From IMG/VR virus record IMGVR_UViG_3300044997_001199, positions 151,331 to 215,330 of that record: a stretch of DNA of 64,000 nucleotides; one strand, written 5' to 3'. Position numbers and translations under genes: made by a program. The notes below the pieces were generated by a model, which did no database searches, was not told the origin of the DNA, and saw only the letters and a program-made list of their open reading frames with translations. How positions within the stretch are numbered: the first letter of the stretch is position 1; the number at the start of each line of letters is the position of its first letter. This document shows positions 1-64,000 of this stretch, piece after piece.

Positions 1-148
<148 letters not shown>

Positions 149-154
149 TAGTGC

Positions 155-162
155 TATTTATA
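155..162 (-). promoter_or_regulatory. T4-type late promoter TATAAATA upstream of dnaK
   Basis: Plus strand TATTTATA at 155-162 is the exact T4 late consensus on the minus strand. Confidence 0.65.
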
Positions 163-187
163 GACAAAATCTCAAATCAAGTCAAGC

Positions 188-412
188 TCAATACAGGGTT
201 TTAGGCAATTCTTGGCTAGCCAAATATCTACGCCAACGAGATTTGGCCGCGGATTTTTTGCGTTTTCTCACCGAAGTGGGTTTTTCGTAGAACTCATATT
301 TCCTGAGATCCATGAGTATGCCCGAAGTCTGGACCTTTTTTTTGAATTTACGCAGTGCTTTTTCAACGTTTCCGTCGTTGACAAACACTCTGCGACCATT
401 TAATTCACTCAT
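188..412 (-). CDS. rpsU: Ribosomal protein bS21
   Basis: V.V.DGNVEKALRKFKKKV..GIL..LR..EFYEKPT..RKRKK.AA..R, typical S21 pattern, 74 aa. Confidence 0.92.
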   Translation of the reverse strand: MSELNGRRVFVNDGNVEKALRKFKKKVQTSGILMDLRKYEFYEKPTSVRKRKKSAAKSRWRRYLASQELPKTLY

Positions 413-1613
413 TTACTTTTTTTAACTCCTTGGGTTCATACACCATGTCGGCGTCAATAACGACTTCGGTAATACCTTGCCGCACGTATTCTCGCAGTCG
501 ATACATGTGCGGTATTAGCACTCGCTCGAGTTCTCCGTGCAAGCCACGTGCTCCTGTTTTGTTTTTCATGGCATGCTCTACCACGAGATCCAGTGCCGCG
601 GATGTGAATTCTAACTTGATCTGGTCTTGGTCAAACAGCCATTGATACTGTTCTATATAGTTATTTTTGATGTTGAGCAGTATGGCCAAAAGATCCTGTT
701 TGGTTAGTTCTCTCAAAGACACCCAGGTGGGGAATCTGCCTACAAATTCGGGGATCATGCCAAACTTTACAATGTCATCAGGAGTGGTACTGTCAAGATA
801 CACACTGGGATCCTGTTCCACTGGAACGCTGAATCCAATACTGGTTCCCTTGATTCGAGATTTCACGAGATTTTCGATGCCTACAAACGCACCGCCGGCG
901 ATAAACAAGATATCAGTGGTGTCGATTTCCACGGTGTCGTTCTGAGGATTCTTGCGACCCCCGTGAGGTACGATTCTGCACTTGGTACCCTCCACCAATT
1001 TGAGAAGGCTTTGCTGTACACCCTCACCTGACACATCGCGAGTGATACTGATATTCTCCCCTCTGCGGGCTATTTTGTCTATTTCGTCAATAAAAACGAT
1101 TCCGGTCTGGCAGCGCTCGATGTCATAATCGGCTGCTGCGTACAACCGCGAAATCACGCTTTCTACGTCATCGCCTACATAACCGGCTTCGGTCAGACTG
1201 GTGGCATCTGCGATCACAAAAGGCACACCCAGGTACCGAGCCACTGTGCGCGCCAGCAGGGTTTTGCCCGATCCCGTGGGTCCCAGCATCAGTATGTTGA
1301 CTTTTTCAATTTCCGTGTTTTTTTCTTGATTGCGTATGCGCTTGTAGTGATTGGCAATGGCCACACTGAGAACGATTTTTGCGTCTTGCTGACCAATCAC
1401 ATACTGGTCGAGAAACTGTTTGATCTCCATTGGGTCCACATGCGATTCAATCATGGTCTGGCCCTGGGCTTGGTTAGATAACAGCAGTGTGTCACACAGA
1501 GTCACGCACTCGTTGCATATGGCAACCTTGTCTCCCACAATGAGTTTTCCGACTGCGTCCTTGTGCTTGCCACAAAAACTACAGTCGTTGGGTGTGAGAT
1601 CAGTATCTGTCAT
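405..1613 (-). CDS. clpX: ClpX AAA+ unfoldase
   Basis: N-terminal C4 zinc finger (CSFCGK..ICNECV), Walker [30 protein letters not shown] loop, GARGL. Confidence 0.95.
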
Positions 1614-3091
1614 TGATTGTGCTTGCCAAGTCGATTGGAAATTTGTTCGGTTTCCGCTGCAGTGAGGAAGTCAGGATCATACTGACCCTGTTCCAACTGT
1701 TGGATAAGATGGTCGATATAGGCATCGTTGTATGTATAACTATCGGCGATCTGCTTGCTGATTTCGATCCAGTCGTTTTCATTGTATCGATAGAGAACGT
1801 GCGGGATCCGATCGGTACGTATCCATAGATCGCCCTTGACTGCATGTTCGGGGAATCGGTTTCCGAATCCAGTGCCAAGAGTCGGTTCCGGCAAGTCATC
1901 AGTGACCAGCGACATCCATGGCAGTTGATCGATTAGACCTTGTTCATATCGATGGCGTTGGTCCTTGAGAGTTCTTCCGGGATTGGCCTGTTTCCAGAGA
2001 CGCATGGCTTCTTTGACTTTGTTGTCGTGGTGACCGAACTCGTCGTCGGCAGACTCAGCATCGTCCAGTAAACGATCCATTGGGTGTTCGTGCTCCACAA
2101 TAACCAATGTTTCCTGGGTCTGGTTCTCTGTGTCCGCCGTGGTCTCAGGAACATAGACTATCGGGCCCACTGGATCAACTCCGGGTACATGATGTTTCCA
2201 TTCTTTTTGGAGGTAATCATGCGTGACTGTTTGTTCGATCGATGAATCTTGAGCAGTTTCTTGTGGGCTCGGGTCTGCAGACTCTGCTAGGTCCGACACA
2301 GCGGCGTCGAGAGACTGCGATTGAGTCAGTTGTCGTTCACGTTCCCATCCATGGCTTTCGGTGAACGCCAACAACATCATTATGGCCAGGGGATCAAATA
2401 CCATAACCAAGACTATGATCACCCATCGCACTGCTTTTTCCAGGACATTCACTTCAGGGTTGTCACCATAGACCAGAGCAGCAATATATTTGATTGGGCC
2501 GACTTCGGCTTCTACTTTTCTCAATTCACTGGCTATGGGAGCACGCTGTTCATTGAGGTCAGCGATTATCGACTGTGCCTGGGCAATTTCTCGTTGCAGT
2601 CTTACACGCTCGGCTTGTTGTTGTCTGCGTATCTGCACTGCACGTTCTGCACCGCGATCATCATTGCTGCGACTCAGACGTTCGTTGACCTGGCTGTCCA
2701 TCTGTTGAACAGAGGTCTTGGCCGCAGCAATGTTATCCTGTTGGGTGCGTATTTTTTCGTCAATCAGATCGACCTGGGCAGCAACGTCGCCGGTGGGTAC
2801 TGCCTGGTCCAGATGTGCCTTTGACAAAAATCCAAAAATACCCATGGATGTTATGATCATGAGTAGGATCACTGCTGGTACTAGATAGGCTTTCATGGTC
2901 CATCGCACACGATGCCAGTACTCATGTAGCCAGACCGTGATTGCGAGTTTGGCTATTTCTAAAATGGTGCCCATGACCGCTATGGGCACTGTGGCCGCGG
3001 CAAATATAGCCGTGAGACCGGCTATGGAGTAAAAGGCTGCGATACCGCTGAGGCTCAGGGCCACGGCCAGGACAATATATGTTAGAAACAT
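1610..3091 (-). CDS. Multi-pass membrane protein with coiled coil
   Basis: Three N-terminal hydrophobic helices, a long Q/E/A-rich coiled coil, a fourth TM (VIIVLVMVFDPLAI) and an acidic C-terminal half; TAAATA upstream. Confidence 0.7.
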   Translation of the reverse strand: MFLTYIVLAVALSLSGIAAFYSIAGLTAIFAAATVPIAVMGTILEIAKLAITVWLHEYWHRVRWTMKAYLVPAVILLMIITSMGIFGFLSKAHLDQAVPTGDVAAQVDLIDEKIRTQQDNIAAAKTSVQQMDSQVNERLSRSNDDRGAERAVQIRRQQQAERVRLQREIAQAQSIIADLNEQRAPIASELRKVEAEVGPIKYIAALVYGDNPEVNVLEKAVRWVIIVLVMVFDPLAIMMLLAFTESHGWERERQLTQSQSLDAAVSDLAESADPSPQETAQDSSIEQTVTHDYLQKEWKHHVPGVDPVGPIVYVPETTADTENQTQETLVIVEHEHPMDRLLDDAESADDEFGHHDNKVKEAMRLWKQANPGRTLKDQRHRYEQGLIDQLPWMSLVTDDLPEPTLGTGFGNRFPEHAVKGDLWIRTDRIPHVLYRYNENDWIEISKQIADSYTYNDAYIDHLIQQLEQGQYDPDFLTAAETEQISNRLGKHNQ

Positions 3092-3452
3092 AGTACTCTA
3101 TTTATTGCTCGTCCTTGAGCATCCATGTTTCAATCTCTGCTGTTCAGTACCCAACCCAACTGCCATGGATCTTGGACAATGTTGTCTGTGACAGGTCCTT
3201 CGGTCACGTAGCTTGATATCTGGGAATCTGGTGTATTGTCGATCTTTTCTATTGAGTCTGTGCCCGAGCAATACTAATCAATATAGTCGCCTTCGAGCCT
3301 TATGTCGTATACAATACCACCCGCATAGTGCCAGGAACACGATCAACGCCGATTACAGTTATAGCAGGAAATACAGATCAGTGCAACCGTTGGCTGTGTG
3401 TGGTTGACTGTTTTGTGTCTGAGTCAGTTGACTCAGCGTTCATACCGTGGAT

Positions 3453-4871
3453 TCACAGTTTTTCCTCCGCATCGAACCCACGGAATCTAACAAACCGAGG
3501 GAATCGGAGACTGCAGGTACCATCTTGATTTTGCGTGACTGCATCGGCCTGGATCTCGACCACATGTCCTTGCAATGTAGCTCGGTTGTTCCAGTAGGCA
3601 TCGCGGTCCTGATCGGTCAATCCCGAACCCACATTTACCCGGATCTGTTTTTCGGCATCCTGCCCCTCGCAGATCATGGCACCCAGACGTCCTACATTGC
3701 GACCCGTGCCTTCTTCAAATCCCACAATGGTCAGGTCCACGGTGATAGTGGGCTTCCACTTCATCCAGAAACTGCTGCGACGACATTCATACGGCGCATG
3801 AAGATCTTTGATCATGATGCCCTCGTAGCCCTGTGCCACTGCATCCGCAGCGAATCGGTGCATGATGTCGCGTCCCTGGGAAGTGTCAAGATTCACAGTG
3901 ATACCGGGCATGACACGCAGGCAAGTGGTTTGTGCTTCAATAACAGTGCGGGCCCGGTCTAACATGCCCACGCGCCGGTACTGCTGTGCGTTCCAATGCC
4001 CGCGTTCAAAGTCGTCCAATGGAATTATGTCAAAGATATGGTAGACCATGCCCGTGGTCTTGGCATCTTTCTTGCGACGCGCCTGGCGCATCAGGGTCTG
4101 GAAACTTTCGCCCACGATCTCGCCGTCTAAAACAAATCGTCCGCCACTGGTGTGCGCCTGTTGAAAGTAACGACGATTGTCGGCAATGGCATCAGCGATT
4201 TGCGGAAAATTGGTCAATTCCTTGCCATTGCGACTATACAGTGTGACCCCCAGCCCGTTGACCACGGACAGCACACGCACACCATCCAGTTTGCATTCCA
4301 GACGTTTTTCTCCCTGCATCTTGGCCGGGTGATCTGTGGAATCCTGTGCGAGCTGGCAGGAAAACACCGGTATGCGCCAGTCTGTCTTGCCCAGGACCTT
4401 GTTGAGAGTTTTGTCCGAAATTCCGCAGCGGAGATCCTTGATCAGCACTCGCCGGGCCAGGCTATTCCACTCTACGGAATCAAACTGCATCATGACTTCT
4501 TCGATCGCAGTGCGAGCCTGATTGCCAGTTACTCCGCGTGTGCGAAGATTCTCACACAAGGCCCAGAACCGTGGCCATGAATTGGGCCGATCTGTTAGAT
4601 CGTGAGATTCTGGAACCTGTTGCACATGATACACAAAAAAGGGATTGTAGGCAAGATAACAATTGAACAAAAAACATTGTGCATTGGCACTGCCCAATTT
4701 AGAGGCCATGAGAGCCTTTTCAATCACACGCTCTTTGTGGATTCTGCTGTCGCTTGACTCAAGATCACGAATCCAGTCTGCGGCCAATTTGATTCCTTCG
4801 AATTCTGACTGACCAAAGTCAATGTCTCGCATGTACTTAACCCCAGAAAGATACCGTAATAGTTGGAACAT
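3453..4871 (-). CDS. ATP-dependent DNA ligase (T4 gp30-like)
   Basis: Motif I ECKLDGVR, VLDGEI, YHIFD, EGIMIK, WMKWKP, C-terminal SLRFPRF. Confidence 0.93.
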   Translation of the reverse strand: MFQLLRYLSGVKYMRDIDFGQSEFEGIKLAADWIRDLESSDSRIHKERVIEKALMASKLGSANAQCFLFNCYLAYNPFFVYHVQQVPESHDLTDRPNSWPRFWALCENLRTRGVTGNQARTAIEEVMMQFDSVEWNSLARRVLIKDLRCGISDKTLNKVLGKTDWRIPVFSCQLAQDSTDHPAKMQGEKRLECKLDGVRVLSVVNGLGVTLYSRNGKELTNFPQIADAIADNRRYFQQAHTSGGRFVLDGEIVGESFQTLMRQARRKKDAKTTGMVYHIFDIIPLDDFERGHWNAQQYRRVGMLDRARTVIEAQTTCLRVMPGITVNLDTSQGRDIMHRFAADAVAQGYEGIMIKDLHAPYECRRSSFWMKWKPTITVDLTIVGFEEGTGRNVGRLGAMICEGQDAEKQIRVNVGSGLTDQDRDAYWNNRATLQGHVVEIQADAVTQNQDGTCSLRFPRFVRFRGFDAEEKL

Positions 4872-4878
4872 TTGCCCA

Positions 4879-5176
4879 GCCCTCCTTTGTGACTACTATT
4901 CAAACCCTTCAGCAACTCGGGGTCTGTCACTCCTCCTTTCGTACACTGTCAGAAAGAATCGACAAACACCGTGGGGAGGTAAATGCACTACCCGTCTTGG
5001 ATACATCAAACAAAAACGTATCGGGTACTTTGTACTCAAGCATTATATTTAGAGTCTTCTTACTCACAGCATCGAACGATGCACGGCCCGCTGGAGTGCG
5101 AGAGTATTGCTTTCACCACACCTTAATTTCTTCAGGCATCATGTTGTCCGTCTCAACGCCCTCCTTTGTGACTACT
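4879..5176. repeat. 19-bp direct repeat pair GCCCTCCTTTGTGACTACT (4879-4897, 5158-5176)
   Basis: Two identical copies 279 bp apart; each contains AAAGGAGG on the minus strand. Confidence 0.85.
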
Positions 5177-5201
5177 GTTAAGGTTGTTTAACTGTCAAGA
5201 A

Positions 5202-5230
5202 ATTTTACACTGCGGTGAATTTCTGGTCAA
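5202..5230 (-). promoter_or_regulatory. Sigma70-type early promoter
   Basis: Minus strand TTGACC-N17-TAAAAT pointing toward the ligase. Confidence 0.65.
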
Positions 5231-6093
5231 CTGAGATTCTGGCGACGCAGATTGGCCTGCACTATGGTTCGTGCCTCGGCCACTGTGTGAGAAGCGTCGG
5301 CAAGATTGGCCCGAGGCGGCGGAGTGGTAGGCTGGTCAGGCACTTCGTTGAATCTATTGAGGTCCAGCGAGTCGATACTGTCCTCATTGCGACCTTCGAT
5401 CAAACAGCCCTGTGTGGCCTGGCCTGTAAATGTTGAGGTGGCAATACTTTGCAGATATTCGCCACTCTGACCTGCTTCGGTGTTTTGTCCATATCGGTCC
5501 AGAGACAGTACAAAACTGGTCACTGCGGCCTGCGACGGAGTCGGGATGTCTGCAAAATCAATTTCGGCAGTGGCCTGGTTGGTTGGTTCATACACCAAGG
5601 CATGAAAATTCATGATTTCCCAGTATTGGTCCAGAGTGGTCATCTGTTGTGCAGGTATGGCCGCTGCGGTAGACATGACCTGAGATTCAGCGGCCGCGAC
5701 CAGAGCCAACAATGCATCGTTATAGGACGCATAGGTTCCAGCGGCCGGCTGATCCGACGGGATCACTATGGCAAGGGATGGCATGGTCTGCGTGTACACA
5801 CCATTGACCACATTCAACATGGTGTTGTAGATCAATGACAACGATTCTAGATTGCCATTGGCGATGTTGGTCTGTATCAGCTGATTGACTGTGGGAAAGT
5901 AATCATTGTGCGGATCGCCCGCGGTGGTGCCAAAAAAATCAGTGATCAAAAATGTACCATTGGGTCCTTTGCCGTTGGCAAAATCATTTTGCCCAGGTGG
6001 GTTAGCAGTGCCAAAAAACGAAGAAGTATTTGCTGACACAGGCTGATTTAGATCATTGATCAGAGGCAATCCTACCAAAGTACGAACAGTCAT
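5227..6093 (-). CDS. Hypothetical protein, probably virion/baseplate associated
   Basis: 288 aa, A/T/N/Q-rich and Lys-poor, coupled to the upstream ORF by an ATGA overlap, in the PAAR operon. Confidence 0.55.
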   Translation of the reverse strand: MTVRTLVGLPLINDLNQPVSANTSSFFGTANPPGQNDFANGKGPNGTFLITDFFGTTAGDPHNDYFPTVNQLIQTNIANGNLESLSLIYNTMLNVVNGVYTQTMPSLAIVIPSDQPAAGTYASYNDALLALVAAAESQVMSTAAAIPAQQMTTLDQYWEIMNFHALVYEPTNQATAEIDFADIPTPSQAAVTSFVLSLDRYGQNTEAGQSGEYLQSIATSTFTGQATQGCLIEGRNEDSIDSLDLNRFNEVPDQPTTPPPRANLADASHTVAEARTIVQANLRRQNLS

Positions 6094-7271
6094 TGCAGCA
6101 CCCTCGCAAGCTCGGGCAGAGTGATTTTCCCGATCGACGACAGCTGACCAAATGCAATCTGCAGGGCCTGATTGGCACGGGCCTGGTCAGGCGGAATGAT
6201 CTTGGCTAGTTGATCACAGCCCGATGGTATGAATTCTGCGCCCGATGGTATGAATTCTGCGCCCGATGGTATGAATTCTGCGCCCGATGGTATGAATGCT
6301 GCGTCAGGAAATACCAGAGGAAACACCAGATCTAGATCGGAGTTGATAGTGCCATCAAGATTGTAGATAAGCACCGCACCAACCGGTGACGGAAATGTCA
6401 GGCTGGCAAAACTCTGCGGAAATGTTTTGACTGGGTTCAGTAGATCGGCCAGACTATCGAGATTGGGCGTGGTCACTTCTAATATTTCCAATGCATCCTG
6501 CAGATTGGCACCGGTGATGTCTGTCAGTGCATTGAAAATATCTTTTTCAGTCTGGGCTGGAACAGTCTGGGCACCATCTGTGCCGTCGATCTCCAGATCA
6601 ACTTCAACTCCGTTTTCGTCCAAGGCACGTTCTATGGCCGGAGTCAGTCCGCCGGCTATACGTACGATCTGCGTCAATACACTGGAGGGAAAACCAATGG
6701 TATTTGGTTGTATGGGGTCGATTGCTTGACCTAGATTGCCAAGATCTTGACCAAATGCATCCAGCGCCAGATTGATGCTAGACAGTGCTCCAGTCACAAG
6801 ATCGTCCATGTTGGTAAAAGTAGGTCCAAGATATTCATTGGCATTGACCGCACTTTCGATCACTTTGTTTGTGACATTGATATATCCGTCGGCTGCAGCA
6901 AAGGCCTGCACGAATTTGTTGAGATCACTGACATAGAATTCTCCCAGCCGTCTGAGCTCAATGGTGGCAAACAAAGGTCTAGGGCCAGTCACCGGAGACG
7001 CCGTCAAGACATCTTCAGGTATGCTGTTCGCCAAAACAGGATGCGTGGAACTTCCTATGCTGCGCATGGCATCAATGGTTGAATTGGCCACTCTCAGTGA
7101 AACATTGCCGATGGCCGAGGTCACTGCGTCCATCAGTGGACTTATCAAGGTAGACGACTGATAGGTAGTCAGTTGTGTGGAAAATGCCGCGTTGATAGCC
7201 ACAGCACCTCCCTGATACCATCCAGGTGCGGCATTGAGCTGCAACGGAGACATTGTGGTTTGATAGTTCAT
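6090..7271 (-). CDS. Hypothetical protein, probably virion/baseplate associated
   Basis: 393 aa directly downstream of PAAR; contains FIPSGAE repeats. Confidence 0.55.
   Translation of the reverse strand: MNYQTTMSPLQLNAAPGWYQGGAVAINAAFSTQLTTYQSSTLISPLMDAVTSAIGNVSLRVANSTIDAMRSIGSSTHPVLANSIPEDVLTASPVTGPRPLFATIELRRLGEFYVSDLNKFVQAFAAADGYINVTNKVIESAVNANEYLGPTFTNMDDLVTGALSSINLALDAFGQDLGNLGQAIDPIQPNTIGFPSSVLTQIVRIAGGLTPAIERALDENGVEVDLEIDGTDGAQTVPAQTEKDIFNALTDITGANLQDALEILEVTTPNLDSLADLLNPVKTFPQSFASLTFPSPVGAVLIYNLDGTINSDLDLVFPLVFPDAAFIPSGAEFIPSGAEFIPSGAEFIPSGCDQLAKIIPPDQARANQALQIAFGQLSSIGKITLPELARVLQ
6219..6302. repeat. 21-bp in-frame tandem repeat x4 (GCCCGATGGTATGAATTCTGC)
   Basis: Units start at 6219, 6240, 6261 and 6282 (last has one mismatch); encodes FIPSGAE. 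Confidence 0.95.
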
Positions 7272-7558
7272 GTCAGTCTAACATTGTTGCTGCCGCCAGC
7301 ACGCGGATGACCGCAAGTGTCCGAGTCTGCACCGGTGCGTATAACCGGCCGACCACCGGCCCGCACAGTGGCGCTGCCGCCACGAGTTTTGGCACTGCAA
7401 TGTTTGGCACACCCGGAGCGACCACAGCAGGGGTGCGGAGTGACCGTCTGTGCAGGTATCACTATGGGTCTACCGTTGACCCGCACCGAAGGCACACCCG
7501 ATGTTACCACTCCACCTGCTGTGTTGGGGTCCCCCCGGCGCTGACAACGATATGGCAT
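7268..7558 (-). CDS. PAAR-like spike tip protein (T4 gp5.4-like)
   Basis: R.GD, SVRVNGRP, PHPCC..C..H, GSATVRAGGRP..R.G.D..TCGH...GS.NV. Confidence 0.85.
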   Translation of the reverse strand: MPYRCQRRGDPNTAGGVVTSGVPSVRVNGRPIVIPAQTVTPHPCCGRSGCAKHCSAKTRGGSATVRAGGRPVIRTGADSDTCGHPRAGGSNNVRLT

Positions 7559-7559
7559 G

Positions 7560-7877
7560 TTATTCCATTACAATTTTCTTTACTGAAATCTGTATTCCAG
7601 TGGTGGCTTCGATGTAACGACCACGTACCGATCCATCGGTTGCGGCATACATTGTCACATTAGAAATATTTATTTGCGTGACTGACTCTGTATCAGCCGT
7701 GAGCATGGCAGGCACCAATCCCAGTAGTATACGACTGCCCTGCGGACCGGGTGCGATCGATACCGGATTGGTTACTGTGATCCATTCGTGATCCACGGCA
7801 GTGACTTTGCCCACCAGTTCTTCACCGCTGGTAAGTTTGAATGTGTATACTTCGTCGGGTTTGACTGACAGATTCAT
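7560..7877 (-). CDS. Hypothetical protein (possible Sm-like fold)
   Basis: TFKLTSGEELVGKV beta-rich start; coupled to glutaredoxin. Confidence 0.55.
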   Translation of the reverse strand: MNLSVKPDEVYTFKLTSGEELVGKVTAVDHEWITVTNPVSIAPGPQGSRILLGLVPAMLTADTESVTQINISNVTMYAATDGSVRGRYIEATTGIQISVKKIVME

Positions 7878-8122
7878 TGGGTTCCTTGATCGAAAAGTTT
7901 TTTGAGTTCAGTGAATCCACCCACATAGGTGCCATCCAAGAAAATTTGCGGCACCGTGCGTGCTGTGGGCACTGATTCCAGCAGTTGTTCGCGTGACCAT
8001 CCTCGGCCGATTTGTCGTTCTTCGTACTCAATGTTACTGAGTCGTAACAGTTGTTTGGCTTGGTTGCAGTACGGACAAGCAGGTTTGCTCCAGATTATAG
8101 CAGCAGCCATGATTACTCTCAA
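7874..8122 (-). CDS. Glutaredoxin
   Basis: CPYC active site, TVPQIF, GGF; adjacent to nrdB. Confidence 0.95.
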   Translation of the reverse strand: MRVIMAAAIIWSKPACPYCNQAKQLLRLSNIEYEERQIGRGWSREQLLESVPTARTVPQIFLDGTYVGGFTELKKLFDQGTQ

Positions 8123-9219
8123 ACGTTGGGCAAGGCGTCATAGTCAATGGTGTCAGACATGACTCCTATAACATAGTTAGTTGACTCTGACTCCTGGAGC
8201 GCAGTTTGTTTCTTGTGAGTTTCCACGTGTTTGTTGAACCACGGTATGGGCGTTGACCGTGGTGCTGGTTCGTGATACTTGATTCCGATTTCTTTCAGCG
8301 CCAGAGAAGCAGTGTAATCAACAAAATCTTTGAGGATTGCAGCGTTGAGACCAATCACCGGTCCTTTGCTGAACAGATAGTCGGCCCAGACCTTTTCTTC
8401 GCGTATCACATCCAAATACATTTGATATACCTCGGATTCACACTCAACTCGTGCCTGAGCGAATCGAGGATCTTCCTTAACTGTTTGATTGATTATCCAG
8501 GCAGTCCAGTCTCGATGCAGTATTTCATCCTGCAGGATGAGACTGATGATATTGCCATTGCCGATGAAAATACGATTTTCTACCATGGCCAGACTGGTAG
8601 CAAATGATACCATGAAGCGGAATGCTTCTAGCCCATACGAAGCATTAAGAGCCAACCATATGGCCCGGATATGTTCTTTTTCTGTGACTGGTTCACCGAC
8701 CTCGCGGCGGCAGTTGATGACGTGCAGTCGGTCATAGTATTCACCGATGTTTGATGCCATGTTGACGATCTCTGCGGTGTCATGGATGGTATTGAACACA
8801 TCCCTGGGCACATTGTAGATGTTGCGGATGATGTGGCTGTAGCTACGACTGTGAATATTGGTTTCAAAAAATGTCCAATTGTAGACCAAACTTTCCAGTT
8901 CGGGAAGGCTCACAACCGGAGTGAAGATCTGGCTGGGTCCGCGACCTTGCAGACTGTCCAGTGCGGTCTGACGCAGGAGGTTGGAAGTAAAGATGTGTCG
9001 AACTGTGTCAGATGCATCCTTGAAATCTTGCCCGTCCTTGGTCAGAGAAATTTCCTCGGGTACCCAAAAGAATCCTCGTGCTTCCTGTTCAAACTTTTGC
9101 AGTTTATTGTACTTAACTTCTTCGACCCGCTGGATGGTTACTGGACCCTCCGGATCCAAGAACATCTTCCGATTTAGATAGTCAGTGCGTGTTTTTAAAT
9201 TGTATTGTTGTTGGCTCAT
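8119..9219 (-). CDS. nrdB: Class Ia ribonucleotide reductase beta subunit
   Basis: FFWVPEE, QTALDSLQ, ETNIHSRSY, LEAFRFMVSF, DEILH, C-terminal QESESTNY. Confidence 0.95.
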   Translation of the reverse strand: MSQQQYNLKTRTDYLNRKMFLDPEGPVTIQRVEEVKYNKLQKFEQEARGFFWVPEEISLTKDGQDFKDASDTVRHIFTSNLLRQTALDSLQGRGPSQIFTPVVSLPELESLVYNWTFFETNIHSRSYSHIIRNIYNVPRDVFNTIHDTAEIVNMASNIGEYYDRLHVINCRREVGEPVTEKEHIRAIWLALNASYGLEAFRFMVSFATSLAMVENRIFIGNGNIISLILQDEILHRDWTAWIINQTVKEDPRFAQARVECESEVYQMYLDVIREEKVWADYLFSKGPVIGLNAAILKDFVDYTASLALKEIGIKYHEPAPRSTPIPWFNKHVETHKKQTALQESESTNYVIGVMSDTIDYDALPNV

Positions 9220-11537
9220 AATTTACAGGATTCGCATCCTTCCTCGTCGATATATTCGTTTGATACCGGCAGCAACGATACGTCATTGTCTGCGGCCTTG
9301 GCACCTTGTTTGTTAACTAGACTGTAATAAAACGTCTTGAGACCCCAGCGATGTGCCTGCATGAGATTGCTAGCGATCAAGGTCGTGGGCACTTTTCTTT
9401 CAGAAAACCAAGCCGGGTTGTAAAATGTATTGGTCGAAATCGATTGGTCCACGTAGGCAGCAAGCACCGCAGCAGTTTTGATATACCCGATACAATCTGT
9501 TTGTTCCCACATCAGTTGATAGCGATTTTTTAGCTTGTGATACTCAGGAACCACCTGGGTAAATGATCCTGCCTTACTTTCCTTGGTAGAAATCAGGCTC
9601 ATGGGCAGTTCGATACCGTTGGTGCTATTGATTACCACTGATGATGACTCCACTGGAGCAATGGCCATCAAAGTGGCATTTCTCACTCCGTGTTGCTTCA
9701 TCAGATCGCGCAAGGGTTCCCAATCCAACTCAGGTGCAAAATCGGTCAATTCGTTGACCGCTTTGGCTCGTAGTTCCCAGGGGAATTTGCCTTGCCCGTA
9801 GCGAGTGCGATCGCTGTGCCGGCAAGCGCCGCGTTCCCGGGCCAATTCCACTGTGGACTCAGTGAGATAGTATGCCTGATGCTCCATCCAGGTCTTGACC
9901 TCTTGAAGGGCATCACTTTCGCCGTAGCGCAGGTTTCGCTTGGCATGCCAGTAGGCCAAGTTGGTTATGCCGATGCCCAGCGGCTGGATTTCTTCGTTGC
10001 TGAGCTTGCTCTGAATGCTGAGAAAATCTTGATAATCTAAAATATTGCACAGACTGCGCTGTAGTATACGACAGGCCCGACGCATGTCTTCGGGGTTGCG
10101 AAATGCTCCCCAATTGATAGAGCCCAATGTACACAGGGCGATACGGCCTTCGGGGTCGTCCAGTCGTTTGAACGGCCGGGTGGGCAGCAGGATTTCGCAG
10201 CAGAGGTTGCTCTGATAAATGGTGTGGTATCCCGGATCAAACGGTCCTTGATTCATGACATTGTCAATGAATACCAGATAGATACGTCCAGTGTCAGTGC
10301 GTTCTTTGAGTATGCCGCCCTTGAAAACTTCCTCTGCACTCATGACCTTTTTTCTCAATTCTGGCCTGCGTTCGTATTGTTGATAGAGTTCTTCAAACAA
10401 CACAGTGTCGCGATAGAATGCTTCGTAGAGATCAGGTACTTCGTTGGGATCAAAGAATGTGATGTTTCCGCGATTGCGAAATCTACGCCAGAACATGGCA
10501 TTGAGTACCACTCCATAGTCCATGTGCCGCACACGGGTCTCCTCGGTTCCCTGGTTGTTCTTCAACACAATGAGATCATCAAACTGATAGTGCCAGATTG
10601 GGTAGAACACCGTGGCCGATGCATTACGGATACCGCCCTGGCTACAACTGCGTAGATCGCCGAACCATTTCTTTAAAAATGGAATCATGCCAGTGTGCAT
10701 GATTTCGCCGCCGCGAATGGGTGCGCCCAGTGGACGCAGGCGACCAATTTCCAGACCAATGCCAGCACGTTTGCTAGCATACTTGGCCATCATCTCGCCG
10801 CTGGCAAATATACTGTCAAGATCGTCGTCGCTGCGGATGAGCACACACGAACTGAACTGCTTGGTGGGGGTGCCCAGGCCGGCCAACACCGGGGTAGCAA
10901 GAGTAAACAGCCCATCACTGGCACAGTTATAGTATTCCTTGATGTATCGCATGCGCGACGAATTGGGTTCTTCTCGGTGAAACACTGTTGCTGCAGCGAT
11001 CATGTATCTGACTTGAGGAGTCTCGTAGATTTCTTTGGTGGCTCGATTGCGCACCAGATATTTTTCTATCAACTGCTCGATAGCAGCGTATGAGTACTGC
11101 TCGTCCTTGCTGTGATCAATCATGGTGTCCATGCGATCCCAGTCGTCTTCGTTGTACCATTCCACCAGGTCGGGAGTATAGAAACCCACTGCGATGTTGC
11201 GTTTTACGATTTCGTAGAGACGAGTCGGAGCATAGGTGCCATAGACATCTTTGCGCAGCATGGAAACTCTCTGTTTGCCTGCTACATATTGATAATTGGT
11301 ATGTCCAACATCGGGATTGGCTTCCACATCAATAAGATCCACGATGGCTCGTAGCGTGATTCCGTCGATTTCGCGTGTAGAAATGCCATCATAGAAGTGC
11401 AACTGTGCCTTGATTTCGATCATTGACTGACTGACATCTGCTGTTCCTGCACAGACCTTGGCAATCTGTGCCTGCCACTTTTCCAGTGCCAAGGGTTCAC
11501 GTTGCCCGCTGCGTTTGACAACAGTTATGTTTTTCAT
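9216..11537 (-). CDS. nrdA: Class Ia ribonucleotide reductase alpha subunit with ATP cone
   Basis: VVKRSG ATP cone, QFSSCVLI, QSNLCCEI, IALCTLGSIN, LKTFYY, C-terminal CESCKL; start placed at MKNITVV. Confidence 0.96.
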   Translation of the reverse strand: MKNITVVKRSGQREPLALEKWQAQIAKVCAGTADVSQSMIEIKAQLHFYDGISTREIDGITLRAIVDLIDVEANPDVGHTNYQYVAGKQRVSMLRKDVYGTYAPTRLYEIVKRNIAVGFYTPDLVEWYNEDDWDRMDTMIDHSKDEQYSYAAIEQLIEKYLVRNRATKEIYETPQVRYMIAAATVFHREEPNSSRMRYIKEYYNCASDGLFTLATPVLAGLGTPTKQFSSCVLIRSDDDLDSIFASGEMMAKYASKRAGIGLEIGRLRPLGAPIRGGEIMHTGMIPFLKKWFGDLRSCSQGGIRNASATVFYPIWHYQFDDLIVLKNNQGTEETRVRHMDYGVVLNAMFWRRFRNRGNITFFDPNEVPDLYEAFYRDTVLFEELYQQYERRPELRKKVMSAEEVFKGGILKERTDTGRIYLVFIDNVMNQGPFDPGYHTIYQSNLCCEILLPTRPFKRLDDPEGRIALCTLGSINWGAFRNPEDMRRACRILQRSLCNILDYQDFLSIQSKLSNEEIQPLGIGITNLAYWHAKRNLRYGESDALQEVKTWMEHQAYYLTESTVELARERGACRHSDRTRYGQGKFPWELRAKAVNELTDFAPELDWEPLRDLMKQHGVRNATLMAIAPVESSSVVINSTNGIELPMSLISTKESKAGSFTQVVPEYHKLKNRYQLMWEQTDCIGYIKTAAVLAAYVDQSISTNTFYNPAWFSERKVPTTLIASNLMQAHRWGLKTFYYSLVNKQGAKAADNDVSLLPVSNEYIDEEGCESCKL

Positions 11538-11544
11538 TTTTTCC

Positions 11545-11970
11545 TTAGGTAATGCGTTTGACAATATCTTGTTGGGTGACACTGCGTTTAGTGGTCGGAC
11601 GATCTGGGCAGATATTTACGATGGTATCTGCTTCCCAATTAAGTGCATATTTTTCTTTATGCAGCAGGACTAAATTGTCCGCACCCACTTCAACCAATTT
11701 CGCATCCACGATGTCATTTCTTTCTAACATTGCTAGAGTATACATGATTCCCAAGCCTCTAGCAACATTGCAATATATGTTGTCCTGCAATAGTTGCCAG
11801 GGATTTGGCCATTCCCGCCGATCGTCCCAGTGTAGGTAGTAGGTGGTCCACGGGGCCCGGAACCACCAGTGATTCACACGGGCGAGACAGGATTCTAACT
11901 CAAGATCTAAGACCGTGGCACGTAGTTGTGCCCAGTCCGTGAGTCTGGACGTGAAATCAGTGTGCCACAT
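11545..11970 (-). CDS. Hypothetical protein, weak transglutaminase-like cysteine peptidase (BTLCP) resemblance
   Basis: W.NPWQLL....YC..A......YTL resembles BTLCP W.TP.E.L....GDCED.A..KY.TL. Confidence 0.4.
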   Translation of the reverse strand: MWHTDFTSRLTDWAQLRATVLDLELESCLARVNHWWFRAPWTTYYLHWDDRREWPNPWQLLQDNIYCNVARGLGIMYTLAMLERNDIVDAKLVEVGADNLVLLHKEKYALNWEADTIVNICPDRPTTKRSVTQQDIVKRIT

Positions 11971-13778
11971 CAGGCCAGATGGTTTAAACTGTAGTAGATA
12001 ATACCACTGGTTCCAGTCGACGATGCACTGTAGAAAACTGTTGTCACATTTCCTGCGATCGGATCATATGATTCAGAAACTGATAGTTGTACCTGTGGGT
12101 CCAAATTCTCAACATAATCGTCGCTGTAGGTTGCCACCGCCAGAGAACTGTCATCTGCACTGCCGCCCACTGATGTGAGTGTTCCGGTGCGTACGCAGCC
12201 TAGCTCTCCAATGGTTCGAGTTATGGTATAATCCATACGGAAAGCCAGGAACCCACCATTGGCCACTGATCTGTCCAATGATACTGCAAACAGTGTCTGA
12301 TCCGTGGCTCCATCTGTTATTGTTGCTTGCTGTCCGGATTCTCGTACATAGGACCCCATCTGTATGTACTGCCCGCCCGATGTAACGATGCTGGTAGGAA
12401 TCGTCACATCAAACAGATAGATCCTGGGGTATCCTGGACTTATCTGTGTTTGTGCGACTGTGCGCTGGAAAGTGTCGCCCAGGCTGATGTTGTCATTGGC
12501 ATTGATAGAGATTATCGGTGTGGCAGGATTGGCATTGCCAAAGAAATGGTTGCCCACATCGTAAAATGTGTTGTAGGCCGTGGCATTGAACGAACAATTT
12601 TCAATAATCACGCCTTCCTCATAGATGTTGTCAAAAATGTTTTGTACGATCCGGAATCCAGTGGGGCCGCCGTTGACCGGAGCCGCGTCACCCAGCACTA
12701 TGCCCTGGTATAGAGTATCAAACTGACCGTTGCTCACTGTGACACCGTGTGTGGCCTGATCGGTGTTGATCGCATAAGTGACTCCGACAAATCGACACTT
12801 GTCAAGAATGACCTGTCGGCAAGTACGAGCAGATGTGCTCGAAAAACGCACCGCAGCTAGATCTTCGGTAGCAGTGCCAAGCGATGACTGATCCAGCGGG
12901 CCTTGAAAATCCACACTGTCCAGATAAATCTGATCGATCTGTTCCAGCAAACATATGTTATGAGAAACCGACGAGTCGTTTCCACTGGTCGCAGTGCGCA
13001 GTGCCATGCTAGAAATTTCCACATTGGTAGGATAAGTGGCACCGGCCAGACCGATGTTGACCCCGGTCTGTTGTTTGCTGTCTGTGGTGCGAACCACATA
13101 TTCCGGCAATGAAACCGGCGACCAGTACTCTGTATCGTTGAGCAAGATTCCAGTGGCCGGGACCGGCGACGTGCTACGATAATAGTTGTCCAGCTCGTCA
13201 GCTACCAGCACACCTCCTGCGTAGGCAGTGTTGGCAGCCCAAAGAACGACTTCAAAACTGATGATAGAACTGCTAGCGCCTTCGCCGTAGAGTTTGGCAT
13301 AGGGCGGAATCAACAGAGTATTGGAAATCTTGTAGGTTCCGGCCGGAAAAAACAAACTGCGACGAATCTGAGTGTTGGATTGCACACAGTATAACTGGAA
13401 CAGTGCGCGATTAATGGCTGCGGTGTCATCTGTAGCCCCATCGCCGCGCGCACCAAAATCGGTCACGATGGCATAACTATCCAGCCGACTCTGTAGACTC
13501 TGGCTGATTGGCGTGCCCGGGGTGGGTCCAGTTTGCGCTGTGTACCCTGCTGCATCGCCTCGGTAGGTATAGGCCGTGGTAAATGCCAACAGGTCAGAAA
13601 ATTCCGTGAGAATTTCGGTATTTCCGACCACCGGGGCACCTTCGGCCAGAGTACCGTTGCCGATGTAGAGACGGCGCTGATCCACAGCCCAGCCAAGCTC
13701 TGCGCCGGCCAACGGTTGTGGAAGGTCTTCCTCTAGACCTTTGCGTTGGGTGATTCTACTTACTTGTACTATTGCCAC
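11970..13778 (-). CDS. Virion structural/tail protein with pectate-lyase-3-like beta-helix
   Basis: N-terminal LAGAELGWAVDQRRLYIGNG tail-fibre head motif; DFGARGDGATDDTAAINRA and FFPAGTYKIS. Confidence 0.8.
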   Translation of the reverse strand: MAIVQVSRITQRKGLEEDLPQPLAGAELGWAVDQRRLYIGNGTLAEGAPVVGNTEILTEFSDLLAFTTAYTYRGDAAGYTAQTGPTPGTPISQSLQSRLDSYAIVTDFGARGDGATDDTAAINRALFQLYCVQSNTQIRRSLFFPAGTYKISNTLLIPPYAKLYGEGASSSIISFEVVLWAANTAYAGGVLVADELDNYYRSTSPVPATGILLNDTEYWSPVSLPEYVVRTTDSKQQTGVNIGLAGATYPTNVEISSMALRTATSGNDSSVSHNICLLEQIDQIYLDSVDFQGPLDQSSLGTATEDLAAVRFSSTSARTCRQVILDKCRFVGVTYAINTDQATHGVTVSNGQFDTLYQGIVLGDAAPVNGGPTGFRIVQNIFDNIYEEGVIIENCSFNATAYNTFYDVGNHFFGNANPATPIISINANDNISLGDTFQRTVAQTQISPGYPRIYLFDVTIPTSIVTSGGQYIQMGSYVRESGQQATITDGATDQTLFAVSLDRSVANGGFLAFRMDYTITRTIGELGCVRTGTLTSVGGSADDSSLAVATYSDDYVENLDPQVQLSVSESYDPIAGNVTTVFYSASSTGTSGIIYYSLNHLA

Positions 13779-13797
13779 AATGGTGTTCCTTGAACGA

Positions 13798-14514
13798 TCA
13801 CATATTTAGTATGTAGTATTGTTCGACTCTTTTCCACCAGGCCCGAGTCCAGTGTTGAAATTCGGCACCTTCAATTACCCACTGCTGATACTGAGGCGGG
13901 GTGCTGTAAACTCCTGATTGAGTTTCTGTGGGCTTTACACACATCAGGATCACTCCGCGTTGTATGTGTGTGCCATGGATTTCGTTGTGCGCTTCGGCAT
14001 AGGCCGCCAGTTGCAGTTTGTAATCGTCGATCCATTCCTCGCGCTTGGGACGATTGCTTTGTTTAAAATCCATGATGGCCGGTGTGCCTTGGTGCAGACC
14101 CACGCAATCAGTGGTACCTGCGTAAACCCGAGGAAAATACAAAGGAACTTCTATGCCCCAATATTCTGTGACTTGACTGAGTCCGTGTTCTATCACGGTC
14201 TGTGCCATGTCGTGGCTGGGCCACGAAAACGGATTTGGTCCTCGCTCTTTCATGGCACCGTTGCGAACATAGTGCTCGAGATAGGTGTGCATGCGAGTGC
14301 CGCGATTGGCTGCTTCTGTGGTTATGGCCTGTGCCTGTGCATGACCCACGCGATCGCGCCAGGCTTGCAAGGCTTGGCGTTTTTTCTCGGGTTGTGTGCG
14401 ATCAAGAATGGTAGTGACCGAGGGCAATCGATCGCCAGTGGGAGTAGCGTATAGGCGCTGCCCGTTGACTGTTTCTCGAGTTAGTGCCTGATAATCAAAT
14501 TTTGTGGCGATCAA
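13798..14514 (-). CDS. PD-(D/E)XK exonuclease (MGME1/Cas4-like phage exonuclease)
   Basis: LPSVTTIL, RGTRMH..LE, YAGTTDC, IMDFKQS, QLAAY; TTG start coupled to the iscA stop. Confidence 0.85.
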   Translation of the reverse strand: MIATKFDYQALTRETVNGQRLYATPTGDRLPSVTTILDRTQPEKKRQALQAWRDRVGHAQAQAITTEAANRGTRMHTYLEHYVRNGAMKERGPNPFSWPSHDMAQTVIEHGLSQVTEYWGIEVPLYFPRVYAGTTDCVGLHQGTPAIMDFKQSNRPKREEWIDDYKLQLAAYAEAHNEIHGTHIQRGVILMCVKPTETQSGVYSTPPQYQQWVIEGAEFQHWTRAWWKRVEQYYILNM

Positions 14515-14837
14515 ACGGAAAAACTTTCTCCACAGCCACATCTGGCACTTTCATTGGGGTTAATAAACTCAAACCCTTCATTTAATCCCTTTTTAGTCCA
14601 GTCCATGGTCAGGCCCTGGAGGTACACCAGGCTTTTACCATCGGCCCAGACTGAAACTCCATGACTTTCATAATGAAAATGGTCACAGGTGGTGGGTGAG
14701 TGGTCCACATACTCCAGAGTGTATGCCAGGCCAGAGCAGCCAGTGGTTCTTACTCCAACCAAGATACCTAGACCTTTACCTCTTTTATCCAGGGATTCTC
14801 TGACCTTTGCAGCGGCTGTTTCAGTTAAAGAAATCAT
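14511..14837 (-). CDS. iscA: Fe-S cluster assembly A-type carrier IscA
   Basis: MISLTETAA, GCSGLAY, C-terminal NPN....CGCGESF. Confidence 0.95.
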   Translation of the reverse strand: MISLTETAAAKVRESLDKRGKGLGILVGVRTTGCSGLAYTLEYVDHSPTTCDHFHYESHGVSVWADGKSLVYLQGLTMDWTKKGLNEGFEFINPNESARCGCGESFSV

Positions 14838-15211
14838 TAATGTTTTTTTCGATAATCGGTTATAGCAGCTCGGATCGCGTCTTCGGCAAGAATCGAGCAA
14901 TGTATTTTAACTGGAGGGAGTGCAAGATGTTCGGCGATTTCAGTATTCTTGATAGTTGCTGCTTGGTCCAGAGTCTTACCTTTGACCCACTCCGTAACGA
15001 GTGATGAACTTGCGATAGCCGAGCCGCAGCCATAGGTCTTGAATTTCGCATCAGTGATTACTCCATCCTCTACTTTGATCTGCAGTTTCATGACATCGCC
15101 GCAGGCCGGCGCACCTACCATGCCGGTTCCTACTCCTGCTTCGTCCGTGTCAAACGTGCCCACGTTTCGGGGATTCTCATAATGATCAATGACTTTTTCT
15201 GAATATGCCAT
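14837..15211 (-). CDS. iscU: Fe-S scaffold IscU
   Basis: MAYSEKVIDHYENPRNVG, GAPACGD, GCGSAIAS, LPPVKIHCS. Confidence 0.97.
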   Translation of the reverse strand: MAYSEKVIDHYENPRNVGTFDTDEAGVGTGMVGAPACGDVMKLQIKVEDGVITDAKFKTYGCGSAIASSSLVTEWVKGKTLDQAATIKNTEIAEHLALPPVKIHCSILAEDAIRAAITDYRKKH

Positions 15212-15229
15212 CGTATTCTCCTATACCAA

Positions 15230-15258
15230 ATAGTAAACAACTTGTCATGAGTTGTCAA
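15230..15258 (-). promoter_or_regulatory. Sigma70-type promoter for iscU-iscA with overlapping inverted repeat
   Basis: Minus strand TTGACA-N17-TACTAT; ACAACT-N7-AGTTGT palindrome overlaps the -35 and spacer. Confidence 0.6.
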
Positions 15259-15337
15259 GGGGATTTGAGCATGGATATTTATGATGCCCATGCTCTGTGT
15301 GTTGAGCATCAAAACCCGACTCGGAATCGTGTTTGTT

Positions 15338-15448
15338 TTATTTTTGCCAGAGCGTCTTGAGACGATCAGTCCAGGGCCTGGCCCAGGGAGGTTGTGGCCA
15401 ATGCCATCCTGCAACGATACCAACGATCAACCAAAATAACCACGACAT
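15338..15448 (-). CDS. 36-aa Trp/Pro-rich membrane peptide
   Basis: MSWLFWLIVGIVAGWHWPQPPWARPWTDRLKTLWQK with AAGGAG SD. Confidence 0.65.
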   Translation of the reverse strand: MSWLFWLIVGIVAGWHWPQPPWARPWTDRLKTLWQK

Positions 15449-15449
15449 A

Positions 15450-15794
15450 TCAATCTCCTTTTTTAGAGGCCCGCTTGGCCATGCGTGACACAATATCCCG
15501 GGCCTTGTCCACCGGCATTTTGACATCGGTGGATTCGCCGCCTTTGAATACCACGACTCCTGACGCAGGATTCAACGGTTCCAACACATTGCTGAGAGGT
15601 GGCCGAGATATCATGTCACCAAGATTCGAGGCAGTGACGTTGATACCCAGCTGCCGAGCCATGTTTATAAACGCTATCTGACTTATGTGTTTTTTGGTTG
15701 CAGTATCTTGGGCACGCCCTGCCAAAAATTCAACCAGACCCAGTAACTTGGCCGTTTCGGGATCCATGCCGAAATCGACTTCCAGTATGAGCAT
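15450..15794 (-). CDS. Hypothetical protein (possible head-associated)
   Basis: 114 aa, starts MLILEV, in late operon. Confidence 0.6.
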   Translation of the reverse strand: MLILEVDFGMDPETAKLLGLVEFLAGRAQDTATKKHISQIAFINMARQLGINVTASNLGDMISRPPLSNVLEPLNPASGVVVFKGGESTDVKMPVDKARDIVSRMAKRASKKGD

Positions 15795-15796
15795 GT

Positions 15797-16909
15797 TTAT
15801 CTGCGAGCTCGACCCAGCGTGCCTTTGGTGCCCATGGACTTTCCGTCAGCAGGCTCTTCCGTGTCCAGATCAGTGTCCACAGCAAGGTCCATGCTGTTGT
15901 CAGGAGGCATGGACATGTTGGTGTTGCCGGCGTCCATGGCTGCGTCCAAGGTCGGCGTCGCTGGCTGTTGTCCTGTGACAATCCCCAAGGCCACTTCCAA
16001 CTGTTGTTTGGCAGCCTGTAGGTTTTTTACTAGACCAGTCAGTGCCGCAGTGGCATCGGTATTGAATTGATTGGCCTGATCCATGCCGGTTTGGTTACGT
16101 ATAGAATCTACCAAGGCCGGTAATTCTTTGAACTGCATCTCAGTGGTGTCCTCCAGCATGCCTTGCATCTTGTCTACCATGTCCTGAGCGGCCAGCACTA
16201 CCTGTGCTTGCTGCACTTCGCTTTCGTTGAGAGTGCGATAGGCACTGCGCAGGCGGTTTTCTTGTTGCATCAACGCAGCACTGACCACGAGTTTTTGTTC
16301 GTCGGGGCTGAGGGTTTGACCACTCTGGCTCTTCTTGAGCGCAGCAGCCAATTTGGGATCCTTGACGTTGACCGCAGGCTTGGCAGCAGCAGGCTTGGCC
16401 GCGGCCGAACCTGATGATTGGGCAGAGGTAGCCGCACCTGTGGTAGGTACCATTTCTTCACGGATTTCTTGTTGCATCAACGCAGCACTGACCACGAGTT
16501 TTTGTTCGTCGGGGCTGAGGGTTTGACCACTCTGGCTCTTCTTGAGCGCAGCAGCCAATTTGGGATCCTTGACGTTGACCGCAGGCTTGGCAGCAGCAGG
16601 CTTGGCTGCGGCCGAACCTGATGATTGGGCAGAGGTAGCCGCACCTGTGGTAGGTACCATTTCTTCACGGACTCGACTGGCCAACGCAGTTTCCATCACT
16701 ACCAACTTGAGATATGCCGGGTCCTGCTCACGAAAATGATGAATCACAGTTTGTTTGTGTTCTTGCATGAGACCCCGCACGCGATCTAACATCTGGCAGG
16801 CCTGGCGCAGCGTCAGCTGGTCAAATGCGATACGAGTCCCAAAGTGATTTTCAAATACCTTGGTAGCATGGCACACTGGATCAGACGCAGCGAGTTCTTG
16901 CAGTTTCAT
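15797..16909 (-). CDS. Hypothetical protein, possible prohead core/scaffold-like, with 69-aa duplication
   Basis: Helical Q/A/E-rich, starts MKLQEL, internal LNE/IRE/VRE motifs, TAAATA upstream at 16933-16938. Confidence 0.6.
   Translation of the reverse strand: MKLQELAASDPVCHATKVFENHFGTRIAFDQLTLRQACQMLDRVRGLMQEHKQTVIHHFREQDPAYLKLVVMETALASRVREEMVPTTGAATSAQSSGSAAAKPAAAKPAVNVKDPKLAAALKKSQSGQTLSPDEQKLVVSAALMQQEIREEMVPTTGAATSAQSSGSAAAKPAAAKPAVNVKDPKLAAALKKSQSGQTLSPDEQKLVVSAALMQQENRLRSAYRTLNESEVQQAQVVLAAQDMVDKMQGMLEDTTEMQFKELPALVDSIRNQTGMDQANQFNTDATAALTGLVKNLQAAKQQLEVALGIVTGQQPATPTLDAAMDAGNTNMSMPPDNSMDLAVDTDLDTEEPADGKSMGTKGTLGRARR
16258..16671. repeat. 207-bp tandem duplication (16258-16464, 16465-16671)
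   Basis: Two copies identical except C16400/T16607 (synonymous). Confidence 0.95.
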
Positions 16910-17357
16910 TTTGGAATCCTCTAAGTTGTAAGTATTTAGTCAGTGAGATACATTTTTCTAACTGGTTGTTGATCTGTGCACGATAAAGATTTTTGGCCTG
17001 CAGTTTGGTCAGTACTCGATCGCGAAACTGCGGTTGTGAGCTGTGCAGTGCCAATTTTTTTCTTGCTTCGCAGTCTTGTTCAACAGTCGAATGTTGCTGA
17101 TCCAGCATGGCGATGCTAGCGGCAAGATCGTGCCGTTGGAGATTTTTGGCCACGCACCAACTCAGTGCCACTCGGCGATCGCTGAAATCGCCGAGCACAT
17201 TGCTCATCGCCAACACACGACAACCATGTTTGGTAGGCCGCAGGGTGAATTTACCAAACGCTATCACGTCACGGCCGTCACCGGGCACTATGATCTGACC
17301 AAGATATCGGTTCAGTTCGCGCTCGGCCCAGTGCTGTATTCGAGAATCTACATTCAT
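16881..17357 (-). CDS. Hypothetical protein
   Basis: ORF coupled to neighbours; start placed at MNVDSR. Confidence 0.6.
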   Translation of the reverse strand: MNVDSRIQHWAERELNRYLGQIIVPGDGRDVIAFGKFTLRPTKHGCRVLAMSNVLGDFSDRRVALSWCVAKNLQRHDLAASIAMLDQQHSTVEQDCEARKKLALHSSQPQFRDRVLTKLQAKNLYRAQINNQLEKCISLTKYLQLRGFQNETARTRCV

Positions 17358-17620
17358 AGAGTCCTGACGTACTGACTTGTCAACCAACCAATCACTGCCA
17401 GCAATACGCCGATGAGGCTGACCCCCCAGCCTATGAGTTGACTGTTGTGCTTTTCGGACATCGAGGTCACCATGTCAGCCACTTCCTTGACCAGGCGCTC
17501 CATGCTCGTGAGTTTTTCCTCCACGGTTTCCAGTTTGAGTTCCAGCATCTTGTAACGCTCGGCACAAAGTTCCACGTGTGCTTCAAGGCTCTTTTTTTCT
17601 ATGTCGCGAGTATCGCTCAT
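17354..17620 (-). CDS. Small coiled-coil protein with C-terminal TM helix (holin/XhlA-like architecture)
   Basis: LEAHVELCAERY, coiled coil, then LIGWGVSLIGVLLAVIGWL; GGAG SD and TAAATA upstream. Confidence 0.6.
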   Translation of the reverse strand: MSDTRDIEKKSLEAHVELCAERYKMLELKLETVEEKLTSMERLVKEVADMVTSMSEKHNSQLIGWGVSLIGVLLAVIGWLTSQYVRTL

Positions 17621-17621
17621 G

Positions 17622-18044
17622 TCAAATCTCCGTTAACGTATTTACCGATTGGAACCAAATATTGCGGTCAGGATCCTGGATCGACACAACAGATTTTACC
17701 CCGGGCGATTCGTCCAGGTTAGTGATCATAGGAATACCCTCGCAGTCGCGATATAGATCTTCCAATTCTGAGCCACCAAACACTCCGTCATTTTCAACAG
17801 TAAATTCAAAACACCAGTGAGTGTCAATCTTGACCGGCACAGAAATGTCCTGCGGTTGGCATCTCAATCCGATGATTTGCAGCAAGGTTTCCCAGTTGCG
17901 CTGTTGATTTCGACTGCGATTCCAAGACTGCTGACCATCCACTAGGTTTCCGTTTCGATCACGGAATGGAATCTGCGCGACACGGTAGTGGCCAATCACG
18001 CCTGTGGCTGCACAGTCAAACAGAGTTTTGCATCGAAATCGCAT
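17622..18044 (-). CDS. Hypothetical protein
   Basis: Start MRFRCKTLFD just after TAAATA (18052-18057); RNQQRNWETLLQIIGLR. Confidence 0.6.
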   Translation of the reverse strand: MRFRCKTLFDCAATGVIGHYRVAQIPFRDRNGNLVDGQQSWNRSRNQQRNWETLLQIIGLRCQPQDISVPVKIDTHWCFEFTVENDGVFGGSELEDLYRDCEGIPMITNLDESPGVKSVVSIQDPDRNIWFQSVNTLTEI

Positions 18045-18062
18045 GGCAAGATATTTAACGGC

Positions 18063-18094
18063 AAACAAAAACCCCGGATTTTTATATCCGGGGT
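18063..18094 (-). terminator. Rho-independent terminator
   Basis: ACCCCGGAT/ATCCGGGGT stem followed by a U-tract on the minus strand. Confidence 0.8.
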
Positions 18095-18117
18095 CATTGT
18101 GCAACTGCTGACAACTA

Positions 18118-18516
18118 TTACGATGTGGCTAACTTGAAACCAACACTGGCAGCCGAATCCAGTTGGAAGCCAGTGTAAGTCACATTGGCAGCCGACAGCA
18201 GAGTTGCGGCGTTGGCATATGCGCCGGCAGGGTAGATGCCCAGCGACAAGCGTGTTCCGTCGACTTGATAGAAAGCCAGGGTCGAAGTCTGTTGCACTGC
18301 TTGCAGAACGGCAGCAACGTAACCGTTGGCCGAACCGATCACACCCTGTTGTGTGGCCATGGTAGCATTAGCGGTAAGCGAGAAGAAGTCTAGCTTGGGA
18401 CCGGCCATGTTGACCGGAGTACCGGCAGTGGCCGTGGTAGGAGCGATATGACCGTTTTGTACGTCGATCGCAAATACTGGTTGTGCATCACCATTTACAC
18501 GAGTTAATGAAGCCAT
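18118..18516 (-). CDS. Probable abundant virion structural protein
   Basis: 132 aa A/T/G-rich; own TAAATA (18556-18561), AAGGAG SD and terminator. Confidence 0.6.
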   Translation of the reverse strand: MASLTRVNGDAQPVFAIDVQNGHIAPTTATAGTPVNMAGPKLDFFSLTANATMATQQGVIGSANGYVAAVLQAVQQTSTLAFYQVDGTRLSLGIYPAGAYANAATLLSAANVTYTGFQLDSAASVGFKLATS

Positions 18517-18584
18517 TTTGTTTCTCCTTGATATATGGGGATTGACCCCTACTGTTATTTAGCGCCCGGACCAAAAATCAAAAC

Positions 18585-20462
18585 CTAGGGATTGTTTCTT
18601 GCACGGTTCTTGGCTGTGAAATCAAATCGGTTGACGGCCTTGGCATAGCCCGCAGGTGTGCTCATGACCCAGCCTTCGTTGCCCGGACTCTGCTGATCCA
18701 GTTGTTCAAGCACTTGCATTTTGAGATCGTGCAACATCAAAAACAGTGCAAATGCCGCGATCATGCCGTCGGTGTTGGTCGTGGGCGACCGTAGATATTC
18801 CACAATGTTTTTGAATTTGCGTTCCGTGACACGTGTAGGCAACCATTGCAAAAAGCCCGACAGCAGATCGTTGAAGTTTCCGGTTCCGATCCGATGATTG
18901 ATGTAGTCAACGCATAGTCTTGCCAGATCCGTGAGTTGCTGCCGTCTCATCTCCACCGGATTGAACAAGGTATCAATGGCTGTGCCGTGTTGTCGCAGAG
19001 TCTGGCCGATGCGCTGTACCAATTTGCTGTCCACGCCCACGTTCTTGGCACGTATGGGCTCCAGTAACAACAGTCCCGGTACCTCATTGAATTTCACTCT
19101 GGCTATAGGCTGTTTGGGTTCACCCTGATCGGCATACATGCTGTGCATGGCTATGCCTGTTGTGCTATCGCCGATGCGTTGTCCCAGGGCAGATCTGGCT
19201 GGTATGCGATATTCCACGGTGTTGGGCTGAAACACATAGTTACCGGCCTGCAGCAGCGGCGTAGAAGTATACAATAGGTCGCCCTTGACATAACCACGGA
19301 AGTTGCTGGGGAGGCTTTGTTCCAACAAGGGGAACAGACTGGCGTACAATGCCATGAGTTCCCGGCGTTCGCCCGATCGCTGTTGTTGTATGCGAACCAT
19401 CATGGCCGGCGAAGTGGCCAGACCATCGTAACCGCGAGCTTCAAATCCCGAACCATCGGTCAGCACAAACTCACCGGTGGCCGGTTTGCGTCCAAATATC
19501 ACTGCTGGTTTTCCGTCCCACTTGACCGTGGTAGTGGCTGCGGGATCGTCGACCACGTCGTGGATGATCGCCAAGGCCTGCTCGACTCCGGCTGAGGCTC
19601 GGCGGAACACCAGGTCTTCGAGGTGCTCAATGCCCTTGGCACGACCGCCCACACCGGGTTCGATTTCTTCCAATATCGCGGTGTCTTCAACCAAGGCCTG
19701 CATGCCTTGGTTGACAATGCGATCTCGCAGTCGCGCAATGAAGCTGACATCTGTTTCCTGCACTTGTTCATCAAAGGGTATGCCTTCGCGTGCAGCATAG
19801 TCGCGAAAATCACGTAGTTTTTCTTCGCGACGAGGATCAGCGGCCAGTGCACGCACGATGCGCTCCACTGACGCAAGATCTTCGGCGGCTGCTTGACTGT
19901 GCAGCAATCGCTTGGCGATTTCTGCAGGATCATCAGTGATCACACGTTCAGTGGCACGGTCAACCAGACCGTGCGTGACACTGATCTTGTATCCCAGAGA
20001 CCTAGCCACACTGCTCAACAGCACGTTGCGAGTCGCGCCCTTGTAGGCCGACCCAGGATCCGCACGCATCATGAACTTGGAGTAAGTGGGTTTGGGCACA
20101 AACATGAAATCGGTCTGCACATAGCCGCGGCGTGGCTCGCCACCAATGGGTGTGAGGAAATGCACTGCGGTGCCTGACCGCCGGACCCACTCGCGAGGAT
20201 CTTGCCCTTGCTGACGAGCCCACTGTCCAAGTTGTTCAGCAAAGGTATTTTTGTCCACAGCTGTGCTGTCTACCGCAAGATCCAGATCGCCCGATGTAGG
20301 GCGAAGCCCAGTTGACCCTAGCATGTTGTTTTCTAGTTCAAGACCAGTGATAGATTCCAGCCAACGCACTGTGGACACGACATCGGCCAGGGCAATGCGC
20401 TGAGTGCGAGGTTGCCCTTTGGCATCTTTGAATACGTTGCCACCTTCGGCCAGCTGCATCAA
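18585..20462 (-). CDS. Pol-beta-type nucleotidyltransferase fused to an RNA-ligase-like (DUF6267-like) domain
   Basis: N-terminal MLGSTG.....GDLDL and VQTDF; C-terminal HLEDL, TVKWDG, VKGDLLY, EGWV, AKAVNR. Confidence 0.6.
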   Translation of the reverse strand: MMQLAEGGNVFKDAKGQPRTQRIALADVVSTVRWLESITGLELENNMLGSTGLRPTSGDLDLAVDSTAVDKNTFAEQLGQWARQQGQDPREWVRRSGTAVHFLTPIGGEPRRGYVQTDFMFVPKPTYSKFMMRADPGSAYKGATRNVLLSSVARSLGYKISVTHGLVDRATERVITDDPAEIAKRLLHSQAAAEDLASVERIVRALAADPRREEKLRDFRDYAAREGIPFDEQVQETDVSFIARLRDRIVNQGMQALVEDTAILEEIEPGVGGRAKGIEHLEDLVFRRASAGVEQALAIIHDVVDDPAATTTVKWDGKPAVIFGRKPATGEFVLTDGSGFEARGYDGLATSPAMMVRIQQQRSGERRELMALYASLFPLLEQSLPSNFRGYVKGDLLYTSTPLLQAGNYVFQPNTVEYRIPARSALGQRIGDSTTGIAMHSMYADQGEPKQPIARVKFNEVPGLLLLEPIRAKNVGVDSKLVQRIGQTLRQHGTAIDTLFNPVEMRRQQLTDLARLCVDYINHRIGTGNFNDLLSGFLQWLPTRVTERKFKNIVEYLRSPTTNTDGMIAAFALFLMLHDLKMQVLEQLDQQSPGNEGWVMSTPAGYAKAVNRFDFTAKNRARNNP

Positions 20463-21187
20463 ATCTTGCCCTGTCTACGCAACGTGGCAATAATCTGTGC
20501 GTTTTTGGGGTCAGCCGGATCCAACATTTCTCCTCCTATGGAAATCTGACCACCGGACTGTACTGTGACCCGAGGAGCTCCAGCCCGTTGGCGGCGCGGA
20601 GGCGACTGAAATGTTGCTAGGCTAGCTATGGTATAAAGTTTTTCTGCAGTGGTTTGCCACAAGCGAGAAAGTTTGGCCTGCTGAGCGTTTGAAGGTTCTG
20701 TGGCCACTGTGGCCAGTATGGTACCCATCGCGGTTTCCAGTTCTCGAACTGCATCAAGAGCTACTTTTGCTCCTTTGCCGCCATAGGCCTGAGGGTCGAC
20801 CAATTTTGAAATTTCTCGGTAATCTTGTAATTCATCGTTGGACATCTTGTTCAGCGTGGAATTAAGTTGTGACACCAGGACACGCTTCAGTTGATCTCGA
20901 GGTATGTCCTTGACGCTGGTCACTCCGCGAGAACTGTAGGCTTGTGTCATGGCCTGTTGTATGGCCTGGCTCCACCCTGCATTGAGACTCTGTGCTATCT
21001 GATTGACCAGGGGCGCACTGGCTTGTGCGGCCCGACTTTGGGGATCAATGGCGAATCCCGGTGCATTTGAAGGTTGCGTGATACCTGCGGTACCGGCCTT
21101 CTGCGCCAGACGATTGACCGCACCTTGAAGGAACGATGATTGTGCACCTGGGTTGGTAAAGACATTGACAATTTCATTGATCAGCAT
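20459..21187 (-). CDS. Hypothetical protein (possible head-internal)
   Basis: 242 aa Q/A-rich, starts MLINEI. Confidence 0.6.
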   Translation of the reverse strand: MLINEIVNVFTNPGAQSSFLQGAVNRLAQKAGTAGITQPSNAPGFAIDPQSRAAQASAPLVNQIAQSLNAGWSQAIQQAMTQAYSSRGVTSVKDIPRDQLKRVLVSQLNSTLNKMSNDELQDYREISKLVDPQAYGGKGAKVALDAVRELETAMGTILATVATEPSNAQQAKLSRLWQTTAEKLYTIASLATFQSPPRRQRAGAPRVTVQSGGQISIGGEMLDPADPKNAQIIATLRRQGKI

Positions 21188-21422
21188 GCACTCTCCTCAC
21201 TGATCTGATGAATTTGCCTGGTTCTTTCATGCGCATGGCATTGAGAAGTTTGCGAGTGAGAATTTCTGCCTGCTCGGGAGAATATTCAGACTCGATCTGT
21301 TCGATCAAGCGTATGGCAGCATCAATGAGATTGTTGGCTCGGCTTTCGATCAAAAGCCGGCGGTCACGCTCGACGTAGAGGCTGTCCAGTTCTTCTAGTA
21401 TGCTGCGAGTCTTTTTTTGCAT
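21174..21422 (-). CDS. Small conserved-looking phage protein
   Basis: MQKKTRSILEELD..., TAAATA at 21442-21447; truncated paralog at 24494. Confidence 0.7.
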   Translation of the reverse strand: MQKKTRSILEELDSLYVERDRRLLIESRANNLIDAAIRLIEQIESEYSPEQAEILTRKLLNAMRMKEPGKFIRSVRRVHADQ

Positions 21423-21496
21423 GTGATAGATCTTGGTGTATTATTTAGCGGCATGGCTTTTTCAATAAATATCTACTAGATGAGCAAGGATCACCA

Positions 21497-22945
21497 ATGA
21501 CCAGTCAGATCAACCCCAACAACATCGATGGTAATTATCCTGTGGCCGGTGTGTCAAACAACACCCAGGGCATGCGCGACAACTTTACCAACACCCGTAC
21601 CAACTTTCAGTATGCGGCCAACGAGATTACCGAACTGCGACAAAAGACTGTGTTGAAAACAGCCATCACTGGTAGCACGCTGGACAACAACATGAATGAC
21701 AACCTACTGTATGCCGTACAGTTGAAGGATGTCAGTTATACCCAGATCACGGTGGCCACTACCGCAGGCACAGTCAATCTAGATTATGCTGCTGGCATGT
21801 ATCAACAGGTCAATACCACAGGATCCATCAGTCTGGCCTTTGCCGGCTGGCCTGTGGCCGGAACCGTTGGCACCCTGACAGTGAGCATCAGCATTACCGA
21901 CACTGCATTCACAGTGACCTTGCCTGCTGCTGTGAGTCAGGGACTGCTGGGGCTCGAAGGTGTGACTCCCGGCGGCGCTGGGGTCACCAACACCATTACT
22001 TTTGGCCAGATTGGCAATTTTGTATTTGAATTTGTCACTGCCGATGCCGGAGAAACCATAACAATCGTCGATCAATCGCGACCGCGCACAGTGTATACCT
22101 CGCCCATAGCAATCACATCTGAAGCCGTGAGCACGTCCACTGCGACCGGTGCTCTCACCGTGGACGGCGGAGTGGGCGTGTCGGGCGACCTCTATGTGGG
22201 CGGCGACATCGTAGGAAACATCGTGGTCACTGGTATCAGTCTCACTGGCACGGTCACAGGCGGCAACGTGATTTCTCAAGGGGTCGTGACTGCAACTGGA
22301 AACATTTTGGGCGGCAACATGATTTCTCTAGGCACTGTGACTGCTGCTGGCAATGTCACTGCCACTGGTCTGCGAGCACAGACTCTGAGTCTCACCGGCA
22401 ACATACTGTCGGCTGCCAATGTCACTGGCAATGTCAACGGTGGCAATCTACGCACCGATGGCCTGATGTCCGTGGCTGGCAATGTCACTGGTGGCAATCT
22501 CCGCACCGCAGGATTGGTCACTGCCACGGGCAATGTCACTGGTGGCAACATGATCACCACCGGATTGATCTCAGCTGCCGATGCCATCACTTCGTCGGGT
22601 GCCACCGCAGGAGTGGGCTACAGAACCGGTGCTGGCGGCACAGTGTCACAGTCAACTTCCAAGAGCACCGCAGTCACGCTCAACCGTGTCTGCGGCGAAA
22701 TCACCATGAATGGTGCACAGTTGAACGGCGACAGCACAGTGAGTTTCACGCTCAACAATACTGCCGTGGCCAACACCGATGTGATCATAGTCAATCAAGT
22801 GGGCGGCGGCAACATTGGCGAATATGCATTCAATGGCAGCTGCGGCGCCGGCAGCGCAGAAATTTCAGTGCATAACATGACCGATGTCAATCGGTCCGAT
22901 GCCATCGTGTTGAGATTCGTCGTAGTCAAGGCCGCGATCAATTGA
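21497..22945 (+). CDS. Tail fibre-like structural protein with (V/A)TATGNVTGGN repeats
   Basis: G/T/V/N-rich, STATGALTVDGGVGVSGDLYVGG motif, repeated GNVTGGN; TAAATA at 21466-21471. Confidence 0.75.
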   Translation: MTSQINPNNIDGNYPVAGVSNNTQGMRDNFTNTRTNFQYAANEITELRQKTVLKTAITGSTLDNNMNDNLLYAVQLKDVSYTQITVATTAGTVNLDYAAGMYQQVNTTGSISLAFAGWPVAGTVGTLTVSISITDTAFTVTLPAAVSQGLLGLEGVTPGGAGVTNTITFGQIGNFVFEFVTADAGETITIVDQSRPRTVYTSPIAITSEAVSTSTATGALTVDGGVGVSGDLYVGGDIVGNIVVTGISLTGTVTGGNVISQGVVTATGNILGGNMISLGTVTAAGNVTATGLRAQTLSLTGNILSAANVTGNVNGGNLRTDGLMSVAGNVTGGNLRTAGLVTATGNVTGGNMITTGLISAADAITSSGATAGVGYRTGAGGTVSQSTSKSTAVTLNRVCGEITMNGAQLNGDSTVSFTLNNTAVANTDVIIVNQVGGGNIGEYAFNGSCGAGSAEISVHNMTDVNRSDAIVLRFVVVKAAIN

Positions 22946-23113
22946 TCGCGCCACTAATGTTGTATAGCCAATAGCCGCAGATGACACGGATAAAACCTCC
23001 TCCGCCCAGTGGGAACGAGCTGCAGGAACTCCGGCCTGGGAACAACCTGCCCGTGTCACAGCAGATATACAAAGCGCCAAGCTAAAACAGTTACTGGGAC
23101 AAATAAAACAATC

Positions 23114-23767
23114 ATGAATTTGATCTGTTTTCCACACTACACCTGTGGCGGCCTGTTGTGCGATGTGCTCAATGAAACCTGGAGCGATATTGCACCCAAT
23201 GGTGGGATCGACTCCATACATCACAGCCTGGGCAAAATCGGAGATGACGACACAGTTTTGACCAACTATGATCCGCAACAGCTGATCGATGGTTTGAAAA
23301 ATCTACAGTGCAGTGACCATACTTGGATAGGCACACACTGCTGGCCCGGCAAACTGGATTTTGGCCTGTTTGATCAAGTCATTGCGGTCACAACTACCAC
23401 ATTCCGCAGCAAACTTTATCGTTGGGTCAGAGCATATCATCATTATTATCATGACTCAGAACCCTGGACACAGACCCGGGCACAGGCCCGCATTGACAAA
23501 GAAAGAGAAACTGCCAAAAACTATGTCATAGCATTTGAACCGGTCAGTCATGCCTGTGTGACCAACATAGAGTTTGCAGAAATAGTGGACACCACAACTC
23601 AGTTCCGTAAACTGGTGGGCCAACATCCTGTTGACCAGCATGTTGCTCGATGGCAAAATATCAACAGTTTTTTATACCGTCCTGATCTATGGACCAGTAC
23701 AGCAGCACAGCGTTTTTACGAAGCAGAGTTAGAAATCAATCTGCGGCAACACTATGTCTACCAATAA
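23114..23767 (+). CDS. Hypothetical protein, possible P-loop sulfotransferase-like fold
   Basis: N-terminal LICFPHYTCGGLL; start placed at MNLICF. Confidence 0.45.
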   Translation: MNLICFPHYTCGGLLCDVLNETWSDIAPNGGIDSIHHSLGKIGDDDTVLTNYDPQQLIDGLKNLQCSDHTWIGTHCWPGKLDFGLFDQVIAVTTTTFRSKLYRWVRAYHHYYHDSEPWTQTRAQARIDKERETAKNYVIAFEPVSHACVTNIEFAEIVDTTTQFRKLVGQHPVDQHVARWQNINSFLYRPDLWTSTAAQRFYEAELEINLRQHYVYQ

Positions 23768-24449
23768 AATTTTTTGTTTCGGAGACGGGTATGCACACGG
23801 TCACATTTGGCCAGAATGGCCACAAATTTTACAGGCCTTGTTGCCCTATCATGACATAGTGACACACTCCGGAGTAGGAGCCGGCAATGAATTCCTGATA
23901 GATCGTCTGTTGACTTCACCCTGTGCCAACAGCACCGTGATTTTTCAATGGGCAAAATCACAAAGATTTGACAAGCTCATACAAGATCAACCCTGGAAAG
24001 ATCTAGCACTGCAAGACCCTGTGTATTTTTTCAACTTTGAAGAATCCCCGTCGGGCACCTGGTGGTTGTCCAGTGGCACACAAAATCGCAAAATCCGGGA
24101 ATACCATGATTTTTTTGTACAGGACCAGCAGGCCAATCTGCGCACACACAATCAAAAAATACTGCTGGAAAATTATCTACAAAATCAACGTTGCCGTTAT
24201 TGGTTTACCAGCACCCTGGAACAGGAAATATTCTCTAGAAAACATGCGTTGCGAGGTCCAGAAATCCAGCCCAGTCCTATATCTCATTTTTATTTTGTAG
24301 TAGACTGCATAAAGCCTGCTTTAGATCTGAGATTTGAACCAGGCAGACAACAAAAATTACAAACTCTGTTGCAAAACACTGTTTGGACACCCTTCGACCC
24401 AGATAGACAGTCAATTTGGCAAAAGATCTGCACACAGATTGGCCAGTGA
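23754..24449 (+). CDS. SGNH/GDSL-like hydrolase homolog
   Basis: IFCFGDGYAHG (block I with Ser->Gly), WP..L, GAGNEF, C-terminal QPSP..H. Confidence 0.5.
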   Translation: MSTNKIFCFGDGYAHGHIWPEWPQILQALLPYHDIVTHSGVGAGNEFLIDRLLTSPCANSTVIFQWAKSQRFDKLIQDQPWKDLALQDPVYFFNFEESPSGTWWLSSGTQNRKIREYHDFFVQDQQANLRTHNQKILLENYLQNQRCRYWFTSTLEQEIFSRKHALRGPEIQPSPISHFYFVVDCIKPALDLRFEPGRQQKLQTLLQNTVWTPFDPDRQSIWQKICTQIGQ

Positions 24450-24493
24450 TAGCAAGTCATTGTCCATAAATAATAAAAAGGTACTAACCTAAC

Positions 24494-24616
24494 ATGCAGA
24501 AAAAGACTCGCAGTCTACTTGAAGAACTTGATGCCATGTACGTCCATCGCGACCGGCGCCATGTGATCGAAAGCCGCGCAGCCAATCTATTGCTATACAG
24601 TTACGTTGATGGTTAG
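24494..24616 (+). pseudogene. Truncated inverted paralog of 21174..21422
   Basis: MQKKTRSLLEELDAMYVHRDRRHVIESRAANL then unrelated tail and stop at 40 aa; retains TAAATA at 24467-24472. Confidence 0.85.
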
Positions 24617-24664
24617 CAAAATACCATCCGGCACGGTCAATACAAAAATATTTTTTATCTTTCA

Positions 24665-26050
24665 TTACGATTTAATTTGATTCAATAGTTGTTTGAGTTT
24701 GTTTGACTGTACTTCTGCTGTGATCTTGGGCGTATCTTTGGCAGTTTCTTGCATGGTGCTACGTGCCTTGATCGACTCCATTATGGCCGATGCAGGATTT
24801 CTGGCGTGGCCTTCTTGTGCTTCCTCGCCGAGATCAGTGATACGCATGGTTTCGACGTTGTATTCTAGATCGATCTTCTGGCCCACGCCGGTCGAGCTGC
24901 GCGATTTCATGCACTGAATCTGATAGCGGCCACGCTCGCGCATGGCACGACTGGTAAAGATACCAAACACATTGTCTGCGGTGTTGATCTTGCTGATACC
25001 GCCCGAAATATGACTGTGGTCAAACTCAATCTCTTCCACCGCAGATCGATTCAATTGACTGGCAGTCACAAACAACACATTGAGTTCTTTGGCCAGATTT
25101 CTCAGTTCTTCACTTACATACTTGTCTTTGACAAATAGGTCATTGGGCGATACCTTGGCTGACACCGGCATCAAGAGATCCAGATAGTCAACCATGACAA
25201 AGTCCACACGGATACCTGTCTGTATCTGCAGCTCCTTGAGATAACTGCGGATATCATTTACTGTGCTTTGTGCAGACAAGGCCTTGACTCGATATTGCCC
25301 GGCTTTTTTGGCTACCAGTCGAACTTTGAGTTCTGTGGTATCGATATCTTTGCGAATATCTTTGGTTGACATATTAGTCAGCATGGCATCGGTTCTCAGT
25401 GCACACAGTTCTTCGCTGAGTTCCAAACTTACATACACCCCCGACAGGCCCTGCTGCAACCAATTCAATGCCAGGTTCAGCATTACCAGGCTTTTGCCCG
25501 ATCCTGACCCACCTGCAAAGATATTAAGTTCTCCGCGGCTGAATCCACCATAGAGTAACCGGTCCAGTGTAGACCATCCTGTGCTGACCTGACCACCAGA
25601 ATTGAAATATCGATTGATACGATCTCGGGGATCGGCCCAGTAGTCTGTGCCCATGTCCCGCGTGAGGCTGATTTGCACTGCATCTTTGATCAGTTTTTCT
25701 ACCGGGTCATATTCACCTTTTTCTAGCAGGTCCGCTGATTTGAGAATGGCTCGTTCCAGTTCCTGTCTACGTGTAAATGATTCAAACTCAGTGAGAAACC
25801 AATCAAAATGTCCTTCATTCAGATCGGGTATAGATTCTAATTTCGTACCAGTGGCTGCCGTGATCTGAGCGCGGTCAGGCATAGTGCGGAATTCGTCGCT
25901 GTGCCGTTGAATGAATCTAGCGGTATCGCGAAGGCTACGATCAAAATTGTCCGGATTGAAGATGTTTTGTACGCGCACGTAACTCTGTGCATCCTCTAGC
26001 ATCATCTCCAAAAACAATCGCTGAACATCAACTCCGTAATCTTTGAGCAA
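24665..26050 (-). CDS. Replicative DnaB-like helicase (T4 gp41-like)
   Basis: STGW..LD....GG, Walker A GGSGSGKS, VDYLDL, TASQLNR, KSR; TTG start assumed. Confidence 0.93.
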   Translation of the reverse strand: MLKDYGVDVQRLFLEMMLEDAQSYVRVQNIFNPDNFDRSLRDTARFIQRHSDEFRTMPDRAQITAATGTKLESIPDLNEGHFDWFLTEFESFTRRQELERAILKSADLLEKGEYDPVEKLIKDAVQISLTRDMGTDYWADPRDRINRYFNSGGQVSTGWSTLDRLLYGGFSRGELNIFAGGSGSGKSLVMLNLALNWLQQGLSGVYVSLELSEELCALRTDAMLTNMSTKDIRKDIDTTELKVRLVAKKAGQYRVKALSAQSTVNDIRSYLKELQIQTGIRVDFVMVDYLDLLMPVSAKVSPNDLFVKDKYVSEELRNLAKELNVLFVTASQLNRSAVEEIEFDHSHISGGISKINTADNVFGIFTSRAMRERGRYQIQCMKSRSSTGVGQKIDLEYNVETMRITDLGEEAQEGHARNPASAIMESIKARSTMQETAKDTPKITAEVQSNKLKQLLNQIKS

Positions 26051-27035
26051 GCTGGCGCCTCCGTAGTTCAATTTTGATCCGGCTGGTTTCCCGGGCCTGC
26101 ATTATAGTTAGCACAGTGGCCAACTGGCCCCAACGAACCACTGCATCATTGACATCCTTGACATCGCTGGGCCAGTCAGGCATTGATACTGCCCATCCCA
26201 GTTCTATGGCCCGATCCACCAGGCGCAGGCCGGCTTCGTCCTGGTCTGGCACCACAGTGATCGCACGGTCCAGACTGCGGATCAATCGTGCCTGTGTGTC
26301 GGAAATATCAGCATGAAGCACTGCTAGCCCCGACACGCTCAAGGCATCAAACACACCCTCGGTCACGATCACATGTTTCCAGGTCGGGCGTTGTAGGTCT
26401 GTGCCAAACACATAACCAGGCTGGATGTCGTGGATGTACTTGGGTGTGCGGTCGTCCAACATGCGCGAACTGTAACCCACTATGACATTGTCATAGGTAA
26501 ATGGCACTATGACCTGGGGACGGGTCCAATGCACACCGTCGTTTTTCTTCACGTAACCAAACCGGACAGTCATGAGCGGATAATCCGCGGGCACTGCACG
26601 GCGTCTTGCATAGTGCCACTCTGCTTCGTGCTCGGGTGTCAGCAGCTCGGCACCAGGAGGCAAATCGCGTTCCTCAAAACGGATGCTTTGCGACTCGTTG
26701 GCTGTGCGTTGCCGATCGTCCAGGATGCCCTGGACATCCCGATGTCGCAGACTTTCCAGATTGGCGCGTTCAATTTCTTCCTGCGGTACTCCCAACCATG
26801 ACAGCAGCCGACGAGACTTGAAACTTAGTGTCCGACCTTGTATAAAGTTAGCGGTATATCCACAATTGAAACAATGATACCCCCACCCCCGATCGGACAC
26901 CTTGATTCCACCGCGGCTGCGCCGATCAGCCGAAGTGCCGTTGTGCACACAACAAGGAGCATCAAAACTGATCCAACCGCTGGCCGAGGCCTTGCGGCGC
27001 GCAGGAACATAGGTTAGAATATCTAACATGTCCAT
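26028..27035 (-). CDS. DNA primase (zinc ribbon + TOPRIM, T4 gp61-like)
   Basis: PCC...YHCFNCG, VTEGVFDA, VPDQDEAG, KDVND. Confidence 0.9.
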   Translation of the reverse strand: MDMLDILTYVPARRKASASGWISFDAPCCVHNGTSADRRSRGGIKVSDRGWGYHCFNCGYTANFIQGRTLSFKSRRLLSWLGVPQEEIERANLESLRHRDVQGILDDRQRTANESQSIRFEERDLPPGAELLTPEHEAEWHYARRRAVPADYPLMTVRFGYVKKNDGVHWTRPQVIVPFTYDNVIVGYSSRMLDDRTPKYIHDIQPGYVFGTDLQRPTWKHVIVTEGVFDALSVSGLAVLHADISDTQARLIRSLDRAITVVPDQDEAGLRLVDRAIELGWAVSMPDWPSDVKDVNDAVVRWGQLATVLTIMQARETSRIKIELRRRQLAQRLRS

Positions 27036-27060
27036 ATTGTAACAGAACTCAAATCAACGA

Positions 27061-28131
27061 TCAACGGTATTGGAGATTGGTAATCGTGCCGTTGTCGATG
27101 TAGACTGTGGCCGTTTGTGTGCCTTGAAACTGTATGGGAGTGTAGCCCGATCCACCATCCGTGATAGTGATAGTGCTCACAGCGCCGTCGCTGCCGATGG
27201 TGGCTCGAGCACGAGCACCTGCCCCGTTGCCTAGAATCTGTACCCTGGGATTGGCCACATAATTTTGTCCAAGATTGCCCAGAGCAATGGAGGTCACCGC
27301 ACCGGCTGTGGTCGTGGCCGTGGCCGTGGCTCCAGACCCAATGGAATTGTTGAATGCTGCTCGAATCAAGGGATGGAATCCCTGTATGTTAAAATATTGT
27401 GTGCTGGTCTCTGCAAAGTATTCAAAACTTTCAGTAATGTCGTACCAAACAGATTCACAGTTTTCTGCGCCTTGAAATTTCACAGTACCGGTAAATGTGT
27501 CAAGATCCATCTTTACGGTGGTCAGACTCTGATGACTGGTATCTATGTAACTGCTGTAGAATTCTGTGAGTTGAGTGGTATTGACCGGGGGTGGATAGTT
27601 GGCCCAGTCTGGCCAGTTGGTGGGGCCGGGCTGCAGTTGTTGAGCCTTGTCATAGATAGTGGGAATTGTCAAGACCGCGCTGGGCACAAACTCGGGCAAC
27701 ACACTGTCCACGATGTCGCAGTAGCCTCGGGCCTGTGAATTGGCATTGACATACACTGCCTGCACATAGTTGCCGCTGGTTCGTTCAACACTGTAACTGG
27801 CCGGCTGAGCAGTGATTTCAATGGTGTCGGCGGTATCCAGTACTACCTTGACACGCCCAGTGGGTGCATTGAGTATTTCCATGGGCTTTTCTATCAAGAG
27901 GCGATCGCCGTTTTGGCTCAGTAAACGGAACACAAAAGAACTGCCGGTAATATTCACTGGCTTCTGATCTTGATTGATGAACTCAAACAACAACACATTG
28001 TCTACACCTTTGTTTACAGTCAAATATTTTGCGTACACCGGGTCATACCTCGCAGTAAAGTATCCACCGCTGGTGTCGATCAATAATACTCGAACAATTT
28101 GTTGGTATAAGTAAGCAGTGGTAGAATACAT
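27061..28131 (-). CDS. Virion structural protein (baseplate/tail-associated)
   Basis: FINQDQKPVNIT, C-terminal G.GATATA..GAVTSI...N.GQNY...P.V.I.G.GAGA repeat typical of tail proteins; TAAATA upstream. Confidence 0.6.
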   Translation of the reverse strand: MYSTTAYLYQQIVRVLLIDTSGGYFTARYDPVYAKYLTVNKGVDNVLLFEFINQDQKPVNITGSSFVFRLLSQNGDRLLIEKPMEILNAPTGRVKVVLDTADTIEITAQPASYSVERTSGNYVQAVYVNANSQARGYCDIVDSVLPEFVPSAVLTIPTIYDKAQQLQPGPTNWPDWANYPPPVNTTQLTEFYSSYIDTSHQSLTTVKMDLDTFTGTVKFQGAENCESVWYDITESFEYFAETSTQYFNIQGFHPLIRAAFNNSIGSGATATATTTAGAVTSIALGNLGQNYVANPRVQILGNGAGARARATIGSDGAVSTITITDGGSGYTPIQFQGTQTATVYIDNGTITNLQYR

Positions 28132-28151
28132 AGGAACCTCAACAGATATTT

Positions 28152-28529
28152 ATGAGCAACACAGTGTTTGATAAGCTAGCGGAAAAGTATCCATTTATCT
28201 CACTGTGCGTCTACGCCAATGTTGAGTATGTGGGTGTGATACAGAATCGAGACGATGCTGTGACCACGATCTATGACTACGGTTCAGTGATCACAGCCCA
28301 AGACAAATTGGATTTCCTGGAACTGGCTGCAGTATGGTGGTGGGATTCCAATAGATCCATACCCATAAACATTTTTCTCAAGGGAGAATGGGATCGTTTT
28401 CGATTTACTCTCCGAACATTTAGCAACAAGGATCTTGCTATAGTCCATGGACCTGTGTGCAGCCTGGCTGATATTTCTCGCAAAAAGTCCAAACGCAAAT
28501 CAATCATGCTGGTCCGTAGAATTGAGTAG
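28152..28529 (+). CDS. Hypothetical phage protein
   Basis: EYVGVIQN, WWWDSNRSIPINIFLK, basic tail. Confidence 0.65.
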   Translation: MSNTVFDKLAEKYPFISLCVYANVEYVGVIQNRDDAVTTIYDYGSVITAQDKLDFLELAAVWWWDSNRSIPINIFLKGEWDRFRFTLRTFSNKDLAIVHGPVCSLADISRKKSKRKSIMLVRRIE

Positions 28530-29078
28530 ATTCATGTGAAGAGCGACCAACATGCTGTAACTGACCGCATGAGACTTTTTGAATACAAACCCGCGGCTAT
28601 CGTCGCCATTCCATACTTCAGCAAACACCTGGGGCCACGGTTGTCCTTGTAGATATGCCTTGCCGGGACGTATCACACTGATAAATGCAGCCATACGTTC
28701 AATGGAATCGGGGCGCATCTGGTCCAGAAGTTTGGTGTAGTTTCCGATGTGCACTAACTTTTCGGCCCAGACCGGGTCGGTCCAGAGTCGTGACCACGGC
28801 GGTATGCGTGTGAGCAATTGTTCATAGTGGTCTGTGTCACGTATCAGTTGGTAGACCGACATGTTGAGCAAATCAATTTTGAAGTAGCCTCGTTGATCGG
28901 CAGTTTCATAATCTATAGACGCACACCCCGACACTGGGTCTCGGGGAATACCAGTGACATAGATGCCCGAATTATGACGACAAGCGTCACCGAATCGGGT
29001 TTGTCGAGCCGGTATGTGTTTGATGAGTTTGAGAATTGCAGTGCGATCTGCAAGGTCAATGTCTATGTCAGCACTCAT
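28500..29078 (-). CDS. Minimal DNA polymerase III alpha (DnaE) catalytic-core fragment
   Basis: DIDIDLADR, HNSGIYV, YFKIDLL, IRPG, FKKSHAVSY in 192 aa. Confidence 0.8.
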   Translation of the reverse strand: MSADIDIDLADRTAILKLIKHIPARQTRFGDACRHNSGIYVTGIPRDPVSGCASIDYETADQRGYFKIDLLNMSVYQLIRDTDHYEQLLTRIPPWSRLWTDPVWAEKLVHIGNYTKLLDQMRPDSIERMAAFISVIRPGKAYLQGQPWPQVFAEVWNGDDSRGFVFKKSHAVSYSMLVALHMNLLNSTDQHD

Positions 29079-29112
29079 GTTGGTCTTTTGTCAAAGAAAC
29101 AGAATACCAATG

Positions 29113-30270
29113 TCATTGGCGTACAAAATTTGCAAGAATCTGATCGAATCTGATCACAGCTTGATAATCGCATTCGCAGGTCAAAAAGTTTAGTTTGTTT
29201 TGCTGAGTCATACATCGATACTGCTCACTGTCAAACACCTCCGGATTGTTGTGTAGCCAGGCAACTGCATGACTGAGTTGTTGATAGCGCACGTCGTGGT
29301 CTAGTATACCGTCAAATTTCTGCATTTCTTCAGGTAGCAAATTCCATGCAGTGTAAAAACCAATTTCATTGTATAAACGATTTATATTTGCCCCGGCCAC
29401 TGGCAGTGGTAGAGTTTCGGCATAAAAACATTTTAATGCCTTTTCTGTGATCGATAATTCATTGTTTTGCCAGCTTGTTTCGGGAAATATTACACAGGCA
29501 TGTTGAAAATACAAGGGCAAATGAAAATGACCCGGAGGTATTTTTCCAAAGCGATCGTCGATGCCCACAGAAACGGACTGGTCGTAGTAGGTGTTGGCGA
29601 AATCCTCGATCAATGAATGTGAGTATTTCTGATTGACCCATGTTCGGAATTTGGTATCTTCCGATGATTCCCAACAAGATTCTCCTATTTCACATATCTG
29701 CTCGGTCACACTGTTTTTTATAGTGATATCTAAATTCAACTGTGCTAGGTAATCCATAAACAATTGTCGCACAGTGCGATTGGCACCATTGATATAGAAC
29801 AAAGAATTTGTCTTTTCATCTGTGCGTTGTTTACACAAATCATAGTATTGTGGATAGAAATGTCTGGTCCAGTAGTCTCTGCAGGTCATTATTTCGTCAG
29901 GAAACCAGATGACTTTGTTTTTGATTTCAACCTCGTCAGACAGATAACTGTTGGCAATTAAAAATACATTGTTATGTTGTAGTAGATATTTTAGTGCCGG
30001 GCTGGACACGCTAAGTGGTTCACCTCTGTTACAGATCAATACGATATCATACTGTTGTATTTGCGCGTCCGTGATCGATAGTGTTTTACTGTTTTTTTCG
30101 AATAAAACGCTGAGATTGTAATCTTCTTTATTGAACTTAAATGCTGTGTCAGTTAAAAATGTATATTGATTGTTATTCTTGTAGCTTGCCCGAGATTGCT
30201 CATAGGCGTTCCATGCATCAAATAACTGGATTCCGATTGACGGTCGAGGATTATTAATAAGAATTTTCAC
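29113..30270 (-). CDS. Hypothetical protein, possible GT-B glycosyltransferase-like
   Basis: NGANR..R, IFPET, ITEKALKCF...LP, resembles the GT10-like E..TEK motif. Confidence 0.45.
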   Translation of the reverse strand: MKILINNPRPSIGIQLFDAWNAYEQSRASYKNNNQYTFLTDTAFKFNKEDYNLSVLFEKNSKTLSITDAQIQQYDIVLICNRGEPLSVSSPALKYLLQHNNVFLIANSYLSDEVEIKNKVIWFPDEIMTCRDYWTRHFYPQYYDLCKQRTDEKTNSLFYINGANRTVRQLFMDYLAQLNLDITIKNSVTEQICEIGESCWESSEDTKFRTWVNQKYSHSLIEDFANTYYDQSVSVGIDDRFGKIPPGHFHLPLYFQHACVIFPETSWQNNELSITEKALKCFYAETLPLPVAGANINRLYNEIGFYTAWNLLPEEMQKFDGILDHDVRYQQLSHAVAWLHNNPEVFDSEQYRCMTQQNKLNFLTCECDYQAVIRFDQILANFVRQ

Positions 30271-30271
30271 G

Positions 30272-30970
30272 TTACCATCCTGCTTTTTCTAGTAGGTCTT
30301 TGATTCTCTCTTGGTCGGATAGATAGTCGTGAAACTTTTTTTTCCAACTGTCCGATTCGATATAGGGCCATATCATGGCAAGTTGATCTGCTGTTAAATT
30401 TTCCAGAAACTGCTGACCTGACTTGCAGTTGTATATCACCCAGGGTGAAATACGACCCGAAACCACAGCATGACACAGTGTATGAACATTTCCGTATCGC
30501 AGGCAATGCTCGGCAGCGGCCTGATTTCGTTCGGCCCAATCAATGGCCCATTCCAGTGTACGTGCTAGTGCCTCCTCAGCAGATTCTTGTCGCAGATGCG
30601 TGACTAGATATTCTGTATATGCTGTATCGCTGGCCCAGCGATCGACTTTTTTGTTGTTCTTTAATAGCCAGGTCAGAAATTGTGCAGGAGCCACAGCGCG
30701 GGTATCCACACAATATCGACCCCATTTCACAAATGCTCGATAATACGGCGAATCCGCGAAATCGTCAAAGGTCCTTAGGCGATTAGATCCCTGTGACATC
30801 TGATAAAACTGCAAAAAGGCCTGGAACCCCAGCTGTACCCCGCGCTCGCCTTGTTCATGCCGCCGCCGCTTGGGCTCACACATGTGCACTGCCAGGCTGT
30901 TTTCTCGAGAGAATTCTTTACGACAATGATCACAACGAAATTTAATCGCTGTTTCCATGTTTTTTAACAT
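30272..30970 (-). CDS. Hypothetical protein with N-terminal C2H2/C2HC zinc finger
   Basis: FRCDHCRKEFSRENSLAVHMC. Confidence 0.65.
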   Translation of the reverse strand: MLKNMETAIKFRCDHCRKEFSRENSLAVHMCEPKRRRHEQGERGVQLGFQAFLQFYQMSQGSNRLRTFDDFADSPYYRAFVKWGRYCVDTRAVAPAQFLTWLLKNNKKVDRWASDTAYTEYLVTHLRQESAEEALARTLEWAIDWAERNQAAAEHCLRYGNVHTLCHAVVSGRISPWVIYNCKSGQQFLENLTADQLAMIWPYIESDSWKKKFHDYLSDQERIKDLLEKAGW

Positions 30971-31439
30971 AGTCGTTGATTTCCTGTTGTGTCACGATTT
31001 CATTCAGCAGATCAATTTCATCATCGCGACGATTGGGAAACAGTTCGCGCAGTTGTTTCCGCTTGGCAGAATCGGTGCGGTCTCGTTTTTTTGGTGCAAT
31101 CCAGGAGTGACGATGGACGCCCAGGTTTGGGCTGACCGAAGTGGCCATGAGCCACTGAAGTTTTTTGTGCCGTGCTGTGTTGACTGCAAAAAAATGTTGA
31201 TTCAATCTTTCGTTAGTGGCAATCACATAGAATTCCTGTAACTCTCGGGAACCCTCGACGGAGCTGCCCCAGCGTATCATGAGATATGGAGAAAACTTTT
31301 GACGTTCTTCATCACTAAGGCTGTCATAGAAACCACGATCTTTGAGATCAAGACAGCGCATTTCGTTGCCAATGTTGAGTTTATCGCTCGTCGGCTCACG
31401 TGGTTTTACAACGGAACTGCTTGTATTTTTTCTAGCCAT
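30942..31439 (-). CDS. Clamp loader small subunit (T4 gp62-like)
   Basis: FSPYLMIRWGS, NE.LN, HKKLQW, WI.PKK pattern; replication neighbourhood. Confidence 0.6.
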   Translation of the reverse strand: MARKNTSSSVVKPREPTSDKLNIGNEMRCLDLKDRGFYDSLSDEERQKFSPYLMIRWGSSVEGSRELQEFYVIATNERLNQHFFAVNTARHKKLQWLMATSVSPNLGVHRHSWIAPKKRDRTDSAKRKQLRELFPNRRDDEIDLLNEIVTQQEINDYVKKHGNSD

Positions 31440-32281
31440 TGCTTATGATAACATTCTATAAAGTCTTTGTCAAAATCATGCAGATCAATCCACTGATACA
31501 GAGATCGCATGGTATCTAGACATCGGTCAGCATTCAACAAACATTCTGCATCAAATTCAAACACTTCTCGATTTGTGCACACCTGGTCCAGATGCTGTTT
31601 TTCATTCTGTCGGTAACACCTGTCTGCGGCAGGATGCATGATATATCGAAATATATCACCGTGCCTCACAAATAACAGTTCTTTTTGTATGTTTGGATCT
31701 AGGTTACTAAACTCTTGCCAAGTGGTAGGGGCTGACATCGGCCAACTGGGATCGCGAACCGTTTGCCAAAATACATCGAATTCTTGCTGATTGTGTCTTA
31801 CTCCCCGAAACTCAAGGAATTGATCTGTATTGACAAATCTGACCACCCGGGCTTGATGCCAGACTCTTAGCGCAGCCTCTAGATGACCAGCATCATGAAA
31901 GTCCATGAACCAAACCAGAGTAGATCTAGACAGCTCGTGCATGCATTCGATCCAAGGCCAATATTGAGCTGTGTGTGGTCTTAGTCTTACATAGGTGTGC
32001 TCTTTTATCCCGGTTAGATTGACGGTGCCAAGGTGTAGGTCTTGCCAGCGACCATGTTCAGCTGCCAACCTTGTGAGCACTAGATTTTGTTTTTGTTGGG
32101 GCGTTAGATCATTAAAAAACTGTTGCCTTGCTAGAGAGTCATCCTGTAGCACTGCTCGTGCACTCACTGCTAGACAATTGATCACAAACTTGCCACCTGC
32201 TCCCCAGGGATACACCACAAACACAGCATGTGTGTTATCAAAGTTTATGCCGAGTCGGGGCCAATCTGAATAAACTACCAT
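31406..32281 (-). CDS. Hypothetical protein, sulfotransferase-like family; paralog of 50339..51169
   Basis: VVYPWGAGGKFVINCLAVS; DPSWP motif. Confidence 0.5.
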   Translation of the reverse strand: MVVYSDWPRLGINFDNTHAVFVVYPWGAGGKFVINCLAVSARAVLQDDSLARQQFFNDLTPQQKQNLVLTRLAAEHGRWQDLHLGTVNLTGIKEHTYVRLRPHTAQYWPWIECMHELSRSTLVWFMDFHDAGHLEAALRVWHQARVVRFVNTDQFLEFRGVRHNQQEFDVFWQTVRDPSWPMSAPTTWQEFSNLDPNIQKELLFVRHGDIFRYIMHPAADRCYRQNEKQHLDQVCTNREVFEFDAECLLNADRCLDTMRSLYQWIDLHDFDKDFIECYHKQWLEKIQAVPL

Positions 32282-32775
32282 GCTTTACGATAGTCTACAA
32301 TTTCACAGGTGCGAGAAATATCTTTTACAAAGTAGATACATTCGGGGTTAAAGTGGTTGGTAATGGGCACTGCCAGCAGTTGACCATTTTTGAGTTTGGG
32401 CGCGTACCAATTTACTTCGTGATACACATCCACTATCTCAATGTCTAAGAAACTGGGGCGAAATGAAGTCAGCGGGTTAAACTGAAATACGTTGAAGCCA
32501 CGATCATTGATCGAGGTCAATGGCAGTGCTTCAAGGTCCCCCACATCGGCGTCGCCGATCAAGACCTGCCAATCCATGGGCATACGTACTACGGCTTCGC
32601 CTATTCTGAGAACCAATGCAGGTGCATTGAAACTCTCGAGAAAGATCAGAGGTATGAAATAATAGTCAGGTTCTGTGGGATTGGAATTGTCCAGGATCGC
32701 AAATCGCATGTCATCGATTTCATCCGGCAAGTGATCTAAATCGTAAAACTGATTTTCTAGTGTCAATATTCGCAT
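32275..32775 (-). CDS. Hypothetical phage protein
   Basis: 166 aa ORF downstream of uvsW; IPLIFLESFNAPA. Confidence 0.65.
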   Translation of the reverse strand: MRILTLENQFYDLDHLPDEIDDMRFAILDNSNPTEPDYYFIPLIFLESFNAPALVLRIGEAVVRMPMDWQVLIGDADVGDLEALPLTSINDRGFNVFQFNPLTSFRPSFLDIEIVDVYHEVNWYAPKLKNGQLLAVPITNHFNPECIYFVKDISRTCEIVDYRKAW

Positions 32776-32817
32776 GTTGTTATTTTACAAGAACGTTGCC
32801 GATAACACAACAGTAGG

Positions 32818-34275
32818 TCATCTCCATTCTAGCCTTTCCTGTGAAAATGGATATTGTGCGTCGCGATAGTAGGCCTTGCGCTTGGTCAAATGTCGTTTGG
32901 CGAACCTACACGTGGAGGTTATATCCCAGATCTCCACGTGGTCCTTGTCTTCGGCTTTTCGAATACCGCGGCCAATCGACTGAATAACTCGGACAAAACT
33001 CTTGCCAGGCTCCACGAGCACAAGATTAAAAATACGAGGAATATTGATACCAACAGCAGCAACCCCATATGTAGCGACGATAATTTTGTCGCTAGCCTCT
33101 GAAACTTCGTCATAGTGATCTCGTCTTTCGGCTGATTTTGTAGACCCTGATATGAATACTGCGTTCGGTAATTTACTTACCAGAGCTTCGCCGGCGGCGA
33201 TTCGATCTACCAAGATCAGGGTATTGCCTGTGTTCTTGACCTTGTTGACCAAATCAGCAATGGCGTCGAGTCGGCCGGGTTCTTCGAGCAGATACTTGAG
33301 TTCGCTTTGATAGTTGGAAAATTCAACGGAATCCACCAGTTGCACGACATTGACATGACACTGTGCCAACACTCCGCGACCCTGCAGTTCGGCAGCGGCC
33401 AACCTGGACACCACTGGCCCCAGACTTACCAACAATGACTGACTCTCAAATGCTTCTTTGGGTATGGTGCCTGTGAGTCCCCAACGCATGGGCACTTGAC
33501 TCATCACCCCGGTGAGCAGGCTTTTGAGCGCGTCGGCCTTGGCCATGTGCACTTCGTCCACGATCACACAGATCACGTTTTCTAAAAATTCTTGTATGGT
33601 AATAAGTGCAGTCTGATTGCGTGTGTTTTTCAGCAACACATTGAGACTCTGCCAGGTGCAGATGGTATGTTGATGTCCAAACTCTTTGCGGTCACCAAAA
33701 AACACTCCTACGTCAAGGCCAAGATTACGATAATCTACCTCGGTCTGCGTGACCAGACTTTTGTTAGGAACGATCACGATGCTACGTCCGTACTGCCCTG
33801 CGGCATCACTTAGCGCAGCGGTCATGATGGTTTTGCCTGCACCTGTGGCCACTTCCTGCACACACTGCGGGTTAGCCAGAAAGTTGTTGATGATTTCAAT
33901 CTGATAATCGCGTAGTAATATGGCCTGACCTGCGGCAGGGTGTCCCTTGGGCCATGTCCGGTCTTGGTATGTGGTTTCAACTACTGAGTTAAATTCAAAA
34001 GTAGTGCGGTAGTTTCGTTGGTCGTCTAGTTCTATGTCGTACCCATCCTCTTCCAATATGGGCAGTATGTCGGGCAAGAGATTTACGTAGGTACTGCCGC
34101 CCAATTGAAAATAGGCTACCTTGCCATCCCAGCGTCCTAACCGCACTGCGGGCAAATAGCGGGCATATGGCACATCATATTTGAATCGATTGACCAACCG
34201 ACGACGCGTATCAAGGTCCAGACCTTCTAATTTGATGTTGACTTCGTCGCGGATAATCAGTTGAGCTTTTTTCAT
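32818..34275 (-). CDS. uvsW: SF2 helicase, UvsW-like
   Basis: RDYQ, ATGAGKT, DEVH, GLTGT, GINIP, QSIGRGIR; GRWDGK N-terminal motif. Confidence 0.9.
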   Translation of the reverse strand: MKKAQLIIRDEVNIKLEGLDLDTRRRLVNRFKYDVPYARYLPAVRLGRWDGKVAYFQLGGSTYVNLLPDILPILEEDGYDIELDDQRNYRTTFEFNSVVETTYQDRTWPKGHPAAGQAILLRDYQIEIINNFLANPQCVQEVATGAGKTIMTAALSDAAGQYGRSIVIVPNKSLVTQTEVDYRNLGLDVGVFFGDRKEFGHQHTICTWQSLNVLLKNTRNQTALITIQEFLENVICVIVDEVHMAKADALKSLLTGVMSQVPMRWGLTGTIPKEAFESQSLLVSLGPVVSRLAAAELQGRGVLAQCHVNVVQLVDSVEFSNYQSELKYLLEEPGRLDAIADLVNKVKNTGNTLILVDRIAAGEALVSKLPNAVFISGSTKSAERRDHYDEVSEASDKIIVATYGVAAVGINIPRIFNLVLVEPGKSFVRVIQSIGRGIRKAEDKDHVEIWDITSTCRFAKRHLTKRKAYYRDAQYPFSQERLEWR

Positions 34276-34301
34276 GTACTGAAGCTTAACATGATTTCCT
34301 T

Positions 34302-35186
34302 TTAGGCACGATCAATTTGGATTGTTTTAAGACACTGGTGTTGAGAAATCTGCCGGAATATCTCATCTTGTTCTGCAGATTGATCAAGTTTAGCTATAGT
34401 AATTCCACCTAGACTGAGACGTTTGGTGGGTTTTTCATATCCCAGCTTGGCGAAAAACTCCCTATGTTGAGCAAAATACTTCCAGATTCTTTGTTCAACC
34501 TCGGAATGCTGTTGAAAAGACTGGTCAGTGAATCTCACCGTAAAATCAAAACAATAATGACGCTGAGGAACAAAAGCATCTTCGCTTATCCATTGGTCGT
34601 CGTCGTGCCAGAGGTCGTATAAGTTTTTTCCAATTTCACAGTAATTTAATCTAAGATCTCCCCATTCTTCGTGTAAAGAAAAATGCTGATAATCCTCTGG
34701 CAGCAGTTCATCGCGATAGGGTTTGTGTTTCCAGGTGGCTACAAATCTTGGAATCCCCCCCAGCGTTTCATACCGATGTATCCAGATGTTAAGGTCTCCC
34801 AAGGCTACTTGTACCGGCACAGGGGCATTACGAAAAAATTCATTGTTGTCTTGCTGATCATACAATCCATGATACCGTTCAAAGATATGGTGCAGGTAAT
34901 TAAGGTCATCTCGGCTGAGAGTTTCACCTATGTCGCGGTCTATGATATCGGGCGAATAATCTCGGATTGTCGCCACGAGATGTTTTAAATGCTGGATTGT
35001 TTCTTTGTGACCATAACGACCGTGCGGAAAATTGTAAAATCTTAAGGAATCATCCCATGGTTGCCCGGCATCAATAAAATATTGGAGATGTTTGAGCCAA
35101 CGGTCGGCGATGCCAATGGGCAGAAGATCAAACCGTAAATCATAATTATCTATTCCGTTGGTAAGCGTGATAAGTACCTGAGTCAT
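34302..35186 (-). CDS. Hypothetical protein
   Basis: LNYLHHIFERYHG, LNIWIHRYE, LNYCEIGK; divergent from the radical SAM pair. Confidence 0.65.
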   Translation of the reverse strand: MTQVLITLTNGIDNYDLRFDLLPIGIADRWLKHLQYFIDAGQPWDDSLRFYNFPHGRYGHKETIQHLKHLVATIRDYSPDIIDRDIGETLSRDDLNYLHHIFERYHGLYDQQDNNEFFRNAPVPVQVALGDLNIWIHRYETLGGIPRFVATWKHKPYRDELLPEDYQHFSLHEEWGDLRLNYCEIGKNLYDLWHDDDQWISEDAFVPQRHYCFDFTVRFTDQSFQQHSEVEQRIWKYFAQHREFFAKLGYEKPTKRLSLGGITIAKLDQSAEQDEIFRQISQHQCLKTIQIDRA

Positions 35187-35781
35187 GCATACCTCTTTTG
35201 TTCAACTAAATTTGTCAGGATCATGGTGTAATGAATGGCCCACTCTCCGGGTTCGGGGCAATGAAACTATTTATTTTGACGGTAGTGTGATAGACAATAT
35301 CAGTATCGAGTTTTCAATGCCGTTGAATGCTCTGAACACGTTGGAAATTGAACATTACGGAAAGTCCTTCGGCGAAAACGGACGTTGGGATACGCTGGTC
35401 GAGGATGGTCAAATCACGCAGGACCGCGCTGTAAAAATCAATCACATCTGCCTGGACGAGGTAGATCTCATCGATTACCTATTTAAAAACTTTCCCATGA
35501 AAGTTGGTCAAGAAACCATTAGTACCGATTACATGGGCCACAACGGCGTCATTTCGATTGCATTTGAGTCTCCGGTGTACAATTGGATTATTAAAACTTT
35601 CGTGGCCCCAAAAGAAAGAAACAAACCCACTTTTGATCTGGTAGTAGAAACCAGCTTTGGCAACCTGTTTGATTATTCGCAGGACCTATTAGAGATAGAA
35701 GAAATTGAAAACATTCTGATCCAAAATGCACATCTCATTGATAAACCTTCCGCGATTCGAAATACACCGGCCGCCTCTTAG
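35185..35781 (+). CDS. Hypothetical protein (beta-rich), radical SAM partner
   Basis: 198 aa overlapping the radical SAM start. Confidence 0.6.
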   Translation: MHTSFVQLNLSGSWCNEWPTLRVRGNETIYFDGSVIDNISIEFSMPLNALNTLEIEHYGKSFGENGRWDTLVEDGQITQDRAVKINHICLDEVDLIDYLFKNFPMKVGQETISTDYMGHNGVISIAFESPVYNWIIKTFVAPKERNKPTFDLVVETSFGNLFDYSQDLLEIEEIENILIQNAHLIDKPSAIRNTPAAS

Positions 35782-37207
35782 TCTCGCAATACTCAGCGAG
35801 ATATGTAATCAAGAACAGGTCAAATACCGATGCCTAGATTTCAGTTTGGTTATATGGCAGGAATTGCCTCAAGATTTTGAAAAGATCGATACTTTTTGTA
35901 TTACCGGAGAAATTGACCCCGAGTGCCTCGACCGTTTGGTTAGGCTAATTGACGCTACTGTCAGCAATATTTTGGCACAAACCCCTGACACCATCTTTTC
36001 ATTGAGTCTTTTAAGCACGTGGAGTTGCCATATCTGTGAATTGTTCTGCAGCAGCGTAAAACGTCAAAGCCAGTGCGAAGTGCTGCTGGGCGGTCAAGGG
36101 TTGGCGTCGGAATCTTGGGTACAAAAACAAGTGTCTGAAAAAAAAGCGGACCATTTTCTCATCGGCGAAGGTGAGATTACTTTTCGTCGATTCCTACAGG
36201 GTGCAAGGTCTGGACCCGGTATCAACAACTTTGATTTCCAACAAGTGGATGACCTTGACCAACACTGTGTGATACCCGACTACCGGGGTCTACCGCTTGA
36301 ACAATACCCCTACTTGACTAGCCGTCCCGATTTGTTTATCACTGCCAGCCGCGGCTGTGTTCGTAATTGCGGCTACTGTGATATCGGGTACCTATGGAAA
36401 AAATATCGATATCGTAGCGCACAACACGTGGCCGAGGAGATGATAACTCAATACCAAAGGCATGGAATACGTGACTTTTTTTTCACCGACAGTCTAATCA
36501 ATGGTAGCATGAAGATGCTCAACGAACTTTGCGACAAGCTGATAGATTACCAAAGTAGAAATCCCATGGCTGATTTCAAATGGCGTGGGCAATATATTTT
36601 TCGCCCACGTGCCACAGTCACAGAGCAACACATAGAGAAGATGGCTGCAGCCGGGGTAACCTATCTAATTGTTGGGTTAGAAACTGGCAGTGACCGAGTG
36701 CGGTTTGACATGAATAAAAAACATACTACCGAGGATGCAGAATGGTTCCTCGAAATGTTTAAAAAATACGGTATACAATGTCGCTTGCTCATGCTTACCG
36801 GTTGGGTTACAGAGACATTGGAGGATCATACCGATACCATGATGTTGTTTCAACGGTGGCAAAAATACGTAGCCAGTGGTACTATCAGCGGTATCGAACT
36901 CGGTTCAACATTGACAATATTAGAACACAGTCCAATTGGCCAGCAGGTTTCCAACTTAGGACTAACTTTTATCAATGATAAATCTTATCTATGGTACAAT
37001 CCAGGAAATCCAGATCTCACAATCGGTGAACGGATGCGGCGGCGTATCGAGTTACACAAGGAGGCCATGCGCTATAATTGGCCTATTACCCGTAGTGCGT
37101 ATCGGTTAGGCACGATCAAGCGGAGTTTGCTCGAAGCAGTTGAGGCGTTGGAGCAAGGTCCGATCCAACACCGTAACAACTCAGTTTTTTCAATCAAATC
37201 AATTTGA
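35726..37207 (+). CDS. B12-binding-domain radical SAM protein
   Basis: PPLSLAIL, LLGG, IGEGE, SRGCVRNCGYC (CxxxCxxC), FTDS, GLETGS, GWVTET. Confidence 0.88.
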   Translation: MHISLINLPRFEIHRPPLSLAILSEICNQEQVKYRCLDFSLVIWQELPQDFEKIDTFCITGEIDPECLDRLVRLIDATVSNILAQTPDTIFSLSLLSTWSCHICELFCSSVKRQSQCEVLLGGQGLASESWVQKQVSEKKADHFLIGEGEITFRRFLQGARSGPGINNFDFQQVDDLDQHCVIPDYRGLPLEQYPYLTSRPDLFITASRGCVRNCGYCDIGYLWKKYRYRSAQHVAEEMITQYQRHGIRDFFFTDSLINGSMKMLNELCDKLIDYQSRNPMADFKWRGQYIFRPRATVTEQHIEKMAAAGVTYLIVGLETGSDRVRFDMNKKHTTEDAEWFLEMFKKYGIQCRLLMLTGWVTETLEDHTDTMMLFQRWQKYVASGTISGIELGSTLTILEHSPIGQQVSNLGLTFINDKSYLWYNPGNPDLTIGERMRRRIELHKEAMRYNWPITRSAYRLGTIKRSLLEAVEALEQGPIQHRNNSVFSIKSI

Positions 37208-37248
37208 ACCTCTGCAGGCAAATAGACTGGTTGCCCGCGTAACTAAAA

Positions 37249-38064
37249 TCAAGTGTGTTTCATGCAGGTAGTTTCCGCCATGCGCTGCCAGTTTTGCGGG
37301 AAACTTTTTCTAAGGTCAGCGATCTTGAGTGCCATGCGCAAGCTCAATTCGCGCACACGTTCCTGATTCACTGTCATAAAGTCTATGATTTCGTTCTGGG
37401 CTGCAGTGTCAAACTCGTAGTCCTTGAACAGTTCGCCGTCCTCTGCAATCTGGCGTATACGTAGCAGTTTGTCTCGTTGACTATCAAGAGTCAAATCAAG
37501 ATAATGGCAACGGCTTTGCAGAGCATCAAGGTGATCGCGCAGTTTTTGACTGCGTACACGATCAAACTTGAGATTGGTAATGAAGATTACCGACCCTTTG
37601 AATTCGAAGCGATCCGGGATACCTTCTCGGCGTAGGGTATGGCTTTCGCCCAACCAAGAAATAGTACGTTTTTTGCCCGAGTCCAGTGCACCCTTGAGAA
37701 GGTTCAAGGCCACATCGTCCAGGAGGATAGAATCACAGTCATCAAACACCACCATGGCGTTACGGTCCGAATACTTGTAGAGAGCTTGATAGAGACCAAT
37801 GGGAGTAGCAGACCCCTTGATCACTTCGCAGCGCAGACGTTTGCCCGAAAGCTGATCAAACAAGCAGGCCTTTTCCACTTCGACCTCGACACCAAAACTT
37901 TTACCCACGCCCGGAGGCCCGGACACGATGATAGCACGAATATTGCCCGAGATCGCAGCTTTGGTCATGGAATGCAGGATTTCAAACCTCTCACGTATAC
38001 GAGCCATGGCGTGTTCGTCGGTTTCAGGAACAACGAAAGCAACAGTATTGGGTTTCTTTTTCAC
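37249..38064 (-). CDS. P-loop AAA-type ATPase
   Basis: GPPGVGKS, VFDDCD, LLKGALD, FITN, ALQSR. Confidence 0.8.
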   Translation of the reverse strand: MKKKPNTVAFVVPETDEHAMARIRERFEILHSMTKAAISGNIRAIIVSGPPGVGKSFGVEVEVEKACLFDQLSGKRLRCEVIKGSATPIGLYQALYKYSDRNAMVVFDDCDSILLDDVALNLLKGALDSGKKRTISWLGESHTLRREGIPDRFEFKGSVIFITNLKFDRVRSQKLRDHLDALQSRCHYLDLTLDSQRDKLLRIRQIAEDGELFKDYEFDTAAQNEIIDFMTVNQERVRELSLRMALKIADLRKSFPQNWQRMAETTCMKHT

Positions 38065-38094
38065 GTCAAGATTCTGTGTTAGGTAACAGTGTGT

Positions 38095-38123
38095 ATTTTA
38101 GCGAAGCTGAGATTGTTGGTCAA
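38095..38123 (-). promoter_or_regulatory. Sigma70-type early promoter
   Basis: Minus strand TTGACC-N17-TAAAAT. Confidence 0.65.
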
Positions 38124-38362
38124 CCCAACAATCTAATCAAGGTGCCAGTCACGTATATACCCATCAATCCTAGATTGATCGTGACCAAGCTCCATTCTCG
38201 GATGCGAATACTCCAGACCACATAGATTGCACAGCCAACATTCAATAGATAGATGTTGAGCGGGTCTGCACCCAGAGACGTGGCCGTGGCACCGGCCAAT
38301 GTAATCACACAGGCTGTCCACCTTAACCACCAGTCTAAACTGGTCAAATCAGTTATATTCAA
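38120..38362 (-). CDS. Small three-TM membrane protein (PnuC-fragment-like)
   Basis: Three hydrophobic helices, PLNIYL, WSLVTIN. Confidence 0.55.
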   Translation of the reverse strand: MNITDLTSLDWWLRWTACVITLAGATATSLGADPLNIYLLNVGCAIYVVWSIRIREWSLVTINLGLMGIYVTGTLIRLLG

Positions 38363-38396
38363 AGTAGTTAAAGTTTACAGTATTAACTGTTGACGG

Positions 38397-39026
38397 TCAA
38401 TTGATCACTGGAGCGGTGATGACCAAATCGCAATTAAAAGTTTCACCGTCGTACAGTTTATAGGCATGATCTCCCAATAGTCCCCGCTGGGCGCGCATTG
38501 CTGCATCCAGTTGTTGCGGCACTCCGTTAATGGTCACGTTTTGTCTTCCGTCGTCATTGGCTGAATTACTAGGACCATTGGCATCATCCCACGAATCCTC
38601 CTTGGGGCTACTGGCAACAATCAAGCATTCTCTACGGCGCTGACCATACTTGGCCCGCCATTGTTCACGTGTCAACGATTCTGCATCTGCTAGAATTTCT
38701 GAATCAGACTCTGGACGACCATTTGGCCACTGAGCATCTGGGGACACCTTGACGAAGGAAATAGTAGGTACTGCGTAGTTACATCGTGTCTGAGTATATA
38801 TAATGTCGCCGCCAGACACGTGTAGAGACAAGGGCACAGTGCCGTGCGTAGTTAACGGAAAGTCAAATTGAGCTAAAAGCCAATCAGTGCCTAAGTTTTC
38901 CACGGTTCTTTCCGAAAACTCAGGCTTACTGAGAACTGTGCCGCTGAAAACCTGGATACCATCCAGGTTGATTGTAACGACTACATTGCTGCCTTGGGCT
39001 TCACCAAAAATTTTCATCGAACGCAT
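38397..39026 (-). CDS. Hypothetical protein (possibly virion-associated)
   Basis: Start set by AAGGAG SD and TAAATA (39050-39055). Confidence 0.55.
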   Translation of the reverse strand: MRSMKIFGEAQGSNVVVTINLDGIQVFSGTVLSKPEFSERTVENLGTDWLLAQFDFPLTTHGTVPLSLHVSGGDIIYTQTRCNYAVPTISFVKVSPDAQWPNGRPESDSEILADAESLTREQWRAKYGQRRRECLIVASSPKEDSWDDANGPSNSANDDGRQNVTINGVPQQLDAAMRAQRGLLGDHAYKLYDGETFNCDLVITAPVIN

Positions 39027-39055
39027 GCTCATGCTCCTTGTAATACAAGTATTTA

Positions 39056-39835
39056 TCACTGCCAATGAGTTTTTACTGTTACGTCTGCAATAGCGTGTGG
39101 TTTGGGATGACCGTGAAATACCATGACACTGGTTCCTGTGGGGATATGAGTTCCCGACCCGGGAGTCAGATGCTGTCGTTTGGCAAAATTCCACCCGCCG
39201 TCGTGACATTCCCACCGCCAACTACGCACTCGATCGCTGTCGTAATAGTGTACATCACCAAGTGCAATATTCGCTGTCAAAAAATCTTGATCTCCGGGAT
39301 ACCGAGCGATTGTTTGTTGTACCGGAATCTGACAGAACTGATTCCAAAGATAGTCAAACCGCTGAACATTCCACCACATCATGCTGGAATTGATTCCCAC
39401 ATGTGTTTTTCGCTGTAGATATCGAAAATCTCGCAGAGTGCAGAATCGATCAGTGGATTCGGATACTGCCCAGCTAAGATCAGCAACTATAACCACATCC
39501 AGGTCAAAATACAAAAGGTCCCCGGCATGATGTCGAGGATCAAACATCTGCATCTTGTACCACCAGGCACGTTTTGGTCCACTGATTTCTGCCCAAGGGT
39601 CTAAACAATGCTTGATCATGTGAGGCGGCACTGATCGATCGTGCTCGGTCCAGACATGAAAACGTATCGGTCGCGGCATGTGTCGCGTAATCATGTTGTA
39701 CAGACGTTCCACATAGATCCAGTCATAGGTGGTTCCATGTATCACACAGCCACAATCCACCACATCAGGTACGGCCCCACTATGTTTTTGCTGTCGATAC
39801 TGAGCCTTGGCTGCCCTAATGGTCTGCTTGTGCAT
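39056..39835 (-). CDS. GT-A glycosyltransferase
   Basis: YVERLYNM, WWYK, LYFDLDVVI (DxD), NSSMM, GDQ, VFHGHPKPH. Confidence 0.8.
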   Translation of the reverse strand: MHKQTIRAAKAQYRQQKHSGAVPDVVDCGCVIHGTTYDWIYVERLYNMITRHMPRPIRFHVWTEHDRSVPPHMIKHCLDPWAEISGPKRAWWYKMQMFDPRHHAGDLLYFDLDVVIVADLSWAVSESTDRFCTLRDFRYLQRKTHVGINSSMMWWNVQRFDYLWNQFCQIPVQQTIARYPGDQDFLTANIALGDVHYYDSDRVRSWRWECHDGGWNFAKRQHLTPGSGTHIPTGTSVMVFHGHPKPHAIADVTVKTHWQ

Positions 39836-40625
39836 GGATCGTCCAATACGGATATTGCCTGAGTATCTGCATGACTGAGTCGGGATATCCTGGATCGGTT
39901 ACATGGTATGTGCGACACTTGTAATTGATCGCGGCTGTTGTGTCCCCACGCTTGAAATCCGCTAGCATGGTGTCGGCGTCTCGAAACTGTGTTTCAATAC
40001 AACTGCGTACCTTGTTTAAAATGCGTTGGTCGTCGCCCATCCATCCCCAATGCCATCCTGCACGATGAGGGAATGCCACACAATGATCACGATTTTTGCG
40101 TTTGCGTGCCCGTCCTACCCCAGCATCAAACCCTTTGTACAGAGCAGCAGGATCTCGGAAATGACGTTTTTTGGCCACTACTGTGCCTTTCCACCCACGA
40201 TCCACTCGCTGATCAAATCTGTAGAGATAGAAGTCCAACACACAGCTCACCGGTTGGTCGTGTTGATCAAGGTATGCCAGGATTTGGGGCACCCTGTCGG
40301 GGTTGAGTATTTCATCGAGATCACTGTGCATGATCACGTCGTCGTCTGCACTGTCATGATAGGCATCACGAATTGCTGCACGCTGACCGTTTTCTATGTC
40401 CCAATTGGTCCAAGATTCGGGTATGTCTAACTTCACTATGTGCATGCGATCAATGTATCGATCATATCTTGTTAGGTTGTCCGATAGGTGATAAGGCTTG
40501 GGGTGACCGCTCAACGTGCGGTTGCCTTCGCATATGATCCAGCGATCTGCCCAGGATTCCGTGAGCGCCAGACGTATGTCCAGCATGTCAAACTCGTCGT
40601 TGAAAAGTGTGGTGTCTATGATCAT
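39816..40625 (-). CDS. Glycosyltransferase family 17-like
   Basis: FNDEFDMLDIRL, EGNRT.SG..K, ENGQR, SDLDEI, AGWH. Confidence 0.8.
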   Translation of the reverse strand: MIIDTTLFNDEFDMLDIRLALTESWADRWIICEGNRTLSGHPKPYHLSDNLTRYDRYIDRMHIVKLDIPESWTNWDIENGQRAAIRDAYHDSADDDVIMHSDLDEILNPDRVPQILAYLDQHDQPVSCVLDFYLYRFDQRVDRGWKGTVVAKKRHFRDPAALYKGFDAGVGRARKRKNRDHCVAFPHRAGWHWGWMGDDQRILNKVRSCIETQFRDADTMLADFKRGDTTAAINYKCRTYHVTDPGYPDSVMQILRQYPYWTIHAQADH

Positions 40626-40659
40626 GGATTTCTAAATAATTTGTCTGAACACCAGTGAC

Positions 40660-41292
40660 TCAAAACTGGTAGATGATCTGATAGGCATCATAGATGGGCA
40701 CAATGTTTTTTTGTTCAAGATATTCCACGATCATGCGACCCTTGCCAATTCTTCGTTGGTTGGAGGCAAATCTGCTGTTGTCGTCAATGGCCACCACGGT
40801 ACCGGTTGACAGATAGGGTTCGATGATCTGGAATTCTTTGAAATGGTGCTGGGCACTGGGTTGGTCGTTTTTCCATTTCACATCCCAGCTGTCGAGATAA
40901 AACAGATCTACCTGGCCCAGGTCCGTGAGACTGCTCAACCAGCTCACACTGTCACTGCAGGTTACAGACACATGACCATGGTTCAACGCTGCCTCGGCTG
41001 TGCTCACAGCCACCGGATCAATGTCTACCGATCGCACGCGACCGCCGTGGGCCAGGGTAAACTCCGCAAACAATCGAGAACTTTGCCCGTCTTTCCAGTT
41101 ACCGGGATTGCGCAGGGTTCCTGTTTCGATGATATCAAACGGCCCACTGCGTTTGGCCAACAACAACTCAAATATCAACCCAAACCCCCGAGCCCGGTGG
41201 CAGTGCCCTTCTATTAGCCCTCGCTTGATACCACTGGTCCGTATGTCTAGCAACGATGCATATTGGATTTCAAACTGCTGTTGCCAGGACAT
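40660..41292 (-). CDS. Class I SAM-dependent methyltransferase
   Basis: IIETGT, SVDID, DSVSWL, DLFYLDS, VAIDD. Confidence 0.8.
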   Translation of the reverse strand: MSWQQQFEIQYASLLDIRTSGIKRGLIEGHCHRARGFGLIFELLLAKRSGPFDIIETGTLRNPGNWKDGQSSRLFAEFTLAHGGRVRSVDIDPVAVSTAEAALNHGHVSVTCSDSVSWLSSLTDLGQVDLFYLDSWDVKWKNDQPSAQHHFKEFQIIEPYLSTGTVVAIDDNSRFASNQRRIGKGRMIVEYLEQKNIVPIYDAYQIIYQF

Positions 41293-41501
41293 CACAGACA
41301 CTCGGGTTTGACCACAATCCAGCACGGTCCCAGTTTGTTGGCACGGATCAATTCAACCGCACAATATGCGGCTGATTTGCCAGTCCACGATCCCAGTTCG
41401 ACCCAGGTACCGCCGACGGGAAAGTTTTCTATGACCAGATCGAACATCACGGTGTTGCGATGAGACATGAATCCTGTTATATTGTGAAAAAAGTGTTCCA
41501 T
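41292..41501 (-). pseudogene. Truncated methyltransferase (N-terminal part only)
   Basis: MEHFFHNITGF..WVELGSWTGKSA, stops after 69 aa before the rest of the Rossmann fold. Confidence 0.65.
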
Positions 41502-41541
41502 GACTTTATATTTACCATTATCTGCTCCGATAAATATTTGT

Positions 41542-42312
41542 ATGAACAAGACCATAGTTTTAATCACTGGTGGATTTGATCCTGTGCACTCAGGGCACAT
41601 CGCTTATATCAATGCAGCACGAAAACTAGGCGATGTGCTGGTAGTGGGTGTGAACTCAGACGCTTGGCTGTCTCGCAAAAAAGGCCGAGCATTCATGCCT
41701 GAATTCGAACGTTGTACTGTGGTCCGATCCATAGTAGGCGTGGACTTTGTGATTACCTTTGATGATTCCGATGGATCGGCACGCGATGCTATACGCAAGG
41801 TGCGAGACAGTTATCCAGGAGATCGCATTGTTTTCGCCAATGGCGGTGATCGAACTGCTGTGAACATACCCGAGATGGACCTGCAGGACCCTGGACTGGA
41901 ATTCCAATTTGGCGTGGGCGGAGCTCACAAAGCCAACTCATCATCCTGGATACTGGAAGAATGGAAAGCACCCAAAACTCAACGGACCTGGGGATACTAC
42001 CGTGTGCTGTACGAATATGAGGCCGAGGTCAAGCTCAAAGAATTGATAGTGGACCCCGGCCAGCGGCTCAGCATGCAACGCCATCGAGATCGCTCCGAAC
42101 ATTGGTTCGTGGCCCAGGGTACTGCCACGGTGTATACTATCAATCGGTCAACCGATGCTGAAATACTGGGGATCTACCAGGCCCACCAACACGTACACAT
42201 TTCTCGTGCCCAGTGGCACCAATTGGTCAATGAAACTGATCAACCGTTGAAACTTATTGAAATCCAGTACGGTACCAATTGTGTGGAAGAAGACATAGAG
42301 AGACGTACTTGA
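41542..42312 (+). CDS. Cytidylyltransferase-like (HxGH) domain fused to mannose-6-phosphate-isomerase-type cupin
   Basis: GGFDPVHSGH, FANGGDR, NSSS; R.WG.Y, LSMQRH..RSEHW, IEIQ.G....EDIER. Confidence 0.88.
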   Translation: MNKTIVLITGGFDPVHSGHIAYINAARKLGDVLVVGVNSDAWLSRKKGRAFMPEFERCTVVRSIVGVDFVITFDDSDGSARDAIRKVRDSYPGDRIVFANGGDRTAVNIPEMDLQDPGLEFQFGVGGAHKANSSSWILEEWKAPKTQRTWGYYRVLYEYEAEVKLKELIVDPGQRLSMQRHRDRSEHWFVAQGTATVYTINRSTDAEILGIYQAHQHVHISRAQWHQLVNETDQPLKLIEIQYGTNCVEEDIERRT

Positions 42313-42995
42313 TTCCCCTACCCATATTCATTGGCTACGATCCCAGAGAAGCCATTGCCTACCATGTGTGCGCCAACTCCATCATACGCTATGCCTCGCA
42401 GCCAGTGGCCTTGATCCCAGTGGCTCTGAACCTGTTCCAAGACTACGACGAAACCCACACCGACGGGTCCAACCATTTTATCTATACACGGTTCTTGGTT
42501 CCGCATCTCATGCGCTACATCGGCTGGGCCATATTTATCGACGGCGACATGATCCTGCGCGACGACATAGTAAAACTGTGGAATCTCCGGGATGTTTCCA
42601 AGGATGTGGTAGTAGTCAAGCATGATTACAAAACACGCATGACTGAAAAATATCTCGGTAGTCGCAACGAAGATTACCCTCGTAAAAATTGGTCCAGCGT
42701 GATCTTATGGAATTGCAACAGTTTTCCCAATCGAAAACTCACACCTGAATATGTACAACAGTCCACCGGTTCTCATCTGCATCGATTTGCCTGGCTGGAT
42801 GATACCCGAATCGGTGAATTGCCCCCAGAGTGGAACTGGCTGTCCGACGAATATGGCGCCAATCCCGATGCCAAATTGCTGCACTATACCCTGGGCACTC
42901 CCAGTTTCCACGAGTTTGCAACTACTCCGCAGGGCGACGAGTGGCATCGCGAGCGTATCTTGACCGAATACTGTCAACAGCATCAATTGCCGTGA
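42309..42995 (+). CDS. GT-A (GT8-like) glycosyltransferase
   Basis: IFIGYDPRE, F.YTRFLVP, FIDGDM, YPRKNWSS, WNWL, LLHYTLGTP. Confidence 0.85.
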   Translation: MIPLPIFIGYDPREAIAYHVCANSIIRYASQPVALIPVALNLFQDYDETHTDGSNHFIYTRFLVPHLMRYIGWAIFIDGDMILRDDIVKLWNLRDVSKDVVVVKHDYKTRMTEKYLGSRNEDYPRKNWSSVILWNCNSFPNRKLTPEYVQQSTGSHLHRFAWLDDTRIGELPPEWNWLSDEYGANPDAKLLHYTLGTPSFHEFATTPQGDEWHRERILTEYCQQHQLP

Positions 42996-43792
42996 CTGAT
43001 TGGATTTTTCTCAGCAAACACAAGCAGGATCAGTATGTCAACGCATTTGCTCAAGGCAGTGGCGGTGTCATCGTCAATACCAGTGATTTTGACTACTGTG
43101 CCAGTGGTCGTCCCATAGTATTAAGAGGCATACTCAAACACAAAATCATGCAGAGGTGTTGGCAGGATGGTCGTGATTTTTACTACATGGACTCTGGATA
43201 TCTGGGCAATCTGCCCGGGCCGCGTAACCCTCAGGGCTGGAAAACATGGCACAGGATCGTGCCAAACGATCTACAACATCAGGACATCATTGATCGTCCC
43301 GCAGATCGCTGGCAGAGACTAGGCATCCAACCGCAGCCGCGTAGGTACGGTCGGCGCATTGTCCTGGCCTGTCCAGACCAAAAACCCTGTAGATTTTATG
43401 GTATCGATCAGGCAACCTGGATTCGAAACACAGTGAATCAACTGCAGAGTCTCACCGATCGTCCTGTGTTAATACGCGAACGTGCATCTAGCCGCCAACA
43501 ACGCACACAACAAGATCCGCTGAATTGTATGCTGCAGGATGATGTGCATGTCCTGGTGACCTTTAATTCCAACGCTGCCGTGGAAAGCATACTCGCAGGA
43601 GTTCCTGCCATAGTGCTGGCTCCGACGCATGCTGCCAGCCCGGTGGCTGGAACCTGTCTAGAGCAAGTTGAATCGCCACCTTGGCCCGACACAGATAAAT
43701 TATATGCATGGTTGTGTCATCTGTCCTACGGCCAATTTCACAACACCGAGCTGGCCGATGGCACTGCCTATAGGATACTGAATGAAAACTAA
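42992..43792 (+). CDS. Capsule polysaccharide (KpsS/KpsC-like) GT-B protein
   Basis: YMDSGY, TDRP...R.R, LVTFNSNAAVESILAGVP. Confidence 0.65.
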   Translation: MTDWIFLSKHKQDQYVNAFAQGSGGVIVNTSDFDYCASGRPIVLRGILKHKIMQRCWQDGRDFYYMDSGYLGNLPGPRNPQGWKTWHRIVPNDLQHQDIIDRPADRWQRLGIQPQPRRYGRRIVLACPDQKPCRFYGIDQATWIRNTVNQLQSLTDRPVLIRERASSRQQRTQQDPLNCMLQDDVHVLVTFNSNAAVESILAGVPAIVLAPTHAASPVAGTCLEQVESPPWPDTDKLYAWLCHLSYGQFHNTELADGTAYRILNEN

Positions 43793-44780
43793 AATCTACA
43801 TGTTGTCCGGATCAACTGCCGCAGAAAAAAATCTGTTGACAGCGTTCGGTCAAGGCATTCGTCTGCACTGGGAACGAGAGCACGGAAAGATCGCAGTGTT
43901 TGACCACTTTTCTCGCATTGGGCGATGGAGCCATTGTCTAGAGGACAAATCGTTGGAATATGTCTACGATGATTTTTATACTGAATGCGATGTAGCTGTT
44001 ATTTTTGGTAGTTGGAAGCCTAGAGACAAAGGATCGCATGTAACGCGAAACAGTGTGGCCACACAGGCCAAGAGATTTGTAGTCATCGAAACACCGTTGA
44101 TCAATCGGCGCACACACGGCTCAAACGATCATTGGAGAATCGGCGTCAATGGATTTCTCAATGCCGCTGCGGAATGGCCCGTGCTGACCGTTGCCGAGGC
44201 AGACCGTAGGTTGGCCAAGTGGGACGTGAAGTGGGCCGGCTGGCAACGCAACCCCGACGGGCATGTGGTATTGGTGCTGCAACTGCCCGGTGATGCCAGT
44301 CTCAGAGGTCAAGATATCAATGACTGGGCATATCACGCCGTGATAGAGATACGCCGCCACAGCCAACGTTCCATTACCATAAGAAATCATCCACTGTGTA
44401 GCAATCGTGCCTTTGCTGATCACGAAGTCGTGGCAGCAAAATTGGCACTGTCTGGGGTGAGTAATATCAAGTTCAGTGATGGATATTTTGTGCCGTGGCA
44501 GCAGGATCTCGAAGGAGCCTGGTGTACCGTGACCTATACCAGCGGGCTGGCCATTGACAGTGTGCTGGCCGGGGTTCCCACTGTGACCTGCGACCCGGGC
44601 AACTTTGCCTGGGGCATTAGTTCTCAGTCCTTGTCAGACATAGAAAAACCAGTGCGCGCCAACAATCAAACTGTACACAGTTGGCTACGACAACTGGCCG
44701 GGTGTCAATGGAGTGAAGACGAGATAAGATCCGGCCTAGCATGGCAGTACCTCAAGACCATATTGGACAGCATGCCATGA
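43782..44780 (+). CDS. Capsule polysaccharide (KpsS/KpsC-like) GT-B protein
   Basis: LQLPGDASL, IRNHP, VTYTSGLAIDSVLAGVP. Confidence 0.7.
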   Translation: MKTKIYMLSGSTAAEKNLLTAFGQGIRLHWEREHGKIAVFDHFSRIGRWSHCLEDKSLEYVYDDFYTECDVAVIFGSWKPRDKGSHVTRNSVATQAKRFVVIETPLINRRTHGSNDHWRIGVNGFLNAAAEWPVLTVAEADRRLAKWDVKWAGWQRNPDGHVVLVLQLPGDASLRGQDINDWAYHAVIEIRRHSQRSITIRNHPLCSNRAFADHEVVAAKLALSGVSNIKFSDGYFVPWQQDLEGAWCTVTYTSGLAIDSVLAGVPTVTCDPGNFAWGISSQSLSDIEKPVRANNQTVHSWLRQLAGCQWSEDEIRSGLAWQYLKTILDSMP

Positions 44781-45763
44781 TAGTCATGAGTTTTATCAGC
44801 ACCTTGCCCAGCAAGGCTCTACACAACCCCGAGAAGAAAAGTCTCAAATACCAAACCTTGATCAAATTTGCTCAAGGAGTAAATCGCTGCGGTGATCGTG
44901 GCATGATCAGCGTGTCTGCTCAATATGAACCCTGTGATGTGGCCGTGATTCTGGGCTGGGTGCACGACAGTAGCAAATCTGCTCCGCATCTTCGACTGCG
45001 TCGAGAAATCTATGAAGAACAAAAACGCCGCGGAAACCATGTCATTATCGCTGACAGCAGTTTGTTTTTGTATCGTAACCCCGATAATCCCCACTATTAT
45101 CTAAGATACAGTTTCGACGGAGTGTTTCCTGATACTGGGCAATATTGCAACGACCGTCCCAATGTCGATCGGTGGCGTCAAATCAAAGAACACATTGGAT
45201 TAGAATTGCGTGCGTGGAGAAACAGTGGTAACCATGTGTTGTTGTGCTTGCAGAGAGACGGAGGATGGAGCATGGGAGATTTCAAGGTCGTGGATTGGGT
45301 TCTAGAAACCATACGCACTGTGCGAGAATCTAGCAACAGACCCATAGTGATCCGCCCACACCCCGGAGACCGTCGAGCTCGTATTTACTGTGACACGATA
45401 CTGGACCGTGTCCGCAACAAAAGACTGAAAAACGTTACCATGAGTGCGCCGGGCAGGTTGTTGCTGGAAGACCTTGTTGACTGCTGGGCCGTGGTTAATC
45501 ACAATTCCAGCCCAGCCGTGGCCGCAGCAATCGAAGGAATTCCGGTTTTTGTGACCGACCCGCAGCGCAGCCAGGCTGCAGCAGTGTCCAATCTAGATTT
45601 TGCATGCATGGAGAATCCCAGATTGCCCGATCGAGACGAATGGGTACACGGTCTGGCACAGTGCCACTGGAGTCACGAGGATCTGATTACCGGACGCTGC
45701 TGGCAGCACATGAGAAACTACATCGAGCCCGACTCGCTGGATTGGACCGAAGATGAAGATTGA
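44777..45763 (+). CDS. Capsule polysaccharide (KpsS/KpsC-like) GT-B protein
   Basis: CLQRDGGWSM, IRPHP, VVNHNSSPAVAAAIEGIPV. Confidence 0.7.
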   Translation: MIVMSFISTLPSKALHNPEKKSLKYQTLIKFAQGVNRCGDRGMISVSAQYEPCDVAVILGWVHDSSKSAPHLRLRREIYEEQKRRGNHVIIADSSLFLYRNPDNPHYYLRYSFDGVFPDTGQYCNDRPNVDRWRQIKEHIGLELRAWRNSGNHVLLCLQRDGGWSMGDFKVVDWVLETIRTVRESSNRPIVIRPHPGDRRARIYCDTILDRVRNKRLKNVTMSAPGRLLLEDLVDCWAVVNHNSSPAVAAAIEGIPVFVTDPQRSQAAAVSNLDFACMENPRLPDRDEWVHGLAQCHWSHEDLITGRCWQHMRNYIEPDSLDWTEDED

Positions 45764-47096
45764 AGTTATTACCAGTTTTAACCAACACTTCTACGATGTC
45801 ATTGGCCGTGATGCTGTGCGATCCTGGCTACAACATTGGCCGCAGACACTGCGTCTTACCTGTTACGTAGAACAGTGCAAGATTCCCGCCAATGATCGCA
45901 CACCCACCGTTGACTTTGATCGGTTTGATGACCGATACTGGCAGTTCCAACAGGATCCTCTGTTGAAATCGCGTGTCAAAATCTTTGCAAAAAAGGCCTG
46001 GTCATTCATGCATGCAGCTCAAAATTCCACTGCAGATCGTGTGATCTGGATCGATGCCGATGTGATCACCACACAGACTATGTGTCTGGAATTCTTGCAA
46101 AGTATCATGCCTGATTCAGTATTGAGCACCCATCTCGGTGTGACTTACGAGACCGACGGGCGCGGCAGATCAGGACCCTGGTTGGTTCCTGAAACTGGAT
46201 TCTTTGCGATCAATCGGCGTCATGAAAAATTTCAAGAGTTTGTCGATGAGTATCAACGAAGATATCTCCATCGCGACTGCGCCGATCTACGTAGATTCTA
46301 TGACAATGATGTATATGGTGCAGCACTGACCACTGTTGCTGCAACTGTGCTGGACCTCTGCGCTGAACTAAAAAAATCTTACAAAACTCCATTGCGCCAC
46401 ACTGTGTTGGGCTCATATCTTTGTCACTATAAGTCCAAACACAACAAAGCGCAGTACATGAACACACTCGACGCTGTGCATTGCCCGGATATCAATCAAA
46501 ACTATCTCGTACTAGGACACGGACGCACCGGTAGTCTCCTGATCTTTGACATCCTCAAGCAACTGTGTCCTGGCCACCACTCATACTTTTATGCAGCCGA
46601 TAAAAAAATACATGATGGTAAAACTGATCTGCCATTGGCAGATCAGTGCCTTGAGTCTCCCTGGGTCATGCATAGTCATGAAATAAAATCCTATGTTGGT
46701 CTCACTGACCAAGAAAAAAACAACACCGTGGTGATACATTCTCAGAGACGCAACAAGTTTGATTGTGCTGTGAGTCATCTGACTGCGAGACACACCGGGG
46801 TTTTTTACCAGGACGAATACCGTGATTCTCCGGATCCAGGCAACGCATTTGATGTCCGCCCTGACGATTTTTGGGATCATATACATTTCTGCCAAGAGTG
46901 GAAAAAGCGTTTCAACCGCCGTGTTGTCAAACCAGACAAATACAAAAAGTTAGTTACAATTGATTTTGACGAATTGATTTCGTCCCCGGCAACGGTTGTC
47001 TCGGGATCACTTGATTTGCCGATGCCAGTGTCACTGTCCAAAATCAACTGGCAATCAAAAAAAAATGAAAAATCGTCCCGAGCATCTCATCCTTAA
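45753..47096 (+). CDS. GT-A glycosyltransferase fused to sulfotransferase-like domain; probable frameshift near the 3' end
   Basis: VIWIDADV, ETGF, HYK; then LVLGHGRTGS, RRN.FD.AVS; A9 run at 47057-47065. Confidence 0.7.
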   Translation: MKIEVITSFNQHFYDVIGRDAVRSWLQHWPQTLRLTCYVEQCKIPANDRTPTVDFDRFDDRYWQFQQDPLLKSRVKIFAKKAWSFMHAAQNSTADRVIWIDADVITTQTMCLEFLQSIMPDSVLSTHLGVTYETDGRGRSGPWLVPETGFFAINRRHEKFQEFVDEYQRRYLHRDCADLRRFYDNDVYGAALTTVAATVLDLCAELKKSYKTPLRHTVLGSYLCHYKSKHNKAQYMNTLDAVHCPDINQNYLVLGHGRTGSLLIFDILKQLCPGHHSYFYAADKKIHDGKTDLPLADQCLESPWVMHSHEIKSYVGLTDQEKNNTVVIHSQRRNKFDCAVSHLTARHTGVFYQDEYRDSPDPGNAFDVRPDDFWDHIHFCQEWKKRFNRRVVKPDKYKKLVTIDFDELISSPATVVSGSLDLPMPVSLSKINWQSKKNEKSSRASHP

Positions 47097-47277
47097 CTAT
47101 CAGGAACTGATTGATCAATATCGTCATGGGCACGACCCGACAATTAAGAAATATCAACAGTTTAAAAGATAGTTTCGCGTGAGGGCATGATCTAGATCAG
47201 CGCAATGGTTTTGTAAAAAAATAGATCCAAACTCATTGTTAAAACAATCAACAACCAGTATAATAAAAGAAAAGTCA

Positions 47278-47354
47278 GCCCAGGTGATGGAATTGGTATA
47301 CGTGTCGGATTCAAAATCCGAATTTTGTGGGTTCGAGTCCCGCCCAGGGCACCA
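47278..47354 (+). tRNA. tRNA-Leu(CAA), short variable arm
   Basis: GCCCAGG/CCAGGGC acceptor (one A:A mismatch), TCGGA-TTCAAAA-TCCGA, GTTCGAGTCC, CCA end. Confidence 0.85.
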
Positions 47355-47361
47355 GATCAAT

Positions 47362-47435
47362 CGCGGGTTGGGCCAGTGGTTGGCCGAAGGTCTCATAAAC
47401 CTTACAGAGTGGTTCGATTCCACTACCCGCATCCA
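47362..47435 (+). tRNA. tRNA-Met(CAT), initiator-like
   Basis: CGCGGGT/ACCCGCA with C1:A72 mismatch, AAGGT-CTCATAA-ACCTT, AGTGG-TTCGATT-CCACT, CCA. Confidence 0.8.
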
Positions 47436-47452
47436 GACCAAGGAGTAGATGC

Positions 47453-47677
47453 ATGAATTGTTATCCAGCACAAGGTGCTCGGGGCGTTCTTGTACGCACG
47501 GTTACCGACGACGTTGTGCTACCAATCTACAACGAGATTGGTGATTTTGTTGACTTTGATCTCGCACATTCCGACCTGTCTGTCACTGTGACCGATCCTG
47601 ATGCATATTTTTATCAGCATACCGACGGTAAACTTGTGCTAGATCACAGTCCTGAGATGCTGAGAATTAAATACTAG
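47453..47677 (+). CDS. Hypothetical protein
   Basis: AAGGAG SD, 74 aa. Confidence 0.6.
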   Translation: MNCYPAQGARGVLVRTVTDDVVLPIYNEIGDFVDFDLAHSDLSVTVTDPDAYFYQHTDGKLVLDHSPEMLRIKY

Positions 47678-47694
47678 TTTACAGGAGTACACTA

Positions 47695-48003
47695 ATGTTA
47701 ATTGCAATCACTATCGTTGTTGCCGCGATAATTTTTTACGTGGCATATACCAAATCCAGACACAATAAGATTAAGGATTTTCCGGAATTGATTGACCAAG
47801 TCTCGGTCGTGGCTGATGCAACCTCACAACCGGCCATGCCGGAACCTGAGGTAGAAGTTGTAGCGGAACCTGCTGCAGAGATTTTGGCTGACGTCGGGAC
47901 TCAGACTTCCACCAACAAAAGACCCGCACGTAACAAAGCAAAGGTTCAACCCGTCGATCCCGCCGCAGCCAGTCGTCGACCCCGCGCTCGTGCCAAACAG
48001 TAA
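47695..48003 (+). CDS. Membrane-anchored protein with basic tail
   Basis: N-terminal TM, acidic middle, K/R-rich end; TAAATA (47668-47673) and AGGAG. Confidence 0.65.
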   Translation: MLIAITIVVAAIIFYVAYTKSRHNKIKDFPELIDQVSVVADATSQPAMPEPEVEVVAEPAAEILADVGTQTSTNKRPARNKAKVQPVDPAAASRRPRARAKQ

Positions 48004-48004
48004 T

Positions 48005-48080
48005 CTGCCTGTAGCTCAGCCGGAAGAGCAACGGCCTTCTAAGCCGTCGGCCGGGGGTTCGAATCCCTCCAGGCAGGCCA
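48005..48080 (+). tRNA. tRNA-Arg(TCT)
   Basis: CTGCCTG/CAGGCAG, ACGGC-CTTCTAA-GCCGT, GTTCGAATCC, CCA. Confidence 0.92.
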
Positions 48081-48085
48081 TCGAT

Positions 48086-48122
48086 GCGCTTGTAGCTTAA
48101 GGGTTAAAGTAGCGGGCTCTTT
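48086..48122 (+). pseudogene. 5' half of a tRNA (probably Lys-CTT) truncated at the anticodon loop
   Basis: GCGCTTG-TA-GCTT-AAGGGTTA-AAGT-A-GCGGG-CTCTT followed by AT-rich sequence. Confidence 0.55.
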
Positions 48123-48225
48123 TATTTTATTTTTATAATTATTAAAAAGTGACAGATATGCCCACCCTAAAAGTTTATAATAATTTGTAAAGAAATATTA
48201 CTATACACGTAAAAATAATTTTTAT

Positions 48226-48297
48226 GAGCCTATAGCTCAACAGTAAAGCGTGCCACTCATAATGGCTTGAGTCTTAGTTCGATTCCGGGTGGGCTCA
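48226..48297 (+). tRNA. tRNA-Ile2/Met(CAT)-like, degenerate, no encoded CCA
   Basis: GAGCCTA/TGGGCTC, GCCA-CTCATAA-TGGC, weak T stem; acceptor extended by 10 further perfect pairs. Confidence 0.65.
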
Positions 48298-48337
48298 TAA
48301 AAATTACTTTCTTCAGTTAGTTGTTATAACATTGAAT

Positions 48338-48420
48338 GGGAGTGTGGTGAAATTGGTAAACACATCTGATTTAAGATCAGACGCCGCGGCTTGAGAGTTC
48401 GAATCTCTCCACTCCTACCA
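48338..48420 (+). tRNA. tRNA-Leu(TAA)
   Basis: GGGAGTG/CACTCCT, TCTGA-TTTAAGA-TCAGA, variable arm, GAGAG-TTCGAAT-CTCTC, CCA. Confidence 0.92.
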
Positions 48421-48497
48421 AAATATATACAAGTAATATTGGAGTAACACATTAACTCAGGCATGCTTGAATTTAATATTCAAGAAATTAAAGATTT

Positions 48498-48983
48498 TTA
48501 GTTATCTGGGCTACACCCTGCAGATACGAAGCTTAATTCATGTATCATTCTGTGGGGTATTCCTTTGCCTCTTCTCATTAACCATTGATTTTGTACGCTG
48601 TATGCCACAAACTCTGTTCTAGCATTTTCTATACAAGTACCTTTGTTACCAGGAACTATAGTTCCGTCTAAGAATTGCAGATGGTGGACGAATTCATGCA
48701 CAAAGTAACTTGCATTAAAATCATCTTGCGCATCCCACGTGTCTCTTAAAAATATTTTACCGTTAGAGTAAAGACCTATAACATGAAAATCAGGCGGGCA
48801 ATTACCCCCGCAAACCTGAATGTTAATTTCTTTACCATTAATAAAAACTATTTCGGGCAGTTTATACTCTAAATTAGGAGAGTATATTTCTCTTGCTTCT
48901 TTTGCCAGAACCTCTAAATCATCTATGATATCAGCAAAAGCAGATTGAGATGCTATTAAAAAAAGTAAGAATAGTTTTTTCAT
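48498..48983 (-). CDS. Secreted zincin-like (HExxH) protein
   Basis: Signal peptide MKKLFLLFLIASQSAFA, VHEFVHHLQ, E..AY..Q; AT-rich. Confidence 0.7.
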   Translation of the reverse strand: MKKLFLLFLIASQSAFADIIDDLEVLAKEAREIYSPNLEYKLPEIVFINGKEINIQVCGGNCPPDFHVIGLYSNGKIFLRDTWDAQDDFNASYFVHEFVHHLQFLDGTIVPGNKGTCIENARTEFVAYSVQNQWLMRRGKGIPHRMIHELSFVSAGCSPDN

Positions 48984-49244
48984 TTGATTTATTTTTTGAT
49001 AGATAATATCAGGTATTAAATGATACAAGTAGGCAAATTAATATGATGCAAAAATATATAGCAGAACTTGATGAGATAGCAAACATAAAACGATAAATGG
49101 ACTAGCAAATTGAAAGATAGGACCATGATTACATTAAACAGTTTGTTGCGTTAACCGAAGAACAGAACGCTGGTGTCATCGCCGCGTCCGAGAACAAATC
49201 AGCCAAAGCCAGTCGTCGACCCCGCGCTCGTGCCAAACAGTAAT

Positions 49245-49320
49245 CTGCCTGTAGCTCAGCCGGAAGAGCAATGGACTTAAAATCCATCCAGTACGGGCTC
49301 GAATCCCGCCACTCGCACCA
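49245..49320 (+). pseudogene. Chimeric tRNA: Arg 5' portion + Leu(TAA) anticodon arm and 3' half
   Basis: 5' CTGCCTG cannot pair with 3' CACTCGC; ATGGA-CTTAAAA-TCCAT anticodon arm; ACCA end. Confidence 0.8.
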
Positions 49321-49357
49321 TATCATAAATAGTGTTGTAGTAACACTCGGAGTAAAC

Positions 49358-49831
49358 ATGCTTAAACTTAATATTGAAGAAGTTAAAGCATTTATAGATT
49401 CACAAAGCAAAGAAACAAGAATTTATATCGGGTGCGACTCTGAACGCTTTAGACACAATAACGTATGGTGGGCCGAGTATACTGTGGCAGTGGTGATCCA
49501 TATGGATGGGCGTCACGGCTGTAGGATTTTTGGCGAAGTTACCCGAGAAAGAGACTATGACCAACGCAGAGATCGACCCAGCATGCGTCTCATGAACGAA
49601 GTTCACAAGGCTAGCGAGATGTTTCAGCGTCTGGCGCTGGTGCTAGCGGATCGTCCAGTGGAAGTACATCTTGACATCAATCCCAACGAGATCCACGGAT
49701 CTAACTGTATAATCCAGCAGGCCATTGGCTACATACGAGGTACATGCAATGTGATTCCCATGATCAAACCTCGGGCATTTGCTGCCAGCTATGCGGCAGA
49801 TCGGCTCAAATCTCTACGTTTATCAGCTTGA
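49358..49831 (+). CDS. RNase H-like YkuK (DUF458) family protein
   Basis: IYIGCDS, RLMNEV, EVHLDIN, IKP.AFAASYAAD. Confidence 0.85.
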   Translation: MLKLNIEEVKAFIDSQSKETRIYIGCDSERFRHNNVWWAEYTVAVVIHMDGRHGCRIFGEVTRERDYDQRRDRPSMRLMNEVHKASEMFQRLALVLADRPVEVHLDINPNEIHGSNCIIQQAIGYIRGTCNVIPMIKPRAFAASYAADRLKSLRLSA

Positions 49832-49867
49832 TCGTGGTTGTGTTGCATTGACCTACTGAATATTGCA

Positions 49868-50134
49868 ATGCAACAAAAAACTTTTCTCATCGTAATAAGA
49901 CGTACCGGGCGAGACGAAGTTTTCCGCCCCAGTGACTGGGCCGAACGTCTTTGCAACATGATCACAGTGTTTGACCATGGCAACAAATTGGTGGCCAGTT
50001 ACCGACGAAGAATGGGCGTATCTCAATCAACAGTCACTGCCTGTGCCAAAATCATTGACTACAAATTGTTATCAATGTACTATTTGACTTTACAACAAGC
50101 ATCAGAGGATACCAATGTCTCGTATTACCAGTGA
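49868..50134 (+). CDS. DUF3579-like protein (C-terminus may be degenerate)
   Basis: FRPSDWAERLC signature. Confidence 0.65.
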   Translation: MQQKTFLIVIRRTGRDEVFRPSDWAERLCNMITVFDHGNKLVASYRRRMGVSQSTVTACAKIIDYKLLSMYYLTLQQASEDTNVSYYQ

Positions 50135-50342
50135 ACTTGCAGTAAATGCAATAGGCAGTCGTTATGATTTGGTGCTGATCGCATCGCGCAGGGCAAGAGA
50201 ACTGCGCCGGGGCTGGACACCCAAGGTAAAAAGCCCGTATGGACCCTTGGTAGTGGCGCTGGCCGAAATTGAAAAAGGTGTAGTCGGGCGGGAGTACCTC
50301 AACAAGCCGGCCAATATCGGTCGTCACGAAACCCCTGAATGA
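50115..50342 (+). CDS. rpoZ: RNA polymerase omega subunit
   Basis: MSRITSE.A...IGSRYDLVLIASRRAREL..G..P, P.V.AL.EI..G. Confidence 0.88.
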   Translation: MSRITSELAVNAIGSRYDLVLIASRRARELRRGWTPKVKSPYGPLVVALAEIEKGVVGREYLNKPANIGRHETPE

Positions 50343-51169
50343 TCAATCAGATTCACGGTCGACCAATCGTGATGTTTTATCCACCGTTTGGAGGTGCCAA
50401 GTTCATTACCAACTGCTTGGCTTTGAGCAAATATTGTGTGCACATTGATCGCGGAGCCATGCAGCATCTCATGCAAAATCCGTCGGACTATAAGTACCGA
50501 CAGCAGCTTAGCCTGAGTACGATACCGCAGGGCTCTGAGATAGAATCCGCGAGACTCGGAGCCACATGGCGTGATCAATATGAACTCAACGACAGTTCGA
50601 TTTTTGGTCGCAGTGGGCTAGAACCAGGTAAAACATATGATTGGTGGTTGGTACAACAGGTACTCAGACAACAACTCGATTTCTTTCTGATCGCGCACTG
50701 GCTTCCGAGATTACAAGAGCTGTTGAGTTATTTTCCTCAATCACGAATCGTGAGATTGGTGAACTTTGAAAAATTCTGGAACATAGCGCAAAAATTCAAA
50801 GCCTGTGTTGAACTCAATCCACCGTGGCATGAATGCATTGTTCACAACGATCAATCTCGTGTTTACCAACAACTTCAAGGACCCGATTGGCCCAGTTGGG
50901 AACTCTTCGAATCATACGGATACGACATTGTTGAATTGTCTCGATATCACCCAGTCGACCAGCCCATTGTCGAGGAAATCAAAAGTTTTTACCCATGGTA
51001 TCAACTTGCTCAACCGTTGACTGTATTTGATGTAGATAACACTATTTTTTTCCGACAAAAATTTATATACAAAATGTACGACCTATATCAATGGCTGTGT
51101 TATAATGACTTTGATCCAAAAACCATTGGTATCATGTGGGACCGATATGCAGAGTTTCACGATTTTTAG
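50339..51169 (+). CDS. Hypothetical protein, sulfotransferase-like family; paralog of 31406..32281
   Basis: MFYPPFGGAKFITNCLALS; LQGPDWPSW. Confidence 0.5.
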   Translation: MINQIHGRPIVMFYPPFGGAKFITNCLALSKYCVHIDRGAMQHLMQNPSDYKYRQQLSLSTIPQGSEIESARLGATWRDQYELNDSSIFGRSGLEPGKTYDWWLVQQVLRQQLDFFLIAHWLPRLQELLSYFPQSRIVRLVNFEKFWNIAQKFKACVELNPPWHECIVHNDQSRVYQQLQGPDWPSWELFESYGYDIVELSRYHPVDQPIVEEIKSFYPWYQLAQPLTVFDVDNTIFFRQKFIYKMYDLYQWLCYNDFDPKTIGIMWDRYAEFHDF

Positions 51170-51179
51170 AACTAGATTT

Positions 51180-51254
51180 GCGGGTATGGTGTAGTGGTTG
51201 CGCCCTGACCTTCCAAGCTAGAGAGGATGGGTTCGATTCACACTACCCGTTCCA
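51180..51254 (+). tRNA. tRNA-Gly(TCC), possibly degenerate
   Basis: GCGGGTA/TACCCGT, CTTCCAA loop, GTTCGATT, TCCA end; mismatches in anticodon and T stems. Confidence 0.75.
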
Positions 51255-51276
51255 ACTTTTAATGTTAAGGAATACC

Positions 51277-51513
51277 ATGATCAGAACCAGTACAATTTGT
51301 TACGATCCTTCCAATTTCGATCATCGTCATGATTTTTATCGTTTACTAAAATCTGGAACATTTACTTGGTGCAAAAACCGCTATGCACTGAAAGGACAGT
51401 ATGGTGATGTACTGAACATGATGTTAGACCTCACTGTGCGATATTATGCAGAGCAAGAATTTGGTCCGCTGGAATCGGTTAACATCGATACACCAAATAA
51501 AGTAATGACATGA
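51277..51513 (+). CDS. Hypothetical protein
   Basis: AAGGA SD, coupled to the next gene. Confidence 0.55.
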   Translation: MIRTSTICYDPSNFDHRHDFYRLLKSGTFTWCKNRYALKGQYGDVLNMMLDLTVRYYAEQEFGPLESVNIDTPNKVMT

Positions 51514-51908
51514 CCAAGATTTTTGTCAATGGCACATTCGATGTGCTGCATCTAGGACATCTGGCTCTGTTGGAATATGCGCACAGTCTAGGCACTGTGA
51601 TGGTTGCCATTGACAGCGATGCCAGGATCAAACAATTGAAAGGTGCCCAAAGACCTGTAAATACTCTGGTAGAACGCATTACCATGCTAGAGGCCCTGCG
51701 TTGTGTAGACAGTGTGCGCGTATTTGATACCGATCAAGATCTGATCGACATAATACGTGCGTATCAACCCAACATCATGGTCAAAGGCTCTGACTATCAA
51801 GGACGTAACATCATTGGCGCCGAACACTGTGACCACATAGACTTTTTTCCGAGACTCGATGATTACTCAACCACTAAAAAAATTCAAAATATTGCTCATA
51901 GGCGATGA
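51510..51908 (+). CDS. Heptose-1-phosphate nucleotidyltransferase-like (HldE domain II / HldC)
   Basis: NGTFDVLHLGH, DSD..IKQLKG..RPVN, VKGSDY, YSTT. Confidence 0.85.
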   Translation: MTKIFVNGTFDVLHLGHLALLEYAHSLGTVMVAIDSDARIKQLKGAQRPVNTLVERITMLEALRCVDSVRVFDTDQDLIDIIRAYQPNIMVKGSDYQGRNIIGAEHCDHIDFFPRLDDYSTTKKIQNIAHRR

Positions 51909-52629
51909 TTGTGTAGACATCTATCGCTATGGTACGGTGAATCGACTGTGCCCCGAGGCTCCTGTGCCAATTTTTGAACCCAGCCACGACGAAACTCGAC
52001 CTGGCATGGCCAACAATGTGGCACAGAACTTTCTAAGCCTGGGGTGCGAGGTCACTACTATGCTGGGCGATGCCAGCACAAAGATACGCCTCATTGATAT
52101 CCGCAGCGGTCAACAGGTCTTGCGTCTAGACCAGAATGTTCAATCGTCTCCGATCAAACTGCACTGTCGTATACCTCAGACTTTTGATGCCGTGGTTATT
52201 TCAGACTACAACAAAGGCGCCGTGGATCATCGTCTCATACGAGAGATACGCAAAGAATTTGTTGGTCCGGTATTCATCGATACCAAGAAGTCCGAGTTGG
52301 CCAAATTCAACGGATGCATTTTAAAAATCAACGAACGCGAGTTCAACGATCGCAAAAGCATATGCGATCAATTGATCGTAACTCTAGGCGATCGTGGTGC
52401 AAGGTATCACGATCACGGCACCATCACTGATTTTGCTCCGCATCGAGTGGAAGTGAGCGATGTGTGCGGAGCCGGTGACACCTTCCTGGCTGCCTTGGTC
52501 TACCAATACCTTGTTACCGGAGAAATCGCCCAGGCCATTGAATTTGCGATGTCTGCTGCGGCAGTCACTGTACAACATCTAGGCGTGTATGCGCCCACAC
52601 TGGAGGAAATTAATGCGATTTCGTGGTGA
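51859..52629 (+). CDS. Heptose-7-phosphate kinase-like PfkB (HldE domain I / HldA)
   Basis: LIGD..VD.Y.YG.V.RLCPEAPVP, ISDYNKG, DVCGAGDTF. Confidence 0.88.
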   Translation: MITQPLKKFKILLIGDDCVDIYRYGTVNRLCPEAPVPIFEPSHDETRPGMANNVAQNFLSLGCEVTTMLGDASTKIRLIDIRSGQQVLRLDQNVQSSPIKLHCRIPQTFDAVVISDYNKGAVDHRLIREIRKEFVGPVFIDTKKSELAKFNGCILKINEREFNDRKSICDQLIVTLGDRGARYHDHGTITDFAPHRVEVSDVCGAGDTFLAALVYQYLVTGEIAQAIEFAMSAAAVTVQHLGVYAPTLEEINAISW

Positions 52630-52990
52630 AGTCATCAAAGGATGGGGGTCGGAGAAGATCTGGGTCACCAACGATCTCTACTGCGGTAAATTCATGACAT
52701 TCCACAGTGGCGCAAAATTCAGCATGCATTTTCATGCACACAAAGACGAGACATGGTATGTGATGTCTGGTAGATTCACTGTGCGCACTATCAATACCCG
52801 GGATGCTTCGCATCACACCCGGGAGCTTGGTACAGGGGATGTGTGGCACAATCCGCCCTTGTTGCCGCACCAGTTGATTTGTCACGAAGCTGGCACCATT
52901 ATCGAAGTCAGCACCGCTGATTCTGTAGAAGACAACTATCGCGTGGAGGCCGGGGACAGCCAGAAATACCACTGTAATGATTACACATGA
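52613..52990 (+). CDS. Cupin sugar isomerase/epimerase
   Basis: KGWG.E, FSMHFH..KDETWYV, PHQL, EVST.D...DNYR. Confidence 0.8.
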   Translation: MRFRGEVIKGWGSEKIWVTNDLYCGKFMTFHSGAKFSMHFHAHKDETWYVMSGRFTVRTINTRDASHHTRELGTGDVWHNPPLLPHQLICHEAGTIIEVSTADSVEDNYRVEAGDSQKYHCNDYT

Positions 52991-53069
52991 AAAACCATAT
53001 CACAAAGAAATACTGGCAATGGTTGCCCGACCTTGTCTGGAGTGATTTGTTGTTGCACATTCCGCCTGC

Positions 53070-53366
53070 ATGAAGTTGATTCCGTGGTCGCAATGGCTGG
53101 ATGAACACATACCCCACTACGAGGCAGAACGTCACAGATCGAGATTTCTGGACAATCCTCCCGCAGTGATTTTGATTGTACAGCCGCGAGACCGAGTTGC
53201 GGCTGATCGAACGCCCAGACTCCGGGGTTGGGAAGAGTATGTTACTGATGTCAAGTTCATGAATCATGGTGCAGTGCCCTTGTTTTTAGAAAATGATGCA
53301 CACCAAGAATGGTACTGGGCGTTCTGGGATGCCAACGAGGCTTTGGTTGCCGTCATGAAGTTATAG
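53070..53366 (+). CDS. Hypothetical protein
   Basis: 98 aa; C-terminal F.D..EA...MKL motif. Confidence 0.55.
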   Translation: MKLIPWSQWLDEHIPHYEAERHRSRFLDNPPAVILIVQPRDRVAADRTPRLRGWEEYVTDVKFMNHGAVPLFLENDAHQEWYWAFWDANEALVAVMKL

Positions 53367-53422
53367 GCATGTATTTCATAATTTGATGTAGTGATTTTGC
53401 GATGATTTTGCCTTATACTCAC

Positions 53423-53462
53423 TATAAGTACTTCAAGCAACAACTGTTGCTCGGTGCTTGAA
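53423..53462 (+). promoter_or_regulatory. Late-promoter variant TATAAGTA and 5' UTR hairpin of pqqA
   Basis: TATAAGTA at 53423-53430; TTCAAGCA/TGCTTGAA stem 53432-53462. Confidence 0.5.
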
Positions 53463-53487
53463 ATCTTTTATCAAAGGAAACACAACC

Positions 53488-53559
53488 ATGTGGTCCAAAC
53501 CTGCTGCCGCTGATCTGCGCTTTGGTTTTGAAGTCACCATGTACATCGCTGCTCGCTGA
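53488..53559 (+). CDS. pqqA: PQQ precursor peptide PqqA (23 aa)
   Basis: Hand translation MWSKPAAADLRFGFEVTMYIAAR with the E-x-x-x-Y core; AAAGGA SD; absent from the ORF track because of size. Confidence 0.93.
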   Translation: MWSKPAAADLRFGFEVTMYIAAR

Positions 53560-53584
53560 TTTTTGCCGGCAATGTATGTTCAAC

Positions 53585-53613
53585 AAAAAAGGACCCCTGC
53601 GGGGGTCCTTTTT
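53585..53613. terminator. Bidirectional rho-independent terminator
   Basis: AAAAAA-GGACCCC-TGCG-GGGGTCC-TTTTT. Confidence 0.9.
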
Positions 53614-53624
53614 GTGATTAAAGA

Positions 53625-53653
53625 TTGACCACAAACCCAACCTTGCATACAAT
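53625..53653 (+). promoter_or_regulatory. Sigma70-type early promoter for the MoxR-like ATPase
   Basis: TTGACC-N17-TACAAT. Confidence 0.65.
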
Positions 53654-53685
53654 ACAAACACTAACAACTAACCAGGAGCTTGTAC

Positions 53686-54780
53686 ATGAGTTATGTCAGC
53701 GAAAATCGTACTGTTACCAGTGTGCAGGCTCGCAAAAGTTTGTTGACTGCATTCCGAGTCCAACGCCCGGTGTTTCTTTGGGGCCCCCCGGGCATTGGCA
53801 AGAGCGAATTGGTCGCAGGTATTACACAGGAGCTAGGCGGGCTGATGATCGACCTGCGTCTGGGACAGATGGAACCCACAGACATCCGTGGTATTCCATT
53901 CTACAACAAAGAAACTGGTCGCATGGACTGGGCGCCGCCCGTCGATCTGCCCGATGCAGAACTGGCCAGCCAATATCCCATTGTTGTTCTGTTCATGGAC
54001 GAAATGAACTCAGCGCCGGCTTCGGTGCAGGCCTCAGCATATCAGCTGACCTTGAATCGCTGCGTGTGTCGCTATCATCTGCCACGCAATGTGGTCATCG
54101 TGGCAGCAGGCAATCGTGAGTCAGACAAAGGTGTGACCTTCCGCATGCCCACGCCATTGGCCAATCGTTTTGTGCACATCGAAATGCGTGTGGACTTTGA
54201 ATCCTGGCATGCCTGGGCTGTGACCAACAACGTGCACAAGGATGTGGTAGGCTACATTACCTTTGCCAAGCAAGATCTCTATGACTTTGATAGCAAGAGC
54301 TCCAGTCGAGCATTTGCCACTCCGCGGTCTTGGACCTTTGTGAGCCAACTGATCAGCGACGACACTGTGGATGAGGACACTGCGACCAATCTCGTGGCCG
54401 GTACCGTGGGCGAGGGCCTGGCCGTGAAGTTCATGGCTCACCGCAAAATTGCCAGCCGTATGCCGCAGCCCATTGACATTCTCCGGGGCAAGGTCAAGGA
54501 CCTCGAAGTCAAGGAAGTGTCGGCCATGTACAGCCTGGTCACGTCCATGTGTTACGAACTGCGAGACGCTGTACAAAACAAAGTGTCCGACAAGGAATTC
54601 CACGAGATGGCTGACAACTTCTTTGGCTACATGATGAAGAACTTTGAGACCGAACTGGTAGTCATGGGTGCACGTATCGCACTGACCACATTCAACCTGC
54701 CGTTCCAGCCCGCCAAGCTCAAAAATTTCGACGAGTTTCACCAACGCTATGGCAAGTACATTCTGCAGGCCAACAGCTAA
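53686..54780 (+). CDS. MoxR-like AAA+ ATPase
   Basis: WGPPGIGKS, DIRGIP, LFMDEMN, AAGNR, PLANRF, TPRSW. Confidence 0.88.
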   Translation: MSYVSENRTVTSVQARKSLLTAFRVQRPVFLWGPPGIGKSELVAGITQELGGLMIDLRLGQMEPTDIRGIPFYNKETGRMDWAPPVDLPDAELASQYPIVVLFMDEMNSAPASVQASAYQLTLNRCVCRYHLPRNVVIVAAGNRESDKGVTFRMPTPLANRFVHIEMRVDFESWHAWAVTNNVHKDVVGYITFAKQDLYDFDSKSSSRAFATPRSWTFVSQLISDDTVDEDTATNLVAGTVGEGLAVKFMAHRKIASRMPQPIDILRGKVKDLEVKEVSAMYSLVTSMCYELRDAVQNKVSDKEFHEMADNFFGYMMKNFETELVVMGARIALTTFNLPFQPAKLKNFDEFHQRYGKYILQANS

Positions 54781-54811
54781 CTTCAACCCGGACCCTTCGG
54801 CGCCCTTTTTT

Positions 54812-55048
54812 ATGACAGAAAAACACTGGGTGCGCAAGAGCTGGAGTCATTACAACGTTGCCGAAATCCAGCAGTTGCATCGCCGTATCCAACAGGATCT
54901 GGGCTGGCTCAATCGTCACTGGGGTTTCCAGATACGGGCGCAAGATCCCATGGATCAACTGATAAATCAACTGGACAATCCTGTGATCATAGATTATTGG
55001 TTTCTAGATCCGCGCACTGCGACCTTGTTTGCTCTTAAATACCCGTGA
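54812..55048 (+). CDS. Hypothetical protein
   Basis: C-terminal WFLDPRTATLFALKY. Confidence 0.55.
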   Translation: MTEKHWVRKSWSHYNVAEIQQLHRRIQQDLGWLNRHWGFQIRAQDPMDQLINQLDNPVIIDYWFLDPRTATLFALKYP

Positions 55049-55434
55049 TCATGCGATACAAAATACAACGACTAGACGGGCGCTATAGCTATCGCAGATG
55101 GTTTCAATACTACATCGGCTTCCGCTCCAGCATGAATCAGGATCACGGGCCCATGCAGTTTACTCAAGCACAACAATGGTTTTCAGACACCTATGGTTGG
55201 AGCGCCGAAATACGTCAATGGGCCGACATCCATCGCTGGACTGCCATGAGACTACAGAGCTTGCATCAACCCTGGCAGACCGAAGACCGAGTGCTAGAAA
55301 ACCTTCCTGCTGTGTGCAATCGACACTGGTCCTGGACCAACAGAGCCACTGATCTTCGTATCTATGTAGCATCAGATCGCGAACTGGCGTTTTTCCAACT
55401 GGCACATTCTGTTGACCAAAAAAACCGTACCTAA
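55045..55434 (+). CDS. Hypothetical protein
   Basis: Trp-rich; C-terminal RIYV.SD.ELAFFQL. Confidence 0.55.
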   Translation: MIMRYKIQRLDGRYSYRRWFQYYIGFRSSMNQDHGPMQFTQAQQWFSDTYGWSAEIRQWADIHRWTAMRLQSLHQPWQTEDRVLENLPAVCNRHWSWTNRATDLRIYVASDRELAFFQLAHSVDQKNRT

Positions 55435-55462
55435 CACAATAGCATTGTCAACGGAGGCTCAC

Positions 55463-56731
55463 ATGACCACTGCCACAAATACCACCAACAAAGACGATGC
55501 CAAGCGATTCGCCACCCTCATCGGGCCCACCGATTCCAGGGTCGATGCTCAGGCCCGTGAGAGCTTGGTCACTGCCCGGGTAGGCATGTTGCTGCGAGCC
55601 AGTTTCTTTGGCAATCTTGCCACACGCCTGCGCCTGATCAATGCTGATGAATGGTGCGCCACTGCTGCCACCGACGGTCGCAATTTTTACTACAACAGTC
55701 GTTTCATCATGATGCTGCGCCCGCGAGAGATTGAATTCTTAGTTGGGCATGAAGTGTTGCACTGCATCTATGATCACTTTGGGCGGCGCAACGATCGCGA
55801 CCCGCAACTGTGGGGTATTGCCTGTGACTATTGTGTCAATGCTGATCTCAAAAAGCACCGTGTGGGTGAATTCATTACTTCGGTACCCTGTCTGTACGAC
55901 AGCAAGTACGAAGACATGAGTTCCGAAGAAATCTATGATCAACTCTACAAAAATGCCAACAAGATCAACATCAACGATCTTATTGACTGCATGATCGACA
56001 AACACATGGACGGCAATGACAGTGATGACGAGCAGAATGGCAAGGCGCCCAGCACCTTGACTGCCGAAGAACGTGCCAAGATCCGTGACGAAATCAAAGA
56101 AGCCATGTTGGCTGCTGCTGCCACAACCGACGGCGCCGCCGGTAACCTGCCCGCTGGTGTGCGTCGCATAATCCAGCAAATAACCGAGCCGCGTCTGAAC
56201 TGGCGAGAAATGATCCGTATGAACATCGAAAGCACGGTCAAGAGTGACTTTACCTGGCTGCGATCCAACCGTCGTGGTTGGCACATGGACGCCGTGATGC
56301 CCGGCATGAAGAATGACGAAATGGTCGACGTGGTGATCATGATCGATGCGTCTGGTTCCATGAACAATGATACCTTGCGTGACTGCCTGGGAGAAGTCCA
56401 AAACATCATGGAGTCATTTCCGTCGTTCCGCATCCACATCGCTGCTTTTGATACCCAGGTATACAATCCGGTGGACTATACATCAGACAACCTTGACAAC
56501 ATCTGCGATTACGAAATCTCGGGCGGCGGCGGCACTGACTTTGATGTCATGTACGATTATCTGCGAAAAAATGATATCCAGCCCAAACGCATGATTGTGT
56601 TCACAGACGGCTATCCCTTTGGTTCGTGGGGCGACGAAAACTATTGCGATGTGACCTGGGTGCTGCATGGAACCACCAGCATTGTTCCGCCTTGGGGCTC
56701 CTATGCCTACTTCGAGGACGAGAAAAAGTAA
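55463..56731 (+). CDS. Metallopeptidase (HExxH) + VWA domain protein (DUF2201-like)
   Basis: TAATDG, HEVLH, DASGS MIDAS, GGGGTDF, FTDGY; TTGACC-N17-CACAAT upstream. Confidence 0.88.
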   Translation: MTTATNTTNKDDAKRFATLIGPTDSRVDAQARESLVTARVGMLLRASFFGNLATRLRLINADEWCATAATDGRNFYYNSRFIMMLRPREIEFLVGHEVLHCIYDHFGRRNDRDPQLWGIACDYCVNADLKKHRVGEFITSVPCLYDSKYEDMSSEEIYDQLYKNANKININDLIDCMIDKHMDGNDSDDEQNGKAPSTLTAEERAKIRDEIKEAMLAAAATTDGAAGNLPAGVRRIIQQITEPRLNWREMIRMNIESTVKSDFTWLRSNRRGWHMDAVMPGMKNDEMVDVVIMIDASGSMNNDTLRDCLGEVQNIMESFPSFRIHIAAFDTQVYNPVDYTSDNLDNICDYEISGGGGTDFDVMYDYLRKNDIQPKRMIVFTDGYPFGSWGDENYCDVTWVLHGTTSIVPPWGSYAYFEDEKK

Positions 56732-56770
56732 AAAAATATCAGCCTAGGTTGGTTGTGAGTAAATATTTTT

Positions 56771-56971
56771 ATGGAAAACACACAACTGACCGTGGCCGAT
56801 ATGGCCTCAATCAAAAATATCATCGAAGCAGCATGCACACGCGGTGCATTTCGTGCTGCCGAAATGAGCAACATCGGTGAAATCTACAACAAGGTGTCGG
56901 CATTTGTAGATCAAGCAATGTCACAGTTGCAGCAAGCTCAAGCACCGAAACAAGGAGATCAAAATGCTTAA
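56771..56971 (+). CDS. Hypothetical protein
   Basis: IIEAACTRGAFRAAEM..IG..YNK; TAAATA at 56760-56765. Confidence 0.65.
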   Translation: MENTQLTVADMASIKNIIEAACTRGAFRAAEMSNIGEIYNKVSAFVDQAMSQLQQAQAPKQGDQNA

Positions 56972-57689
56972 ACACATCGGACGCCACGGCGATCGCAAGG
57001 TCGCTATCGTGTTTCGTGAAATCCCAGGCGAAGATCATATGTGCCTGGTAATTTATCCCGAAGTATTGCCTAGTCATATTCATGATTGCATTATGAAAGT
57101 GTTGGAAAGCCCAGCCGCTCAAGCCGAAACTGTGCTGGCCAATGCGCTTCACAGAAATCTTCTGCCCGATGGTCGCGTGATACTGGAGGCATTGCACCGC
57201 GAAGGCATGCTGAAGAAAATAGCGGCCAATCAAGTGATCGTGACTCCCAATGCTACCAGCAGTGTCAAGCTGGACGAACTCAACCGACTGGTAAGGGAAA
57301 TGGAATCAGGGTCTGATGCTGCTCGCAGGCTAGCAGAACTCGACGCCAATGCTGGCATCGTGGATCCCAAGACCAAGCGCCGTGCCGAAGCCGAATTTAA
57401 ATCGAGACAGCAACAGTCCGCAGCCGTGACCGCAGATTCCAACTCGGCGCTGGATGACAAAACACTGGCAGCCAACATGCTGGCTCAGGCCAAGCGCATG
57501 GAGGTCGAAGCCAAAGGGCTCATTGCCGAGGCTGCTCGCATGAAAAAAGATGCCGAACGTATGTTCCCCGGAGTGAATGTCGATGGAGCCACAGTGGAAT
57601 CTGCTGCCACTGTAGAATCTGCTGCCACAGACACTGCACCCAAGGCACGTGGACGGAACAAAACGGTGACTTCAGATGTCGTTCAGTGA
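56964..57689 (+). CDS. Hypothetical protein
   Basis: AAGGAG SD, MLKHIGRH start, coiled-coil C-terminal half. Confidence 0.65.
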   Translation: MLKHIGRHGDRKVAIVFREIPGEDHMCLVIYPEVLPSHIHDCIMKVLESPAAQAETVLANALHRNLLPDGRVILEALHREGMLKKIAANQVIVTPNATSSVKLDELNRLVREMESGSDAARRLAELDANAGIVDPKTKRRAEAEFKSRQQQSAAVTADSNSALDDKTLAANMLAQAKRMEVEAKGLIAEAARMKKDAERMFPGVNVDGATVESAATVESAATDTAPKARGRNKTVTSDVVQ

Positions 57690-57978
57690 TGAGTTTTTGA
57701 ACAAGTGGGAACACATCATCAATGGTGTAGATGTCACTGAGGTTCCACTCGAATGCATCAAAAAAATTGTTATCGGGTTGCAGGGCGGTAGACGTCGCAC
57801 AGTGAATCTGCAACGGTTACGTGCACGAGGGCTGGACTATGATGCCATCGAAACTGTGCTGGAGCGCACCTTGTCTGAGCTGGGCGAGGACGTGCGAGGC
57901 ACGGAGTTCATAGTAGATGTGGAAGCAGTGGCTACCATTGTGCAGATCGAAACAGACAAAATTCTCAACGGTCTATGA
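57676..57978 (+). CDS. Hypothetical protein
   Basis: 100 aa, coupled to thyX. Confidence 0.6.
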   Translation: MSFSDEFLNKWEHIINGVDVTEVPLECIKKIVIGLQGGRRRTVNLQRLRARGLDYDAIETVLERTLSELGEDVRGTEFIVDVEAVATIVQIETDKILNGL

Positions 57979-58646
57979 AAGTTAAACTGATCAGTTTTTC
58001 GCAACCCGATGCAGAATTCGCTTTGCAGGGTATCACGGATGCGCAAGAACTCATTGCCTTCTGTGCTCGAGTATCCAATCCTGCCAATCAGTTCAATACC
58101 GACACCAGTCAACGGTTGATTCGCTACCTGATAGATCACAAGCATTGGTCTCCCCTGGAAATGGTATCTGCTTGTCTGGAGATTACCACCACTCGAGACA
58201 TTGCGCGGCAAATCTTGCGACATCGTAGTTTTAGTTTTCAGGAGTTCAGCCAACGCTATGCAGATCCCACGCAAGATCTACAGTTTGAAATTCGCGAAGC
58301 TCGGCTACAGGATGCCACCAATCGTCAGAATTCCATAGAAACCTCCAACCATCTGTTGCAAGAAAACTGGGCCTTGCATCAGCAAGAAATCATTGATCTT
58401 GCTCTTGAAAAATATCAATGGGCTGTGCGTTCGGGCATCGCCAAGGAACAAGCACGTGCTGTGTTGCCCGAAGGACTCACTGTGAGCCGATTGTACATGA
58501 ACGGAACGCTGAGATCGTGGATACATTTTATTGAACTGCGATCGGGACATGGCACACAGAAAGAACATCAGGCCGTGGCTCTGGCCTGTGCCGATGTGAT
58601 ATCGTCGATATTTCCAATGACAAAAGATTTTGTCTTTGTATCGTGA
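57975..58646 (+). CDS. thyX: FAD-dependent thymidylate synthase
   Basis: HWSPLE, QILRHRSFSFQEFSQRY, EQARAVLP, TQKEH. Confidence 0.95.
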   Translation: MKVKLISFSQPDAEFALQGITDAQELIAFCARVSNPANQFNTDTSQRLIRYLIDHKHWSPLEMVSACLEITTTRDIARQILRHRSFSFQEFSQRYADPTQDLQFEIREARLQDATNRQNSIETSNHLLQENWALHQQEIIDLALEKYQWAVRSGIAKEQARAVLPEGLTVSRLYMNGTLRSWIHFIELRSGHGTQKEHQAVALACADVISSIFPMTKDFVFVS

Positions 58647-58653
58647 GATCATT

Positions 58654-58809
58654 GTGTCTGTAGAACAACTCAAAGCTGCGCTGGCAAAAAAACAACAAAA
58701 ACAGAACCCCCGCGGTTCCAGGTCTGACTCTCTTGATTCTGCTTCTGCTCCGCGCAGTCAAGTGTCAGTGAAGAAACCCTCCAAGAAATCCGCCGGCCGC
58801 GGACGATGA
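58654..58809 (+). CDS. 51-aa basic protein
   Basis: GTG start; MSVEQLKAALAKKQQK...KKPSKKSAGRGR; stop overlaps the next ATG. Confidence 0.55.
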   Translation: MSVEQLKAALAKKQQKQNPRGSRSDSLDSASAPRSQVSVKKPSKKSAGRGR

Positions 58810-59771
58810 ATGTTCTAGTCACCGGCGGCCTGGGATTCATCGGGCACCAGGTAGTAAAGCGCCTCATGCGTCGAGGTGATGACACCGTGATCATGGACAC
58901 GCAAACTGATTATGGTATCATACCCCACAGCGAACTGCAATATCTCATGGGCGAAAGATTGAAAAAAATCAACAACCATCCAGTGATTCACGCAGACATC
59001 TCTGCTGGGGGCCCAGTTGACTACGCCATTGCTCGTGATCAGCCTGAAGTCATAATACATTGCGCCAGCGTTCCAAGGCAAAAAGTAGTCAACGCCAACC
59101 CTGTCTGGGGTGCAGATGTCATGATACGGGGTTTGATCAATCTTCTTGAGAGTGCCAAAAAACATCAAGTACGCAGATTTGTGTACGTGAGTTCTAGCAT
59201 GGTTTATGGTGACTTTAAAGATCAGGTTACCGAGGAGTCTCCTTGTAACCCACAAGGCCAATATGGCATCATGAAACTTGCTGGCGAATGGTTGGTCAAA
59301 GACTATGCTTGTCGTTACGGCTTTGAATATGTTATCATTCGTCCCAGTGCGGTGTACGGTCCTTTGGATGTAGAAGATCGAGTTGTAGCCAAATTCATGA
59401 TTGCAGCCATGCATAATGGAACACTCAAGGTCAATGGTGCCGAAGAAACTTTAGATTTTACCTATGTTGATGATGCAGCCGATGGTATTGTGGCGTCTGC
59501 AACGTTACCACAGGCTGCTAATAATACTTTCAATATCACAAAAAGCCATGGTGTTACTTTACGTCGAGCAGCCATGATGATTGTAAGTATTGTAGGTTCT
59601 GGCAATGTTGAATGTCGAGATCGAGATCTCGACTTCCCTAGTAGAGGTGCATTAAATATAGACAAAGCTCGTGACCTCCTGGGTTATAATCCTAAAATTG
59701 ATGTTGAAGAAGGATTTCAGAATTATTACAAGTGGTTGAGAGAGTCAACATATTGGAATGTGCATGATTAA
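58806..59771 (+). CDS. NAD-dependent nucleotide-sugar epimerase/dehydratase
   Basis: VTGGLGFIG, SSSMVYG, YGIMK, DFTYVDD. Confidence 0.92.
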   Translation: MNVLVTGGLGFIGHQVVKRLMRRGDDTVIMDTQTDYGIIPHSELQYLMGERLKKINNHPVIHADISAGGPVDYAIARDQPEVIIHCASVPRQKVVNANPVWGADVMIRGLINLLESAKKHQVRRFVYVSSSMVYGDFKDQVTEESPCNPQGQYGIMKLAGEWLVKDYACRYGFEYVIIRPSAVYGPLDVEDRVVAKFMIAAMHNGTLKVNGAEETLDFTYVDDAADGIVASATLPQAANNTFNITKSHGVTLRRAAMMIVSIVGSGNVECRDRDLDFPSRGALNIDKARDLLGYNPKIDVEEGFQNYYKWLRESTYWNVHD

Positions 59772-59874
59772 CTCAAATTTTGGATTTACTCCACTAAAAG
59801 AAGTTTGGTTAGGAGATTGTTATCCTGAATCTTTTTACAACCATCTGCCAAACAAATCTGTTAGTGCATGCTGA
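59764..59874 (+). pseudogene. N-terminal remnant of an amidinotransferase-like gene
   Basis: MINSNFGFTPLKEVWLGDCYPESFY resembles the amidinotransferase N-terminal PL.EV..G pattern; stops after 36 aa. Confidence 0.45.
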
Positions 59875-60535
59875 CCCCGGTGCACGTAGTGGATTCATTG
59901 CCGCATGGTTAACCAATCAGTTGACTGATTCAACAGTTGATGTTAGTAAGAAGTTGAATCCAATCTTTTGTAAAATACACAAACTGGATGATGTTAATAT
60001 TGTTAAAAACTTTTTAGGTACAAAAATAAGAATTCGTCCCGAGATAGAATCCATTGATCTACATTCGCTTTTATTTTTAAGAAAAAATGTTTACTCACAA
60101 ATTCCAAATTTTACTCGCGACGAGTATTCGCTAGAAACTTTTACAAAAATAGCATGCTTTGCTCGAGAGATATCTGAATGGGACCAGGTTCTGGACAACA
60201 ATTTATATGATTTTGTATTAAACTTTAGTGATACGTTTAATAACGACCTTATGATTGAATTATATAAAAAAGTTATAGGCATTGACCCATCTAGTTCTAT
60301 GATTGTTAATTTGATTGAAACTAACAAAATAAACAACATATCTATAAACCACAATCATGCTTGTTCAATTTTAAAATTATGTCTTTCTCAAGAAAACAAA
60401 TTAAATCTTAAAGAACAAAATAGATTCTGGAGCATAGTAGATGTATATGCTAGAACATCAGTTGATAAACTTTATGAAACAGTTTATGATTCTATCAAGC
60501 TAGAAAATTACGATCCATTGGCATGCAAGGTTTAA
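59864..60535 (+). CDS. Hypothetical AT-rich protein, sulfotransferase-like N-terminus, 5' end possibly clipped
   Basis: HADPGARSGFIAAWL; GTG start without a clear SD. Confidence 0.5.
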   Translation: MHADPGARSGFIAAWLTNQLTDSTVDVSKKLNPIFCKIHKLDDVNIVKNFLGTKIRIRPEIESIDLHSLLFLRKNVYSQIPNFTRDEYSLETFTKIACFAREISEWDQVLDNNLYDFVLNFSDTFNNDLMIELYKKVIGIDPSSSMIVNLIETNKINNISINHNHACSILKLCLSQENKLNLKEQNRFWSIVDVYARTSVDKLYETVYDSIKLENYDPLACKV

Positions 60536-61626
60536 CGATCCCATTTACCGGTCTTCGACGACAATATAATAGCCTTCGTCAGGAGATATTAGATGCCACC
60601 GACGAAGTTCTTCGTAGTGGCATACTCATGAATGGCAATAACACTGCCGAGTTTGAGCATTGGCTGAAAAAGAAAAACAATGTAAGTTATGCTGTGACCT
60701 GTCACAGTGGAACCGTGGCTTTAGAAATTATTGCAAGATATCATTACCAACAACAATTACCAAAACCACCAACTGTATTAATTCCCAGTATGACTTATGT
60801 GGCCACCGCCAATGCATTTGCCAATGCAGGTTGGGATATTCAATTTATTGATGTTGATTCTTATGGCATCCTTGATTACAAACAAATTCCCGAATTTCTC
60901 ATTTACCAAGCCGTGGTAATTATCGGGATGTATGGTGCCAGTGTTACACATTTTGGTAATACAAAATTTTGGACCCAGCGAGAAAAACAAGGAACCATTG
61001 TTATTGAAGATGCCGCACAACATTGGTTGGCTGCTGATTGTCAGAGAATTGGAAATGCAGCAGCCATTAGTTTTGATCCAATGAAGAATTTAGCCTGTTA
61101 CGGGAATGGCGGCGCGGTTTTAACCAACGATCGAAATCTCTACGAATTTGCTGTTAGTTGGAGAGATAACGGAAAGTTGTCACAGCACTTGTATAACGGA
61201 TCAAATGTCAGAATGAGTGAGTTAGATTGTGCACACATGTTGGTCAAAACAAATCATGTCAGCAAATGGCAATCTCGAAGAGAAAATATTGCAAATTTTT
61301 GGATGGAATCTCTTAAAGATTTCCCTGTTCGTTGTCTAACTGACAGGAGTAATGCTCATGATCATGCTTACCACAAGTTTGTTATTGACATTGATCAACG
61401 CGATCAAATCAAAAAAGAACTTGCTAATCGTAAAATTGAAACTCGGGTACATTATGAACGACCTTTACACGAACTTGATGGTGTGTTTAGACAATACCCC
61501 GGTCCGGGGTTGTTAGCTACATCTAGCTCGCTGAGTCGCAGAGTACTGAGTTTGCCGATCTATCCCGAACTCACTGATCTTGAAGTGGAATATATCATTG
61601 ATCGGGTACGAGATTGCGCTTCATGA
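60523..61626 (+). CDS. DegT/DnrJ/EryC1/StrS PLP sugar aminotransferase
   Basis: SGTVAL, TYVATANA, IEDAAQ, SFDPMKNL..GNGG, LSLPIYP. Confidence 0.92.
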   Translation: MQGLTIPFTGLRRQYNSLRQEILDATDEVLRSGILMNGNNTAEFEHWLKKKNNVSYAVTCHSGTVALEIIARYHYQQQLPKPPTVLIPSMTYVATANAFANAGWDIQFIDVDSYGILDYKQIPEFLIYQAVVIIGMYGASVTHFGNTKFWTQREKQGTIVIEDAAQHWLAADCQRIGNAAAISFDPMKNLACYGNGGAVLTNDRNLYEFAVSWRDNGKLSQHLYNGSNVRMSELDCAHMLVKTNHVSKWQSRRENIANFWMESLKDFPVRCLTDRSNAHDHAYHKFVIDIDQRDQIKKELANRKIETRVHYERPLHELDGVFRQYPGPGLLATSSSLSRRVLSLPIYPELTDLEVEYIIDRVRDCAS

Positions 61627-64000
61627 AAGCATAGCTGGCCAACCATTTCCATTCGTAGCTAAGGCGCAGTTTTTCCATGTCGCCCGCCGCTGATTCATAA
61701 TATTCCACGGCATCTTCGGCGCCCCACTGGCTCCAGTCGCCATTTCTTGCCGTGCTGGGACTCAGCCACTTTTCTAGACGGTACTCATTTTCTACATCGG
61801 GCAAGCTGTCTCGCAGTTTTATTACCTCTCTGAAGGCCGTACGCCAGGCCATCCAGGGCGTGTCAGCATACAAGGCCGTGCCGCTTAGTACAGGCACTAC
61901 CTCGTGGGCATCATCCAATGTAAAGTCCAGTCCGCACCCAGAGTTAGCCAGCACCAATTTCTTGTTGTAAGCAATCATGGCCTGGTGCCCATATTCAAGA
62001 CCGTTGACAGGATTAAGGGCATGGAAAATATAGTGCTTGACCTGTTGCATGCGGTCCGGTTGCCAGTCCCAGTCAAACTGGCTGTGCACAAATAGCTTGG
62101 CAAATACTGCAAAGAACCAAGGAGTGGTGCTGGCTTCGGCCGCAGCGTGATAGGCCGCAACGCGACCGTTGATGCCGTCTATCCTATGCACACGGTTTGG
62201 ACGCCGCAATGTTGACTTTTCCAGTGCTTCAAGGGCCCCTGCTGCAGTGGACTCGCCGTTGGAGATGAACACAATGTCCAGAGGCCGAGCATTGAATCGA
62301 TTCTTGTGTGTTTTATCGATATAAGGATAGTCATAGAGCTGTGTGCGTATGTGAGGTATGGATGATTTTGGTACCAATACTGTGTTGGCCCCTGCACTCA
62401 ATGGCACGATCGTGCGCGAACGTTCGTCCCACATGCTGACAGTGGGAGCCAACAGACAATCAACAGAGCGATCGGTAAAAATCGCCAATGGTTCGGTGCG
62501 ATCATACTGCAGTACCGCATCCACATGGCTGTCCTCGTCATGCTCGACCACGGGCAAAGGCCAACGTGGTACCATTTGATCCTGACAGAAATTCACAGTT
62601 TCAAAGCAGTCAAGGCGGTCAATGTGATCGAGCTGAGTCTTTAACTGTTGTACCGGTACGTAAAACGTATCCCCAAATCGTTGTTCGTTGGAGGGGAAAA
62701 CATGCAACATGTCTTGTTGCCAGGCTTCGGGCTGCCAACTGAAGTCAAATCGAGTGTAATCACAAAGTCCGCTGACCACCCAGACATACTCGCAGTGGCA
62801 CTGCGAGACAATTCTTGACAAAGTATCAAGATAATTATCAAAATACCTCACCGAACGCACCACTCGATAGTGTTGTGCAAGATAATCCAGTGTGACAGTG
62901 TTGCCGTGATCGACCACATAGATATCCGTGGCGTCTGCTGGCGATCTCACCTGTTGGTCCGACACAAAGTTGAGATTGGAGAATTCTTCGATACCCGAGG
63001 CCCAACGACTGTGGCGTTCGAACTCCCGGCGATTGATCAGAAAAGTATCCGACCATTTGTTCCACTGAGTGCCAAAAACATGAGTCATCGAAGACTGCCA
63101 GGTCTGTGCATGCCAGGCAAAATCAAAATCAGCGTAGTCGTTACGACTGCTAATCACCCAGAATTTTGACCCTTTGCACCGTGCTACACAGCGTTTAATG
63201 GTGTCAAGCGTGGAATTGACATATCGAACCCGTTGTATGTGCGGATATCGCTGCTGTAGAGCATCAAATCTTGTGTCGCTGGATGCATTGCTGTGATCTA
63301 GATAGAAAATTTCCAGCACCGTGACCACGGACTGGGTCATACTCACACGCGGAACCTCACCGGCGAACTTTAATTCTGTGGCACCGGGCACGGCGTAGAT
63401 CAGACCCACGGTTCGCTGGTAATCAGTTCCAAAATGATAGACATATGGAGGTGACCCAGGATCTGGACACCAAGAAAAGTCAATGTTATCGACCTCTAAT
63501 TCCTCAGGCACTGTCCAACAGTCAAGAGTTTTTAGTAATTTGGCTCGAGGATACTCCATGAATTTGCGTTCAGTCGCACCAGTAACATGATATTCGATGG
63601 TTGGCATGATTTCTGCAGCGTGCCACTGATTACCAAACACATAGACATAGGGCGGGTCGCCAGGGTCCGGGAACCAGGAACGATCGAATTCAAATTTTCG
63701 ATCACACAAGTCGACCCAACAATCGCAGTTGATCGGTAATATTGCCCGAGGTTCTTCCATGAATTTGCGTTCAGTCGCACCAGGAACATGATATTCGACG
63801 GTTGGCATGACTTCCGCTGACCACCACTGATTACCAAACACATAGATATAGGGCGGGTCGCCAGGGTCCGGGCACCAGGAACGATCGAATTCAAATTTTC
63901 GATCACACAAGTCGACCCAACAATCGCAGTTGATCGGTAATATTGCCCGAGGTTCTTCCATGAATTTGCGTTCAGTCGCACCAGGAACATGATATTCGAC
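61595..64000 (-). CDS. Large repeat-containing glycosyltransferase-like protein (5' end outside window)
   Basis: Open frame; repeated F.F.W.P..W....HVF modules; DIVFISNGE, GINGR.AAYHAAA, WRTAFRE.IKL. Confidence 0.65.
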   Translation of the reverse strand, partial: VEYHVPGATERKFMEEPRAILPINCDCWVDLCDRKFEFDRSWCPDPGDPPYIYVFGNQWWSAEVMPTVEYHVPGATERKFMEEPRAILPINCDCWVDLCDRKFEFDRSWFPDPGDPPYVYVFGNQWHAAEIMPTIEYHVTGATERKFMEYPRAKLLKTLDCWTVPEELEVDNIDFSWCPDPGSPPYVYHFGTDYQRTVGLIYAVPGATELKFAGEVPRVSMTQSVVTVLEIFYLDHSNASSDTRFDALQQRYPHIQRVRYVNSTLDTIKRCVARCKGSKFWVISSRNDYADFDFAWHAQTWQSSMTHVFGTQWNKWSDTFLINRREFERHSRWASGIEEFSNLNFVSDQQVRSPADATDIYVVDHGNTVTLDYLAQHYRVVRSVRYFDNYLDTLSRIVSQCHCEYVWVVSGLCDYTRFDFSWQPEAWQQDMLHVFPSNEQRFGDTFYVPVQQLKTQLDHIDRLDCFETVNFCQDQMVPRWPLPVVEHDEDSHVDAVLQYDRTEPLAIFTDRSVDCLLAPTVSMWDERSRTIVPLSAGANTVLVPKSSIPHIRTQLYDYPYIDKTHKNRFNARPLDIVFISNGESTAAGALEALEKSTLRRPNRVHRIDGINGRVAAYHAAAEASTTPWFFAVFAKLFVHSQFDWDWQPDRMQQVKHYIFHALNPVNGLEYGHQAMIAYNKKLVLANSGCGLDFTLDDAHEVVPVLSGTALYADTPWMAWRTAFREVIKLRDSLPDVENEYRLEKWLSPSTARNGDWSQWGAEDAVEYYESAAGDMEKLRLSYEWKWLASYAFMKRNLVPDQ
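63555..64000. repeat. 201-bp in-frame tandem repeat (67 aa), at least 2.2 copies
   Basis: TCCATGAATTTGCGTTCAGTCGCACCAG recurs at 63555, 63756 and 63957. Confidence 0.92.

What the first reader, a model, noticed from the sequence alone, without database searches (positions are those of the whole stretch)
47967..49320. AT-rich tRNA island between 65-bp direct repeats that leaves a chimeric tRNA and resupplies the lost anticodon
Seen: exact repeats 1240 bp apart. The left copy continues as intact tRNA-Arg(TCT); the right copy joins the Arg 5' portion to a Leu(TAA) 3' portion with an unpairable acceptor. Inside are a half tRNA, a sharp drop in GC, a CAT tRNA, an intact Leu(TAA) and a secreted HExxH gene; no integrase. 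Inference: tRNA-mediated capture of foreign DNA in which the incoming Leu(TAA) compensates for the broken one; the segment could excise via the repeats.
Basis: partly seen in the sequence, partly recalled or inferred. Interest (0 to 1): 0.6.

Follow-up and report, generated by a model that had tools for sequence, protein, structure and literature searches.

The report
Foreign tRNA patch in lake phage
A large lake-water phage carries about 1 kb of AT-rich DNA from an unrelated phage living in the same samples, spliced into its tRNA gene cluster and leaving broken gene stubs at the joins. This is a clean natural example of ordinary phage mosaicism rather than a new kind of mobile element.

Summary
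A 65-nt exact direct repeat lies at 47967-48031 and 49207-49271. The left copy runs into an intact tRNA-Arg(TCT). The right copy is fused to the 3' two-thirds of a tRNA-Leu(TAA) and cannot form an acceptor stem. Between them is a 33% GC segment in a 49.5% GC phage contig of 215 kb.

The segment is real. Independent k=31 contigs from two lake-water runs cover every unique junction at the same depth as the flanks, and another JGI assembly is 100% identical over 12.3 kb.

The donor lineage can be named. Window 48315-49072 is 94-96% identical to contigs of a 37% GC phage from the same and a sister sample. That phage's DNA polymerase is only 26% identical to the resident's.

The island is a patchwork of scars. 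It holds a tRNA-Met stub cut in the anticodon, a 12-codon stub of the RNaseH-like gene (already present in the donor) and a start-less fragment of a possible homologue of the upstream gene.

Best reading: homeologous or illegitimate recombination between co-infecting phages inside a hypervariable tRNA array. I found no integrase, resolvase or homing endonuclease in or beside it. Compensation by the incoming Leu(TAA) is plausible but untested. Excision through the repeats could not be tested.

The parts
47695..48003 (+). Gene A: 102-aa ORF with an N-terminal hydrophobic helix and a basic tail (...ASRRPRARAKQ*). Its last 36 nt form the left part of the repeat.
   Evidence: No homologue other than itself. 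The exact protein occurs on 4 JGI contigs.
47967..48031 (+). Left copy of the 65-nt exact direct repeat (3' end of gene A, a 1-nt spacer and tRNA-Arg positions 1-27).
48005..48080 (+). Intact tRNA-Arg(TCT), the only one on the contig.
   Evidence: ARAGORN; Rfam 69.4 bits; cloverleaf-type fold.
48085..48118 (+). 5' stub of a tRNA-Met(CAT)-type gene, cut after C34 of the anticodon. It corresponds to the Met(CAT) that follows Arg(TCT) in relatives L021 and L099.
   Evidence: Alignment A2. No 3' partner nearby. No group I intron hit.
48119..48224 (.). Very AT-rich spacer (18% GC) of unknown origin. One low-depth contig in run X1 skips 48082-48208.
   Evidence: joint 48081>48209, depth 9.8, side 29.
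48225..48298 (+). tRNA with anticodon CAT (Met/Ile2 type), island copy.
   Evidence: Rfam 47.6 bits.
48338..48420 (+). Intact type-II (long variable arm) tRNA-Leu(TAA), the only Leu(TAA) on the 215-kb contig. Donor contig L141 carries the same gene with 3 substitutions.
48463..48501 (+). 12-codon remnant (MLEFNIQEIKDF*) of an RNaseH-like (PF04308) gene. It is orthologous to the start of the resident gene at 49358. The same remnant is present in the donor lineage.
   Evidence: Alignment A1; A4; variant contigs span it.
48498..48983 (-). DUF6647 protein of 161 aa: signal-peptide-like N-terminus, HExxH plus a downstream conserved Glu, and a zincin-like predicted fold. GC3 is 28% against 52% for the genome.
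   Evidence: Pfam; homologues; alignment A7; model pLDDT 86.5; only weak zincin hits; codon usage.
48315..49072 (.). Segment 94-96% identical to contigs L141 and L066 of an AT-rich (37% GC) phage from the same and a sister sample. Identity stops abruptly at 49072.
49073..49120 (.). 48-nt AT-rich filler of unknown origin between the donor segment and the gene A* fragment.
49121..49243 (+). Gene A* fragment: 40 codons without a start (DHDYIKQFVALTEEQNAGVIAASENKSAK + ASRRPRARAKQ*). It resembles gene A residues 22-45 only weakly. Its last 36 nt belong to the repeat.
   Evidence: score 29 against shuffles 19.1 +/- 3.5, maximum 32. No homologue found.
49207..49271 (+). Right copy of the 65-nt exact direct repeat.
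49245..49320 (+). Chimeric tRNA pseudogene: tRNA-Arg positions 1-27 joined to the anticodon arm (TAA), 5-nt variable loop, T-arm and 3' acceptor strand of a type-I tRNA-Leu(TAA). The acceptor stem cannot form.
   Evidence: Rfam partial match 41.5 bits; not called by ARAGORN; alignment with intact 77-nt Leu(TAA) genes (A3); fold.
49358..49831 (+). Resident RNaseH-like gene (PF04308, phrog_11311), the conserved neighbour of tRNA arrays in this phage group.

Best explanation
The locus is a recombination scar in the hypervariable tRNA array of an uncultured lake-water jumbo phage (215-kb contig, 49.5% GC).

Shown: about 0.8-1.1 kb was copied in from a distantly related AT-rich phage lineage (contigs L141 and L066). 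That lineage co-occurs in the same samples and carries the homologous module tRNA(CAT) - tRNA-Leu(TAA) - RNaseH-like remnant - DUF6647. The resident phage's own type-I tRNA-Leu(TAA) survives only as the 3' part of a chimeric pseudogene.

Inferred: the transfer happened during co-infection. Because the two genomes share little beyond tRNA genes and the start of the RNaseH-like gene, the joins formed by homeologous or illegitimate recombination at or beside tRNA sequences. This left a tRNA-Met stub, a start-less fragment of gene A* and a chimeric Arg/Leu tRNA.

Inferred: the chimera most simply arose as a one-tRNA-length deletion between adjacent Arg(TCT) and Leu(TAA) genes at their similar D-arms.

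Inferred: the 65-nt repeat is the identical tail shared by two homologous 'gene A - tRNA-Arg' modules. It is not a target duplication or an att site.

Consequence: the phage now depends on the imported type-II Leu(TAA) for that anticodon. That dependence may be why the patch is kept, but it is untested.
For: 1. The sequence is real.
- Logan k=31 contigs with 0 differences cover flank, island and flank at matching depth. X1: 28.3 / 24 / 34.6 / 28.9 / 28.3 / 19.5 / 27.9. X2: 39.3 / 41.9 / 30 / 48.2 / 44.2 / 43.7 / 40.5.
- Those contigs bridge tRNA-Arg into the AT-rich DNA (X2 record 10, 48002-48369). They also bridge the AT-rich DNA into the A* fragment and repeat (records 7 and 15, 49040-49236), and the repeat into the Leu 3' part and RNaseH-like gene (records 8 and 16).
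- A 163-kb JGI contig is 100% identical over 12,309 nt. All four contigs that carry gene A have the same neighbouring genes.

2. The donor lineage is identified.
- L066 is 95.7% identical over window 48679-49072. L141 is about 94% identical over 48315-48518, and its DUF6647 protein is 94% identical over the full length.
- Both donor contigs run on into orf63, dCMP deaminase, sHSP and polB at 37% GC.
- The donor polB is 86% identical to that of L065 but only 26% identical to the resident's.
- The donor variant is present in the same runs at depth 15-18, with the substitutions seen in L141.

3. The imported module is orthologous to the resident one. The island's Leu(TAA) 3' end, spacer and first 12 codons of an RNaseH-like gene align at about 75% with the chimera's 3' end, spacer and the resident RNaseH-like gene.

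4. The stubs match intact genes in relatives.
- The tRNA-Met stub matches the Met(CAT) that follows Arg(TCT) in L021 and L099.
- The chimera's 3' part matches intact 77-nt Leu(TAA) genes, whose D-arm resembles that of Arg.
- Arg(TCT) directly precedes Leu(TAA) in L064/L065 (followed by the RNaseH-like gene) and in L033.

5. Composition marks the segment as foreign. DUF6647 has GC3 of 28% against 52% for the genome, uses TTA for 8 of 14 Leu codons and AGA for 6 of 6 Arg codons.

6. No mobility gene was found. There is no tyrosine or serine recombinase on the contig. There is no homing endonuclease in or near the island; the only GIY-YIG ORF lies about 190 kb away. A RecA/UvsX-type recombinase is present.

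7. There is a family precedent. In L008, compared with L009, a cassette replaced the Leu(TAA) and Met(CAT) alleles and left a 24-nt 5' tRNA stub.
Against: - No near relative of the resident phage is available. The best RNaseH-like match is 72% identical at the protein level, so the state before the event is unknown and the order and number of events are inferred.
- The homology between gene A and A* is weak (alignment z about 2.9; 7 of 13 nt match just left of the repeat). An exact 65-nt tract next to such diverged sequence needs an extra assumption, either a recent conversion or a crossover.
- The left boundary of donor-derived DNA is not fixed. It lies somewhere between 48002 and 48315, and the resident's full tRNA-Arg may itself be of donor origin.
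- No record shown crosses the whole 65-nt repeat. The pairing of its two entries and two exits therefore rests on the JGI assemblies.
Confidence: 0.68

Rival explanations
1. Homing-endonuclease-initiated gene conversion. A free-standing endonuclease of the donor lineage cut the resident tRNA array during co-infection. Repair then copied the donor's tRNA alleles and neighbouring genes, and the endonuclease gene itself was not transferred or was later lost. This would be a special case of the best explanation, with a defined trigger.
For: - T4 SegB sits in the tRNA cluster, recognises a site that includes the tRNA T-psi-C motif, and drives inheritance of the surrounding tRNA genes in mixed infection (PMC2330249).
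- In relatives L008, L019 and L078 a cassette with an HNH-like ORF plus new Leu(TAA) and Met(CAT) alleles replaces the resident alleles. It leaves a 24-nt 5' stub cut at the end of the D-arm, close to the position of the chimera joint here.
- That cassette's Leu(TAA) is the closest fetched relative of the island's Leu(TAA): 86.5%, against about 78% for the allele without the cassette.
Against: - No HNH, GIY-YIG or other endonuclease ORF lies in or next to the island.
- The donor sequence in hand (L141, L066) shows none either, although its left side is missing.
- The HNH match in L008 is below Pfam's cut-off (18.4 against 21.4 bits).
- Clean homing leaves crossovers in homologous flanks, not stubs.
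Confidence: 0.15
2. One reading: a discrete, repeat-flanked 1.24-kb tRNA cassette. It entered by recombination at the 65-nt repeat (Campbell-type, from a circle) and can leave the same way, using the phage's own RecA/UvsX-type recombinase rather than an integrase.
For: - The flanking repeats are exact and 65 nt long.
- An intact tRNA is regenerated at one junction and a displaced fragment lies at the other.
- A RecA-family recombinase is encoded on the contig.
- The k=31 graph is equally compatible with an empty site plus a circle.
Against: - No integrase or resolvase is present.
- The unit contains resident-like GC-rich DNA (the A* fragment) and donor scars, so it does not look like a coherent element.
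- Donor contigs carry the module as ordinary chromosome sequence continuing into orf63, dCMP deaminase and polB. No repeat copy is seen on the part of the donor that was recovered.
- The model requires that the chimeric tRNA already existed.
- Island depth equals flank depth in two runs.
- All four assemblies that carry gene A have the filled form, and no alternative context was found for the RNaseH-like gene.
Confidence: 0.08
3. Metagenome misassembly: the assembler hopped between the resident phage and the co-occurring AT-rich phage at shared tRNA sequence.
For: - The contig is a metagenome assembly.
- The donor-like phage is in the same samples at roughly half the depth and shares exact 30-mers of tRNA-Arg.
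- Donor contigs L066 and L141 end inside the shared region.
Against: - The island's own sequence differs from the co-occurring donor at 4-6% of positions. It forms separate contigs with 0 differences at the resident's depth (28 and 40), while the donor variant runs at 15-18.
- Every unique junction is bridged by independent k=31 contigs in two runs.
- Four JGI contigs have the same gene neighbourhood, and one of them is 100% identical over 12.3 kb.
- A chimera would have to enter and leave the donor within 1 kb in the same way each time.
Confidence: 0.05
4. Split tRNA with an intron: the half tRNA at 48085-48118 is exon 1 of a tRNA interrupted in its anticodon loop by a group I intron that carries the island's genes.
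For: The stub ends exactly inside the anticodon (after C34), where bacterial tRNA group I introns sit (established knowledge).
Against: - No group I intron or any other structured-RNA match at E<=1 in 46500-52000.
- No matching 3' exon: the complementary acceptor strand CAAGCGCA is absent downstream. The only plus-strand hit, at 57491, shows no tRNA-like sequence around it.
- The 18% GC spacer after the stub resembles no fetched sequence, and further on the island matches the donor's ordinary intergenic and genic DNA.
Confidence: 0.02

Closest known systems
Mosaic module exchange between tailed phages by illegitimate or homeologous recombination (the Hendrix-type mosaicism model; hyperplastic regions of T4-like phages)
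   Same: - Identity to another lineage changes abruptly, from 94-96% to none at 49072.
- The composition jumps.
- Truncated gene remnants lie at the joins.
- No mobility gene is present.
- Donor and recipient share a habitat.
   Different: - The joins fall inside tRNA genes and produce a chimeric tRNA.
- A 65-nt exact direct repeat brackets the patch.
- The donor lineage is caught in the same samples.
- Donor and recipient are very distant (polB 26% identical) yet share an orthologous tRNA/RNaseH-like module that served as the landing site.
T4 SegB: a free-standing GIY-YIG homing endonuclease in the tRNA gene cluster (PMC2330249)
   Same: The tRNA cluster is the unit exchanged between related phages in co-infection. 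Donor tRNA alleles replace recipient ones.
   Different: No endonuclease gene is present here. The SegB mechanism was shown by crosses, whereas here it is only an inference. The partners are far more diverged than T4 and T2L.
tRNA-gene-targeting integrative elements (tyrosine-integrase islands and prophages with att repeats)
   Same: Direct repeats that include part of a tRNA gene flank AT-rich foreign DNA. An intact tRNA lies at one junction and a fragment at the other.
   Different: - There is no integrase.
- The host is a phage genome.
- The repeat covers the 5' part of the tRNA plus 36 nt of upstream coding sequence, not the usual 3' part.
- The fragment is fused to a different tRNA.
- The interior is not a coherent element.
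The HNH-like cassette in relatives L008, L019 and L078 compared with L009, L017 and L018
   Same: It occurs in the same phage group and the same Leu(TAA)/Met(CAT)/RNaseH-like neighbourhood. The incoming DNA brings replacement tRNA alleles and leaves a 5' tRNA stub.
   Different: That cassette carries an HNH-like ORF and has no flanking exact repeat. The window's island carries DUF6647 instead.

Membership tests
Integrase-mediated tRNA-targeting integrative element | Tyrosine or serine recombinase gene in the element or the genome | tested here: not met
   PF00589 and PF00239 give no match on the 215-kb contig, and the controls rang. No such ORF lies in 48081-49206.
Integrase-mediated tRNA-targeting integrative element | Identical att core repeats at both ends that include part of the tRNA, with the tRNA regenerated at one end | tested here: met
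   A 65-nt exact repeat is present and tRNA-Arg is intact at the left copy. However, the repeat holds the 5' part of the tRNA plus upstream coding sequence, which is atypical.
Integrase-mediated tRNA-targeting integrative element | Excised circle and empty site detectable | not testable with these tools
   Only k=31 Logan contigs were available. A 65-nt repeat makes the empty and filled forms share all their k-mers.
Free-standing homing endonuclease cassette (SegB-like) | Endonuclease gene (GIY-YIG, HNH or LAGLIDADG) inside or adjacent to the transferred segment | tested here: not met
   There is none in 47000-50400. The only GIY-YIG ORF is at contig position 9272-9517, and the HNH hits are below the cut-off and distant.
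Free-standing homing endonuclease cassette (SegB-like) | Donor alleles of flanking genes co-converted into the recipient | tested here: met
   The donor-type Leu(TAA), spacer, RNaseH-like remnant and DUF6647 are all present.
Free-standing homing endonuclease cassette (SegB-like) | Cleavage of the recipient allele but not the donor allele | not testable with these tools
   Needs an enzyme and a cleavage assay.
Phage mosaic joint from illegitimate or homeologous recombination | Sharp boundary of high identity to a different phage lineage | tested here: met
   Identity is 95.7% up to 49072 and none beyond. The backbones are unrelated (polB 26% identical).
Phage mosaic joint from illegitimate or homeologous recombination | Compositional discontinuity and foreign codon usage | tested here: met
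   33% against 49.5% GC, and GC3 of 28% against 52%.
Phage mosaic joint from illegitimate or homeologous recombination | Truncated genes at the joins | tested here: met
   The tRNA-Met stub, the chimeric tRNA and the start-less A* fragment. The RNaseH-like remnant is an older scar inherited from the donor.
Phage mosaic joint from illegitimate or homeologous recombination | The parental (pre-event) arrangement is known | tested here: inconclusive
   No close relative of the resident phage was found.
Group I intron in a tRNA anticodon loop | Intron RNA fold and a 3' exon that completes the tRNA | tested here: not met
   No Rfam intron match at E<=1 and no 3' exon.

The most novel reading that the evidence does not exclude
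tRNA arrays of these lake jumbo phages evolve by exchange of tRNA-anchored cassettes. Endonuclease-triggered or UvsX-mediated events would use the conserved 5' halves of tRNA genes as landing pads. They would overwrite resident tRNA alleles with foreign ones (here a type-I Leu(UAA) replaced by a type-II Leu(UAA)) and carry passenger genes such as the secreted DUF6647 zincin between very distant phage lineages. On this reading the 65-nt-repeat unit is a reversible, recombinase-free insertion that can be gained and lost in mixed infections.
Probability: 0.12. Interest if true: 0.6.

Novelty: new member of a known kind. Interest (0 to 1): 0.35.

Why it matters
The locus gives a well-documented natural case of gene flow between two very different phages that share a lake, and the donor lineage is visible in the same samples. 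It shows that tRNA genes and their conserved neighbours can act as the short homology that lets distant phage genomes exchange DNA. Such events destroy and replace tRNA genes, which bears on how phage tRNA repertoires turn over. It is also a useful caution for annotation. A tRNA island bracketed by direct repeats looks like an integrative element, yet here it is better read as a set of recombination scars.

Tried and rejected
- Looked for a close relative of the resident phage that would show an empty site. I used the RNaseH-like protein in viral and metagenome contigs (best 72% identity), gene A in viral contigs (none) and the word search (only itself). I also tried the A* fragment (none) and an exact look-up of the RNaseH-like protein (only the same context, plus a Logan contig that starts at the repeat). 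No pre-insertion state was found.\n- Looked for the left side of the donor. Exact patterns from the Met-Leu spacer and from the donor-type Leu(TAA) found nothing in viral contigs. L141 ends at the equivalent of window 48315.\n- Tested the group I intron or split-tRNA idea for the half tRNA and rejected it.\n- Tested tandem duplication with later divergence as the origin of the island. Rejected because of the 94-96% identity to an unrelated AT-rich phage.\n- Searched the INPHARED phage collection with blastn. Only generic tRNA matches came back.\n- DUF6647 function: no PHROG match, no PDB sequence match, and only weak Foldseek hits (E>=0.08), almost all to zincin-type metallohydrolases.
Full report
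**Context.** The window is the last 64 kb of a 215,330-nt IMG/VR viral contig. The contig is linear, CheckV rates it about 61% complete, and its GC content is 49.5%, so it is a metagenome-assembled jumbo phage. Thirteen public lake-water metagenome runs hold the stretch or part of it. The contig carries 14 tRNA genes and a tmRNA. The locus lies in a tRNA array next to an RNaseH-like gene (PF04308, phrog_11311). More than 60 related viral and metagenome contigs have dense and highly variable tRNA arrays around that same gene.

**Observation.**
- The direct repeat is exact over 65 nt, at 47967-48031 and 49207-49271.
- The left copy comprises the last 36 nt of ORF 47695-48003 (gene A), a 1-nt spacer and positions 1-27 of an intact tRNA-Arg(TCT) at 48005-48080.
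- The right copy continues into an anticodon arm with TAA, a 5-nt variable loop, a T-arm and a 3' acceptor strand ending in ACCA.
- The 5' strand CUGCCUG pairs with the 3' strand CACUCGC at only 4 of 7 positions. Rfam matches only model positions 6-65, ARAGORN does not call the gene, and the MFE fold is no better than shuffled sequence.
- Aligned with intact 77-nt tRNA-Leu(TAA) genes of relatives such as L106, L003 and L007, the 3' part clearly belongs to that type-I Leu(TAA) family. The D-arm of that family resembles the Arg D-arm, which gives a plausible crossover point.

Between the repeats lie:
- a tRNA-Met-type 5' stub (48085-48118);
- an 18% GC spacer (48119-48224);
- tRNA(CAT) (48225-48298);
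- an intact long-arm tRNA-Leu(TAA) (48338-48420);
- a 12-codon remnant of an RNaseH-like gene (48463-48501);
- a DUF6647 gene on the minus strand (48498-48983);
- 48 nt of filler (49073-49120);
- a start-less 40-codon ORF fragment, called A* here (49121-49243).

**Is it an assembly artefact?** The evidence says no, with one caveat.
- Logan's independent k=31 contigs from two runs lie on the stretch with 0 differences, and island depth matches flank depth. X1: flanks 28.3 and 27.9, island pieces 24 to 34.6. X2: flanks 39.3 and 40.5, island pieces 30 to 48.2.
- Those contigs bridge tRNA-Arg into the AT-rich DNA (48002-48369), the AT-rich DNA into the A* fragment and the repeat (49040-49236), and the repeat into the Leu 3' part and the RNaseH-like gene (from 49242).
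- They break only inside the repeat, as expected when the repeat (65 nt) is longer than k.
- A 163-kb contig from JGI sample 3300044956 is 100% identical over 12,309 nt including the island. All four contigs that carry gene A have the same neighbouring genes.
- The caveat: no record shown crosses the whole repeat. The pairing of its entries and exits rests on the JGI assemblies. An empty site or an excised circle cannot be seen or excluded with k=31 contigs.

**Origin of the AT-rich DNA.**
- The DUF6647 protein led to contig L066 (sample 3300044957). It is 95.7% identical at the nucleotide level to window 48679-49072, and the identity ends abruptly at 49072.
- It also led to contig L141, from the same sample 3300044956 as the resident contig. 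L141 carries the full DUF6647 gene (94% protein identity). It continues through the same RNaseH-like remnant, spacer and Leu(TAA) up to the equivalent of window 48315.
- On the other side both contigs run into orf63, dCMP deaminase, a small heat-shock protein and a family-B DNA polymerase, at 37% GC.
- That polymerase is 86% identical to the one in L065 but only 26% identical to the resident phage's polymerase. Donor and recipient are therefore only distantly related.
- The substitutions and small deletions of L141 are the variant seen at depth 15-18 in runs X1 and X2. The donor lineage therefore co-occurs with the resident phage.
- In the more distant donor relatives L064 and L065 the order is Arg(TCT) - Leu(TAA) - RNaseH-like - Gly(TCC) - DUF6647 (convergent) - orf63 - dCMP deaminase - sHSP, with polB following in L065. 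The island is thus a piece of the orthologous neighbourhood.
- Loss of most of the RNaseH-like gene happened in the donor lineage before the transfer.
- Codon usage agrees with a foreign origin: DUF6647 has GC3 of 28% against 52% for the genome, 8 of 14 Leu codons are TTA and 6 of 6 Arg codons are AGA.

**The scars.**
- The stub at 48085-48118 aligns with the 5' half of the tRNA-Met(CAT) that follows Arg(TCT) in L021 and L099. It stops after C34 of the anticodon.
- I found no 3' partner and no intron-like RNA.
- The A* fragment shares its last 12 codons exactly with gene A. Upstream of that, similarity is only weak at the protein level: score 29 against shuffles of 19.1 +/- 3.5. Seven of the 13 nt just left of the repeat match.
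- This suggests two diverged homologous 'gene A - tRNA-Arg' modules whose tails are identical. It is not proof.
- Neither A nor A* has any homologue in the databases searched.

**Mechanism.** I found no tyrosine or serine recombinase on the contig and no homing endonuclease in or near the island. A RecA/UvsX-type recombinase is encoded.

The most economical account has two ordinary events.
1. A deletion of one tRNA length between adjacent Arg(TCT) and type-I Leu(TAA) genes, at their similar D-arms, gave the chimeric pseudogene in front of the RNaseH-like gene. That adjacency exists in relatives.
2. During a mixed infection, donor DNA replaced the stretch between the anticodon of the resident tRNA-Met and the 5' part of A*, through illegitimate or homeologous joins.

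On this account the 65-nt repeat is shared ancestry or a conversion tract between the two modules, not a product of the insertion. The order of events, the exact left boundary of donor DNA (anywhere from 48002 to 48315) and the origin of 48119-48224 and 49073-49120 remain open.

A homing-endonuclease trigger is a serious variant. T4 SegB does exactly this in the T4 tRNA cluster (PMC2330249). In relatives L008, L019 and L078 an HNH-like cassette has overwritten the Leu(TAA) and Met(CAT) alleles and left a 24-nt tRNA stub. That cassette's Leu(TAA) is the closest fetched relative of the island's copy. No endonuclease gene is present here, however.

**Function.**
- The island's Leu(TAA) is the only gene with that anticodon on the contig. 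The Arg(TCT) at 48005-48080, just outside or at the edge of the island, is likewise the only one.
- The resident phage uses TTA for 6.3% of Leu codons (282 codons in 164 long ORFs) and AGA for 12.7% of Arg codons.
- Replacement of the broken Leu(TAA) is therefore a reasonable reason for keeping the patch. It is an inference, and about 40% of the genome may be missing.
- DUF6647 has a signal-peptide-like N-terminus (judged by eye), an invariant HExxH and conserved Glu residues downstream.
- Its model is confident (pLDDT 86.5). The only structural neighbours are weak (E>=0.08), and almost all are zincin-type metallohydrolases, namely M1 and collagenase catalytic domains, YbeY, abylysin and Wss1. 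I call it a small secreted zincin-like protein of unknown substrate.

**Verdict.** The DNA is foreign, the joins involve tRNA genes, and the lost anticodon is present again on the island. The evidence favours recombination scars in a mosaic hot spot over a discrete, excisable tRNA island. This is a new and unusually well-documented member of a known kind of event, namely phage mosaicism at tRNA clusters, and it is of moderate interest.

Noticed in passing
L008:5025-5990 compared with L009:5760-5990 (also L019 and L078 compared with L017, L018 and L063): In one set of near-identical relatives a cassette of about 700 nt replaces the resident alleles. It holds an HNH-like ORF (254 aa; PF01844 18.4 bits, below the cut-off) plus different tRNA-Leu(TAA) and tRNA-Met(CAT) alleles. 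It leaves a 24-nt 5' stub of the resident Leu(TAA). This looks like endonuclease-linked tRNA allele replacement.
   Followed up: partly
window 47278-47354; L003:5642-5718, L006:4476-4720, L007:5782-5858, L010:3176-3252, L032:2034-2110, L042:5900-5976, L106:3249-3325: A conserved family of 77-nt type-I tRNAs (5-nt variable loop, A73, encoded CCA) with Leu anticodons TAA, CAA or TAG sits alongside ordinary long-arm Leu tRNAs in these phages. Type-I tRNALeu charged by LeuRS is known in Streptomyces (PMC6614811). Their amino-acid identity here is inferred from the anticodon only.
   Followed up: partly
L006:2509-2603, L021:2754-2847, L025:5634-5728, L088:2938-3032, L095:3889-3983: ARAGORN-95-nt 'tRNA-Ile(TAT)' genes in many relatives, which is far longer than a normal Ile tRNA. 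This may be an insertion or intron, or a long extra arm.
   Followed up: no
L039:3147-3223: A tRNA with anticodon CTA (labelled Pyl by ARAGORN) in a related phage contig, which may be an amber suppressor.
   Followed up: no
window 49838-50342: Directly after the RNaseH-like gene the phage encodes a DUF3579 protein and a 75-aa RNA polymerase omega/Rpb6-like protein (PF01192, 44.8 bits).
   Followed up: no
window 43782-47096 and 51510-52990: The tRNA array is flanked by sugar-modification genes. On one side are three large ORFs, one with a sub-threshold glycosyltransferase-2 match. On the other are an RfaE-like cytidylyltransferase, a PfkB kinase and a cupin, which suggests nucleotide-sugar synthesis by the phage.
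   Followed up: no
window 47840-47887: Gene A contains a 24-nt imperfect tandem repeat (71% identity) in its acidic, proline-rich middle part. That part is absent from the A* fragment.
   Followed up: no
runs X1 and X2, around window 48002, 48421, 48483 and 49073 (loose ends and joints): Further lineages in the same lake samples share short exact stretches of this locus in other contexts. One has AT-rich DNA directly upstream of an identical tRNA-Arg 5' part. One has Leu(TAA) followed directly by an Arg-like tRNA. Others continue differently before 48483 and after 49072. The array is a recombination hot spot across several co-occurring phages.
   Followed up: partly

Follow-up and report, generated by a model that had tools for sequence, protein, structure and literature searches.

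A jumbo phage of roughly 350 kb, represented by an uncultivated IMG/VR virus record, carries its own well-conserved copy of omega, the smallest subunit of bacterial RNA polymerase. The copy belongs to a large phage-only family and has changed two of the omega residues implicated in binding the starvation signal ppGpp. The gene lies at 50115-50342 (+) of the 64,000-nucleotide stretch analysed here (the window), which spans bases 151331-215330, the last 64 kb, of a 215,330-bp record rated 61% complete by CheckV. It encodes 75 aa beginning MSRIT (the coordinates include the stop codon), and a Shine-Dalgarno sequence, AGAGGA, is found at 50104-50109 (+), 5 nt before the ATG. The protein matched PF01192 (RNA_pol_Rpb6) at 44.8 bits (cut-off 26, E 1.3e-11) and the rpoZ equivalog TIGR00690 at 42.7 bits (cut-off 23.6). 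Its best matches among solved structures were all omega chains (E 4e-10 to 1e-8). The initial annotation, which had described a phage-encoded omega overlapped by a DUF3579-like ORF, was thus correct in what it observed. Its interpretation, that exchange of Ala2 for Ser in a phage omega could alter the stringent-response sensitivity of host polymerase, was only partly supported.

The setting of the gene is a phage. The record carries ribonucleotide reductase, tail-spike-like, virion and helicase genes and six tRNA genes, together with ThyX, a MoxR-type AAA ATPase, a DUF2201/VWA protein and a block of sugar-nucleotide genes. A search with Rfam returned only tRNAs. One of these matches, at 49250-49311 (+), was partial (RF00005, 41.5 bits, model positions 6-65 of 71) and was not called by ARAGORN. 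It overlaps the 5' extension of the listed ORF 49271-49831, which contains the conserved upstream neighbour of omega, an RNaseH_like gene (PF04308/phrog_11311). The likely start of this gene is Met30 of the listed ORF, giving 49358-49831 (+). It is called as 155-165 aa in relatives and is conserved upstream of omega in contigs L010-L012 and L099-L103, with another copy within 6 kb upstream in L007 and about 3.8 kb from omega in L119 (G001:C1:122000-141999). The order RNaseH_like, omega, MoxR-type AAA ATPase, DUF2201 metallopeptidase/VWA protein and ThyX recurs across divergent members of this lineage, in full in the window (49358-58646) and L119 and partially in L007 and L014.

We next asked how widely this omega is distributed. 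A word search returned 98 protein clusters of 70-92 aa omegas, and a pattern scan of IMG/VR viral contigs found 477 stretches encoding relatives, the best 80 of which lie on contigs up to 365 kb. Three of these records have direct terminal repeats at 352-365 kb and eight are 91-100% complete, indicating that the lineage is made of jumbo phages of about 350 kb. Every context examined was phage-like, with tail-fibre Collar proteins, many tiny ORFs, RNaseH_like, MoxR and DUF2201. By contrast, a scan of one genome for each of 185,579 prokaryote species, using a single peptide pattern, gave only two hits, both on short contigs (7 and 23 kb) of Bacteroidota MAGs. One of those MAGs also carries its own native 114-aa omega, and the other has a second omega match in a 115-aa open frame that is probably its own. 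A third copy, in one of these two MAGs (Haliscomenobacter), lies on a 183-kb contig (C1) with the synteny of the window, and that contig is a mis-binned phage. No isolated phage in the INPHARED collection has this family at E <= 0.01. The only hits there were bacterial-type omegas (42-44% identity, 34% for one short unannotated record) in records that look like bacterial DNA, two of them titled Salmonella enterica.

Against sister contigs, synonymous sites were near saturation (pS about 0.7) whilst pN was 0.09-0.15, giving a dN/dS of 0.05-0.08 and indicating purifying selection. The exact protein was read on 7 contigs from several samples. Omega is a small and easily transferred gene, and a neighbouring gene is decaying, so a non-functional passenger or bacterial contamination of the contig was considered. 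The low dN/dS, the phage context and the conserved synteny across hundreds of phage contigs contradict both, and we regard this explanation as very unlikely.

The decaying neighbour is the DUF3579-like ORF at 49868-50134 (+), 88 aa from its ATG, which overlaps omega by 20 nt (50115-50134). It matched PF12112 at 35.6 bits (cut-off 25) but only over profile positions 9-48 of 90, and its match to PDB entry 2l9d covers residues 12-44 only. It is thus not a full-length domain. Sister contigs L103 and L104, whose omega is 87% identical, hold an intact 129-aa DUF3579 gene between RNaseH_like and omega, ending about 120 nt before omega. The window lacks about 260 nt of that gene, retaining roughly the first 38 codons, including the FRPSDWAERL motif, and then reading through the former intergenic spacer to a stop inside omega. 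In the next clade (L010-L013, omega 81-83% identical) DUF3579 is absent, and a word search found no relative of the ORF beyond its own record. A functional DUF3579-omega pair was therefore rejected, and the overlap is an accident of gene decay. Within the remnant, in another frame, a micro-ORF at 49977-50087 (+) beginning MATNWWPVTDEEWAYLN is conserved in L103 (MQTNWWPVTNEEWEYLN), with 4 synonymous and 4 non-synonymous changes in its frame against 1/7 and 3/6 in the other two frames. It may be a small gene or a conserved regulatory stretch, although the sample is too small to decide. In the clade without DUF3579, the 275-nt interval between RNaseH_like and omega instead holds a different 76-aa open frame (MLVDRHGFLYTASIPWP...; L010 3153-3383 and the equivalent spacer in L011-L013), conserved between contigs from different samples.

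Downstream, a 276-aa ORF at 50339-51169 (+) overlaps the omega stop codon with its ATG (ATGA). It had no Pfam, PHROG or NCBIfam hit and belongs to a virus-only cluster of hypothetical proteins, whose Atlas model (pLDDT 0.51) only weakly resembles sulfotransferases and guanylate-kinase-like P-loop folds (TM 0.45-0.57). A gene of like size (249-276 aa) follows omega only in close relatives, and tblastn found no sequence match in L010-L013. There was thus no support for a transcription partner, and the ORF is probably part of the downstream sugar-modification block. Sugar-nucleotide genes lie close to omega at 41500-42312, 51510-52990 and 58806-61626, including split HldE-like heptose kinase and adenylyltransferase domains, cupin/mannose-6-P-isomerase-like proteins, an NAD-dependent epimerase/dehydratase and a DegT-type aminotransferase. 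Close relatives add a glycosyltransferase and a radical SAM enzyme. This suggests glycan or DNA/virion sugar modification by the phage.

A sigma-70-like promoter candidate, TTGACT-17-TACTAT, lies at 50055-50083 (+), about 30 nt upstream of omega. Both hexamers and the 17-nt spacing recur in L103/L104 (TTGACT-17-TAGTAT) although the spacer letters differ. The consensus scan as a whole was not above chance (10 found, 8.2 expected), and the element is thus only suggestive.

To identify the origin of the gene, the protein was compared with named bacterial omegas. The nearest was that of Ralstonia solanacearum (Burkholderiales, 67 aa), at 48% identity and without gaps, the two sharing a G-(H/W)-T-P-K-V segment. 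E. coli omega is 42% identical and needs a two-residue gap. A tree on 77 columns did not resolve the donor, the beta/gamma-proteobacterial references forming one clade attached inside the phage radiation with no rooting possible. Weak hints point to a betaproteobacterial host: besides omega itself, bS21 is nearest to Burkholderia and DUF3579 to Neisseria, and relatives carry TctC and Porin_4 genes. All of these are drawn from a biased plasmid collection.

We then modelled the phage omega with E. coli beta' residues 330-940 and 1130-1407. The complex scored 0.77 in each of three runs, against 0.00 for the best of three controls, with a partner pLDDT of at least 76 and at least 95% of contacts agreeing between runs. 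This mark was reached by 51 of 78 solved complexes and 2 of 108 mismatched pairs. The predicted interface is the canonical omega site, pairing beta' 362, 364, 417-418, 474-488, 613-615, 618, 905, 910-912 and 1360-1364 with omega 3-10, 15-31 and 42-49. Omega residues 3-10 touch beta' 362, 364, 417-418, 613-615 and 618, which form the walls of ppGpp site 1. The model supports docking but does not show it, as the score may reflect memory of solved omega-beta' complexes and E. coli is not the host.

Some jumbo phages encode their own split beta/beta' polymerases (PMC12619734), and only 61% of this genome is in hand, raising the possibility that the protein serves a phage polymerase. However, no beta (Rpb2_6), beta' (Rpb1_2) or sigma-70 r2 or r4 Pfam match was found in the record. 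Among 24 related records, 8 of them near-complete (91-100%), there was no beta match over Pfam's cut-off (one 12.7-bit match in one record) and a single sigma r2 hit. These phages therefore appear to rely on host polymerase, although jumbo-phage polymerases are very divergent and Pfam models may miss them. Given also the closeness of the protein to proteobacterial omega and its predicted fit to E. coli beta', a phage-polymerase subunit is very unlikely.

The premise of the initial annotation, that the N-terminal MAR motif of proteobacterial omega forms part of ppGpp site 1 with beta', is correct (PMC7676912, PMC6416229). The phosphates of ppGpp are coordinated by omega residues 2-5 and by beta' R417 and K615, whilst the base is held by beta' I619, D622 and R362 (PMC7676912). 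MAR is treated as the binding motif (PMC6416229, PMC9638019), and the 5' and 3' phosphates face omega R3 and R52 (bioRxiv 10.1101/188680). All 7 proteobacterial references available for comparison have MAR and an Arg at the Arg52 position. The window copy has Met-Ser-Arg, retaining Arg3 and Thr5, and has Ala50 in place of the Arg52-equivalent (ALAEIE against ALREIE). Ala2 to Ser, stressed in the initial annotation, is not a hallmark. Of 161 unique phage omegas, 115 have Ala at position 2, the closest relatives at 81-87% identity have MAR, and Ser and Ala toggle by one base in two sub-lineages (TCT/GCC and TCA/GCA). By itself it is a conservative change. Ala50, which was missed, removes a charge and is a stronger reason to expect an altered site 1, although Lys54, one helical turn later, might partly replace the lost Arg.

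Across the 161 phage omegas, the positions invariant in the 7 references split into two groups. The structural positions stay near 100% (R26 161, R28 160, A48 160, E51 161, I52 156). The ppGpp-linked positions are among the least conserved (A2 115, R3 130), the Arg52-equivalent being Arg in 89, Lys in 16, Thr in 16, Gln in 9, Asn in 7, Ala in 6, Glu in 6 and others in 12. N-termini include MAR, MSR, MPR and extended forms. The window copy belongs to the minority lacking both the Ala2 and the Arg, but 74 of 161 members keep both MAR and the Arg, so loss of ppGpp contacts cannot be the function common to the family. By contrast, a phage-only signature is almost invariant (S6 155, Y17 140, D18 160, E29 161, E53 160, G58 148, R59 148, Y61 158, L62 157, K64 139), and the window copy carries every signature residue. 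Its S6, E29, E53 and G58-R59-x-Y61-L62-x-K64 elements are absent from the 7 references.

This pattern bears on two alternative roles. Omega is a beta' folding and assembly factor (PMC5811629, PMC7700224), and the phage protein might only keep beta' folded and host polymerase assembled while host gene expression declines during a long infection, with no change in regulation. The near-invariant core residues, the predicted canonical docking and the co-occurrence with bS21, another stoichiometric small subunit, fit this view. A pure supply gene would however be expected to stay host-like, whereas the family has its own signature whilst the ppGpp-linked positions drift, and no member was found in a bacterial setting on the single pattern scanned. 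We consider it possible but less likely. Alternatively, the conserved phage-specific surface, chiefly the C-terminal GR(D/E)YLxK motif at residues 58-64, may recruit a phage transcription factor to polymerases carrying phage omega, which would resemble the way the gene transfer agent activator GafA works through omega. The motif is variable in bacteria and, apart from L62, lies outside the predicted beta' interface. No conserved partner gene lies next to omega, however, the neighbours varying between clades (DUF3579, an unrelated 76-aa ORF, TctC, Metallophos), and the motif may instead touch parts of beta' or beta left out of the fold. A docking handle is thus doubtful.

Our preferred explanation, held with no more than even confidence, is that the gene encodes a working omega made by a phage with no detectable RNA polymerase of its own. 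It would probably be transcribed by host polymerase from its own sigma-70-like promoter, and the protein would dock on host beta' at the normal omega site, replacing or supplementing host omega and giving a phage-marked polymerase. With two residues implicated in site 1 changed, polymerase carrying this omega should bind or respond to ppGpp less well at site 1. In this view the function common to the family is occupation of the omega site with some phage-specific property, which could be tighter binding, a new contact or a docking surface, whilst ppGpp contacts are dispensable and in this phage probably weakened. Homology, phage context, breadth of the family and purifying selection are established by our analysis, docking and placement of the N-terminus at site 1 are model predictions, and incorporation into polymerase in the cell, exchange with host omega and a weakened ppGpp response are inferred. 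Replacement of host omega is plausible given the purifying selection, the predicted docking and the presence of bS21 in relatives. A site-1 change alone may matter little, since in E. coli loss of omega or of site 1 has mild effects because DksA-dependent site 2 compensates (PMC7676912, 10.1101/188680).

A second polymerase-directed gene in the same record encodes a TraR/DksA-type C4 zinc-finger protein (PF01258, 41.5-43.7 bits). It lies outside the window at G000:C1:46408-46512, in an ORF at 1495-1818 (-) of stretch L118 (G000:C1 about 46.4-46.7 kb), and is 107 aa from a GTG start or about 82 aa from an internal ATG. The pairing is suggestive for this phage but not general, as none of 24 other omega-bearing records has such a gene. 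No RelA_SpoT or MazG domain was found in the record. A bolder and rather unlikely reading, which remains compatible with the evidence, is that this lineage remodels host polymerase with its own omega so that phage transcription escapes the stringent response. In this phage both inputs would be cut, site 1 weakened by an omega lacking Ala2 and the Arg52-equivalent and site 2 blocked by a TraR-like protein occupying the DksA channel. The family would then be a natural series of site-1 variants, and a second example beside bS21 of phages replacing small exchangeable subunits of host machines.

Omega is the least understood subunit of bacterial RNA polymerase, and its clearest regulatory role is forming ppGpp site 1. 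Phages modify host polymerase with inhibitors, ADP-ribosylation, sigma factors and anti-sigma factors, but our literature searches found no report of a phage replacing a core-associated subunit and no paper on a phage-encoded omega, the candidate papers concerning host rpoZ or unrelated uses of the word omega. IMG's pipeline already labels some family members as omega, so the annotation exists in databases, but we found no study of the family. Its natural variation makes it possible to ask what omega does for transcription during infection, how much site 1 matters and whether exchange of small subunits is a general strategy of large phages.

Compared with bacterial RpoZ of the proteobacterial MAR type, the phage protein has the same fold family, length class, core residues and predicted docking site on beta'. 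It differs in its phage-only residues (S6 for V6, Y17-D18, E29 for Q, E53 for A and GR(D/E)YLxK), in S2 and A50 in this copy, and in its neighbourhood. The gmk-rpoZ-spoT setting seen in E. coli, Acinetobacter, Pseudomonas and Legionella is replaced by RNaseH_like, the DUF3579 remnant, the 276-aa viral ORF and tRNA-Gly. The isolated jumbo phages PA5oct, Sinorhizobium phage Phosso, Salicola phage SCTP-2, Vibrio phage 2.275.O and Agrobacterium phage Atu_ph07, all infecting Proteobacteria, share the DUF2201/VWA protein (34-43% identity) but none shows an omega at E <= 0.01. TraR/DksA-family regulators encoded by plasmids and phages are also small mobile-element proteins that reset the polymerase response normally governed by ppGpp, but they belong to an unrelated fold and act at the secondary channel, where DksA creates site 2 (10.1101/188680), and not at the beta'-omega interface. 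The parallel with bS21 drawn in the initial annotation also holds. Phage-encoded bS21 is reported in many cultivated and uncultivated phages and is thought to replace host bS21, and like omega it is a small, peripheral, exchangeable subunit of a host machine, although it acts on the ribosome. A 74-aa bS21 gene lies at 188-412 (-) of the window (PF01165, 64-65 bits), and bS21 occurs in 10 of 24 other omega-bearing records and in 6 of the 8 that are near-complete. Omega is thus a plausible second case, beside bS21, of a phage replacing such a subunit. Finally, in the Rhodobacter gene transfer agent, GafA controls RcGTA genes by direct contact with omega (PMC9638019), so that a virus-like element exploits omega as the control point on host polymerase. 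There the element encodes a factor that binds the host omega, whereas here the phage encodes omega itself.

What the first reader, a model, noticed from the sequence alone, without database searches (positions are those of the whole stretch)
53423..53613. Stand-alone phage pqqA transcription unit: supplying the consumed precursor of a host redox cofactor
Seen: late-type TATAAGTA, a 5' hairpin, SD, the 23-aa MWSKPAAADLRFGFEVTMYIAAR and a strong terminator; no pqqB-E in the window; missed by the ORF track. Established: PQQ is cut from the Glu and Tyr of the PqqA ExxxY motif, one peptide per cofactor, using the Fe-S radical SAM enzyme PqqE. PQQ serves periplasmic alcohol, methanol and sugar dehydrogenases. 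Inference: the phage encodes only the stoichiometric substrate to sustain host PQQ and respiration after host transcription shuts down, possibly aided by phage IscU/IscA. This predicts a PQQ-producing host. Phage pqqA may have been noted before; I cannot verify novelty.
Basis: partly seen in the sequence, partly recalled or inferred. Interest (0 to 1): 0.85.

Follow-up and report, generated by a model that had tools for sequence, protein, structure and literature searches.

The report
Jumbo phage carries lone pqqA gene
A large uncultured phage carries, as its only PQQ gene, a 23-residue copy of the peptide that bacteria use up to make the redox cofactor PQQ; the gene is real and well conserved, but phage pqqA was already reported from lake viromes in 2020, so this is a new example rather than a new kind of thing.

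Summary
Window 53488-53559 (+) encodes the 23-aa peptide MWSKPAAADLRFGFEVTMYIAAR. It scores 37.8 bits on TIGR02107 (cut-off 20) and 38.2 bits on PF08042 (cut-off 21.1). It has a Shine-Dalgarno site, a 5' hairpin and a strong intrinsic terminator, and gene callers missed it.

The window is the last 64 kb of a 163-kb contig of a jumbo phage; an IMG/VR contig of the same phage is 215 kb. Its nearest cultured relatives are Pseudomonas phage PA5oct and its group (about 50% aa identity). No pqqB-E lies in the window or in the 102 kb of contig I read.

The peptide is 22/23 identical to the PqqA of Rhodocyclaceae MAGs. The same peptide sits directly upstream of pqqBCDE in high-GC metagenome contigs. 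Differences from those cellular genes are almost all synonymous.

Lone pqqA is common in phages:
- at least 150 IMG/VR contigs, none with pqqB-E in the DNA fetched around it;
- seven cultured methylotroph phage types, mostly unannotated there.

Where I could look them up, phage peptides were identical to PqqA of the host family.

Best reading: an auxiliary gene supplying the consumable precursor to the host's PqqB-E. This is inferred, not shown. The "late promoter" label and the IscU/IscA link are unsupported. Coutinho et al. (2020) already reported viral pqqA.

The parts
53412..53442 (+). 31-nt conserved upstream block CTTATACTCACTATAAGTACTTCAAGCAACA. It holds two -10-like hexamers (TATACT 53414-19; TATAAG within TATAAGTA 53423-30) and the 5' arm of the leader hairpin. 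Candidate promoter and/or 5' RNA element.
   Evidence: Identical over 31 nt in the relative L278, while the flanking intergenic DNA is 64% and 40% identical and the CDS 86%. It occurs once in the phage DNA I hold and only in this phage and L278 in IMG/VR. No sigma-70 promoter passed the scan.
53425..53460 (+). 5' leader hairpin
   Evidence: -16.3 kcal/mol, z = -3.56. L278 keeps a hairpin (-19.1 kcal/mol, z = -3.73) with a different 3' arm: AGUACUUA there, GGUGCUUG here.
53474..53478 (+). Shine-Dalgarno AAGGA, 9 nt before the ATG
   Evidence: Read from the sequence. 123 of 123 viral pqqA ORFs have such a motif 4-18 nt upstream.
53488..53559 (+). pqqA coding sequence, 23 codons plus TGA. The Glu15 and Tyr19 of the E-x3-Y motif are the residues that would become PQQ.
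   Evidence: TIGR02107 37.8 bits against cut-off 20. PF08042 38.2 bits against 21.1. 22/23 identical to the peptide named Rhodocyclaceae PqqA. 59-64 of 72 nt identical to cellular genes, with one non-synonymous change.
53585..53615 (+). Intrinsic terminator: A-run, GGACCCC, loop TGCG, GGGGTCC, T5. Symmetric, so possibly bidirectional.
   Evidence: -22.2 kcal/mol. L278 has an unrelated sequence at the same place that is also a canonical terminator (CCGCGCC, 6-nt loop, GGCGCGG, U9).
53625..53653 (+). Sigma-70-like promoter TTGACC-17-TACAAT of the next gene (AAA ATPase 53686-54780). It marks the downstream boundary of the pqqA unit.
   Evidence: 10 of 12 matches. Same type as PA5oct promoters (PMC7318152).
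53070..53366 (+). Upstream 98-aa gene of unknown function, syntenic with pqqA in the relative L278. There is no terminator between it and pqqA, so read-through into pqqA is possible. It is not PqqD-like.
   Evidence: 65% aa identity in L278, same order and strand. Only 6 homologues in 5.8 billion proteins. hhalign against a PqqD profile gives probability 0.1%.

Best explanation
The ORF is an authentic, host-derived pqqA carried as a small self-contained insert ('moron') in a jumbo myovirus. The phage is probably of a betaproteobacterium, with Rhodocyclaceae as the best guess.

Proposed mechanism (steps 2-4 are inferred):
1. The gene is transcribed from the conserved upstream element or by read-through, translated from its own Shine-Dalgarno site, and the transcript ends at the intrinsic terminator. 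These signals are shown in the sequence; their use is not shown.
2. The 23-aa peptide is bound by the host's PqqD and cross-linked between Glu15 and Tyr19 by the host radical-SAM enzyme PqqE.
3. It is then processed by host peptidases, PqqB and PqqC into one molecule of PQQ.
4. Because one peptide is destroyed per cofactor while PqqB-E turn over, the precursor and its mRNA are what runs out when the phage shuts down host transcription. Carrying the 72-nt precursor gene alone would keep or raise PQQ supply for periplasmic PQQ dehydrogenases (methanol, alcohol, glucose) and so the energy supply during a long infection.
For: Identity:
- Scores above the curated cut-offs on TIGR02107 and PF08042 across nearly the full length of both models.
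- W2, P5, R11, G13, E15 and Y19 are all present.

Host match:
- 22/23 identical to MWTKPAAADLRFGFEVTMYIAAR, which NCBI names PqqA of Rhodocyclaceae MAGs.
- That peptide lies directly upstream of pqqB-C-D-E in 7 of 15 metagenome contigs with 62-69% GC.

Selection on the peptide:
- Against those cellular genes, 8-13 of 72 nt differ with only one amino-acid change.
- GC3 has fallen from 0.67-0.75 in the cellular genes to 0.50 here, towards the phage's overall GC of 0.48. This points to long residence, not contamination.
- Against the relative L278: 8 synonymous and 2 non-synonymous differences.
- Across 102 distinct viral pqqA coding sequences, pN/pS = 0.26 outside the codons fixed by my search pattern.

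Precursor only:
- No PqqB-E in the window, in contig positions 60,892-163,069, or in the DNA fetched (about 1.5-15 kb per locus) around pqqA in 150 IMG/VR loci.
- Control: 99 of 120 cellular loci have them alongside.
- No PqqC in 50,697 phage records except mislabelled bacterial contigs. No PqqE-like hit in any pqqA-carrying phage.

Recurrence and convergence:
- Lone pqqA in the Methylophilales phages Melnitz (4 isolates), Venkman, MEP301, MEP401, MEP402 and P19250A, and in MW202481.
- Also in a T4-like fragment, L252.
- Also in related 35%-GC jumbo phages, which carry a Methylococcales-type peptide at a different site.
- The two commonest viral peptides, and Venkman's, are identical to peptides named PqqA of Ca. 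Methylopumilus or Methylophilaceae.

Expression signals:
- Shine-Dalgarno motif in 123 of 123 viral copies.
- Terminator-like hairpin within 90 nt in 60 of 123, against 5.7% of control positions.
- Hairpin and terminator architecture conserved in L278.

Plausibility from the literature:
- A methylotroph has five pqqA copies, three of them solitary, and the most active are transcribed far above the other pqqA copies.
- Cell extract converts added PqqA into PQQ.
- Both from PMC9851590.
- Overexpressing pqqA alone raised PQQ in G. oxydans (cited in PMC7936290).
- Coutinho et al. proposed the same role for a Baikal virus (PMC7678222).
Against: - No expression, PQQ or fitness data exist for any phage pqqA.
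- The host is unknown. The Rhodocyclaceae assignment rests on a 23-aa peptide, and the phage is 48% GC against 62-69% for those bacteria. The relative PA5oct is, from my memory (not checked here), also far lower in GC than its host.
- From my knowledge, PQQ is a tightly bound, long-lived cofactor. Why new synthesis matters within one infection is therefore unclear.
- In engineering work, whole-cluster overexpression raises PQQ far more than partial sets (PMC7936290). The precursor is therefore not always limiting.
- More than half of this phage's genome (at least 113 kb of 215 kb) was not examined for pqqB-E.
- No convincing promoter was identified.
Confidence: 0.62

Rival explanations
1. Neutral passenger: a tiny piece of host DNA picked up by illegitimate recombination, with no role in infection.
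For: The gene is only 72 nt and host-like. It is absent at the syntenic site of the cultured relatives PA5oct and Phosso. It is therefore dispensable for this phage type.
Against: - Synonymous changes greatly outnumber non-synonymous ones.
- pN/pS = 0.26 across viral copies.
- Codon composition has drifted to the phage's own.
- The leader block, hairpin and terminator are conserved in a diverged relative.
- It has been acquired repeatedly by unrelated phage types and at different sites in related jumbo phages.
Confidence: 0.1
2. Decoy or inhibitor: the peptide occupies the host's PqqD/PqqE and blocks PQQ synthesis, for example to spare SAM or to change periplasmic redox.
For: Nothing here shows that the peptide is converted to PQQ.
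Against: - Glu15, Tyr19 and every other conserved position are intact.
- Phage copies are identical or 22/23 identical to functional-type host peptides. A decoy should diverge at the reactive residues.
- An identical peptide cannot be distinguished from substrate by the enzymes.
Confidence: 0.04
3. PQQ is raised for a purpose other than energy. One possibility is that secreted PQQ locks the TonB-dependent importer PqqU in its closed state. That would keep competing phages that use PqqU as a receptor off infected or neighbouring cells.
For: PQQ blocks infection of E. coli by the PqqU-dependent phage IsaakIselin, and PQQ-bound PqqU is closed (PMC12124388).
Against: - Nothing links this phage or its host to PqqU.
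- The enrichment of lone pqqA in phages of methylotrophs and methanotroph-like hosts fits an energy role better.
- The Pseudomonas/Acinetobacter-type motif gave only 2 hits in IMG/VR, both methylophage variants.
Confidence: 0.04
4. The locus acts as RNA (a small regulatory RNA or a mimic of the host pqqA leader) and the ORF is incidental.
For: The transcript would be short and structured, with a hairpin at each end. The 31-nt upstream block is better conserved than the CDS.
Against: - The substitution pattern in the CDS is codon-wise, with third positions changing and amino acids kept.
- No Rfam family matches at its curated threshold.
- A Shine-Dalgarno motif is present in all 123 viral copies.
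Confidence: 0.03

Closest known systems
Bacterial PqqA (TIGR02107 / PF08042), the precursor peptide of the pqqABCDE(F) pathway
   Same: Length; full-length HMM match; the E-x3-Y core; the W-x-x-P leader. 22/23 identical to the peptide named Rhodocyclaceae PqqA. A hairpin or terminator after the gene is also usual in cells: 100 of 116 cellular copies.
   Different: It sits in a phage genome with no pqqB-E nearby, against 99 of 120 cellular loci that have them. GC3 has shifted to the phage's composition. The upstream leader is unrelated to the cellular flanks: homology to cellular copies is confined to the CDS.
Viral pqqA reported as an auxiliary metabolic gene in Lake Baikal viral population VP_266, predicted to infect Methylophilaceae (Coutinho et al. 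2020, PMC7678222); also listed among virus-encoded P-cycling genes in PMC13188868
   Same: A phage-borne PqqA precursor gene, read as boosting the host's PQQ-dependent metabolism.
   Different: This one is in a jumbo phage of the PA5oct-related group. It carries a Rhodocyclaceae-type rather than a Methylophilaceae-type peptide. No methanol dehydrogenase gene was found in the window. Neither paper describes the precursor-only pattern, the match to host peptides or the regulatory anatomy.
Unannotated pqqA in cultured methylotroph phages: Melnitz, Venkman, MEP301/401/402, P19250A
   Same: A lone 23-24-aa pqqA with a Shine-Dalgarno site and no pqqB-E anywhere in those complete genomes.
   Different: Different phage families (T4-like and small tailed phages), different peptide type and different flanks. 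In Venkman and MW202481 the gene lies antisense to its neighbours. In Melnitz and MW202481 the annotators called an ORF on the opposite strand instead.
Solitary extra pqqA copies in methylotroph chromosomes (five copies, three solitary, in the strain of PMC9851590)
   Same: A precursor gene uncoupled from the enzyme genes, consistent with precursor dosage being adjustable on its own.
   Different: Those copies are chromosomal and under host regulation. This one is on a virus.

Membership tests
PqqA precursor peptide (TIGR02107 equivalog / PF08042) | Scores above the curated HMM cut-offs over nearly the whole model | tested here: met
   TIGR02107: 37.8 bits against 20, profile 1-21 of 21. PF08042: 38.2 bits against 21.1, profile 1-19 of 19.
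PqqA precursor peptide (TIGR02107 equivalog / PF08042) | Small ribosomal peptide (about 20-40 aa) with the conserved Glu-x3-Tyr that becomes PQQ | tested here: met
   23 aa with Glu15-Val-Thr-Met-Tyr19. W2, P5, R11 and G13 are also present, and are invariant in the 102 distinct viral coding sequences.
PqqA precursor peptide (TIGR02107 equivalog / PF08042) | Acts in a cell that has PqqB, C, D and E. Operon linkage is usual but not obligatory, since solitary copies are known (PMC9851590). | not testable with these tools
   The host is unknown. The phage itself has none in the window or in 102 kb of contig. The closest cellular peptide lies directly upstream of pqqBCDE and is named as Rhodocyclaceae PqqA.
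PqqA precursor peptide (TIGR02107 equivalog / PF08042) | Bound by PqqD, cross-linked by PqqE and converted to PQQ | not testable with these tools
   Needs biochemistry or genetic complementation.
Phage auxiliary metabolic gene / moron | Host-type metabolic gene inside a bona fide phage genome, flanked by phage genes | tested here: met
   - Phage genes in the window include ribonucleotide reductase, DNA ligase, DnaB helicase and a tail-fibre-like protein.
- Best cultured relatives are PA5oct-group jumbo phages.
- The same phage is a 215-kb IMG/VR contig.
- pqqA is absent at the syntenic site in PA5oct and Phosso.
Phage auxiliary metabolic gene / moron | Expressed during infection and benefits the phage | not testable with these tools
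   Only indirect support: Shine-Dalgarno site, terminator, conserved leader and purifying selection.
   - One mismatch to TATAAATA.
- Three copies in the window, the other two inside coding sequence. The single exact TATAAATA is at position 162.
- The longer motif TCACTATAAGTA occurs once in the phage DNA I hold.
- The relative PA5oct uses sigma-70-like promoters.
Intrinsic (factor-independent) terminator | G+C-rich stem-loop immediately followed by a T/U run | tested here: met
   7-bp stem, 6 of them G-C, with a 4-nt loop and T5; -22.2 kcal/mol. A non-homologous terminator stands at the same place in L278.

The most novel reading that the evidence does not exclude
Phages of at least five host lineages have repeatedly captured only the consumable precursor of a peptide-derived cofactor, each copy matched to its host's own peptide. 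The lineages are Methylophilaceae, a Rhodocyclaceae-like group, a Methylococcales-like group and two further freshwater betaproteobacterial types. That would make pqqA an auxiliary gene that encodes a substrate rather than an enzyme. In the more exotic version, the extra PQQ is not for energy. It is secreted to close the PqqU outer-membrane importer and shut out competing phages.
Probability: 0.06. Interest if true: 0.8.

Novelty: new member of a known kind. Interest (0 to 1): 0.45.

Why it matters
Nearly all known phage auxiliary metabolic genes encode enzymes. If phage pqqA works as proposed, it shows that the weak point of PQQ supply in an infected cell is the short-lived precursor, not the enzymes. 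It would also link phage infection directly to methanol, methane-derived carbon and alcohol oxidation in lakes and oceans, because the carriers are mainly phages of methylotrophs.

Practical points:
- The gene is missed or mis-called in most phage annotations, so its frequency is underestimated.
- Cultured phage-host pairs that carry it already exist, so the idea can be tested at the bench.
- The peptide type may serve as a cheap hint to a phage's host lineage.

Tried and rejected
- Off-by-one coordinates: searches used 53489 as the start and gave no HMM hit. Corrected to 53488.
- T7-like promoter: the upstream CTCACTATA is identical to the T7 promoter core as I remember it. The 13-mer with up to 3 mismatches gave 7 hits against 10 expected, the 12-mer occurs once in the phage DNA held, and no single-subunit RNA polymerase Pfam hit appears among the genes called on the contig stretches I read. 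Rejected as a general phage promoter.
- Sigma-70 promoter upstream of pqqA: the best I could find by eye is GTGATT-17-TATACT (8 of 12), below the scan's threshold. Left open.
- The 98-aa upstream protein as a PqqD-like chaperone: no Pfam or NCBIfam hit. hhalign against a PqqD profile gives probability 0.1%. Rejected.
- The radical SAM protein 35726-37207 as PqqE: it is a B12-binding class B type, with its radical SAM domain at residues 207-372, and has no tblastn match to PqqE. Rejected.
- 'Acinetobacter phage MD-2021a' as a phage with pqqABCDE: the record is a bacterial chromosome contig (ppk, pqqB-E, dipeptidase). Discarded.
- Megablast of the region against 50,697 phage records: no match.
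- PDB search with the peptide: no match.
- Rfam: only sub-threshold hits on the terminator.
- The search for related loci and the search for homologous proteins refuse a 23-33-aa query. I used back-translated DNA patterns and the exact-sequence look-up instead.
- Four contig look-ups failed. In some searches I trimmed the stop codon from the wrong end of a minus-strand gene. In one search the likely cause was a non-ATG start codon.
- Pseudomonas/Acinetobacter-type motif RIGFEVTMY in IMG/VR: only 2 hits, both methylophage variants.
- PQQ-dependent dehydrogenase in the window: none among the large ORFs scanned.
Full report
WHAT IS THERE

The interval 53423-53613 contains a 72-nt ORF on the plus strand, from ATG at 53488 to TGA at 53559. 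It encodes MWSKPAAADLRFGFEVTMYIAAR. My first family scans returned nothing because I had the start one base off. With the right peptide:
- the NCBIfam equivalog model TIGR02107 (PqqA) gives 37.8 bits against a cut-off of 20, covering all 21 model positions;
- Pfam PF08042 gives 38.2 bits against 21.1.

A PqqA HMM I built from about 100 collected peptides, run over all six reading frames of the window, finds this ORF at 55.6 bits and nothing else above 7 bits.

The other features are also present:
- The Shine-Dalgarno AAGGA lies 9 nt upstream of the ATG.
- The leader folds into a hairpin (53425-53460; -16.3 kcal/mol, z = -3.56).
- The ORF is followed by GGACCCC-TGCG-GGGGTCC-TTTTT (-22.2 kcal/mol).
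- A sigma-70-like promoter, TTGACC-17-TACAAT, for the next gene starts right after the terminator.
- Three independent assemblies of the same phage have no gene called in this gap. So 'missed by the ORF track' is correct.

WHOSE GENOME IT IS

The window carries the following:
- ribonucleotide reductase, ATP-dependent DNA ligase, DnaB helicase, a second helicase, a tail-fibre-like protein, ClpX and six tRNAs;
- IscU (TIGR01999, 222 bits), an IscA-type protein and a B12-binding radical SAM enzyme.

It is the last 64 kb of a 163,069-bp JGI contig. The same phage is a 215,330-bp contig in IMG/VR, so it is a jumbo phage.

The best cultured matches are the PA5oct group of Pseudomonas jumbo myoviruses, at about 50% amino-acid identity for the helicase and for the AAA ATPase next to pqqA. 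Sinorhizobium phage Phosso and Agrobacterium phage Atu_ph07 follow. PA5oct and Phosso have no pqqA upstream of the homologous ATPase. The gene is therefore an insertion into a conserved backbone.

IS IT ALONE?

Acinetobacter and betaproteobacterial PqqB, C, D and E find nothing in the window or in contig positions 60,892-163,069 (tblastn E < 1 gave only three short chance alignments; walk). The remaining 113 kb or more of the genome could not be read.

Evidence that this is general:
- PqqC finds no phage among 50,697 records apart from two mislabelled bacterial contigs.
- PqqE finds no pqqA-carrying phage.

WHERE THE PEPTIDE COMES FROM

Of those, 99 have PqqB-E within the 8-kb locus.

The closest cellular peptide, MWTKPAAADLRFGFEVTMYIAAR (22/23), occurs in betaproteobacterial MAGs with 63-66% GC. 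In NCBI it is named PqqA of Rhodocyclaceae bacterium. A metagenome scan found it in 15 contigs, 7 of them with pqqBCDE immediately downstream, at 62-69% GC.

At the DNA level the window's gene is 59-64 of 72 nt identical to these. There is a single non-synonymous change (Thr3 to Ser). GC3 is 0.50 against 0.67-0.75 in the cellular genes. This is the signature of an old capture kept under selection for the peptide. It is not assembly contamination.

The likely host is therefore a PQQ-making betaproteobacterium, perhaps a Rhodocyclaceae member. This rests on 23 residues and is a moderate inference.

HOW COMMON IT IS

Cultured and deposited phages. tblastn of the peptide against phage records found lone, mostly unannotated pqqA in these:
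- Methylophilales phages Melnitz (four isolates), Venkman, MEP301, MEP401 and MEP402;
- Methylophilaceae phage P19250A;
- an uncultured podovirus, MW202481.

In Melnitz and MW202481 an ORF on the opposite strand was annotated instead.

Uncultured viral contigs:
- A pattern for FGFEVTMY in IMG/VR stopped at its 120-locus limit. All 123 motif ORFs are clean 23-25-aa PqqA peptides (49 distinct), and none of the loci has PqqB-E.
- A second pattern added 30 contigs (28 of them new), again none with PqqB-E.
- Seven of ten flanking proteins I sampled match phage families, including portal, tail fibre, helicase, ribonucleotide reductase and gp32-type SSB.

Conservation and signals in the viral copies:
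- All 123 have a Shine-Dalgarno motif.
- 60 of 123 have a terminator-like hairpin within 90 nt, against 5.7% of random positions.
- Outside the codons fixed by the search pattern, pN/pS is 0.26 at pS 0.51.

Match to hosts:
- The two commonest viral peptides are identical to the PqqA of Ca. Methylopumilus and other Methylophilaceae. Venkman's is identical to a Methylophilaceae PqqA.
- A T4-like fragment (L252, with a gp32-type SSB) carries exactly the Rhodocyclaceae-type peptide.
- A group of 35%-GC jumbo phages is related to the window's phage: ribonucleotide reductase 72-79% identical, and one contig is 372 kb. They carry a Methylococcales-type peptide at a different place, between glutaredoxin and ribosomal protein S21. 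Capture has therefore happened more than once, even within this phage group.
- The Pseudomonas/Acinetobacter-type motif is essentially absent from IMG/VR.

REGULATORY ANATOMY

A diverged relative, L278 (from a 94.5-kb contig), keeps the order 98-aa gene then pqqA. The 98-aa protein is 65% identical.

| Segment, window vs L278 | Identity |
|---|---|
| Intergenic 53367-53410 | 64% |
| Block 53412-53442 | 100% (31 nt) |
| Rest of leader 53442-53487 | 40% |
| pqqA coding sequence | 86% |
| Downstream 53560-53625 | 47% |

The conserved block is CTTATACTCACTATAAGTACTTCAAGCAACA.

L278 keeps a hairpin (-19.1 kcal/mol, z = -3.73) with a different 3' arm. It also has a completely different but canonical terminator after the gene. 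So the layout of conserved element, hairpin, Shine-Dalgarno site, pqqA and terminator is selected.

What the element is remains open:
- No sigma-70 promoter passes the scan.
- TATAAGTA is not a recurring upstream motif.
- The resemblance to the T7 promoter core is not repeated anywhere.
- PA5oct uses host polymerase and TTGAC/TATAATA promoters (PMC7318152).
- Read-through from the upstream gene cluster is also possible, because no terminator precedes pqqA.

MECHANISM

Shown:
- a bona fide, selected, translatable pqqA in a phage that lacks the enzymes, at least locally;
- host-type identity of the peptide.

Established knowledge (PMC12124388 introduction; references 50-51 of PMC7678222): PqqA is the substrate, PqqD presents it, PqqE cross-links Glu to Tyr, and PqqB, PqqC and peptidases finish the cofactor.

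Inferred: the phage copy feeds the host enzymes so that PQQ-dependent periplasmic dehydrogenases stay supplied while host transcription is off.

Supporting plausibility:
- Methylotrophs keep several solitary pqqA copies, and the most active are transcribed well above the others.
- Cell extract turns added PqqA into PQQ. Both points are from PMC9851590.
- pqqA overexpression alone raised PQQ in Gluconobacter (cited in PMC7936290).

Against:
- There are no data from any infected cell.
- From my knowledge, PQQ is a stable cofactor.
- The whole cluster raises PQQ far more than partial sets do.

I put 0.62 on this mechanism and about 0.97 on the gene identity.

RIVALS

- Neutral passenger (0.10) is contradicted by the substitution pattern and by convergence.
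- Decoy (0.04) is contradicted by intact reactive residues and identity to host peptides.
- Non-energetic use of PQQ, such as closing the PqqU receptor (0.04), has a literature precedent for PQQ blocking a phage (PMC12124388) but no link to this phage.
- RNA-only function (0.03) is contradicted by codon-wise conservation.

IscU and IscA are real but distant, and the phage has its own radical SAM enzyme to serve. A second IscA-like gene and an Fe superoxide dismutase lie elsewhere on the contig. The link to PqqE is speculation.

The AAA ATPase and the VWA/DUF2201 protein that follow pqqA are a pair conserved in hundreds of phages that have no pqqA, so the adjacency looks coincidental. This is so even though, from my knowledge, MoxR-type ATPases and VWA proteins mature methanol dehydrogenase in methylotrophs.

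NOVELTY AND SCORE

Viral pqqA was reported as an auxiliary gene in Lake Baikal viruses in 2020 (PMC7678222) and listed again in 2026 (PMC13188868). I found no paper in the library that does any of the following:
- notes it in cultured methylophages or in jumbo phages;
- describes the precursor-only rule;
- describes the match to host peptide types.

The finding itself is a new member of a known kind. The wider pattern is worth a short study and can be tested with existing cultured pairs. Interest: 0.45.

Noticed in passing
window 188-412 (-), 405-1613 (-); L265 11521-14251: The phage encodes ribosomal protein S21 and ClpX in the window. Just outside it are DnaK (HSP70), HSP20 and ClpS, and further on ClpP, Fe superoxide dismutase, NAD synthase and a second IscA-like protein (Pfam listings). 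This is an unusually rich set of proteostasis and stress genes for a phage.
   Followed up: partly
window 14511-15211 (-), 35726-37207 (+): IscU (TIGR01999, 222 bits, above cut-off) and an IscA-type protein lie side by side. A 493-aa B12-binding (class B) radical SAM enzyme of unknown substrate lies 20 kb away. The Fe-S genes may serve that enzyme rather than the host's PqqE.
   Followed up: partly
window 53686-54780 (+), 55412-56731 (+): Directly after pqqA come a MoxR-like AAA ATPase and a DUF2201 metallopeptidase/VWA protein. The pair is conserved in PA5oct, Phosso, Atu_ph07, cyanophages and hundreds of other phages without pqqA. MoxR/VWA proteins mature PQQ methanol dehydrogenase in methylotrophs (my knowledge), but here the adjacency looks coincidental.
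   Followed up: partly
L001 3961-4056 (Melnitz-1), L003 2067-2195 (MW202481), L002 (CAKLQF020000010.1): Errors in public annotation. In Melnitz and MW202481 a hypothetical ORF on the opposite strand is called over pqqA. The records named 'Acinetobacter phage MD-2021a' that carry pqqABCDE are bacterial chromosome contigs.
   Followed up: yes
L039, L063, L068, L082; window 51510-51908: A cytidylyltransferase-like gene (PF01467) lies within about 150 nt of pqqA in four unrelated viral contigs, and 1.6 kb upstream in the window. Unexplained recurrence.
   Followed up: no
window 51510-52990, 58806-59771, 60523-61626: A set of sugar-nucleotide and LPS-type genes: a split RfaE-like kinase and adenylyltransferase, a cupin, an NAD-dependent epimerase/dehydratase and a DegT-type aminotransferase. 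UDP-glucose dehydrogenase and phosphomannomutase lie elsewhere on the contig. This suggests the phage modifies surface glycans or its own DNA or virion.
   Followed up: no
L284 5897-13301; L288 (372-kb contig): Jumbo phages of 35% GC, related to the window's phage, carry a Methylococcales-type pqqA between glutaredoxin and S21. In L284 a gap of about 2.2 kb separates the large and small ribonucleotide reductase subunit genes. Likely phages of methanotrophs.
   Followed up: partly
window 50115-50342 (+), 7268-7558 (-): A 75-aa protein with an RNA polymerase omega/Rpb6 Pfam hit (listing) and a PAAR-motif protein. Both are uncommon in phages.
   Followed up: no
PMC9004378, methods section: The OM43 hosts of Melnitz and Venkman are routinely grown with 1 nM PQQ added. 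That would mask any phenotype of the phage pqqA in standard assays.
   Followed up: no
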